DNA of 64,000 bases from Octopus sinensis (lineage: Eukaryota): contig NC_042998.1 of the NCBI RefSeq assembly GCF_006345805.1, positions 35,588,001 through 35,652,000 on the forward strand, written 5' to 3'. The notes beneath the pieces are model-generated. The model was not told the DNA's origin and made no database searches. It saw nothing but the letters and a program-made list of their open reading frames with translations. This document shows, in pieces, positions 1 through 64,000 of the stretch. The first letter of the stretch is position 1. The number at the start of each line of letters is the position of its first letter. The position numbers and the translations under genes were made by a program.

Positions 1-1856
1 TTAATCCATTTGTCTGTCCTTGTTTGTTCTCTCTGTGTTTAGGCCCTTGTGGGTAGTAAAGAAATAGGTATTTCGTCTGCCGTAACAATCCGAGTTCAAA
101 TTCCGCCGAGGTCGACTTTGCCTTTCATCCTTTCAGGGTCGAGTAAATAAGTACCAGTTACGCACTGGGGTCAATGTACTCGACAATCCCTTTGTCTGTC
201 CTTGTTTGTCCCCTCTATGTTTAGCCGCCTGTGGGCAATAAAGAAATATATAATAACTGATTATAATTTAATTATCCATAGTCTGATATAATAATATTTT
301 CAGAATATAAAAATTCCTTCTTCAGATATCGCTAGGAATTGATTGAGTCACTGCTATAATCAGTTTTCCAACAGTGAAGGAGTTTCATGAGACCACTGCA
401 AAGACACTTCCAGAAAAAAAAAAACTTCAGTAACCATTGGAAAACCGATTATAGCAGTGATTCAATCAATTCCTCAGTGATATCTAAAGAAGGAATATTT
501 ATATTCTGAAATAGTATTATTATATGAGACTATGGATAATTAAATTATAACAATTATTATAGTCCACTCTGCATTGTTGTGCCATTCAAGGCACATATTT
601 CATTATTATTATTATTATTATTATCATTATTATTTCATACTATCACAATTTCTGATAATCTCTTTCCTAGTGACCCAACAGAGCTAAAGCTGCATCTGAA
701 AGACCAGTATTCTTCCTGAGAGACAGAAAATATTTCAGCTCTGACCAGGTTCTGAGTCTCTACAAAACTCAAGTATGACCCACAATTGAGTACACTTTTC
801 CCATCAAGGATGCTGCTGCTGCTACTACTACACACACACATCCAAAACAGTAATGTAAAGAAGCTCATTTAACTCAGCAGTTCTCAACCTTTCTCGCACC
901 ATGGCCTGGTTTCATGCAAGACAATTTTTCCATGGACCCAGAGATCACACACATCACAAAACACATAACAAAACAAAAACAATATATAACATAATATATA
1001 ATTTAATTATCACATATATGCTTGGGAAGGCTTGTTGAGTCAAGTAAAACCAATATCATAGCTGTGGTCAGTGCCCCCAGAACTGTCCCTCGTGACAGTG
1101 GCACATAAAAAGCACCATCCGAATGTGGTCGGTGCCAGTACCCACCTGACTGGCTCCCATGCCAGTGGCATGTAAAAAGCACCCACTACATTCTCAGAGT
1201 GGTTGGCATTAGGAAAGGCATCCAGCTGTAGAAACATTGCCAGATCAGATTGGAGCCTGGTGCAGCTGCTGGCTCTCTAGACCTTAGTCAAACCGTCAAA
1301 CCCATGCCAGCATGGAAATTAGACATTAAACAATGATGATGATGATGATGATAAAGCATATATAATACAAAAACACCCGACAGATTGTGATAACAAAATA
1401 GAAATAAAAATTTTTTAATCTATTCTATTTATTTACTACCCACAAGGGGCTACACACAGGGGATAAACAAGGACAGACAAACGGATTAAGTCGATTATAT
1501 CGACCCCAGTGCATAACTGGTACTTAACTTATCGACCCCAAAACGATGAAAGGAAAAGTCGACCTTGGTGGAATTTGAACTCAGAATGTAGCGGCAGACG
1601 AAATACCGCTCAGCATTTTGACCAGCATGCTAACGTTTCTGCCAGCTTGCCGCCTTAAATTTTTTAATCTATTCTTTCAATGTGTCCTGATACCAAATGA
1701 TCCACAACCTAGTAATTGGTGACCCCAGATTTAATTGTTTCAAAAAGAGTCATCCATTAAAACGTTACAACCTCAATTTGCAATTTGCGGTCATCATCAT
1801 TAGACTGTACCATGTTAATTTCTACTTGATTGTTCCACCGTTAACATTCAATACTC

Positions 1857-2260
1857 TCTCTTTTACTCTTACTAGTTTCAGTCATTTGACTGCGGCCATG
1901 CTGGAGCACCGCCTTTTTAATCGAGCAACTCGACCCCGGGACTTATTCTTTTGTAAGCCCAGTACTTTTTCTATCGGTCTCTTTTGCCGAACCGCTAAGT
2001 AACGGGGACGTAAACACACCAGCATCGGTTGTCAAGCAATGCTAAGGGGACAAACACAGACACACAAACAAACACATGCATATATATACATATATACGAT
2101 GGGCTTCTTTCAGTTTCCGTCTATCAAATCCACTCACAAGGCTTTGGTCGGCCTGAGGCTATAGTAGAAGACACTTGCCCAAGGTGCCACGCAGTGGGAC
2201 TGAACCCGGAATCATGTGGTTGGTAAACAAGCTACTTACCACACAGCCACTCCTGCGCCT
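1857..2260 (-). mobile_element. tRNA-derived SINE family B, representative copy (more than 15 full or partial copies, e.g. 9039-9435, 18000-18510, 25735-26135, 40610-41020)
   Basis: Head GGCGCAGGAGTGGCTGTGTGGTAAG...GGTTCAGTCCC, CCTTGGGCAAGTGTC core, internal (TA)n(TG)n, tail GAAACAAGTAA(AAGAGT)n. Confidence 0.9.
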
Positions 2261-2783
2261 TTAACTTTTTAGCATTTAAATCAATCACATCAGGCCAAAA
2301 TATTCTTCTTCTTTTATGTAGAATCTGGCTAGATCTGGCCTCTCGCACCTACCCTAATAAGTCATTGTAAGAAATTAAACAATCACATCGTCAAACTCTT
2401 GAAGCAACAAAATAATTCCAGATTAATTCAAAACAATGAGGATAAGGATTACATTTGACAGAATAACCTGAATGCCAAAAGACTGAGTCAAAGGCTTTAA
2501 GGGGTGACCCCAAGGATTTGTCAAGAGTTTGGGGATAATTTTATGTTTTTCAGTAGAAGTAAAATGCAGCTCCCTAAAATTAGGGAGTGATTCATTTCCA
2601 TCAACTTGTTGGGAATAGTTCAATTCTCACCGTAAACATAGTTTTGAGAGGATCTGCTCCACTAGGTCCTAAATACACCACATGCATAGGCAAGTGCATA
2701 CAGCTATCCCTAGGGCTCAGCAAGTTAACCCTTTAGTTACCATATTTCTGTCAACATATGCTGCCGTTGTTTCAATTAGTTTT

Positions 2784-3420
2784 TAACCCTTTTGCTACCA
2801 ACCCAGCAGAAACCACCTCTGGCTCTGAGTACAAATGTCTTGTTTTCATAAGTTTTGAATTAAAATCTTCCACCAAATCTTAGTCACAATTTATGTTCCT
2901 AACACTAGCTGAATGATAACTAAGTTATTTTACTAAATTCTTTGCTATATCTAAAATTAATTGAAAGAAACACTGAGCATCTCAACAGAAATGTGGTAAC
3001 AAAATGGTTAAAATATATAACAGATACACAATTCTTAACCCTTTTGATACCAACCTGCCTGAAATTGACTGAGTACAAATATCTTGTTTACAAGTTTTGA
3101 ATTAAAATCTTCCATCAAACCTTAGTCACGCTTTATGTTCCTAACACTAGCTGAATGATAACTAAGTTATTTTACTAAATTCTTTGTTATATTTAAAATT
3201 AATTGAAAGAAACACAGAGCATCTCAACAGAAATGTGGTCAGAAAAGGGTTAAAATAAACAAGAATTTATTAAAATAACTTTCTCGTTATTAAGCTGGGG
3301 TCTGGAACAAATTAACATAAAATTTTAATGGAAGGTTATAACTGAGACCACTTTTAAACAGTAAATTTATGTCAAAGAACCTGGGCCAGTCTCAGGTGAG
3401 TTGGTAGCAAAAGGGTTGAT
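2784..3420. mobile_element. Same MITE: two tandem copies plus an inverted partial copy
   Basis: TTAACCCTTTT ends, internal TCTTCCACCAAACCTTAGTCAC motif, spacer AATATATAACAGATACACAATTC. Confidence 0.85.
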
Positions 3421-6400
3421 ATGCTCATTCATATACTGGGACTAATTAAATCGACTGAATCTTTCATTTACAAAAATAAAGCTCTTGACACAAACATTTC
3501 TAAACTCAATTTGTAAGCAAACAAGGTGTCTCTATGTTAATTTAAAACAATAATGGTGCTCCAGCATGGCCTTGCTATGATGGCTAAAACACATTAACAA
3601 ATAAACTAATGAAGCTTCTAACCATGTTTAATTAGCAGATAATTAGCTTTCATTCGAAAGCATAACTTTTAGCTATTGGCCTAATCTAAGAATAGAAAGA
3701 TTCCATAAAGAGTAGGAATGGCAGAGTAGTTCGGATGCTTGCTTGGCAACCAAGTGATTTCAGGTTCAATCTCACTGTGTGGCATCTTGGGGAAATGTCT
3801 CCTACTATAGCCCAGAGCCAACCAATGTCTTGAGAATGAATTTGATAGAAACTGTAGGAAGCCCATCATATATAGACTGACAGACAAAAAGATAGGTAGA
3901 TGGATGGATGGATTTGGACAGATAAGTAGCTAGGCTCTGCGCGCGTGCGTGCGTGCGTGCGTGCGTGCGTGCATGTGAAAAATTTTGACACAAGGCCCGT
4001 AATTTCTGGAGAGGGGAAGAGGTCCAGTCAATTAGACTGACCCCAGCACACGACTGATACCTTTACCAACCCTGAGAGGACAAAAAGGCAAAGTTGACCT
4101 GAGAACATAAAAGACACACAAAATGCCATTAACCAAACGATTCTTCCAACTTTTCACCTTTGCTTTGATAAATAACGAATGGTGTTTGCATTCTTTGTTG
4201 ACATCCTGATAGGTTTCTTGGTGTCTACAGAAACCTATGGAACAAAATATCCCTTACTTGGAAAACAGGTGAGGGTTAGTGACAGCAAATGCACCCAGCC
4301 ATAAAACCATGACTCAGATACATTCGTATCCAAACCCATGCTAACATGGGATGGTGGAAATTCCAGACTGTCACACAATATTTGGTTTCTTTCATTCTTT
4401 AAGAATTGATACCAAGAATGGTGGCATGTAAAAAGCCATTGTGCTGGTGTCACATGAAAATATGCACTTATGCTGGAGCCACTTAAAAGGCATCCATGGA
4501 GGCACCACATAAGAGGCACTTGTGCTGGAACCACATAAAAAGGCACTTGTGTGCTGGCACCATGTATAAAGCACCCATGCTGGCTCCATGCAAAAGACCA
4601 CCTATATGCTGGTTCCATGTAAAAAGCACCCATGCTGCCCCCATGAAAATATGCACTTATGCTGGATCCACATAAAAGGCACCCATGTAGGCACCACATA
4701 AGAGGACACCCATGCTGGCATCACGCAAAAGATCACCTGAGCTGGTGCCATATGAAAGGCACCCATGCTAGTGTCACGTAAAAAATAACCATGTTGGCAC
4801 CATGTAAAATGCACCCGGTACACTCTTGTAAAGTGTTTGGCACTAAGAAGGACATCCAGCAGCAAAAACCCTGCCAAAACAGACAGCTGGAGCCTGGTGC
4901 AGCCCTCTGGCTTGCCAGCTCCTGTCAAACATTCCAACTCATGCCAGCATGGAAGACAAATATTAAATGATGATGACGATGATGACAACGACGAAGATGA
5001 TGACACCAGCAAGAAATTGAAATTAACTTGATATTCTTTATTCTTTTATTCTTTCATTTGTTTCAGTCATCTGACTACGGCCATGCTGGAGCACTGCCTT
5101 TAGCTGAACAAATCAACCCCAGAACTTACTCTTTGTAAGCCTAGTACTTATTCTTTTGGTCTCTTTTGCTGAACTGCTAAGTTACAGGGGCGTAAACACA
5201 CCAGCATCGGTTATCAAGTGATGGTGGGGAGACTAACACAAACACACAAACATACATACATACACACATATATATATACAATGGGCTTCTTTCAGTTTCC
5301 ACGTAACAAATCCACTCACAAGGCTTTGGTCAGCTCGAGGCTATAGTAGATGACATTAGCCCAAGGTGCAACTTCTGTGTCTGCTGTATTTGGCGACAGT
5401 GTCTGTATGGGATCTTTAATCACAATTCCAGTGTTCTCTATTAATCCTTTACTCTTTTTCTTGTTTCAGTCATTTGACTGTGGCCATGCTGGAGCATTGC
5501 CTTTAGTTGAGCAAATCGACCCCAGGTACTTATTCTATCGGTCTCTTTTGCCGAACCGCAAAGTTAACGGGCATGTAAACACACCACCATCGGTTGTCAA
5601 GCGATGTTGGAGGGACAAACATAAACACACACATACATACATATATATATATATACATATATACAACGGGCTTCTTTTAGTTTCCATGTAACAAATCCAC
5701 TCACAAGGCTTTGGTCAGCTCGAGGCTATAGTAGATGACATTAGCCCAAGGTGCCACGCAGTGGGACTGAATCCGGAACCATGTGGTTGGTAAGCAAGCT
5801 ACTTACCACACAGCCACTCCTGCTCTATGTTTACCTCCATAATATTTGTCCCTATACCTAGTTCAAAACACCGAAATTTTATTTAACTACCAACGAGTGT
5901 GATAAACAGAATTGAACTTTTGACTTTTCATAATCATTAGATAATTGGTCCAGTTGACCTTTTGGCAGCAAAAGAAAATAGTATTGACTTATTCGTGCCA
6001 TTCTCAAAGCCATCGTCTGTAAATACAAGTGGAATGAAATAACTATATTGCAACATTCAGGAGCCAAAAAGAAAACATCTGCCTTTTATGAGTTCGTTAA
6101 AATAAGTTCGTTTGAGACAGAAATCACTTCAACAGAATATTTTACTGAATCAATCAACAAGAATGTGAGGTGATTCATTAACGATTCATTAACGATGCAG
6201 ACAAAGATATTTCAAGTAAATAATGGCTACTAAAATAAATTTACCTAATCAATTTAATGAACAAAGTAAAACATTACTTTCTTATCTCCACACACACACA
6301 CACACACAGATAGAGAGAGAGCAATAAATAAACTAAATTTCTAAATTTCATTCTCAAAACCAGATGACATTCTGCATTTCTTAAATACCATTCACTGTTT

Positions 6401-6749
6401 TTGCTATTTAATGAAAATGACATTAGAGATATTTTAATTATTAGCTGAAAGCGTTAATAGAAAAAACACAATTCACCATATACAGTTATTTAAGACTAAT
6501 TAGCTGAGGTTAATTTATCAAGCTTAATAACCATTAAAACTTCAAGAAGCTAATTCAGCACCACTTTACAACAAAGCTTTCGGATTAACGTTTTTAGCTT
6601 CCATCTTTGTCTTTTAAACAAAAAGAAAGGCCACAAAGTGAATGAAAAGGGAGCTGGAAAAAAAGCATAGGGACAGCTGTTCGTATCTTTATCATCATTC
6701 CTTAAATGTGTCCTTGGTCAAGACATTCGATTTTTCTGTCTGCTTAACT

Positions 6750-6979
6750 TTTAAACCTTTCGTTACCAACCTGGCTGAAACCGGCTCTGGTTCTGAATAC
6801 AAATGTCTTGTTTTCATAAGTTTTCAATTAAAATCTTCCACCAAACCTTAGTCACACTTTATGTTCCTAACACTAGCTTAATGATAACTAAGTTAGTTTA
6901 CTAAATTCTTTGTTATATTTAAAATTAATTGAAAGAAATACAGAGCATCTCAAAATCAATACAGTAACGAAAGGGTTAA
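6750..6979 (+). mobile_element. Single copy of the same piggyBac-like MITE
   Basis: TTAAACCTTTCG...CGAAAGGGTTAA. Confidence 0.85.
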
Positions 6980-7439
6980 TAAACACCAGAAACACAAAGA
7001 GTTCATTACTGTTGCTGAAAGAATGAGGAATGTTTTATTAGCTAGTAAGGCTGAGTTCAATTCTTCTGATGCCTACAGGTAGAAGTGGGATGAGTTCTTC
7101 TATTTTGGATTTGTCTTTTACTTGTTTTGGTCACAAGACTGTGGTCATGCTGGGGTACCACTCTGAAGCAATTTTTGTTAGAACAAATCAACCCCAGAAT
7201 TTTTTTTTAAGCCTCACACTTATTCTATCTGTCTTTTTGGCCAAACCATTACTGTTACAGGAACATAAACACATCAACACCAGTTGTCAAGGTAGGGGGC
7301 CAAACATAGATACGACACACACACACACACACACACAAAGGTATGCTTACACACATATACATACATATATATGTATCATCATCATCATCATCATCATCAT
7401 CATCGTATATATGTATGTATATATATATATATCTGGTTA

Positions 7440-7985
7440 CACCCCTGGCTTGTAAAACCCTGGCCTGGTTACAAGCCAGGGGTGTAACCAGCCCACTTAT
7501 GCGTACCTTCCCTTCATTGGACACTGCTTGCGAAGACCTGTAGAGGCAAGTGAAATCGGAATCAAAATCAAATTCAATGACTGGCATCCGTGCTAATGGA
7601 CCACTAAGAGCACCATCCAGGCGTGATCGTTGCCCAGAGCAGCTAACTGGCGTTTGTTCCAGTGGCACGTAAAAAGCACTATTCGAGTGTGATCGCTACC
7701 AGCGTCGCCTTACTGGCACTTGTGCCGGTGTGCAGGTGACACATAAAAAAAAACATGATTTTCCGTGACTGTTGCCAGTACCACCTAACTGGCCCTTGTG
7801 CCAGTGGCACGTAAAAAGCACCCACTACACTCTCAGAGTGGTTGGCGTTAGGAAGGGCATCCAGCTGTAGAAACACTGCCAAATCAAGATTGGAGCCTGG
7901 TGAAGCCATCTGGTTCGCCTGTCCTCAGTCAAATCGTCCAACCCATGCTAGCATGGAAAGTGGACGTTAAATGATGATGATGATG
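7440..7985 (+). mobile_element. Non-autonomous RTE-tail retroelement, family C (about 20 copies, e.g. 1020-1352, 8470-8860, 26960-27460, 33140-33625, 41545-41838, 62370-62620)
   Basis: GGTTGGCGTTAGGAAGGGCATCCAGCTGTAGAAAC core, internal GTGGCACGTAAAAAGCAC repeats, end GTTAAA(CGA)TGATGATG. Confidence 0.85.
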
Positions 7986-9303
7986 ATATATATGGCCGCG
8001 GCCTTCGGGCTAAAACATTTTTAAGGATTTAAGGATTTATATATAAAAATGAGTAAATATTAAAATGGATATTCATATAAATATTATTATTATTATTATT
8101 ATTATTATTAGCAGCAAGTATATAAATAATTAATAATAATAATAACAATAATATTAGTGGCCAGCAAGCAATAATGCCATTAATTGGCTAATCAATAAGA
8201 TTTTATAATTAATAAATAATTATGATAGAGGGCACACACAAAGTTCCAGCTTGCGAGAAATAAGAGTTAAAATACTCAAAGACGCCACCAAACTCACTGA
8301 AGATCATGAGTTTGGTGGCCTGTTTGAGTATTTTAACTCTTATTTCTAGCAAGCTGTAACTTTATGTACCCTCTATCATAATTATTTATTAATTATAAAA
8401 TTTTATATATATATACGACGGGCTTCTTTCAGTTTCCATCAACCAACTCCACGAATGTGGGCTGGCGAACCAGATGGTTGCACCAGGCTCCAGTCTTGAT
8501 CTGGCAGAGTTTCTACAGCTGGATGCCCTTCATAACGCCAACCACTCCGAGAGTGTAATGGGTGCTTTTACATGCTACTGGCACGGGGGCCAGTCAGGTG
8601 GTACTGGCAATGACCTTGCTCGAATCTTTTTACACATGCCACCAGCACAGGTGCCAGTAAGGCGATGCTGGTAACGATCACGCTCGAATGGTACCCTTTT
8701 ACGTGCCACCAGCACGGAAGCCAGTTGGCTGCTCTGGCAACGATCACGCTCGGATGGTGCTCTTGGCACCCTACTAGCATGGGCACAAGTACCAATAAGG
8801 CGACGCTGGTAACGATCACACTCGAATAGTGCCTTTTATGTACCACTGGCATGGAAGTCAGTTATATATATTCGTGAGTGTGTGTGTGTGTGTGTGTGCA
8901 CATGCATGTTTGTGTTTGTCCCCCACCACTGCTCAATGACTGGTGTTGGTGTGTTTACATCCCTCTAACTTAGCAATTAAGAGAAATAAAGCCAACAGAA
9001 AAAAGTTCCAGGCTTTAAAAAAATAAATAAACAACAATAGGCGCAGGAGTGGCTGTGTGGTAAGTAGCTTGCTAACCAACCAAATGGTTCTGGGTTCAGT
9101 CCCACTGCGTGGAATCTTGGGCAAGTGTCTTCTGCTATAGCCCCGGGCTGACCAATGCCTTGTCAGTGGATTTGGTAGACGGAAACTGAAAGAAGCCTGT
9201 CGTATATATTTATATATATATATGTGTGTGTGTGTATGTGTTTGTGTTTGTCCCCCTAGCATTGCTTGACAACCAATGCTGGTGTGTTTACGTCCCCGTA
9301 ACT

Positions 9304-11613
9304 TAGCGGTTCGGCAAAAGAGACCAATAGAATAAGTACTGGGCTTACAAAGAATAAGTCCCGGGGTTGATTTGCTCAACTAAAGGCGGTACTCCAGCAT
9401 GGCTGCAGTCAAATGACTGAAACAAGTAAGAGAGTAAAGAGTAACTGGGGCCGATTTATTCAATGTAAAATTCTTCAAACCCGTGCCCCAGTATGGCCGC
9501 AGTCTATTGACTGAAATGAGCAAAAGACGACAGGCATTCATCCGACGACAGGCACCTATGCCTACCCCCCTTTGCTTGCGAAGACCTGTTGGGGCAAGTG
9601 AAATCGAAATCAGAATCAAAATTGAACTAATCCTATGACTGGCACCTGGCAGATGCCAGGACCCCTGGACTGGAGATACGTAAAAAGCACTATCCGAATC
9701 GTGACCAATGCCAGCGCCGCCTCGACTGGCTTCCGCATTGGTGGCACGTAAAAAGCACCATCCGAATCGTGGCCGAAGCCAGTGCCGCCTCGACTGGTTT
9801 CCATGCAGGTGGCACGTAAAATGCACCAATCCGACCGTGGCCGATGCTAGCCTCACCTGGCTCCAGTGCAGGTGGCACGTAAAAAGCACCCACTACACTC
9901 ATGGAGTGGTTGGCATTAGGAAGGGCGTCCAGCTGTAGAAACATTGCTAGATAAGACCGGAGCCTGGTGCAGCCTTCTGGCTTCCCAGATCCCCGGTCGA
10001 ACCGTCCAACCCATACTATCATGGAGAACGGACGTTAAACGATGATGATGATGATGATTATTATTAAAGTTTTTCTGTTCAAAAGCACAAAAGTGGGTAA
10101 ACAGAAATAACTATTTCCAAGAATTAAACCAAGACAGCAGTTTCTGGGAAACACACAAAAGATTTTCCTAGAAACCAGAAACTTATTACCTACCCTAAGA
10201 TATTTGCTTTTAAAAAGAAATATATTATGTAATGCATTTCCACTTTTCTGCATAACTTCAATTTAATTTCATATTAAATAACACAGCTATACAAAGCATA
10301 AAAATAAATGGAAGGTGACCCACTTTTCATCATAAATCTTGTTCAAGGCTAATCAAAGGTAGACAGTGGCAACAACACAACACGGGGTGGTGATCCTGGA
10401 TGGCACCAAAAAACTAATTAGTGTCTCGTTAGCTTCAACTTTCGATTCTAAAGCCTCTTAGCAGTTCGGCAAAAGAGACCAATAGAATAAGTACTGGGCT
10501 TACAAAGAATAAGTCCCGGGGTTGATTTGCTCGACTAAAGGCGGTGCTCCAGCATGGCTGCAGTCAAATGACTGAAACAAGTAAGAGAGTAAAGAGTAAC
10601 TGGGGCCGATTTATTCAATGTAAAATTCTTCAAACCCGTGCCCCAGTATGGCCGCAGTCTATTGACTGAAATGAGCAAAAGACAACAGGCATTCATCCGA
10701 CGACAGGCACCTATGCCTACCCCCCTTTGCTTGCGAAGACCTGTTGGGGCAAGTGAAATCGAAATCAGAATCGAAATTGAACTAATCCTATGACTGGCAC
10801 CTGGCAGATGCCAGGACCCCTGGACTGGAGATACGTAAAAAGCACTATCCGAATCGTGACTGATGCCAGCGCCGCCTCGACTGGCTTCCGTGTCGGTGGC
10901 ATGTAAAAAGCACCATCCGAATCGTGGCCGAAGCCAGTGCCGCCTCGACTGGTTTCCATGCAGGTGGCACGTAAAATGCACCAATCCGACCGTGGCCGAT
11001 GCCAGCCTCACCTGGCTCCAGTGCAGGTGGCACGTAAAAAGAACCCACTACACTCATGGAGTGGTTGGCGTTAGGAAGGGCGTCCAGCTGTAGAAACATT
11101 GCTAGATAAGACCGGAGCCTGGTGCAACCTTCTGGCTTCCCAGATCCCCGGTCAAACCGTCTAACCCATACTATCATGGAGAACGGACGTTAAACGATGA
11201 TGATGATGATGATTATTATTAAAGTTTTTCTGTTCAAAAGCACAAAAGTGGGTAAACAGAAATAACTATTTCCAAGAATTAAACCAAGACAGCAGTTTCT
11301 GGGAAACACACAAAAGATTTTCCTAGAAACCAGAAACTTATTACCTACCCTAAGATATTTGCTTTTAAAAAGAAATATATTATGTAATGCATTTCCACTT
11401 TTCTGCATAACTTCAATTTAATTTCATATTAAATAACACAGCTATACAAAGCATAAAAATAAATGGAAGGTGACCCACTTTTCATCATAAATCTTGTTCA
11501 AGGCTAATCAAAGGTAGACAGTGGCAACAACACAACACGGGGTGGTGATCCTGGATGGCACCAAAAAACTAATTAGTGTCTCGTTAGCTTCAACTTTCGA
11601 TTCTAAAGCCTCT
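9304..11613. repeat. Head-to-tail tandem duplication, two 1155-bp units (9304-10458 and 10459-11613)
   Basis: Units align end to end with a 2-bp CT microhomology at the junction. About 17 substitutions counted by eye, all in the SINE-derived first ~750 bp. Confidence 0.95.
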
Positions 11614-11614
11614 G
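11508..11614 (-). CDS. Candidate terminal coding exon, possibly the gasdermin C-terminus
   Basis: NAGNAG acceptor (ATTTAG|CAG|), and only one frame stays open: xEALESKVEANETLISFLVPSRITTPCCVVATVYL*. Loose resemblance to gasdermin C-terminal ends (e.g. ENSPRSTWDVEAKMPLSALYGTLSLL). Intervening exons were not found. Confidence 0.3.
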
Positions 11615-12094
11615 CTAAATATAGTTTAAAGATAAGTTCAACTTTATTAACTGTGACAGTAAACAACTAAGATCTAAGGTGTTACATAATCATCATCATC
11701 ATCATCGTTTAACGTCCATTTTCCGTGCTAGCACGGTTTGGACGGTTCGACCAGGGTCTGGGAAGCCAGGAGGCTGCACCAGGCTCCAGTCTGATCTGGC
11801 AGTGTTTCTACAGCTGGATGCCCTTCCTAATGCCAACCACTCCATGAGTGTAGTGGGTGCTTTTTACATGCCACCGGCACAGGTGCCAGGTGGGTCTGGC
11901 ATCGGCCAAGATTGGTTGGTGCTTTTTATGTGCCACCGGCACAGAAGCCAGTCTAGGCGGCGCTGGCATCGGCCACGTTCGGATGGTGCTTTTTACGTGC
12001 CACCGACACAGGTATCACAACTACAATTTCCATTTGATATTTATTTTGATGTTAATGTACTTGACTCAATAGGTCTCCTCAAGCACAGGGTCTC

Positions 12095-12375
12095 ATGAGG
12101 AATTATTTACATTTGACGGATATTTGTCCTTATCTTGTTTGTTGTTAACACAATGTTTTGGCTGATATACCCTCCAGGTGTCTTGGGGAAATTTCGAACC
12201 TGGGTTCTCATTCCTAAGGTAGTCCTGTTTTGTCCCTTTATGTTCTAATTAATTTTTGTCAGCCCTTGTGGCCAATAAAAGAATTAATTATTATTATTAT
12301 TATTCTGACTGCTTGTAATTGAACTCAGAAACTTGGGGTTAGTAGCTAGCGCTCTTAACCACTATGCCATATGCC
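12095..12375 (-). mobile_element. Second copy of the tRNA-head/hammerhead-tail SINE, ribozyme core deleted
   Basis: Same head (GGCATATGGCATAGTGGTTAAGAGC), (AAT)n linker and tail. ACACCT[GATGAAGGCT]GGAGGG is deleted between CT microrepeats. Confidence 0.75.
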
Positions 12376-15300
12376 AAAGTGCCATAGAACCAAGTGGTTG
12401 AGAACCAAAACTTCTTACCACACAGGAAGGCCTGTGCCTATGTTGAGATTAACCATTCTATAATGCTAACCATTACACACTTTCTCCCTGGAACACATGA
12501 CACCCATCACACTGTCTCTTGCCACCAATCATGCTACAAATAACTACCACTTACATAAGGGCTTACTCACTTTCTCCCACTCTCACCACCCCCACTACCA
12601 TCTGTAATTTCTTTCTCTCACTCCTACCCCCACCCCCACCACCTTCTGTAATTACTCTCTCTTGTGACACTCTCTCATCACAGTAGCCCTTTTGTCGCTT
12701 CTACCACACTGTCTCTCTCCCATTTCTCCCTCCTTCCACACAGTCACCCCAAACACTATCTGTCCCCTCATACTCTCTCTTCTTTCTACACCCCCACCCC
12801 ACTTCGGTTCATCTTCTGTAGTCACCCACTCTCCATACCAATTTCTTAGTCATGTTGCTCCAAATTGACACAATTTGTTTTGCAGGGTACAAAGTAACTT
12901 TAGCAGTGCAGAGGATAAAACGCACTCAATACCCTCCATAAAGTAATCAGCAAGCAAGCAGAGAGGTTGTTTGTTCCTTCTCAAGCCATGCCTGGCTCAT
13001 AAGGGCCAGTTTCCTAGTTTCCTTGGCTTATAGGTTCCCCACCTGAACGGGACACCAGTCCGTCGCAGGTGTGCTGCAAGATGCAGGAAGAAAGAGTGAG
13101 AGAAAGTTGTGGCGAAAGAGTCAGCAGAAGTTCGCCATTACCTTCTGCTGGAGCAATGTGGAGCTTAGGTGTTTCGCTTATAAACACACACATTGCCCGG
13201 TCTGAGATTCGAACCCGCGATCCCTTGACCGCGAGTCTGCTGCTCTAACCACTAGGCCATGTGCCTCCACAGAGTACAGTGGGGGTTCATCCCCCCACCG
13301 CCAGAGCCTTGTGGGGCTTAGGTGTTTTTGCTCAATAAACACTCACAATGCCCAGTCTGGGTATTGAAACCGCGGTCTTACAACTGCGAGTCTGTTGCCC
13401 TAACCATTGGGCCTCCACAGAGAGGTTGAGAGGACCTATTGATCCTGTCTTGTTAAAAACACAACCACCTCTCTAGTGTTGGTGCCATGGTCAAATATAC
13501 TTGGTAGACTCTAATCCTTTAGCATTCGGATTATTCTTGTAGCTTCAAGACTTCAATGGTGTATTTGTATATTTTTAGAATGACATTGTAGAGTAGGTGT
13601 GAGAGGTGGGACCTGGTCAGTTTTAACACAAAACAGGGAGAATATGGCTGGATACAGCCAGATTAAATGCTAAAGGGGTTGATACGAAGAAGGATAATGA
13701 GGCACAGGAATTATATCACATCATTATCATCATTGTTTAACGTCTGCTTTCCATGTTGGTATTGGTTGGATGATTTGGTTGAAAACTATAAAGCTAGGGA
13801 ACTGCATCAGATTCCAATCCAATTTGGCAAGGTTTACCAATTTGGCAATGAAGCATAAATAAAACATGGCCCTCCAACACATGTAGGAGAGCAGAAATTC
13901 CATATAAGAACTGACTTGGGCCAGGACAATCCATCCTGTTCATGCCAGAATGGAAAGCAGACGTCAAAAAATGATGATAATGATTTCAAATAATACATTA
14001 TGAAACAGGGTTTCAAATTTTCATATGTCAAGAAATGACAGCTGCATTCTAATAATAATAATAATAATGAAATTATTGTATACAGTGCTCAGGTGCACCA
14101 CAACTTGTCAAAAAGTGCGTATAAAGTATATGCAGTAATGTACAAATGTCTGGGAAGTGAACAGTGTATCTTTATTGACCTGAAAACAAATGTTTATGAT
14201 TTATGGGGGGATTATTTGGGGCAAGTCAAATAAGCAGAACCTACTCGTCTGTAAACTACACTTATCAAAGGATTTAAAGTCAGAATTTGAAGCTAAAAAG
14301 ACCCCAGTCAGTTTTATTAGGCTTAGGGGAAGGTACAAAACAGAATTTATTCATATTCCATATTTTTCAGCCTTGGGTAAACATTGATTGAGTAGACATA
14401 TAATTAAAAGTTTGTTAGTAATAACGAGCCTGTTTAGTATTTTAGGCATTGTATACCTAGGACTATCTTTTATTTTTTACTTGTTTCAGTTATTAGACTG
14501 TGACCATGCTGGGGCACCGCCTTGAAAAATTTTAGTCAGACAAATCGACCCTGATGTAAGCAGACCAACATTGGTTGTCAAGTGGTGGAGGGGAAGGAGG
14601 GACAAACAGACAGACACATTCTTTTCTTCTTTTACTTGTTTCAGGCATTTAACTGCGGCCATGCTGCAGCATGACCTTGAAGGGTTTCAGTCGAACAAAT
14701 CGACATCAGGACATTTTCTTTTTTCAATGCCTTGTACTTATTCTATCAGTCTCTTTTGCCAAATTGCTAAGTTATGGGAACGTAAACACACCAACACCAG
14801 CCGTCAAGTGGTGAATGGGTGGAGGGGAAACCACAGACACAAAGACACGCACACACACACACATCCATTCAGTCCATTCTGTAAAATGGTTGGTGCTAGG
14901 AAGGGCATCCAACTGTATAAACCCTGCTAAAACAGACCCAGAAGTCTGGTGCAGTCTTCTTGCCCAGCCAGCTCCAGTTAAACCATCCAACCCATGACAG
15001 CATGGAAAATAGATGTTAAATGATGATGATGATGATATATTGAGATTAAATAATTTGGTCATTTACAAGCGGAAACAACGGAAGTCTTTTCCAAATATGA
15101 TGATTCTGTTCCATCACACATTCTGTGGCAAAAGGCAGAATTTATTCAAGCATGATTTCATGTTTAATCACATGAGGAACTGATTTGACCTCAAAGACAA
15201 TAAACTAGTTTCCGCACTTCAGAAGGCACAACTATTTTGATTCTAAAATTCCCAAGATGGACAATGTTCCAAGTTCAACAATTAAGTATTAATTAAACAA

Positions 15301-18300
15301 AACATGCTGGCAAACTAAAGATAAAACAATTAATCTCCCAAGATCAATATTTCCTTTAAGCTATATATCCTCCTCCTCATTATCATCATCATTTAACGTC
15401 TGTTGTCCATGCTGGCATGAGTTGGACAGTTTGACCTGGCCGGGCAAGCTGGAAGGCTGTACCAGACTCCAGTCTGATTTGGCATGGTTTTCTATGGCTG
15501 GATGCCCATCCTAATGCCAACCACTCTGAGAGTGTATTGGATGCTTTTATGTGCCACTAGCATAGGTGCCATTTTCGTGACACCAGGGTGCATTTATGTG
15601 CCACCAGCACGGTTGCCAATTTGTGTGACACGGGTATCTGCCACAACTCTGATTTTGCCTCTGTGAGGCCCAACACTTGAGAGGAATGTGTCTAAATCAG
15701 TGGTTATCAAGGTTCCACGTAAAAAGCACTGATGCTGGTGCCACATACAAAGCATTGGTAACGGTGCCATGTATAAAACACCCTGTACACTCTACAAAGT
15801 GGATAACATTAGGAAGGGCATCCAGTCGTAGAAACCTTGCCAAAATAGACAATTGGAACCTGGTGAGGCTCTTGACCTAGCCAGCTTCAGCCAAACCATC
15901 CAACCCATGCCAGCATGGAAAACGGATGTTGAACGAAGATAATGATGACAACGATGATGATGATAATATTCACAGAGTAGGGAGAAAATGGGTTTTAGAT
16001 ACACACAGTCAGGGTTACTATACTCACACACACTTGTTTAATTGAACTAAATTCACTAATCTAAGGAATGTGAACTTTATAATATATATAAGACAAGATT
16101 TTCGGCCTGACCTCCTAAGAATATACATTGATAAGATAAACCTAATTATTTCAGGTGTAACATAATTTTACGAAGCTTTTGTACCAACTGATCATAGAGA
16201 GATAGCTTTAATACAAAACATAAAACATAATTTCTTTCATGTTGTATAACTCATTATTATTATTATTATAATCCAAGAATGAATATATCTTTCTGTCAGG
16301 TCTCTTTTGCATGAATTCTAAGACTGGAAGGGATTCAAATCATTGAGTTTTGTTTTGCTTTGCTTTGCTTTGTTTTGTCTTTTGTTGTAAGAGTTTCTTT
16401 AAATACAATGAATAAATATATTTCTGTAAAACATCGTTCTTCAATTGTGTCTGGAGAGAGTCATTCTCTTTTAGTGCCTTATTATTTAAAGAAAAAGAAA
16501 TTATAAGTACAGACTACATGGTAAGACGTCTGCTTCCCAACCACATGGTTCCAGGTTCAATCCCACTGCATGGCACCTTGGGCAAGTGTCTTTTACTATA
16601 GCATTGGGCAGACCAGAGCCTTGTGAGTCGATTTGGCAGATGGAAACTGAAAGAAGCCAGTCATGTGTGTGTGGAGGCGCAATGGCCCAGTGGTTAGGGC
16701 TGTGGACTCGCGGTCATAGGTCATCATCGTCGTTGTTTAATGTCTGCTTTGCATGCTGGCATGGGTTGGACGGTTTGACTGAGGACTGGCAAGCCAGAAG
16801 GCTGCACCGAGCTCCAATCTAATCTGGCAAAGTTTCTACAGCTGGATGCCTTTCCTAATGCCAACCACCCCGAGAATGTAGTAGGTGCTTTTACATGCCA
16901 CCGGCATGAGGGCCAGTCAGGCAGTTCTGGCATCGACCATGCTCAAATGGTGCTTTTTATGTGCCACCTGCACAGGAGTCAGTCCAGCGGCACTGGCAAC
17001 AACCACACTTGAATGTCGTTTTACACGTGCCACCAGTACATGTGCCAGTAAGGTGACACTATCCATAATATGTTAGAACGGAGCCTTGTGACTCAGTCAT
17101 CCACCATTAACACTCTGTAATAAGTTGAGCATCCAAAACAGTTTTTACAAGGTGAGTAAGACAGTTTCTGGACCATTCTAGAAAGCAATCATATCACAGC
17201 TCCATGTTGATTTGTTGATCATGTGAAACTGACCGAATATCAGTACTTTTTAAGATATATTCTTTTATTCCTTTTTTTTTCTGTTTCAGTCATTTGACTG
17301 TGGCAATGCTGGAGCACCACCTTTAGTCGAGCAAATCAACTCCAGGACTTATTCTTTGTAAGCCTAGTACTTATTCTATCGGCCTCTTTTGCTGAATTGC
17401 TAGGTTACAGGGATGTAAACACACCAACATCAGTTGACGAGCAATGGTGGGGGGGACAAACACAGACACACAAACACACATACATATATATATACATATG
17501 ATGATGGGCTTCTTTCAGTTTCAGTTTCCGTCTACCAAATCCACTCACTTTGGTAAGCCCAAGGCTACAGCAGAAGACACTTGCCCAAGGTGCCACGCAA
17601 TGGGACTGAACCCAGAACCATGTGGTTGGTAAGCAAGCTACATAATACACAGCCACTCTTCCACCTATATCAGAGCTCTTTAAAATTAAAAATAAGAATG
17701 ATAAAAGAAACTTTACAAAAGCTTTAAATATGTAAGTCTTTATTCATCATCAAACTTAAAAAAAAAAACGTGATGAGGTCATTGAAATAAAATTTCTTAC
17801 AGCAAGTCACACGCTTCCATTCTTGCCATTCAGACAGTTCCGGACATTTATGCAGACAACTCCAGGTTCTCAGACAGACCCATTCTGAACATTCACACAA
17901 TGTCTGATAAGAGACTTCTACAGAAACGGTGCAATTTTCCTTCTCTTCCCATTCAGCAATTATTAATATCGTTCATCGTACATAGACATTATGTCTTTAC
18001 TTTTTTATTCTTTTATTTGTTTCAGTCATTTGACTGCGGCCATGCTGGAGCACCACCTTTTAGTCAAACAAATCGCCCCCCCCCCTGGAACTTATTCTTT
18101 GTAAGCTTAGTACTTATTCTATCGGTCTCTTTTGCCAAACTGCTAAGTTATAGGGACGTAAACACACCAGCATCGGTTGTCAAGCGATGGTAGATGGACA
18201 AACACAGACACAAATAACAAACACAGACAGACAGGCAGACAGGCAGGAAGACAGATAGGCAGGCAGGCAGGAAGACAGGCAGGCAGGCAAGCAGACAGGC

Positions 18301-20939
18301 AGGCAGATAAAGATAGAGTTATAGATATATATATATATATATATATGACGGGCTTCTTTCAGTTTCCGTCTACCAAATCCACTCACAAGGCTTTGGTCGG
18401 CCTGAGGCTATAGTAGAAGACACTTACCCAAGGTGCCATGCGGTGGGACTGAACCTGGGACCATGTGGTTGGTAAGCAAGCTTCTTATCTCACAGCCACT
18501 CCTGCGCCTATGTCTGGCAATAAATATTTCACTTAAATGTCTGTGAGTTTGCCTTAGTTATCATTCTCGCTGCCAACAATGACCCCCCCCCCATGTACAC
18601 TACACAATGTTAATACAGCCAACCACTTTGGCAATGGCAATGCATAGTTCTTGAGTATGTCTTCATTGGTCAGCTTAACTGCAGTAACAATCAGACATTG
18701 TGACAGTATCAAACATGAACATCATTTAACATCTGCTTTCCCTGCTGACATGGGTTGGACAGTTTGACGGGAGCTGATAAGACCAGTAGCTGCACCGGAC
18801 TCCAACTGTCTGCTTTGGAATGGTTTCTATGGTCGGATGCCCTCCCTAATGTCATCCACATTACAGAGTGTGTACTGGGTTGTTTTCATGTGGCACCAAC
18901 ACCAACAGGGTCACCAAGTACCTTGCAAAACAAAAAACCCTCACCTGGGAGGGGCAAGAAATATCAAGTGGGTAGGGCTTTGTGCTAGCTGAGAGATTTA
19001 AGGGATAGCGGAAACTGATATAAGTGTCATGCTGTAGAGTAGAAACATGGATGCCCCAGTTGGAAAACAAAGGAAATTGAATTGGAGAGTAAAAGATATT
19101 TAACTCTAGCTGGCTCAGACCACTGAGCTATAAATAGATACAATGATGTGGTTCACGTCATTCTCGTGATCTACAGGTGAAACATGTATTTGATATGCAT
19201 TTAAGGCTATGATAGACTGGTGTTCCTATGGAAAAAGAAAAGTTTCAGAACTACTTGAAGATCTCCAACTCAACAGAATTGCAATCTCTCCAGTTGATAA
19301 TGGAGAAAATGGAGTGGAAAATTAAGCTTAAGATAATTTCACATTCACTCTATGGCTTATCTTTTATTTGCTTCAGTCATTGGACTGTGGCCATGCTGGG
19401 GCACCACCTTGAAGAGTTTGTTCCAATGGTTCTCGACCAGGGTCCAATACAACCTTTAGAGATGCACATAACCCTTGAGAGTCTATATAAAATTTTGCTG
19501 TTAAAATTTATCAGCAACAAATTGGTTTATACAATAATCCCTCGCCATATCGCGGTTTATTATTTAAGCTTACATCGATCCCTCAGTGGTGTTGTTTTGC
19601 ATTTATAACAAAATAAATATGTACAAATTATTAAAACAATTTTAAAATAAATACAGTACAGTACTGTTTGTAATTTGCAGAATTTCACCTATCGCAGGAG
19701 GTTTTGGAATGTAATACCCACGACAGTCGAAGGTACTGTGTATATATATATATCATCATCATCATCATTTAACGTCCGTTTTCCATGCTAGCATGGGTTG
19801 GACGGTTTAACTGGGGTCTGGGAGGCCAGGAGGCTGCGCCAGGCTCCAGTCTGATCAGGCAGTGTTTCTACAGCTGGATGCCCTTCCTAATGCCAACCAC
19901 TCTGTGAGTGTAATGGGTGCATTTTACATGCCACTGGCACAAGTGTCAGGGGAGGCTGGCATGCCACTGGCACAGGGGCCAGAGGAGGCTGTGTATGTGT
20001 GTATATATATATATATATATTATATATATATATATACATATACACACACACACACATACACTGTAACCCCTCCAAGGGTTACAGTAGAAGACTCTTGCCC
20101 AAGGTGCCACACAGTGGGACTGAACCCAGAACCCTGTGACTGCGAAAAAATCTTCTTCCCACAGCCACACTTGTGCCCCAATGTATGTCTTATACAACGA
20201 TAAATGTCACAATAATTCCATATTTGTTGTTGGCATCATGTCAGATTGTCTGACAGCTGCCAGTAAAAGAAATAAACGCAAAGTTCATTTTAGGCATTTT
20301 TTTCTCTCATTTTACTGCTTTGTCCAGGGTGGAGGTCTGAGGTATCACCCCTGACCCCATTGTTTTTAAATAAGGTAATAAAAACAAATAGATATTTCTG
20401 TAAAAGCTGGTTCTTCAAAGAAAATTCCATAAAGATTTGTAAAAGAATAAATAACAATGTTTGCATAATTCATAAATTAAGAAATAGATGGAGGTGTGTA
20501 AGTGGGGTAAGAAGCTTGCTTCCCAACCACATGGTTCTGGGTTCAGTCCCACTCTGTGACATCTTGGGTAAGCATCTACTATAGCATCGGGCTGACCAAA
20601 GCCTTGAGTAGATTTGGTAGATGGAGAACTGAAAGAAGTTCCTCGTGTATGTGTGTGTGTGTGTGTGTGTGAGTGTGTGTGTGTGTGTTTATCCTCCACC
20701 ACTGCCTGACAACCAGTGTTGGTTTGTTTACATCCTTATAACCTAGCAGTTTGGTAAAAGAAACTGACGGAATAGGTGCTAGGCTTAAACAAAATGTACT
20801 AGGCTCAATTTATTGGACTAAAATTCTTCAAGGTGATGCCCCAGTATGGCCACAGAGCAATAACTGAAACACATAAAAGATAATACAGATATTTTTTCTA
20901 TAAAATGATGGCTTTCTTCATCACAAATAACTTTAATAC

Positions 20940-21655
20940 TGTTCTATATTTTTGAGATGAGGAATTATGTACATTATTTACCATGGTAGTAGAGGCGCAT
21001 GGCTTAGTGGTTAGGGTGTCAGCATCATGATCATAAGATTGTGGTTTTGATTCCTGGACCGGGCGATGCGTTGTGTTCTTGAACAAAACACTTCATTTCA
21101 CGTTGCTCCAGTCCACTCAGCTAGCAAAAATGAGTAATGCTGCGATGGACTGGCGTCTCGTCCAGCTGGGGAACACATACACCATTGAAACTGGGAAACC
21201 GGGCCCATGAGCCTGGCTAGGCTTTAAAAGGGCGCATTTATTTTTATTATTATTTACCATGGTAAATAATGGATAGGTGTTCTCATCTGGTTTGTTGTTA
21301 TCACAACATTTCGGCTGATCGAATCCAACCCCTTTATTTGACTAATGGGCTACTCTGTTCTCATTCCTAAGGTATTCTTGTTTAGCTTATGTTATTTTTG
21401 CTGTTGATATTATTCTTGAAGTCCTTGCCTGGAACTGAACTCAGAATCCGAGGGTGAGTAGCCCGCGTTCTTAAACATCAGCAACATACCTTAGGAATGA
21501 GAAAAGTGTACCCCATTAGTCGAATAAAGGGTTCGTTTCGAAATTCCACCCGAACGCCTGATGAAGGGTAGAGAGTACATCGGCCAAAACGTTGTGGTAA
21601 CAGCAAACAAGGTGAGAACACCTGCTGTCCATCTATGGTAAATAATGTACAAATA
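20940..21655 (-). mobile_element. Third, diverged copy of the same SINE with inverted tail extension; interrupted by another tRNA-SINE at 20989-21248
   Basis: Truncated head at 21420-21478, tail running to TGAGATGAGGAATTATGTACA, inverted arm at 21486-21655. The nested SINE is flanked by the 16-bp TSD ATTATTTACCATGGTA. Confidence 0.65.
21553..21598 (+). ncRNA. Degenerate hammerhead motif of the same family
   Basis: AACGC-CTGATGA-AGGGTAGAGAGTACATCGGCC-AAAAC-GTT-GTGGT. Confidence 0.55.
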
Positions 21656-21859
21656 ACTTTGACATGGTTGTGATGAGGCTGGAAGCAAACTAAAGACCAG
21701 CACTGGACAAATGGAAACATATGAAAGCATTCTAAGTCTCAATCAAAAGAAATTATCATTGCAAATACCTTTTCCCAAGGAAACCATTATCTTGTGCAGA
21801 TTATCAAAGTTCATGCTTATATTTTTGAGATGAGGAATTATGTACATCATTTACCATGC

Positions 21860-22115
21860 CGCCATTCTCTCCAACTACTTCCTTCTGGTCAATTCAACAT
21901 GTGCAACCATTAATCCAGATACATTTTTTTTTCTCTCTGTTTTTATTCTATTTTTATATCTTTCTCCACTCTCTCCATCTTTTCTCTCCTCATTGCTTTC
22001 TGATAAAGAGCCTATGCTCGAAACATCAAAGACTCTTCCATTTGTTCTGAGAAAATACACTTTGTTTGTTGTTTCTTCAACTATCTCTGTCGTTTGTACT
22101 TTTGAACCATATATA
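21860..22115 (+). mobile_element. Solo Penelope terminal-repeat fragment with decayed hammerhead
   Basis: CTTT-CTGATAA-AGAGCCTATGCTC-GAAAC-ATC-AAAGAC at about 21995-22035. Flanks resemble the reverse complement of 59150-59330. Confidence 0.6.
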
Positions 22116-22430
22116 AGCATCAGCCTTTTAAATGTCAGAATTTTGGTCTAATTGTCCAATTGATGCTAGCTTTCCATACCAACATTGGTTGGATGATCAG
22201 ATTGCATCCAATGAGTCAGAGAACAATGTCGTGCTCCAGTACCTCAGTTTCCACATGGTTTCTACAGATGGACGCCCTTCCTAATGCCACCCACTTTACA
22301 GAGTGCACTGGAGGAGATTATTCTACAGTGCCAGCACAAGAGAAGTTAATACAGTTCTATATTTAAGAGATGAGGAATTATGTACATGATTTACATTTGA
22401 TGAATATTTGTCCTCATCTTGTTTGTTGTT

Positions 22431-22476
22431 AACACAACATTTCAGCTGATATACCCCCTAGCCTTCATCAGGTGTC
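22431..22476 (-). ncRNA. Minimal type I hammerhead ribozyme motif with intact catalytic core
   Basis: GACAC-CTGATGA-A-GGCT(12-nt loop)AGCT-GAAAT-GTT-GTGTT: stem I GACAC/GTGTT, CUGAUGA core, stem II, GAAA, loopless stem III and a GUU cleavage triplet. Confidence 0.75.
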
Positions 22477-22899
22477 TTGAAGAAATTTCGAACCTAGGTC
22501 CTCATTCCTAAGGTATTTTTCAATATTATTATTATTGGCAGAAATGTTAGCACACTGGGTGAAATGCCTAGCAGTATTTCATCTGCCATTACGTTCTGAG
22601 TTCAAATTCCCCCAAGGTCGATTTTGCCTTTCATCCTTTCGGAGTCGATTAAATAAGTACCAGTTAATCACTGGGGTCGATGTAATCGACTTAATCCCCT
22701 TGTCTGTCCCCTCTATGTTTATCCTCCTGTGGGTAATAAAGAAATAAATTATTATTATTATTCAGGTCACTGCCTTGAATCAAACTCAGAATCTTGGAGT
22801 TAGTAGCCCATGCTCTTAGCCACTACGCCATATGCCATATACCATAATAATATCGAAAAATACATTAGTAATGAGAACCCAAGTTCGAAATTTCCCCAA

Positions 22900-22945
22900 G
22901 ACACCTGATGAAGGCTGGAGAGTATATCAGCCAAAACGTTGTGTT
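22900..22945 (+). ncRNA. Minimal type I hammerhead motif, G12->A decayed copy
   Basis: GACAC-CTGATGA-A-GGCTG(GAGAGTATAT)CAGCC-AAAAC-GTT-GTGTT. Stems are intact; GAAAC is changed to AAAAC at a CpG. Confidence 0.7.
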
Positions 22946-23989
22946 AACAACAAACAAGATGAGGACAAATATCCGTCAAATGTAAATAATGTGCAAGTGA
23001 AGTTGTCTTACAGCTCATATAACAAACACAGCCCCTTGCTTGAGAGCAGGGGGACAGAAGACAGAGGGGTTGCATTAACCTATCAAATGCCAAATCTTTT
23101 TGTCAGTATTTTTTGGCTTCGCCAGGTGTCTTAAAAGTTAAAATAATGTATAGTATTTAAATTTTCTTCATATGTGAATTATTTTGGAAATTATGATAAA
23201 TTTTTCGAAAAGTTCCAAATGGGGATTGCTGAAAAAAAAGGATATTTATCCTTTTGTATTCAATTGCAATAATAAACATTTTAGTTTTTTTTTAAAGTAC
23301 AATACCAAATGCGAATGTGGAGGAAATATCAATGAATGATATAGATGGGAAATGAAGAAAAAAAAACGTTTTCAGGTCAATCAATATTTTTTGTAGTTCA
23401 AAAATTACAATTTATGACATAAAATGTCTAGAATTAACCAGAATGTCTAGAATTAACCAGAGCAAATAATGACAAATTTTAATTACTAAATATTGTTAAA
23501 CACACCTCTGCAAATGCAATGTCCATAATCAATTCACTTTAAATACAACGACCAACCGGCAGTGAGACTGTTTTTAGCAGATCCCCAAATGGGGCTCATG
23601 GCAGGCAATGGGTTAAACAATATGTTGAACGGTTAGGGTATGATGAGAGGATTAAGGACAGGTTTGCTGTGGAACAGATTAATGGCTACTTCACATTTTA
23701 CATGGATATGTTGGGGGAGGACGGTTGGAGTGGTGACACAAAGAGGGACAAATCTGGTGATGATGAAGAGCCAGAACATAATGACAAGATGACAAACCCA
23801 AGAAAGTGAAGAGAAGAGAGTAAGGGAGCAGAAGAATCAGCCAAAGTGGGAGAGGTTACGAGAGTGTGTGGGAGAGGGTGTGAGAGACAAATATGAGTGT
23901 AGGGAGGAGGTGATCAGATGAGAAGGAGGAGGTGAATAATGAAGAGGGAAAGGGGTAATTCATGGTAAATATGGGTGTACACTGACACT

Positions 23990-24240
23990 GCACATGCAGA
24001 ACAGCATGTTTGCTTCGGTCCTTTGTACTTTTCACAAACCCTCTTCAAGTGTGACACACATCTCTCTGTCATGTAACATTGTAGTTCACAGACATCAGAC
24101 AAACTTTTACATCCTCCATCACTGCAAATTAGGTCACCTAGGTTACAGGGAATATGTACTGCCTCTGGGGACCATCTTCGGTAATTTAGAGCATCTGTTT
24201 CATGTGCACTCTTAAAGTTTATTGTCCCAACACTGTCAGC
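23990..24240 (-). pseudogene. RTE LINE C-terminal fragment
   Basis: With frameshifts reads VCVRTTMLHDRE...KVQRTEANMLFCMCSVSVH, homologous to the fragment at 35600-35750. Confidence 0.6.
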
Positions 24241-24279
24241 CACACCCAAAACCCTTTCCCTATCAACTTGCTCATTATT

Positions 24280-24755
24280 CCATTACCAACCCAGCTGAAA
24301 CCAACCCCAGCTCTGGAGTACAAATGTTTTGTTTTCATAAGTTTTTAATTTTAAAATCTTCCACCAAACCTTATATTTAAAATTAATTGAAAGAAACACT
24401 GAGCATCTCAATAGAAATATGGTAAAAAAAAGAATCTATAATAGAGAAACAATTCTTAACCCTTTCATTACAAACCTGCCTGAAACTGGTTCTAGCTCTG
24501 AGTACAAATGTCTTATTTTCATAAGTTCTGAATTAAAATCTTCCACCAAACCTTAGTCACAATTTATGTTCCTAACACTAGCTGAATGGTAACTAAGTTA
24601 TTTTACTAAATTCTTTGTTATATTTAAAATCAATTGAAAGAAACACAGAGCATCTCAATAGAAATATGGTAAAAAAAAAGAATCTATAATAGAGAAACAA
24701 TTCTTAACCCTTTCATTACCAACCTGGCTGAAACCAACCCTGGCTCTGAGTGCAA
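24280..24755 (+). mobile_element. Tandem and partial copies of the same MITE
   Basis: Same internal sequence; spacer AATCTATAATAGAGAAACAATTC. Confidence 0.8.
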
Positions 24756-24764
24756 TTCTTCATT

Positions 24765-24860
24765 TGTTATGACTGTTTTCAAAAAGTTCCTTTCTTCCTC
24801 AACAGAATCCAAGAGATCCAGCACAGCTGAAAGCCAATCTTCATTTTTGAGATGATCACA
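24765..24860 (-). pseudogene. Possible mariner transposase fragment
   Basis: DWLSAVLDLLDSVEEERNFLKTVITNEE resembles the mariner DLL....DPDFL.RIITGDE segment. Confidence 0.45.
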
Positions 24861-25136
24861 CCCTACCTCCAAGCACTGCTACAAACAACGAGAGGGAGTG
24901 AGACCATTATCACTCAGCGTGTGCATGCATGACAGAGTTCAAGGCCAATCTGTGCCAAACGGCTTCATTCTGCATACTTTAGCTCTGTTACCATAGCAGC
25001 AGTCTCAATACTTTTTGACCAGCCCTTCGGTAGGTTAAGAAGTACAAACAGGGAAATAGAATTCTATGTGCAAAGCATTATGGGTAATATATTTATTGTT
25101 TAGCTGTAAAGCTAAAAAATGTGGCTCAAGTGACTA

Positions 25137-25445
25137 TTTATCATCACCACCATCATCGTCATCACCATCATCCCCATCATCATCACCATCATCACCATTC
25201 ATCATCATCATCACCATCATCATCACCATCATCACTATCATCATCTCCATCATCACCACCAACACCATCATCATTGTCATCATGGTCGTCGTCATCTTCA
25301 TCACCACCACCAACATCACCAATGTCATCATCATCATCACCATCATCGTCATCTTCACCGTCATTGTCATCATCATCGTTGTCATCATCATCACCATCAT
25401 TGTCATCATCATCATCATCATCATCATCACTGTCATCACCCTCAT
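25137..25445. repeat. Long imperfect (CAT/CAC/CGT)n trinucleotide tract
   Basis: Directly visible; produces spurious His/Ser/Asp/Met-rich ORFs. Confidence 0.95.
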
Positions 25446-25934
25446 TTAATGTCCACTTTTCCATACTTGCATGGATTGGATAGGATTCATTGGGACGGAT
25501 ATTCCACTGCTGGATGCCCTTCCTATTTGCTGACTCTCACCTCTTTCCGGGTGAGGGTCAGCATCTCCCATAGCCAGCCATGTTTTTTCCATGGAAGACA
25601 ACAAACAAGCATTGCTTGTATGATGGTGATGCTTCTTGACAATCATTGGACGACATAATACCACTCACAGCTCAAAACTTCCACAGACCACAAATATAAA
25701 CACGGACACACAAAATATCTATCTTTTAACTTTTATTTTTTTTACTTGTCTCAGTCAATACATTGTGGTCATGCTGGGGCACCACCTCGAAGAATTTTAA
25801 TACATACTTTTTGTAAGCTTGGTACTTATTCTATCAGTCTCTATTTGTCAAACTGCTAAGTTACGGAGATGTAAACACGCCAACACCGGTCGCCAAGCAG
25901 TGTTGGGGGGGACAATCACAAACACAAAAGCAAA

Positions 25935-25978
<44 letters not shown>

Positions 25979-26729
25979 GGGCTTCTTTCAATTTCCATTT
26001 ACCAAATCCACACACAAGGCTTTTATTGGTCTGAGGCTATAGCAGAAGACTCTTGGCCAAGGTGTCATGCAGTGGGACTGAACTAGGAACCATGTGGTTG
26101 GTAAGCAAACTTCTTTCCACTCTGCCATGCCTGAGCATCTACACATACATATTGTGTTGAGTCAAAAGTTTTGCAATATTTCTGATAAATTATTTGCTTT
26201 ATAATAATAATAATAATAATAATAATGAGATTATTGTGTATAGTGCTCAGATGCATTACAACTCATCAAAGGTGTATGTACAGTACATAGGATTATGTAG
26301 AAATGTCAGGAAAGTGAACAGTGTAGGAGTCATGATATACATGTATGTGTGCATGCGTATGGAGTGGGGTGAATATCGGGTGTAGTGTTAGCGAATTTCA
26401 GGAAGCATGGAGGTTCATCAAGTTACAACAAAAGCAGTCTAGCATCCAAAGTAGGGTCCATCACATTGCATCGCCTGAAGCGACCTTTCAGTCAATTCTT
26501 TGATTCCCAGGTTGATACCAGTTCTTGTCCATCAAGGTTCCAACTCTTCTTGGTTGATGAAGCATCCCGAGTGCAAGAAGTGAGCCATGGAATGGAACCA
26601 ATAATAATCCGAGGGAGATGGTTTTCCACAACCCTGACAGGCATAAGCAATGGTTAAGGAAAGGCCAGCATCTGGAATCTGTTGCTAAATATGGCGGGGG
26701 GGGGGTTCCGAATGCAAGGGGGTGCGCAG

Positions 26730-26965
26730 CGTCGGATGGAATTATGAAGGGGTGATTCATTATGAGTTTAGTTGAACCATTGATGCCAACCTGTACTCTG
26801 AACAGCTGGAGCAGACATATGCCATTGTGCGGCATTGGTTAACAGAGAGCAAGCTCTTCTATAGCAAGACAACACAAGACCTCAAGGTACCTGGAATAAA
26901 CCCCAGGAATTTGATGGAATTGAACTGATGCTACACCCAACATCTAGTTCAGACCTAGCACCTCA
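26730..26965 (+). pseudogene. Mariner transposase C-terminal fragment
   Basis: GWNYEGVIHYE, TIDANLYSEQLE, QQDN-RP-like and IELMLHPTSSSDLAP motifs. Confidence 0.8.
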
Positions 26966-29369
26966 TCATCATCATCATCATCATTGTTTAATGTCCGCTT
27001 TCCATGCAAGCATTGGGTTGGACGATTTTGACTGAGGGCTGGCGAACCAGATGGCCGCACCAGGCTCCAATCTTGATCTGGCAGAGTTTCTACAGCTGGA
27101 TGCCCTTCCTAACGCCAACCACTCCAAGAGTGTAGTGGGTGCTTTTTACATGCCACCGGCATGGGGTCAGTCAGGTGGTACTGGCAATGACCTCGCGCAA
27201 ATCTTTTTCCACATGCCACCAGCACAGGTGCCAGTAAGGTGACATTGGTAACAATCCCACTCAAATGGTGTCCTTTTATGTGCCACCAGCACGGAGCCAG
27301 TTGACTGCTCTAGCAACGATCATGCTCAGATGGTGCTCTTGGCACCCTACTAGCATGGGCACAAGTGCCAGTAAGGCAATGCTGGTAACGATCACACTCG
27401 AATGGTGCCCTTTTATGTGCCACTGGCACAGAAGCTGGTTAGCCGCTCTGTCAACAATCACCCGCAGATTATTAATCGTTCCAATCCTGTGTTAGGTTGT
27501 GTGGTAAGAATTTTACTTCCCAACAACATGGCTGCAGGTTCAATACCACTGAGTGGTACCTTGGGCAAGTATCTTTTACTGTAGCTTCAGAGCAACCAAT
27601 GCCTTGTGAGTGGATTTTCGTAGATGGAAACTAAAAGAAGTCTGTCACATGCGCCCATGTGTGTCTGTCTGTATGTTTCTGTGTTTGTGCTTGGCCCCCA
27701 CCCCAACTCTTCACAACCAGTGTTGGTTTACTGAGTCCCCATAACTTTGCAGTTCAGAAAAAAAAAGAATCAGAAGTATCAGGCTTCAATTCATTTGACT
27801 AAAACCCTTCAATGTGGTGCTTCCATATGGCCGCAGTCCAATGACTGTAACAAGTAAAAGATAAAAGATGGCAAGTGCACATATATGTTTCAATGGTGGT
27901 AAGTGACTATGAAGTGAATTTTGTATGTTTTAATCTAATATATAATGACACTGATTACTTTTTCTCTGATACTTTCGTGTTGTAGCGGTGATTTGAAACC
28001 TAACCACTAGACACTCAGCCAGCCATCACAAGTGAACCAGCATAGTTTCATGTGATTGGTCTATAAATCGACCAATCAGTGTGAGGCTGTGGCATGATAT
28101 GGTTTTCTCAATTGTTCTAGAATAAACCCTCTTATCTCCTATAAAAACCATTTGGTGCATTAGCTTAGGGCACAGACTACCAGTGGATCTCGGTCACCAT
28201 GGAGATTTGTGCAAATGATTTGGTATCTTCTTGGACCAACAGCATGTTGTGACACAAATAGTTTTCTATAATTTCCGGCCAGTTTTTTCTTTCTCTCTCT
28301 CTCCCATTTGACAATTATTAATATTGTTCATTGTAAATAGCCAACAACAAATATCTTTATGTCCTGCAATAAATATTTGCATGTCTGCTTCAGTTATTAT
28401 TCACACAGCCAATGTATTATATCTTTGTCGACCAACTCGAGTGACAACAAACACCCCAGGGAATATGTTATATCTTGTAGAGAAATAATTTTGTCTACTG
28501 TGCGTCAAATTTCTTTTAAACATTTCAATCCCAAAGAAATATTCCAAAATAATTTAGCTGTATTATTTACCAATTCCAAAGAGCTTCAAAAGCAGAGATT
28601 CTCTTCAAATAATAAAGCTGTAAAAAAAACTGTTCACTCTACAATTACTCTACATTTTCAGGAGAGGAGGCCAGTCGATTAGATTGACCCCAGTACACAA
28701 CTGGTACTTTATTTATCGACCCTGAAAGGATGAAAGGCAAAGTCCATCTCAGATGAAATACCACTAAGCATTTTGCCCGGTATGCTAATGTTTCTGCCAG
28801 CTCACCACCTTACTATAATCTTTTCTACTCTAGGCACAAGGCTCGAAATTTTGGGGAAGGGGGCTAGTCGATTAGATTGACCCCAGTACACAACTGGTAC
28901 TTAATCTATCGACCCTGAAAGGATGAAATGCAAACTCGACTTCGGCGAAATTTGAACTCAGAATGTAAAGACAAACAAAATACCACTAAGCATTTCGCCC
29001 AGCGTGCTAATGATTCTGCCAGCTCGCTGCCTTCCTATACTAATTCATATTGCATCCTCTTAAGATTTTGGTCTCCTTAAGTTGTGCATTGAAAAAGGTT
29101 GCTTTTAAACCACACAGGTCGGGGTTCAGTCCCACTGTGCAGCCCCATTGTGTGTCTTCTATAGTAGTCCCAAGCCAACCAATGTTTTTAGAATGAATTT
29201 GGGAGGAAGAGAAACTGCATGAAACCCACTGTAAAGTAACAATAAGATAGTTCATTCTTTCTATTCATGAATACTGTGGTTTGGTGTAGTATGTGTGTTC
29301 ACTCATGGAGACATCATCATCATCATCACTTAATGTCCGTATTCCATGCTAGCATGGGTGGGACAGTAC

Positions 29370-29720
29370 CACAAGAGTTGGCAATTGCAAGCTCCAAGTA
29401 TGTAAGGAGAGGCCCTGTCAAGAATAGTCCATTTAATGTTGGGAAAATCATTTTGATGATCATGGAGTCCCCTGATGAAGTGAGACAGCAAGGTAGAGTT
29501 TCCCTATCCCTGAACCGGAAGGAGTGCATGTGCTGTGTATACCGTGCCTTAAAGTTATTGGTTGTCATACCTGTATAGTGTCTTGTGATGCCATCAGATG
29601 GTGTGAGAGTAGCTCCTTCGACAACAGTCTTTGAGAAGCAATATCCTTTCAGGGGACAGTTGGCAGAATTTTGGCAGTTGCAGATTGGGATGTGGGTCAG
29701 AGCTTAAGTAGGTGTGTATT
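29370..29720 (-). pseudogene. Penelope GIY-YIG endonuclease fragment
   Basis: CNCQNSANCPLKGYCFSKTVVEGATL...HYTGMTTNNFKARYTQHMHSFR matches the PLE cysteine cluster followed by YIG-T--FK-RY--H. Confidence 0.8.
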
Positions 29721-30479
29721 TGTCCTTTGAAGTGATAGTACCTAAGCAGGAGTAGCTGACCCCAGGCATTGTGTGGATTTAAGAATTTGTATCTATGGGT
29801 TCAAGAGAAATGATGCTATAATAGAAAACACTTGCCCAAGGTGCTACGCAGTGAGACTGAACCTGGAACCATGTGGTTGGGAAGCAAGCTTCTTACCACA
29901 CAGCCACATATGTGTATATAAGTTTTTGTGCCTGTCCGCACACGTGTGGATTTGTGTGTGTGTGTGTGTATTTACATTTGTACCTGTACATACATATATG
30001 TGTGCATGTTCCACTTTTGGTTTACCTCCCCACCCACCCCTTCCACAACAAAAGCAACACAATTAACCACTTTCCCAAAACATGCATATGTGTATGTTAA
30101 TGTACCTATATTGAGAATGTGTGGCTGAAAATACACACACACAGACACACACACACACCACACACACACACATGTAAGTACACACAAATTTTTCCTTATT
30201 TGTTTGTTTATTTATTTAGTTACTTATTGAATGGCATAATGGGAAAACTATTTGGAAAATATGAATTATCCCCATGACATTGGAATTCTTTTTATAATTC
30301 ATTCAAGAACTGTCCAGGGAAATAATATTATCGCTGGTATACAAATTCACAACTCCTCAATCAGTAACTAATTGGAAACTCTCAACCTTTGAGTCACTCT
30401 GTTGCTTCAGTTAAATATTAGTAAAAATACATAATATACTCATGCTTTGAATTCTATTTTTCCTATTTGCATCACCAAA

Positions 30480-30514
<35 letters not shown>

Positions 30515-30999
30515 TCGTCATTGTTGTTTAACGTCCACTTTCCATGCTGGCATGGGTTAGATGGTTTGACTGAGGACTGGCAAGCCAGGAGGCTGCACCA
30601 GGCTCCAAATTAATCTGGCAAGGTTTCAACAGCTGGATGCCCTTCCTAACGCCAACCACTCTGAGAGTGTAGTGGGTGCTTTTTATGTGCCACTGATATG
30701 GGAGCCAGTCAGGCGGCACTGGCATCAATTACGCTTAAATGGTGCTTTTTACATGCCACATATTTTAGGAAGTTGACCGTTATGGCTGGTCAGAGAGTGA
30801 CCATTGGTTTCACACCTGAAAAGTGTTTAGTGGTACAGGAACTTATTCATGATGAGTGGTTTTAACCTCATTCAACTGGCCTACAAATACCCTGCAACCA
30901 GGTAACTAAAAGCATCTCAACACCAGGCAAAATTGCAATAAAATTGCTATTTAACTTCGTGGATGAATTTTTTTTTATCCCAACTGGAGTCAACAAGAC

Positions 31000-31200
31000 A
31001 ACAGAAAAATATCTTGGACCTGATGTTAAGAAACCATTTTAGCCACATCCAAAGTATAAACTCTTCTCTCTGACCACGATATGGTACTCCACAATCTTAG
31101 TTTCCAGCACAGCAAAGCCAGTAACTCTCGTCCAGCCACACCCATTTGATAATATCAATCTACACAAAGCAAACTGGGGAACAATCAGATTAAGATCTGT
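31000..31200 (+). pseudogene. LINE apurinic-endonuclease C-terminal remnant
   Basis: RQQKNILDLMLRNHF...SDHDMV...NLHKANW motifs across frameshifts. Confidence 0.5.
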
Positions 31201-31289
31201 CACTTATCTGCTAAGTTGCTTCAATATCAGAGGAAATGTAAGTGAAGGGCCGAGTGATAAGTAACAGATCTTGTCTGATTGTTCCCATT

Positions 31290-33130
31290 GTTCAAAATAC
31301 TCTCCAATGAAACTCACTAGCATAAATAGAAGTCGGCTCCCAAGAGAGAAAGAACAGTGGGGTAAACTGAGCCATAAAAGCAAAAAGATAGGCCTTAAAA
31401 GACTGAAAAATGATGGCAGCAGAGAATTGTATCAGGTGACCAGAAGAGAAGCTAAGAGACGGGTTTACAGAGCAAAGTGGGAAGCAGAAAGTAAGAGATC
31501 CTACAGTATGAGAATCGGAGGAATGAGGGTGTTCCGATTGCAAGACATCAAAGAGAATTGAGGTGTGGATGAGAAGCATGTGCAGACAATCATCATCATC
31601 ATCATTTAACGTCCGCTTTCCATGCTAGCATGGGTTGGACGATTTGACTGAGGTCTGGCGAACCAAACTCCAATCTGATCTGGCAGAGTTTCTACAGCTG
31701 GATGCCCTTCCTAACGCCAACCACTCCGAGAGTGTAGTGGGTGCTTTTACATGCCACCGGCATGAGGGCCAGTTTGGTGGTACTGGCAACGGCCACACCC
31801 AAATGGTGGTTTTTATGTGCCACCTGCACAGGACCCAGTCCAGCGGCACTGGCGACGACCTCACTCAAATGTTTCACGTGCCACCAGCACAAGTGCTAGT
31901 AAGGCAACGTGGTAACAATCACGCTTGAATGGTGTGTTTAATGTGCCATCGGCATGAAGCATGGAAGTGTTTCTATAAAAAGCTGTTAAACATTGCGAAT
32001 ACTTGGGAGAAAGAAGGTTTTTCTAGTGTAGATCCAACAGCGGGACCAGTAATCCAAATTGATACCAGGATGATAGATAAAGCAATCAAGGATATGCAGA
32101 CAGGTAAAGCTCCTGGTTCGTTAGGAATCACTGCTGAGATGCTTAAAATATCTGTCGGAGTAAGATACAGCCTTGTCACCTGTATAGCCAATTAGGTTGT
32201 ACAGAGAGGTGTCATACCCAATGACTGGTGTAGCAGCATTACAGTTAGCTGTTACATGCGTAAGGGAGATGCCTCAGACAAAAGTAATCACAGAAGTATC
32301 AAATTGCTGGACCAGCTCAAGAAATTTACAGAAATTTATAGCTCAATTAATTAGGAACAGAATTAGCCAAGATGAGATGTAATCTGGTTTTGTGCCAGAG
32401 CGAAATGCTACTGATGCCATATTTCTAGTAAGACAACTGCAAGAGAAGTACCCAGCTAAAGCCATTGTACTTGGCATTCGTCAGCCTGAAGAAAGCCTTC
32501 AATAGAGTCCATCAGTCCATGATCTGGCAGTTTCTGAGGAAGCTAGGACTAGATGAATGGCTTGCTAGAGCCATGCAAGCCATATACTGGGACACTGTCG
32601 GTAAAATGAGAGTCGGCCACAATATAACAACAAATTTAGTGTACAGGTAGGAGTTCACCAGAGCTCAGTTCTCAGTCCACTCTTATTTATCATAGTCCTC
32701 CAGGCCACAACAGAGGAATTTAAGTAGGACTGCACTAGGGAGCTACTATATGCTGATAACTTCATTCTTAGCAGAATTTGTATCAGAATTGGAAGAGAAA
32801 TTCCAGGTGTGAAAGCAAAACCTGGAATCAAAAGACTTTGAAGTTAACCTAGCAAGGACAAAAATTGTAATTAGCAAGAAAATGGACAGGACTCTCTTCC
32901 TGATAGGTAAATGGCTTTGCTCAATATGTACGACAGGTGTAGGCAAGAATTCCATCCAATGTACTTAGTGTAAGTTATGGCCATATAAGAGGTGCAGTGG
33001 AATCACAGGTAGGTTGATAGAGAAAGTAGTCTTTGTGTGTGTGGCAGATGTGCAAGAGCAATAAACACTAGGGACACACAGGAAATGCTCAGGAGATTCC
33101 CTAGAGGTATTAGTTTCTATTATCTAGATG
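31290..33130 (+). pseudogene. Degenerate RTE-clade LINE reverse transcriptase, interrupted by an insert at about 31590-31935
   Basis: Contains GKAPGSLGITAEMLK, IPNDWCSS, GFVPERNATDAIFLVRQLQEKY, LAFVSLKKAFNRV, QSSVLSPLLFIIVL and LLYADN, with stops and frameshifts. Confidence 0.9.
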
Positions 33131-34867
33131 GCTGAAATTCGATGACAGGCACGAGCACCATACGAGCGTGATTGTTGACAGAGCGGCTAACCGGCTTCCA
33201 TGCCAGTGGCACATAAAAGCACCATTTGAGTGTGATCGTTACCAGTGTCGCCTTACTGGCACTTGTTCCCCGTGCTAGTAGGGTGCTAAGAGCACCATCC
33301 GAGCGTGATCGTTGCCAGAGCGGCTAACTGGCTTCCATGCGGATCATTACCAGCATCGCCTTACTGGCACCTGTGTCAGTGGCATGTGTAAAAAAGATTC
33401 AAGCGAGGTCATTGCCAGTACCACCTGACTGGCCCCCATGCCGGTGGCACATAAAAAGCACCCACTACACTCTCAGAGTGGTTGGCGTTAGGAAGGGCAT
33501 CCAGCTGTAGAAACTCTGCCAGATCAAGATTGGAGCCTGGTGCAACCATCTGGTTCGCCAGCCCTCAGTTAAAATCATCCAACCCATGCTAGCATGGAAA
33601 GCGGACGTTAAACAATGATGATGAGGAGGAGGAGGAGGACATTCTGAAAGTAATGTTGCTACAATGAGAATAGGGTAGAGAAAGTTCAGAGAGCCATTAC
33701 CTCTGGTAACAAAAGTGTCTCTCTCTCTCTCAAAGTGAAAGGCAGAATGTATCATGATTATATATAGACAGATATACTACATGGTAGTGTGAGACATGAG
33801 ACCTGAATGCAATGGACATGTGAAGACTAGAGAGGAATTAAGGTAGTACTGTATTTATGCATGCTGTACATAGCTGGGTCCTACTTTCAATTTGCCTACA
33901 TCAAGCATTCCCTTCCACATCTCATCGTCCTACCACCCATCCCTATATCACTCAACTAATCAGCTACTGTAATCACTCGAAGGGCAGAAAGACTAAAGTA
34001 TGATGGGACAAAGGTAGGGACCTCATAATGGAGGAGATACATGGTTAGCCAACATTATGAAGGGGTGGTTGAGAGTAGGATAAAGAGAATGATGACAGGG
34101 TGTCATGGTACGAGAAGGGGGGTATAAGGGAGGGTATAGACTGTGTATGAGGAGGGAAGGAGAAGGCGGGTTATTTCATAAGAGTGGGGGAGGAGAGTGA
34201 CAGATGGGGTTAGAGATGGGAAGGGATGGTCAGAGATATATTTAGGTAAGTGAGGTGAGAATGGTGGGTGGGGGCATAAATAGTAGATGTGAGAGGGTGT
34301 TGAGAACAGGAGCAGAAAAGGGGAGAGGTTAAAGATGAAGTATGTCAGCCCTAAAATGTATCTTGGAAGGGAAAGAGATTACTGAAGGCACAGGAAAGAG
34401 CTGATTGATGGGAAATAGTATGGATGGGATGATGATAGGGGTGAATAACTGGTAGTGCTCGAGTGATTACGCAATCATGAGTGCAACACCCTAAACACTA
34501 AACCATATATATATATATATATATATATGGCAAATGGAAGATGGAATATAAGAGAATTTATTATTAATCGCGATAGCTGTTTCGATGCATCTAGCATTGA
34601 TTCCGTATGGGTGGGACACTCAACAACTGGTTCAGGGGCATCCGGTGGTGCAGATGTATCTCGTCGGGTGATAAATAAATAAATACAACTCGTTAAAATG
34701 ACTGTTCCGCAATGTAACTTTCCGTTTTTTTAGAGAGAGGAGCAGTCAGACAGAGGAAATATCTTCATCTATATAGAAGATCAAAAATAAAATCACAGAT
34801 GACAAAAAGAGAAATGAACACACAATCCAGCGAGAAAAGTATTAAAAATAACCATTAACAAATATGT

Positions 34868-35098
34868 GTTTCTTTATTGCCACAAGGGGCTAAACATAGA
34901 GGGGACAAACAAGGACAGACAAATGGATTAAGTCGATTACATCAACCCCAGTGCGTAACTGGTACTTAATTTATCGACCCCGAAAGGATAAAAGGCAAAG
35001 TCGACCTCAGCGGAATTTGAACTCAGAACGCAATGACAGACGCAATACCGCTAAGCATTTCGCCCGGTGTGTTAACGATTCTGCCAGCTCGCCGCCTT
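34868..35098 (-). mobile_element. tRNA-derived SINE family A, representative copy (others at about 68-245, 1437-1656, 22535-22745, 28670-29035, 37068-37298, 38115-38342, 49775-49990)
   Basis: GGCGGCGAGCTGGCAGAATCGTT...GAGTTCAAATTCC head and GCCTTTCATCCTTTCGGGGTCGATAAATTAAGTACC core, resembling the MetaSINE central domain as I recall it. Confidence 0.9.
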
Positions 35099-35349
35099 AT
35101 CGTTAACAAATATGGATGTATAAACGCCCTCGGTCAAGCTGTATGGCGCGAGTACACTCGTTCATACGAGCATCCGCAAAAATGTGTGCATACGCACACG
35201 TGAGGTTTGGTGCACTCATGATCACAAAGCGAGTTAGCTGCCAACTTGATGTTTGCAAGAATGTGGAGGTTAAAAGTAAACTTAATTCATCAATACCTGA
35301 AAGTAAATTACATTAACGGTTACTCAAAATTCATTCTCACATAAGTGAT

Positions 35350-35870
35350 GCAACAGTATTACAAGAAGGTTAACAGAGAAAGTAGTCTTTGTATGTGGCA
35401 GATGTGCAGGTACACGAAACACTAGGAATGTACAGAAAACATGACTCCCTCAAATGTCCAATGGGTATCCCTAGAAGTAGCAGACAGTTTCTGTTACTAA
35501 GGCCATCAAGTTAGCAGTGGAGGTGGTAGTTTTAAAAGTGTTACTGCTAAAATAAGGACAGGCTGGCCAAAGTTCAAAGAGCCTTTCTCTCAGAGTGAAA
35601 GGTATGATGTCTATGTACTGACAGCTCTGCTACATGGCAGTGAGACATGGGCTGCGAATGTAGAGGACATGCGAAGGCTTGAAAGAAAGCAAGCCAGCAT
35701 TGCTCCATTGGATGGGTGATGTGAGTGTGCACGTACGACAGAGTGTAAGTGATTTAAGAGAAAAGCTGGGTATTCTGAGGTATCAGGTAATGTGTGCAAG
35801 AGAGAAGAGACTGTGCTGGTGTGGCCATGTGGTGTGTATTGGATGAGGATAGCTGCAATAAAAAGTGATG
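35350..35870 (+). pseudogene. C-terminal RTE LINE fragment, probable continuation of the element at 31290
   Basis: TALLHGSETWAANVEDMRRLERKQASMLHWM and CVQEKRL-type motifs. Confidence 0.75.
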
Positions 35871-36499
35871 GCACATAAAAAGCACCCATTTCACTCTCAG
35901 AGTGGTTGGCATTAGGAAGGGCATCTAGATGTAGAAACCTTGCCAGATCAGATTGGAGTCTGGTGCAGCCCTCAGGCTCGCCAGCCCTCAGTCCAACCCA
36001 TGCCTGCATGGAAAGCAGATGTTAAATGATCATCATCATCATCATCATCGTTTAACGTCCGTTTTTTCCATGCTAGCATGGGTTGGACGGTTCAACTGGG
36101 GTCTGGGAAGCCAGAAGGCTGCACCAGGCCCAGTCTGATCTGGCAGTGTTTCTACAGCTGGATGCCCTTCCTAACGCCAACCACTCTGTGAGTGTAGTGG
36201 GTGCTTTTTACATGCCACCTGGACAGGTGCCAGACGAGGCTGGCAAACGGCCACAATAGGATGGTGTTTTTTACGTGCCACCGGCACAACAGTTTGACTC
36301 AGTTCTATGTGACTGACAATATCAGAGGCTTGTAGAGCCAATGTATCTCATCAGGTATCATCATTATTCAACATCCGTTTTCCATGTTGGCATGGGTTGG
36401 ACGGTTTGGCAGGAGCTGGCAAGGCTGGAGAACTGCCTGGATTCCGTACTCTGATTTGGCATGGTTTCTGTGGCTGGATGCTCTTCCTAGAGTGAACTG

Positions 36500-36930
36500 G
36501 GTATTTTTTATGTGGCACCAGCATGGCAGGTTTTATGTGACACCAACAAGGGCACTTTTACATGGCACCTTTATGTAACACCAGCACGGATGCTTTTATG
36601 TGGAACCAGCATGGGCACCTTTATATGGCACCAGCATTAGCACTCTTACGTGGAACCAGCATGAGCACCTTTATGTGGCACCAGCATGGGTACTTTTTTA
36701 CGTGGCACAAGTATGGGTGCTTTTACGTGGCACCAGCATTAACAATCTTACGTGACACCAGCATGGGCACCTTCACATGGCACCAACACGGGCACTTTTA
36801 TGTGGCACCAGCATGAGCACTTTTGTGTGGCACCTTTACGTGAGACCAGCATGGGCACTTTTAGGTGACACCAGCATGGGCGCTTTTAGGTAGAACTGGT
36901 ACCAACACTTTTACATGGCACCAGCATCTA
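36500..36930. repeat. Minisatellite of ~20-40-nt GTGGCACCAGCATGGGCACTTTTAT units
   Basis: Imperfect tandem units; the reverse-oriented counterpart is at about 4420-4810. Confidence 0.85.
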
Positions 36931-37902
36931 AATGGAAAAAGGTTCATTCAACAAACCTAAGGAACTATCAAACTGTTACTAAATTATATATAATGGCTGG
37001 CTGGCTTGATGGATGGAAGGATGGATGGATGGATGGATGGAGGGAGGGATTGGTGGTTGGATGGATGGTTGGCGAGCTGGCAGAAACTTTAGCACGCCGG
37101 GCAAAATGTTTAGCAGTATTTCGTCTGCCGCTACGTTCTGAGTTCAAATTCCGCCGAGGTCAACTTTGCCTTTCATCCTTTCGGGGTCGATTAAATAAGT
37201 ACCAGTTACGCACTGGGATCGATATAATCAACTTAATCCGTTTGTCTGTCCTTGTTTGTCCCTTCTGTGTTTAGCCCCTTGTGGGTAGTAAAGAAATAGG
37301 TTGGCTTGATGGATGGGTGGATACTTGTAGCCAGATACCCCTTAACAAATATCATAGTCTGTAAAAAGTACATAATTTCAAGTTAAGAATAAACTGACAA
37401 ATACTTAAAGTATGTTGTTTTTAATGCTGTCAATTATGAGTCACAATGTGTCATAAAGTACCATTGGTGTATGACCATATGGAAGGCTAAGTGGATAGAT
37501 ATAAAGTGGCCTGCTATTCAACTAATAACATAGCCTTTAAGTGGTTGTTAAACCTGCTAGAAACAACAGCTAAATCTGACTCAAATCATTCTCTACCACC
37601 TTAAAAAATATAGATACTCATTATAATACTGTGTGTGGAAACCTATTCCAAAAATCGGATGATTATGGCTTGTATGTCTTTTGGCCAATCTGAATGGACT
37701 TGGAGTAAAATAACACAACAGGTTGTCTGTTAGTCATTACCTTAGCTCGTGATGCACAGATGTTGCTGATTTGGTAACAACAGCTAGTTTTACGTGCAAC
37801 AATTTCACTAATTGTTGGGAAGAAATGTTAGATTATCTGGGAGTTTTAGCTGCAAAAGATCTGAATCCTATCCAGAAGGTTTTAACCTTTATTCATTTAA
37901 AT

Positions 37903-38655
37903 CAGGGGTGGGGAAACTTTAGAGTGGCAGGGAAAAATTTCCAAAGTAAAAGGGCCATAGGTGGACCACAAGTTCTAACTCTTATATATATCTATGTATA
38001 ATTTGATATACATCAGTTTAACACATTAAATTAATGCATAACATCTTCATTAACGCCGCCACTGAATTTAGGATGTTTATATTACCTAAGAGGTATTCTA
38101 TATTTTTCAGGTGTCAAGCTGGCAGAGTCGTTAGAACACTGGGCGAAATGCTTTGCGTTATTTCGTCTGCTGCTACGTTCTGAGTTCAAATTCCGCCGAG
38201 GTCGACTTTGCCTTTCATCCTTTCGGGGTCGATTAAATAAGTACCAGTTACGCACTGGGGTCGATATAATCGACTTAATCCGTTTGTCTGTCCTTCTATG
38301 TCTTCTCTGTGTTTAGCCCCTCTGTGAGTAGTAAAGAAATAGGTATTCTATATTTTTCAGCTAGAGTGTGGTTGAGTCTCAAGAGGGTGGTACAAACCTA
38401 GCAATATGTGTTTTATAGTGAAAACAAAATTTCCATTCAAATGGTAATTACCGGACGAGTTTCTGTTCGAGTCTGACTGGTTTAAGTTGTAGTGGAAACA
38501 TGACCAATGTTGCAAATAGGAATAAGAGTATTCTATAAATTTCACAATTGGAAAACTTACTATATTTTGTACATACAAGTACATCAGCTTACAGGTGCAA
38601 TAAAATGGGCTCGCAGGCACAATTGTGCCCGTGGGCAGGGATTTTCCCACCCCTG
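37903..38655. mobile_element. hAT-like MITE with a nested SINE (about 38115-38342)
   Basis: Termini CAGGGGTGGGGAAA / TTTCCCACCCCTG; TSD is imperfect. Confidence 0.6.
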
Positions 38656-40756
38656 ATTTTAAATTCATGAAACATGAATAAGCAGCCAACTCAAGAAGTA
38701 CCTTTGGATCACAGGGTGACATGCCGTGCTTGAGGAGACCTACTGAGTCAAGTACATCAACATCAAAATGAAATCAAATCACAATCAAATGGAAATTGTA
38801 GTTGTGGTTCCCATGCTGGTGGCCCCTGTGCCAGTGACACATAAAAAAAGTACCTACTACACTCTCAGAGTGGTTGGCGTTAGAAAAGGAATCCAGCTGT
38901 AGAAACCTTGCCGGATCAGAGTGGAGCATGGTGCAGCCTTCTGGCTTGCCAATCCTCAGTCAAACCGTCAAACCCATGCCAGCATCAAAAACAGATGTTA
39001 AACAACAACAATTATGATGATGGGCTTCTATCAGTTTCCATTTACCAAATCCACTCACAAGGATTCGGTCAGCCCGAGGCTAGAGTAGAAGACACTTGCC
39101 CAAGGTGCCACGCAGTGGGACTGAACCAGGAACTATGTGGTTGGTAAGCAAGGTACCACACAGCCACTTCTGTGCCTATAGATGAGTTAAAATATCTTAG
39201 AGGAGTATTCTACATACTGAATACAAATATGGTCAGGTCAAACGTATGTAATACAGTAAATTGAAGAACTTCCATCACACCTGTACAGGTGTGTAAAAAT
39301 TTTGAAAAAAAACATTGCAGTAAATAATTGTCAGATGTTTTCTTTTTGATGTTTTTGTATCATTTCTTTTAGTTTTATTATTTTAACAGAAGAAAAATTT
39401 CTTTTACTCAATAAAAAAAATTTTAAACATTTTTTCCTAATCACATGGTTTCTGGTTCAGCCCCGCTATGTGGCACCTTGGGCAAGTGTCTTCTACTATA
39501 ACCTTGGACCAACCAAAGCCTTGTCAGTGGATATGATGGAGAGAAACTGAAAGAAGCCCGTCGTATGTGTGTGTGAGTATCTTTACATCTAAGTTTGTCT
39601 TCCATCACCACTTGGCAACTGTTGTTGGTTTGTTTACATCCTTGTAACTTACTAGTTTGGCAAAAGAGAACAACAGAATAAATACTAGGATTTAAAAAAA
39701 GAACGCCCTGGAGTCGATTCATTCAACTAAAAATGTCTTTCAAGTTGGTGCCCCAGCATGGGCGCTATCAAATGACTGAAGTTAATACAATATGAAAGAA
39801 AAGATGTAATTAATGAGTGTCTCTGAAAGAATACACATAGAAAAAAAACCAGGGTTGAAATAAAAAAATAATAATTTCCAACCCATGCCAGCATGGAAAA
39901 CGGACGTTAAACGATGCTGATGATGAAGGATCAGTGCAAGACTTGGAATTCTACCAGGTTTTGCTTAGTCATGTTCCACTTTCAGTATGGTCTTTTATTT
40001 GCTTAGTTTCAGTCACTTGACTGCAGCCATGATGGAGCACCACCTTTAGTTGAACAAATCGACCCTGAGACTTATTCTTTGTTAAGCCTAGTACTTATTC
40101 TATTGGTCTCTTTTGCCAAACCGCTAAGTTACGGGGACATCAACAAACCAACATCAATTGTCAAGCAATGGTGCAGGGGGGAGGAGGTAAACACACACAC
40201 ACACACATACATAAATATATAACAGGCTTCTTTCAGTTTCCATCTGCCAAATCAACCCACAAGGCTTTGGCCAGCCCGAGACTACAGTAGAAGACACTTG
40301 CCCAAGGTGCCATGCAATGGGACTGAACCTGGAACCAGGTGGTTGGTAAACAAGCTTCTTACCACACAGCCACACCTATGCCTATACATATATGAGGGGC
40401 TTCTTTCAGTTTCCATCTACCAAATCCCCTCATAAGGCTTTGGTCAGCCTGAGGCTATAACAGAAGAAGAGGCTATAGCAGAAGAAGAGGCTATAGCCCA
40501 AGATGCCATGCAGTGGGACTGAATCTGGAACCATGTGGTTGGGAAGCAAGCTACTTACCACACAGCCATGTCTGTGCCTCACACAAATTATTTTAGAAAT
40601 TATATATTTTTGCACATGGTTCTGGGTTCAGTCCCACTGCATGGCACCTTGGGCAAGTGTCGTCTACTATAGCCTTGGGTTGACCAAAGCCTTGTGAGTG
40701 GATTTGGTAGACAGAAACTGAAAGAAGCCCGTAGTATATGTATGTATGTATGTATG

Positions 40757-40832
<76 letters not shown>

Positions 40833-43537
40833 CTGTCCCCCTAACATCGCTTGACAACCAATGCTGGTGTGTCTATGTCGCCGTAACTTAGCAGTTCAGC
40901 AAAAGAGACCGATAGAATAAGTACTAGGCTTACAAAAAAATAAGTCCTGGAGTCGATTTGCTTGACTAAAGGCAGTGCTCCAGCATGGTCACAGTCAAAT
41001 GACTGAAACAAGTAAAGAAAAAAAGAGTATATTCTGAAGAATCAGAGTTTCAGATGTTGAAAAGATACAGCTGAAAACTTTTCAAAAGACAACCAAAATT
41101 GCAAAGAAATGGAATAAAATGGGGCAAAGATACCCCGCACCCCACCCTTTTTTTTTTTTTTTTTCAGAATCACCCTGTGCGATTCTTAAAAGAATCGCAC
41201 CCAAAAAATTTATTGCCTTCGGTGCTCCAGATAATTTCAAATTTTACGCATATTCTCTAGAAAAGTTATGAGTAGGGCTTAAGATTAATTAAATATTTTA
41301 ATGAAATTTCAGAAACAGTGGATGAGGGGGAGGGCATTTGTTAATGTTAAACGTTTTAAAGATCAGACGAAACACTGTTTTCCTAAATAGCTCTCTAATT
41401 TAAAAGTACTCCCAGCAGAGACCAACCATTTATATGCAAGTGTACTTGTGTGAGTGAGTGTGTGTGTATGTGTGTGTGTGTTCATGCATGTTTAATTAGT
41501 TTAATGTTCTCTCCAACTTTAGGACGGTTTCTTCAAAATTTCTTTTTCACGTAAAAAGCACCATCCGAACGTGGCCAATGCCAGCGCCGCCTTGACTGGC
41601 TTCCGTGCCGGTGGCACGTAAAAAGCACCAACAGATCGTGGCCGTTGCCAGCCTCCCCTGGCACGTAAAAAGCACCCACTACACTCACGGAGTGGTTGGC
41701 ATTAAGAAGGGCATCCAGCTGTAGAAACACTGCCAGATCAGACCGGAGCCTGGTGCAGCCTCCTGGCTTCCCAGACCCCGGTCGAACCGTCCAACCCATG
41801 CTAGCATGGAAAACGGACATTAAACGATGATGATGATGAATGCATATACACTTGTCTGCAATGGAAGCAGCTTGGCTGTTTAACAATTAGTGGTCAGAGA
41901 CAAACCGAATGCTAAAAGTTGACCAAAAACTTTCGAAACAACAAATTCTTGATAGAAACTTCCAGATCAAGTGATTTTGTCTTTTTTCTTTTCTTTCTTT
42001 TTTTTTTTTTTTTGAGGAAGTGTAATCGTTAAATTTTTTTAATTCCTCTTAAACTATACAACAATGAACAACAAAATTTAAATCTGATTCAATCACACGG
42101 TCAACGAAAAGCAGGTGAAATACTGTTAATTGACAAAATGAAAGTGGATTGCTGACTTCAAAGATTGCCTTTTTTGGCACACAAAAAGTCTGTCTCTGAT
42201 TTGTTTCCTCATAACTTTCGTGGATGTTTTCTGGTGAAATTTTCTACACATTCGCTTCAGATGGCATAAATTCCAACAACAACAGAATTTGTCTTGAAAA
42301 ATTTATTCCGAGGGTGGGAAGAGGAGTTTCAAAAAATTCATACGAATCGGTTTTGTTTCTTCGTAACGTCCGGGAAAATGGTGTTTTTGTTTGTTTGTTT
42401 TTGTTTTCTTTTTCTTTTTAATCTTCTAGAAATACCTTTTTCAGAATGTGTAAGGTTACGATGCAAAAAGAAAAATGATGAGCACGACACGTATATACTG
42501 ACATCATAATTTTTGTCGTAATTTCAAATTTCTTTTTGTAGATATATGTAATATGTGAATGTGAACGAGCAGATCGATTTTTTTTTGTTGTTTTTTTTTT
42601 TTTTTTTCACCTTAAATTCTGATATAATCGTAATCTACACCATCCGAAACGTATTTATAGAAAATTTCATTAAAAAATATCAAATTTTCTGGAAGTTATT
42701 AAGAAACAAAGCTGACACATGTGAATTTTCCGAAACTCCTCTTTCCACCACTGGAAAATTTTTCTCACAACAAATTCCGATGCAATCGGAATCTACATCA
42801 CCTGAAGCATGTTCGCAGAAAATTTCTTCTAAACAAAATCCATTTTTCTTTAGGTTATGAGGAAACAAAGTCAAGGGGCACACCTTTGTAGGAAATAAAA
42901 ATCCCAGAATTTAACCTTCGAAACAGAAAATAAGGTGACTAATATCTCTGCAAATGCAAAAATACGCATTCCGATAGAATGGAATGGCAAATTATTTAGT
43001 TCACATCTTCAGATGTCTGTTTTAAATGTCATAGATGAGTCTGCAAAAAAATGTTGTAAGGGATAGGAGGGGGTTTATTGCCTCACCTCCACCCCCAGTC
43101 TCTCATAATTTTGGAGTTTTGACAATCCCTCCCTCCACCCCAACTATTTTAGATTGATGCTTTAAAACATTCGACATATTTTAAAGAATCAGAGCTGAAA
43201 AGTTTTTTCTAAAGACAAACAAAACTGAAAAGAAATAAAAAGGACGTTTGTTTTGGTTGTTTTTTTTTTTCTTTCTTATTCTTTTTTCTCGGAATTATGA
43301 TTTCCGATTCTTAAAACCTACACACCCAAACAATTTATTGCTGGTATGGGTGGGTGACTGTCATACAGCTCCACCTTATTGCCTCTGGTGGTGTTCTTGA
43401 TAATTTCCGATTCTATGTATATTCTCTGGAAAAAAACGGTAAAGAATACGCACACCGCCTGTTTTCGGCGTTACCTTAAACACCGAGTGTGCGTATTCTT
43501 CAAAACCTTCGCCGGGTTTGAAGTTAATTAATTACAT

Positions 43538-43738
43538 CAGTGGTTTTCAACCGGGGTTCCGCCAGTACAGTCCAGGGGTTCCGCAAGAAGTTACAAAAGT
43601 GCTAAAATCGGCAGTAATTTTTAATTCTCCTATGCAGATATGTGTGCATAAAACTATTAAATTATTGCACAGGGGTTCTCCGAGCCAGTGGAATGTTTCC
43701 TTGGGGTTCCGCTCCAGCAAAAAGTTTGAAAAGCACTG
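43538..43738. mobile_element. hAT-type MITE
   Basis: TIRs CAGTGGTTTTCAAC / TTTGAAAAGCACTG; 8-bp TSD AATTACAT / AATTATAT. Confidence 0.8.
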
Positions 43739-44627
43739 AATTATATTAATATAAAACTTCAGAATGTTTTTATTTTTTATTTTTGTAATTTTAATTTGTT
43801 TCAAACTGCAGTTTATCTGTAAATGTTAAACGTTATAAACATCGGGCAATACACTATTTTTTCCCCTCTCTATTTTAAAAGTCCTCCCAGCAATGACCAA
43901 CCATTTATAGATGTGTGTGTGTATGTACCAATATCCATAGATACACACGAAAAATCCATAAACATGAAAGATCCGCGATCGAGCTGAGTAGTGAAACATG
44001 CTCACACACGCTCAAGTACGTCCACCCATTATTGCTTGTCCTGTCCATGAGCGAATTGAACAGTCGAACACACACTCGCACATACATATAAATATATATA
44101 TTATCAATAATAATAATAAAGGGTAAAATTAATTAATTAGTAATTGATAATTCTACCAAGCAGTGTTCAGCACGTTAAAAGGACCATTTACGGTAAACTT
44201 AAACATTACTTTATATAATTATGAGTATAATTATAATTAGGGTTCAGCAAAAATAAATGGCAAAAATTTGCTTTGCCACATACCGAACTTTTAGAAATAG
44301 CAGCCAAAGAACTTAGCTATTTCTTCTACTATAAGAAGGATCTCCCAGACAATGTATACTCAAAAAAATTGTTTTTGGGTTAGGGTTCCCTCTTATAGTA
44401 GAAGAAATAGCTAAGTTCTTTGGCTGCTATTTCTAAAAGTTTGGTATGTGGCAAAGCAAATTTATTTTTGCTGAACCCTAATTATAATTATGCTCATAAT
44501 TATATAAAGTAATGTATAAATACATATATATATCTTTTTTGTTTTCAAGAATCGCTTATGTTTATGTATTTTTTGTGTATCTACGTGTTTATGTGTGTGT
44601 GTATGTACATATGTATACTTGTGGTTA

Positions 44628-44979
44628 ACTAGTAGCGAACAGTGGTCCCGGAGCGCGCACTCGCGCTAGCTAGTCGTAAGTAGTCGACCCTACAACGACT
44701 TGCGCGTATGTTTGTATTTCAAGGGTGAATACATATCAAAGAAAATTAAATAATATTTTTCGAACAAAGTAAATAAAACGCAAAGTGAATAATTTTTAAA
44801 ACTAAGTACATAAATTATTTTTATAAACAAACTAAGGTTAGGGTTAGGTTTAGGGGTTAAAAAATTAGGTCTAGGGTTAGGATTAGGTTTAGGGGTTAAA
44901 AAGTCGTAGGATCGACTACATACGACTAGCTAGCGCGGATGCGCGAGTGCGCGCACCAGGACCACTGTTCGCTAGTAGT
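44628..44979. mobile_element. MITE with long GC-rich TIRs and internal telomere-like repeats
   Basis: About 70-bp imperfect TIRs (ACTAGTAGCGAACAGTGGTCC... / ...GGACCACTGTTCGCTAGTAGT); TTAGGG/TTAGG variants at 44836-44900. Confidence 0.8.
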
Positions 44980-45197
44980 ACCTATTTGTGTAAGTATATG
45001 TTTATGTAAAAGCGGCCAACTTATTTTCCATTTTAAAAAGTTTGCTTTCGAGTGGAAAACAAAGTGAAAGTCGACTACTGGATTCAAAGTTTGCTTTTTT
45101 ATAAATATATATATAACAATTGCAGCGTGGAAGGTGTTTGTAAGCCATTTAAGAAACACACAAAAGCCGTTCGATTCACTTCAACATTTAAGTTTAA

Positions 45198-45247
45198 TTT
45201 GTCAAAATATTTTCGTCGCTAAAATCCGCGACCTGTTCACTGACAAA
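45198..45247 (-). ncRNA. Candidate type I hammerhead with G3:C8-swapped core
   Basis: TTTGTCA-GTGAACA-G-GTCGC(GGATTTTA)GCGAC-GAAA-ATATTT-TGACAAA: 7-bp stem I, 5-bp stem II, palindromic stem III, core GUGAACA in place of CUGANGA. Confidence 0.45.
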
Positions 45248-46178
45248 AATCCGTGCTGCATCTCTCAGATCAAATTACTTGCTATGCGAGTACATCTCCG
45301 TAATATATATATATATTATATATTATTTTTTTATTTTTTTTACTGTTTGTAAATATTAAAAACAAAGATAGCGAGAGAGTAAACAAATATGCGTAAAAAG
45401 TGATGCAGCTACGACTGAAAGTGTCTGCATCTTAACTCGCACCTGTTTATTATTATTATTAGGTAACTGACTACAGTCCCCACTACACTGCGACAAGTTT
45501 CATTGATGAATTAATCAATTATAATAAGGACTTTGTGGAAGATACAGACACAAATCTTTTCACAATAGGGAGTAGTATATTCAATAGACAAAACCAGCCA
45601 AATCGGGTTACCCAGATTATAAGTCAACTTTAAGCAGCAGTTGTACGAATATATTAATTTTTTAAGCAAGCGATAAGCCCAGAATTAATAATACACACAC
45701 ATATACAAAAATGGGGGGGAGACATCCCGCTTTTTGGTTATCTTACAACATTTAGCGGGAATATAAATGATTTCGGATGGTATATCTACACAAGTGTACC
45801 CCATGTGTAGTCGTGTACCCCCTATTTTTGTGATGATAGGTTGAGTACATACAACCTATGCGCAAAGGGCTCGAGCCATACATGTCCTATCTTATTTAAA
45901 AACAGTGTTTTAAACAACATTATCCGTTAGGTTTTCATTTCTATTTATTTTATTCATTTATTCATTAACTGAGACGGAAAGGTATAAACTGAAGGAAATT
46001 TGGCTGCTATTTCCAGCAGATAGAGCGACCACATAAAGGAAGCTTCGTTGACTCGCCTTTAAGTAGTAAATAAAATATATTACAAATAATTCATTACGCG
46101 TTGGTTATATACAGACTTACTTTAAGGGGGGGGGAATTTTTAGGGGTTTTATAAAAATGGAAAAAAAGACCGTTTTAC

Positions 46179-46597
46179 CTTTTGTGTAAGGCTTTCTCCA
46201 GTTCATACTCCGTAACGTAAACCTTCTCCAGTTTGGCCGTGTTTATGCTTCTTGTAGACGTATCATTCCCATCAATATCAACACCATTTGCGCAGAGTTC
46301 CACACCAAGGAGACCCTTCGCATTGGTGGACACTTGGAAAGTGTAATCACCAAGCTCCCTCTTCCTGGTAATTGACTGCAGAGTATCTGGAGATTTGCTG
46401 TCTGAAGTTTTCAAAAGAGTTTCAATGCTGGAGGCCAGGGGTTCGAGTCGGTAGTCGGCCTGCCAGAAATGTTTCTTTTTATGTTTGATAACAATATTGT
46501 ACAACTTAATTTTCTGTGCTTCGTCGATACTCGGAGTGGCATGAAGAGTGTCCCTTCCGAGTTCATTCACAATTTTAGAAATGGTAGCTGAAAACAT
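46179..46597 (-). CDS. GSDME: Gasdermin (GSDME/pejvakin-like), first coding exon encoding about 140 aa of the N-terminal pore-forming domain; partial gene
   Basis: MFSATISKIVNELGRDTLHATPSIDEAQKIKLYNIVIKHKKKHFWQADYRLEPLASSIETLL aligns without major gaps to the GSDME/PJVK N-terminus as I recall it (MFAKATRNFLREV..LIAVSNLNDSDKLQLLSLVTKKKRFWCWQ / MFAAATKSFVKQVG..LVPVPSLSEADK). KLEKVYVTEYELEKALHKR matches GTLRKQEVDLQQLIRDSAER. The frame ends at AG|GTAAAA (phase-2 donor, GT at 46178-46177). An acceptor TTCTGCAG| sits 26 nt upstream of the ATG. Family assignment is strong; exact orthology is not established. Confidence 0.85.
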
Positions 46598-46774
46598 ATT
46601 TGTAGTGGTGAGCCTCTAAACAACTGCAGAAATGAGAATCGTTTTGAAAACAAAAGAATATTTCAGCTTCTGGTGCGACTTGTCACTTTCTTGTTATAAT
46701 CCGTTACAAACTGAGAATCTCGACAACTCTAAGAATTTTCCTTTTTTCTCTCTTTCTATTTTTTTTTTTTTTAC

Positions 46775-46880
46775 CTTCAGACCAAAAAGTGGGCTTTCAT
46801 AAATATATTTAAATGAGTGAGTTTAGATTGTTTGTGTTTGTTGGTTTATAACTGTTCATTGTAATTCGATGCCTTGAGCT
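46775..46880 (-). other. Probable 5'UTR exon of the gasdermin gene (5' end uncertain)
   Basis: Minus-strand donor CTGAAG|GTAAAA (GT at 46774-46773) would give a ~151-nt intron ending at the TTCTGCAG acceptor at 46624. Confidence 0.4.
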
Positions 46881-47752
46881 TAGTGTTAGCACGTCTGTGA
46901 TTATACTCTGCTCATGACACAATGCAAGGTGCTTGTACTATAAGCGTGTGCGTGAGTGTGTGTGTCTATGTGTGAGTGGATGTGTTTTTGCTTAAGTCAC
47001 TTCTCCAACTGAAAGTTAAAGATCGTTAATGAACAGTCCAGCTCACACGAGTTCAGCTGTCAAAGCAGTCGCCTTCTGGGCTTATTATTTATTGCGTGAA
47101 GCTTATTATAACAATAATAAAAAAAACTTGATTATCTTAAACGATACCTATACCTCCTTACAACATCTATGGAAGTCAAATGGCATCACAAACGTTTATA
47201 TTATATATTTATTTTATTTGCTTTTCAAAGTCATTTACCAAGAAATTTTCAAAGTGCAACCTGCCTTATCCTCTCACACTTCTCTCTCGTCTTCTCCACT
47301 TCTCCCTTCCTCTCTTATTCTCTCTCATCTCTCTCTCTCCCTCTCTTTTTCTCTAGCTATCTCTTCTTCGTTCTCCACTTTTTCTCTTTTCACTCTTTTC
47401 TTTTTTTCTTGTTTAGTCTCTGTCCTTCCCTTTTATTATTCCTTTCTGTCTTTCGCCTTTTTTTTTCATTTTCCCTCAGTTTTTTTTTTCTCCGTTTTTT
47501 TTTCTCTTTATTCCACATCGTTGCCTTCCTTTATTCCTCTCCTTCTCTTTCCTTCTCTCTCTTTCTCAATTATTCAGTCTCTGACGCCCAACATTTCATT
47601 TCTTTGTCACTTTCCTTTGCATACCACTAACTCAATGATCTCTCTCTCTCCCTCTCTCCCGGTCGCTCCCTCCCTATCGTCCTCTTGCTCCCACTCTTTC
47701 GATTCTATCTTTGTATAAACATCCTTTTTATTACCTCAGTGTCAATTTACTT

Positions 47753-47796
<44 letters not shown>

Positions 47797-47989
47797 CCCT
47801 TGATATATATATCCTATGTCTTTCTCTCTCTCTCTAAATATATATATATAAGTACCCTTATGTCTTTCTCTCTCTCTCTCTCTCTCTCTCCTTCTCTCTC
47901 TCTCTCTCTAAATATATTCTGTATATCTCTCTCTAAATAATGTCTCTCTGTCCCTTAATCTCTGCTCTCTCTCTCTCTCTCCTCTCCTC

Positions 47990-48058
<69 letters not shown>

Positions 48059-48286
48059 AATGTCTGTCTCTCTCTCTCTCCTCTCTCTCTCTCTATATAT
48101 ATTATGTATATACTGTCCCTTAATGTCTCTCTCGCTCTTTCTATATATATATTATATAGATAATATATATACTCGCGCTGAGATTTATCATTATATATAA
48201 TAAGAGATAATATAATATTACTTAATGTCTTTCTCTTTTTCTCTTCTCTCTCTCTCTCTCTCTATAATATATATATATATATATAT

Positions 48287-48324
<38 letters not shown>

Positions 48325-49366
48325 AGAAAGACATTAAGGAATATTTATCTCTTATTATAATATAATGATAAATCTCAGAGCGAGTATATAATATATATAT
48401 ATATATCCGTAATAATGAAGGTGGAATTAATTAATTTGGAATAATTATCAATTACACACAGTAGTCTTCGGCATGTAAAAGCCTCATTCGAGGAAAATTT
48501 AAGTAATACTAATGCAATAAGGGTTTAGCAACGAATTGCCTACCACATACCGAATTTAGAAATAGCAGTCAAAGGTTATAGCTATTTACTTCTACTAAAA
48601 GGGAGATCTCAGTAAAAGCAAGCAATTGGAAGGCTGACACAAACAGGTAAGAGAGAATGAATTAACTGCAATCTATCAAACATTTTTAAAGTTATCTACG
48701 GACGTACGTTTTCGAAATCAAATTTTTAGGAAAGCATAAGAATTAAATATTAAATTATTACGGATAACCATATTTTATCTCAGTAGATGACCACAGCATC
48801 TTTTTTGGCTACACGCGGGTGGGAAGGGGCTGTTGACACAATCGTTTCATTCCACAATTTGAATTCGGTGATACTAGTTTGCGGATTCTAGCTCGCTCTG
48901 ATACTGAGTTGAGTTGGTGCCCCTAGTATCTCAAAATTCAATATATAATCATTTATGATTTAGTATTCTACGCTGAAGAGAAAAGAAAGTTTCGGTAAGA
49001 TAGAATTATTTAATATTTAATATTTAATTCTTATGCTTTCCTAAAACTTGATTTCGAAACGTACGTCCGTAGATAACTTTAAAAATGTTTGATAGATTGC
49101 AGTTAATTCATTCTCTCTTACCTGTTTGTGTCAGCCTTCCCATTGCTGTTTTACTGAGATCTCCCTTTTTAGTAGAAGAAATAGCTATAACCTTGACTGC
49201 TATTTCTAAATTCGGTATGTGTAAGGCAATTCGTTGCTAAACCCTTTTGCTTAGTATTACTTTATATATATAATATATATATATATATAAAAGAGAGAGA
49301 GAGACATTAAGGGACATATACATAATATATATTTTAGAGAGAGAGAGAGAGAGAGAAAGACATTAA

Positions 49367-49439
<73 letters not shown>

Positions 49440-50408
49440 TTAAGGGACTTATATATATATATTTATATCCCTAATCTCTCTTTTTCTCCTGACTCTCTCT
49501 ATCTTTCTTCTCCCCTCTTTCTAATTCTCTGTCTCCCTATCCATCTTCTTCCCCATCTCTCTCTCTGTTTTTTTATTAACCATCTCTCCTGCCACTCACA
49601 ATAACTGAACTGCGACTTAATGACGAAGCCCCTTTTTAAAAGCGGCTTTCTGACTGACATTAACTGTTACGGGCTTCCTGCTGCTGCTGTTTGTGCTGGG
49701 TGTTGTCTCATTAAGGATTTTGTACGATAATAGTTGAAGTGGAAGAAGTATCCATAGCTATAATTCTTATTTATTTATTGCCCACAAGGGGCTAAACATA
49801 GAGGGGACAAACAAGGACAGACAAAGGGATCAAGTCGATTGTATCGACCCCAGTGCGTAACTGGTACTTAATTTATCGACCCCGAAAGGATGAAAGGCAA
49901 AGTTGACCTCGGCGGAATTTGAACTCAGAACGTAACGGCAGACGAAATACGGCTACGCATTTCGCCCGGCGTGCTAACGATTCTGCCAGCTCGAGCTATA
50001 ATTCTGGGACACCCTCGCCATCGCCCGTGGTAATGCTGCGAGCGTGCTGGCTTACTTCAGTGGGTTCTATTAAACCCCTGGTGTGCGACCGGGGGGTTGG
50101 CAAAATATAGCTGACAGGGAAAATCCAGTCATTGGCCCCGTTTCATCGGGCCCATAAGATGTATTGAACTTGTGATGGTGCATTTGTTTTGCATATCTTT
50201 TTTTTAATTAGGGAACAATAAAATGTAATATCAAAATATACAACCTGTGCTAGTGCCTTGTAAAAAGCTCCTGTAAAGTGGTTGGCATTAGGAAGGGCTT
50301 CCAACTATAGAAACATGCCAAAACAGACAATTGGAGCCTGGTGCAGCTCTCCATCTTGCTAGCTCCTCTCTAACCATCCAACCAATGCCAGGATGGAAAA
50401 CAGACATT

Positions 50409-51387
50409 AACCCTTTTGTTACTGTATTTACTTTGAGATGCTCTATGTTTCTTTCAATTACTTTAAATATAACAAAGAATTTAGTAAAATAACTTAGTTA
50501 TCATTCAGCTAGTGTTAGGAACATAAATTGTGACTAAGATTTGGTGGAAGATTTTCATTCAGAACTTCTGAAAACAAGACATTTGTTCTATAGAACTAGA
50601 GGTGTTTTCAGGCAGGTTGGTATCAAAAGGGTTAAGAATTGTGTCTCAATAATATATTTTAACCCTTTTGTTACCACATTTCTGTTGAGATGCTCAGTGT
50701 TTCTTTCAATTACTTTAAATATAACAAAGAATTTAGTAAAATAACTTAGTTATCATTCAGCTAGTGTTAGGAACATAAATTGTGACTAAGATTTGGTGGA
50801 AGATTTTCATTCAAAACTTCTGAAAACAAGACATTTGTTCTAGAACTAGAGGTGTTTTCAGGCAGGTTGGTATCAAAAGGGTAAGAATTGTGTCTCAATA
50901 ATATTTTTAACCTTTTGTTACCACATTTCTTTTGAGATGCTCATGTTTTCTTTCAATTACTTTAAATATAACAAAGAATTTAGTAAAATAACTTAGTTAT
51001 CATTCAGCTAGTGTTAGGAACATAAATTGTGACTAAGATTTGGTGGAAGATTTTCATTCAGAACTTTTGAAAACAAGACATTTGTTCTACAGAGCTAGAG
51101 GTGGTTTCAGGCAGGTTGCTATCAAAAGGGTTAAGAATTGTGTCTCAATAATATATTTTAACCCTTTTGTTACCACATTTCTGTTGAGATGCTCAATGTT
51201 TCTTTCTATTAATTTTAAATATAACAAAGAATTTAGTAAAATAACTTAGTTATCATTCAGCTAGTGTTAGGAACATAAATTGTGACTAAGGTTTGGGGGA
51301 AGATTTTAATTCAAAACTTACGGAAACAAGACATTTGTACTCAGAGCCAGAGCTGGTTTCAGCCGGGTTGGTAACGAAAGGGTTAAA
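50409..51387 (-). mobile_element. Tandem array of four ~230-bp piggyBac-like MITEs
   Basis: Each unit runs TTAA-CCCTTT...AAAGGG-TTAA and units are separated by a ~23-nt spacer, GAATTGTGTCTCAATAATAT(A)TT. Confidence 0.85.

Positions 51388-64000: not shown

Follow-up and report, generated by a model that had tools for sequence, protein, structure and literature searches.

The Locus and Its First Coding Exon

The window, which is the whole stretch of 64,000 nucleotides analysed here, carries a repeat-rich part of the Octopus sinensis genome. Its positions 1..56597 are 100% identical, in reverse orientation, to the locus of a gasdermin gene on O. sinensis CM016860.1 (GCA_006345805.1). This gene is LOC115232596 (product XP_029658425.1), a single-copy member of the GSDME/PJVK clade. 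The minus-strand segment that starts at 46597 and ends at 46179 is almost certainly the first coding exon of this gasdermin gene, which is of the GSDME type. The features of the window are collected in Table 1.

Table 1. Positions of the gasdermin exon and of neighbouring features in the window.
Feature	Position	Strand	Remarks
Exon 1 of LOC115232596, coding part	46179..46597	-	ATG at 46597, last exonic base 46179; 419 nt; exact spliced solution
Intron 1, donor GT	46177..46178	-	CAAAAG/gtaaaacg; phase 2, within the AGG codon of Arg140
5' UTR of exon 1, minimum extent	46598..46646	-	Colinear with the 5' UTR of an orthologous octopod mRNA contig
Intron 1, first 46.2 kb of 48,043 bp	1..46176	-	Repeat-rich; no other exon of the gasdermin gene
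CT-rich low-complexity tract	47029-48331 and 49369-49437		Plus-strand Ser/Leu/Phe ORFs; several dinucleotide microsatellites (TA, TC, AG); 0.4-3 kb upstream of exon 1
1,157-bp unit in tandem	9302-11613 (9302-10458 and 10457-11613)		Within intron 1; copies 98.5% identical
252-bp tandem array	50407-51386		Upstream of exon 1; 3.9 copies, 93%
Copies related to the 252-bp array	2780-3257		Others elsewhere in the gene introns
ORFs with shared repeat peptide, examples	4602-5012, 9690-10022, 11679-12098, 19862-20203, 35611-36009, 41533-41886	both	
361-aa ORF	59798-60883	-	Pro/Ser-rich; longest ORF of the window
120-aa ORF	62685-63047	-	Matches the Pif1 helicase 2B domain (PF21530, 33.5 bits)

The minus-strand ORF at 46175..46597 encodes 140 amino acids followed by a TAA stop, exactly as first described. 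Its 3' end reads CAC AAA AGG TAA; the last exonic bases are the AG at 46180-46179, after which the genomic sequence continues with GTAAAA. This junction (AG/GTAAAA) is consensus-like and reads as a good donor, with a predicted exon end at 46179. The exon encodes residues 1-139 together with two bases of the Arg140 codon. The length of the ORF is weak evidence, because 31 ORFs of the window reach at least 110 amino acids, mostly within dispersed repeats or low-complexity DNA. The ORF is judged to be real on account of homology, namely a 100% match to a 464-residue protein, the existence of octopod orthologues, and purifying selection.

An exhaustive phmmer search of 1.84 billion representative sequences revealed that the ORF is 100% identical to residues 1-140 of this 464-residue protein (P0001), a computational gene model deposited in RefSeq as “uncharacterized protein LOC115232596 [Octopus sinensis]”. 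Orthologues from O. bimaculoides and O. vulgaris fall in the cluster of P0001 and bear the UniProt name “Gasdermin pore forming domain-containing protein”. The exon ORF exhibits 77-95% identity to the other octopod orthologues, and about 15 further matches, at 28-40% identity, all begin at their own residue 1. Three proteins returned by the same search (P0002, P0009, and P0017) were rejected as spurious, being repetitive or unrelated proteins matched over short stretches. To note, the O. vulgaris protein CAI9718629.1 (483 residues) is an isoform that departs from the 464-residue form in its very last residues, which are followed by a 19-residue extension, and nowhere else; the N-terminal exon is unaffected.

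Other searches with the exon alone were less productive. A Pfam scan of the 140 residues returned no gasdermin match, only a sub-threshold match to a viral coat protein, and phmmer against PDB sequences returned nothing meaningful. A word-indexed protein search returned no match and thus missed a protein of its own collection that is identical over the whole 140-residue query and that was retrieved by the exhaustive search. A negative result from a word-indexed protein search is therefore weak evidence in the case of eukaryotic exons. The same tool returned five proteins with the full-length protein as query and nine with a 13-sequence profile, no vertebrate gasdermin being among them. Exact look-up of the 140-residue ORF as a called gene, and of a Tubulanus protein, found no record.

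Gene Structure, Transcription, and Selection

Exactly one combination of GT and AG sites reproduces the 464-residue protein. It consists of seven coding exons and six introns, all canonical GT-AG, with intron lengths of 48,043, 6,823, 6,181, 2,962, 1,282, and 6,271 bp and phases 2-0-1-0-0-0. The gene spans ~73 kb and exon 1 is the only coding exon inside the window. Exon 2 begins with G/TAT, its G completing the AGG codon of Arg140, and is located 1,865 bp past the left edge of the window. A tblastn comparison of the full protein with the window detected no further exon; weak matches at 38061, 30464, and elsewhere (E 0.26-8) were discarded because of stops or the wrong strand. The Argonauta hians orthologue agrees with it in its seven exons and their phases. 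Both octopods have a very large first intron, of 48.0 kb in O. sinensis (L001 10420-58462) and 64.6 kb in Argonauta (L003 2420-67032). The homologous intron of Lingula anatina is 334 bp long, and introns 2-6 of octopus, too, are longer than their counterparts by a factor of 3-20.

Two Logan RNA-seq contigs, L004 (1,511 bp, with 84% identity at the protein level) and L005 (2,812 bp, 56%), harbor an uninterrupted coding sequence of an orthologue, and the gene is transcribed in related cephalopods. Aligned to the O. sinensis genome, L004 splits into seven blocks that stop where the predicted exons end, the first block corresponding to window positions 46646..46179; this junction evidence comes from the transcript of a related octopod and not of O. 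sinensis itself. The phase-2 GT donor inside an Arg codon, proposed in the preliminary description, is upheld both by the unique exact spliced solution and by the end of this first block at 46179. Over the full coding sequence, dN/dS is 0.107 between O. sinensis and Argonauta and 0.194 between O. sinensis and L004, while it ranges from 0.14 to 0.28 over exon 1; these values are incompatible with a decaying relic. Intact and canonically spliced, the gene is under purifying selection.

The 5' end differs from what had been proposed, i.e., an exon starting at 46623 behind an AG acceptor at 46625-46624. The 5' UTR of L004 is colinear with the genome through these two positions up to at least 46646, and it reads CTACAA where O. 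sinensis has CTGCAG, hence without the AG. Conservation between O. sinensis and Argonauta extends ~68 nt upstream of the ATG (to ~46665), and no UTR intron is shown for XP_029658425.1 in the S2 Table of Wang et al. 2023 (PMC10155998). On these three grounds the acceptor was rejected, and the exon is treated as the first of the gene, with a start upstream of 46646. The CT-rich tract and its microsatellites are located further upstream, and the promoter is expected in that region.

Intron Phases and the Age of the Arg Intron

The “pejvakin-like” gene of Lingula anatina (P0010, XP_013387688.1) comprises eight coding exons with phases 1-2-0-1-0-0-0, and all six octopus introns are matched in it in position and phase. 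The phase-2 introns of Lingula and octopus share alignment column 146, and both split an Arg codon as AG/G; the other Lingula introns coincide with those of octopus at columns 198/201, 314/349, 535, 584/585, and 637. The phase-1 intron of Lingula (amino acid 88, column 99) is an extra one, with no counterpart in cephalopods. Since the intron shares column, phase, and codon with that of Lingula, the alignment indicates that the phase-2 intron in Arg is ancient, at least for Lophotrochozoa. The published phases of Lottia (XP_009046123.1), 2-0-1-0-0-0, are identical to those of octopus (PMC10155998).

The relation to the vertebrate genes is illustrated by the same published table. The human GSDME phases are listed as /,1,2,0,1,1,0,1,0, i.e., a UTR intron followed by a phase-1 intron (exon 2/3) and a phase-2 intron (exon 3/4), and the N-domain series of vertebrate GSDME and PJVK is 1-2-0-1 (PMC10155998, S2 Table). 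At matching columns, the N-domain series is 2-0-1 in octopus and 1-2-0-1 in Lingula. In the alignment with PDB sequences, octopus R140 is aligned with human GSDME R135 in DSAER/TINL, and the published phase series is consistent with the human exon 3/4 intron lying at the aligned Arg. An ancient intron shared with human R135 had been suggested: the human motif was given correctly, and the Lingula match and the published phase 2 at exon 3/4 are in line with the suggestion. The suggestion that the upstream vertebrate intron is absent here is confirmed, as this phase-1 intron is found in Lingula and vertebrates and is absent from Octopus, Argonauta, and Lottia.

Family Membership and Fold

Full-length P0001 matches the Pfam Gasdermin family PF04598 with 84.8 bits and an E value of 8.4e-24, against a cut-off of 25 bits; the match aligns residues 1-247 to positions 1-238 of the 240-position profile. 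Seven of the more distant phmmer matches also match PF04598. The Pfam check proposed in the preliminary description hence fails with the exon taken alone and succeeds with the spliced full-length product, and family membership rests on the latter because the 140-residue exon gives no Pfam match. A profile of 13 relatives searched against the PDB ranks human GSDME-N chains at the top (9uxv, 9vlz, 9h5m, and 9pe0, E 2e-54 to 2e-45), with scores decreasing from GSDME-N (189-159 bits) to Trichoplax GSDM (99), GSDMD (62), GSDMA3 (50), and GSDMB (23). The annotated relatives carry the source names “pejvakin-like” or “gasdermin-E-like”. As judged from these comparisons, the closest affinity is to the GSDME/PJVK clade, and not to GSDMA, B, C, or D.

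The AF2 model, computed from the alignment of the relatives, has a mean pLDDT of 73.8 and, with a pTM of 0.45, is of moderate confidence. It displays a helix at residues 2-14, a β-core with two long hairpins whose tips (91-114 and 183-205) are of low confidence, a disordered segment at 250-258 (pLDDT<50), and an all-helical C-terminal half (266-462). Exon 1 accounts for helix α1, the basic/aromatic KHKKKHFW loop, the first long β-hairpin (78-127), and the helix 130-137 of this model. Foldseek against the PDB returned gasdermins for all of its top 29 matches, with E values down to 2e-13. They include full-length GSDMA3, GSDMD, and GSDMB at ~1e-13, and the N-domains of GSDME, GSDMA3, GSDMD, and Trichoplax pore subunits at a TMt of 0.59-0.69. 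The C-terminal half is matched to GSDMD C-terminal domains (6ao3 with a TMt of 0.65, 6kmv, and 5nh1, probability 1.00). Global TM-scores to full-length gasdermins reach only 0.31-0.39, which is due to poorly modelled hairpins and domain packing.

The gasdermin N-domain fold is present in the model. The product has a gasdermin N-terminal domain of the pore-forming type (1-247) and a helical C-terminal domain (~262-464), with a short disordered linker in between. The C-terminal helical domain is, according to the model, of the autoinhibitory type, and autoinhibition is predicted, while the Pfam scan of P0001 returned no Gasdermin_C match for this half. The reading of the exon as a GSDME/pejvakin-like N-terminus, from which the analysis started, is thereby corroborated by the full-length PF04598 match, the PDB profile ranking, the predicted fold, and the names of the relatives, and the AlphaFold/Foldseek check performed on the spliced product gives the same answer.

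Two details of that reading are modified. The segment HKKKHFWQ had been described as divergent; it occupies the same place as VIKxKKRxFWQ in the family consensus and KKKRFWCWQ in human GSDME and is a conserved basic/aromatic motif. On the grounds of established gasdermin structures, we take it to be the basic/aromatic membrane-binding loop. The insert SDSKSPDTLQSIT does correspond to extra residues (6-9 in cephalopods), but it is a variable loop, modelled with low confidence and found in all six cephalopods.

Linker, Cleavage Motif, and Proposed Mechanism

The linker comprises ~10 residues. In O. sinensis and O. bimaculoides, the GGF247 that ends the N-domain is followed by DVVD251, which becomes DVLD in Argonauta and DIPD in two more distant cephalopods. 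The GGF-D-x-x-D arrangement is kept in six cephalopods and aligns, column for column, with FDDVD/FDTVD of two other invertebrate gasdermins. DVVD (248-251) overlaps the segment of pLDDT<50, and DxxD is the sole Asp-containing motif within the disordered linker. Inspection of the linker for a DxxD site, as had been recommended, has thus yielded a putative caspase site at DVVD251, conserved as DxxD in the six cephalopods. The P1' residue is Leu in O. sinensis (DVVD/L) and Ser or Ala in the other cephalopods; caspases favour Gly, Ser, or Ala at this position (cited in PMC10155998), which makes Leu suboptimal. Caspases, including human caspase-3, have been shown experimentally to cleave the DVVD motif of amphioxus GSDME, and DVVD transplanted into human GSDME is also cleaved by human caspase-3 (PMC10155998).

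By analogy with the characterised human, coral, amphioxus, and oyster GSDMEs, the C-terminal domain would keep the full-length protein autoinhibited. Cleavage after Asp251 by an effector caspase of the caspase-3/7 type would free a fragment of ~28 kDa, which would bind acidic membrane lipids via helix α1 and the KHKKKHFW loop, both encoded by exon 1. The N-fragment may then oligomerise and insert two β-hairpins, the first of which (~78-127) is exon 1-encoded, to form a membrane pore, leading to lytic, pyroptosis-like cell death in immune defence. Taken as a whole, a first exon of a GSDME-type gasdermin acting by this standard caspase-gated pore mechanism is, in our analysis, the probable reading of the locus; the Leu at P1' and the very short linker weigh against the mechanism.

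An entirely different explanation, in which the ORF is open by chance, or is a pseudo-exon decaying amid repeats, and the RefSeq model is an annotation artefact, could appeal to the many long ORFs of the window, most of them in repeats, to the failure of the exon alone to match Pfam or the PDB, and to a RefSeq entry that is a computational model named “uncharacterized”. It is refuted by the full-length PF04598 match, the intron positions in common with Lingula, the spliced mRNA contigs with the L004 blocks, and intact orthologues in six cephalopods with a dN/dS of ~0.1-0.2, and retains practically no probability. A more serious alternative accepts a genuine gasdermin that is mainly non-lytic, like vertebrate pejvakin (PJVK) or oyster GSDME in its nuclear/NF-κB signalling. 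The closest annotated non-cephalopod relatives, in Lingula and Tubulanus, are named “pejvakin-like”, maximum-likelihood trees group invertebrate gasdermins with PJVK, and oyster GSDME is linked to histone modification and NF-κB signalling in one report (PMC12122919). Since the basic/aromatic lipid-binding loop and the DxxD linker motif are conserved, however, and lytic activity or activation by caspases is described for the homologues of coral, amphioxus, and oyster, a mainly non-lytic role is regarded as unlikely.

The protein might also be a pore former activated by a protease other than one of the caspase-3/7 type at DVVD251, for example a caspase-1-like, another host, or a pathogen protease acting elsewhere in the segment 250-262. 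The unfavourable Leu at P1' in O. sinensis points in this direction, as do the cleavage of amphioxus GSDME by several caspase types at two sites (PMC10155998), the cleavage of other gasdermins by pathogen proteases, and a new caspase-1 type that interacts with GSDME in oyster. Against it, DxxD is the only Asp-containing linker motif and its position is kept across six cephalopods, and DVVD is cut by human caspase-3 both in amphioxus GSDME and after its transfer into human GSDME (PMC10155998); activation by another protease seems rather unlikely. It is doubtful, and quite improbable on the features at hand, that cephalopods possess a “tight” GSDME in which the ~10-residue linker, the DxxD right after GGF, and the cephalopod-specific loop extension at 64-76 would bring about an activation mode or a protease specificity unlike those of coral, oyster, amphioxus, and vertebrate GSDMEs. 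Nothing in the present evidence points positively beyond a standard GSDME.

Comparison with Known Gasdermins

Vertebrate GSDME/DFNA5 (human NP_001120925.1; pore structures 9h5m, 9vlz, and 9pe0) is the best PDB profile match of the octopus family. Human GSDME and the octopus protein both begin with MF, are built from two domains, and have helix α1, a loop of the KKKRFW type, a GGF that closes the N-domain, and a DxxD motif in the linker; their identity is only ~20-25%. The octopus linker is much shorter than the human one and carries DVVD instead of DMPD. The genes differ as well: that of octopus lacks the vertebrate upstream phase-1 intron, and the phases of its C-terminal half are 0-0-0, as compared to 1-0-1-0 in vertebrates (PMC10155998). 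Cephalopods are further distinguished from vertebrate GSDME by the 6-9 extra residues in loop 64-76, and octopods by a first intron of 48-65 kb.

Lingula anatina XP_013387688.1, Lottia gigantea XP_009046123.1, and Crassostrea gigas CgGSDME share ~25% full-length identity with the octopus protein and the same domain layout. Besides its extra phase-1 intron, the Lingula gene is compact, with 6 kb as compared to 73 kb in octopus. CgGSDME is reported to be activated by CgCaspase-3, and the cleavage tetrapeptides of lophotrochozoan GSDMEs (DTVD, DEVD, and others) differ from that of octopus. On the Lingula contig LFEI02000288.1 (L002 1-677), the “pejvakin-like” gene has the last exon of another gasdermin-like gene as its immediate upstream neighbour. 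This exon is 94% identical to residues 384-451 of the “pejvakin-like” product, hence a tandem duplicate exists in this species.

Amphioxus BbGSDME (Wang et al. 2023, PMC10155998) is an invertebrate GSDME cut by caspases, and one of its sites is DVVD as in the octopus linker. In amphioxus, the lytic fragment results from cleavage at VHTD253, whereas the cut at DVVD304 yields a non-lytic p40 (PMC10155998). The octopus DVVD comes immediately behind the GGF that closes the pore domain, in the position equivalent to the amphioxus lytic cut. Pejvakin (PJVK/DFNB59) belongs to the same GSDME/PJVK clade and possesses a similar N-terminal domain; the exons of its C-terminal inhibitory domain have been lost and no pore formation is known for it, whereas the octopus gene keeps those exons.

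Prior Knowledge and Significance

The gene had been presented as hidden in a repeat desert, but it is annotated in RefSeq and already catalogued: the O. bimaculoides gsdm locus was analysed in the evolutionary study of Angosto-Bazarra et al. 2022, and the S2 Table of Wang et al. 2023 (PMC10155998) lists “Octopus sinensis GSDME XP_029658425.1” with phases 2-0-1-0-0-0, to which the phases derived independently here are identical. Since the one locus was studied in 2022 and the other entry tabulated in 2023, the identification as GSDME is already known; the initial interpretation is supported and the finding is an ordinary one. A single exon in raw sequence sufficed for a divergent immune pore-forming gene to be recognised and a conserved intron to be inferred. 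The biological gain is small, given the RefSeq model, the gasdermin-named UniProt orthologues, and the two papers. Literature searches found no experimental study of gasdermin or pyroptosis function in a cephalopod. If the protein were shown to act in cephalopod haemocytes as a pyroptosis effector gated by a caspase, it would be the first gasdermin of the class with a demonstrated function; functional work in cephalopods would be a routine extension of the coral, oyster, and amphioxus studies.

Repeats and Other Features of the Window

The peptide GSGKPEGCTRLQS..LA.FLQLDALPNANHS is common to ORFs of both strands at many sites of the window. It indicates that these ORFs belong to a highly dispersed SINE-like repeat, which takes up much of intron 1. 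The dispersed-repeat motif is also carried by ORFs in the two copies of the 1,157-bp tandem duplication. Copies related to the 252-bp array are found, besides those of Table 1, at ~53.3 kb and 67 kb of the gene locus sequence (L001).

Upstream of the gasdermin gene, the 120-residue ORF with the Pif1 helicase 2B match is probably the relic of a Pif1-like helicase gene of the Helitron type. The 361-residue ORF lies in the sole GC-rich patch of the window (60-62 kb, GC 0.50, strong GC skew). It has no Pfam match, and its C-terminal part presumably resembles a retroelement endonuclease module.
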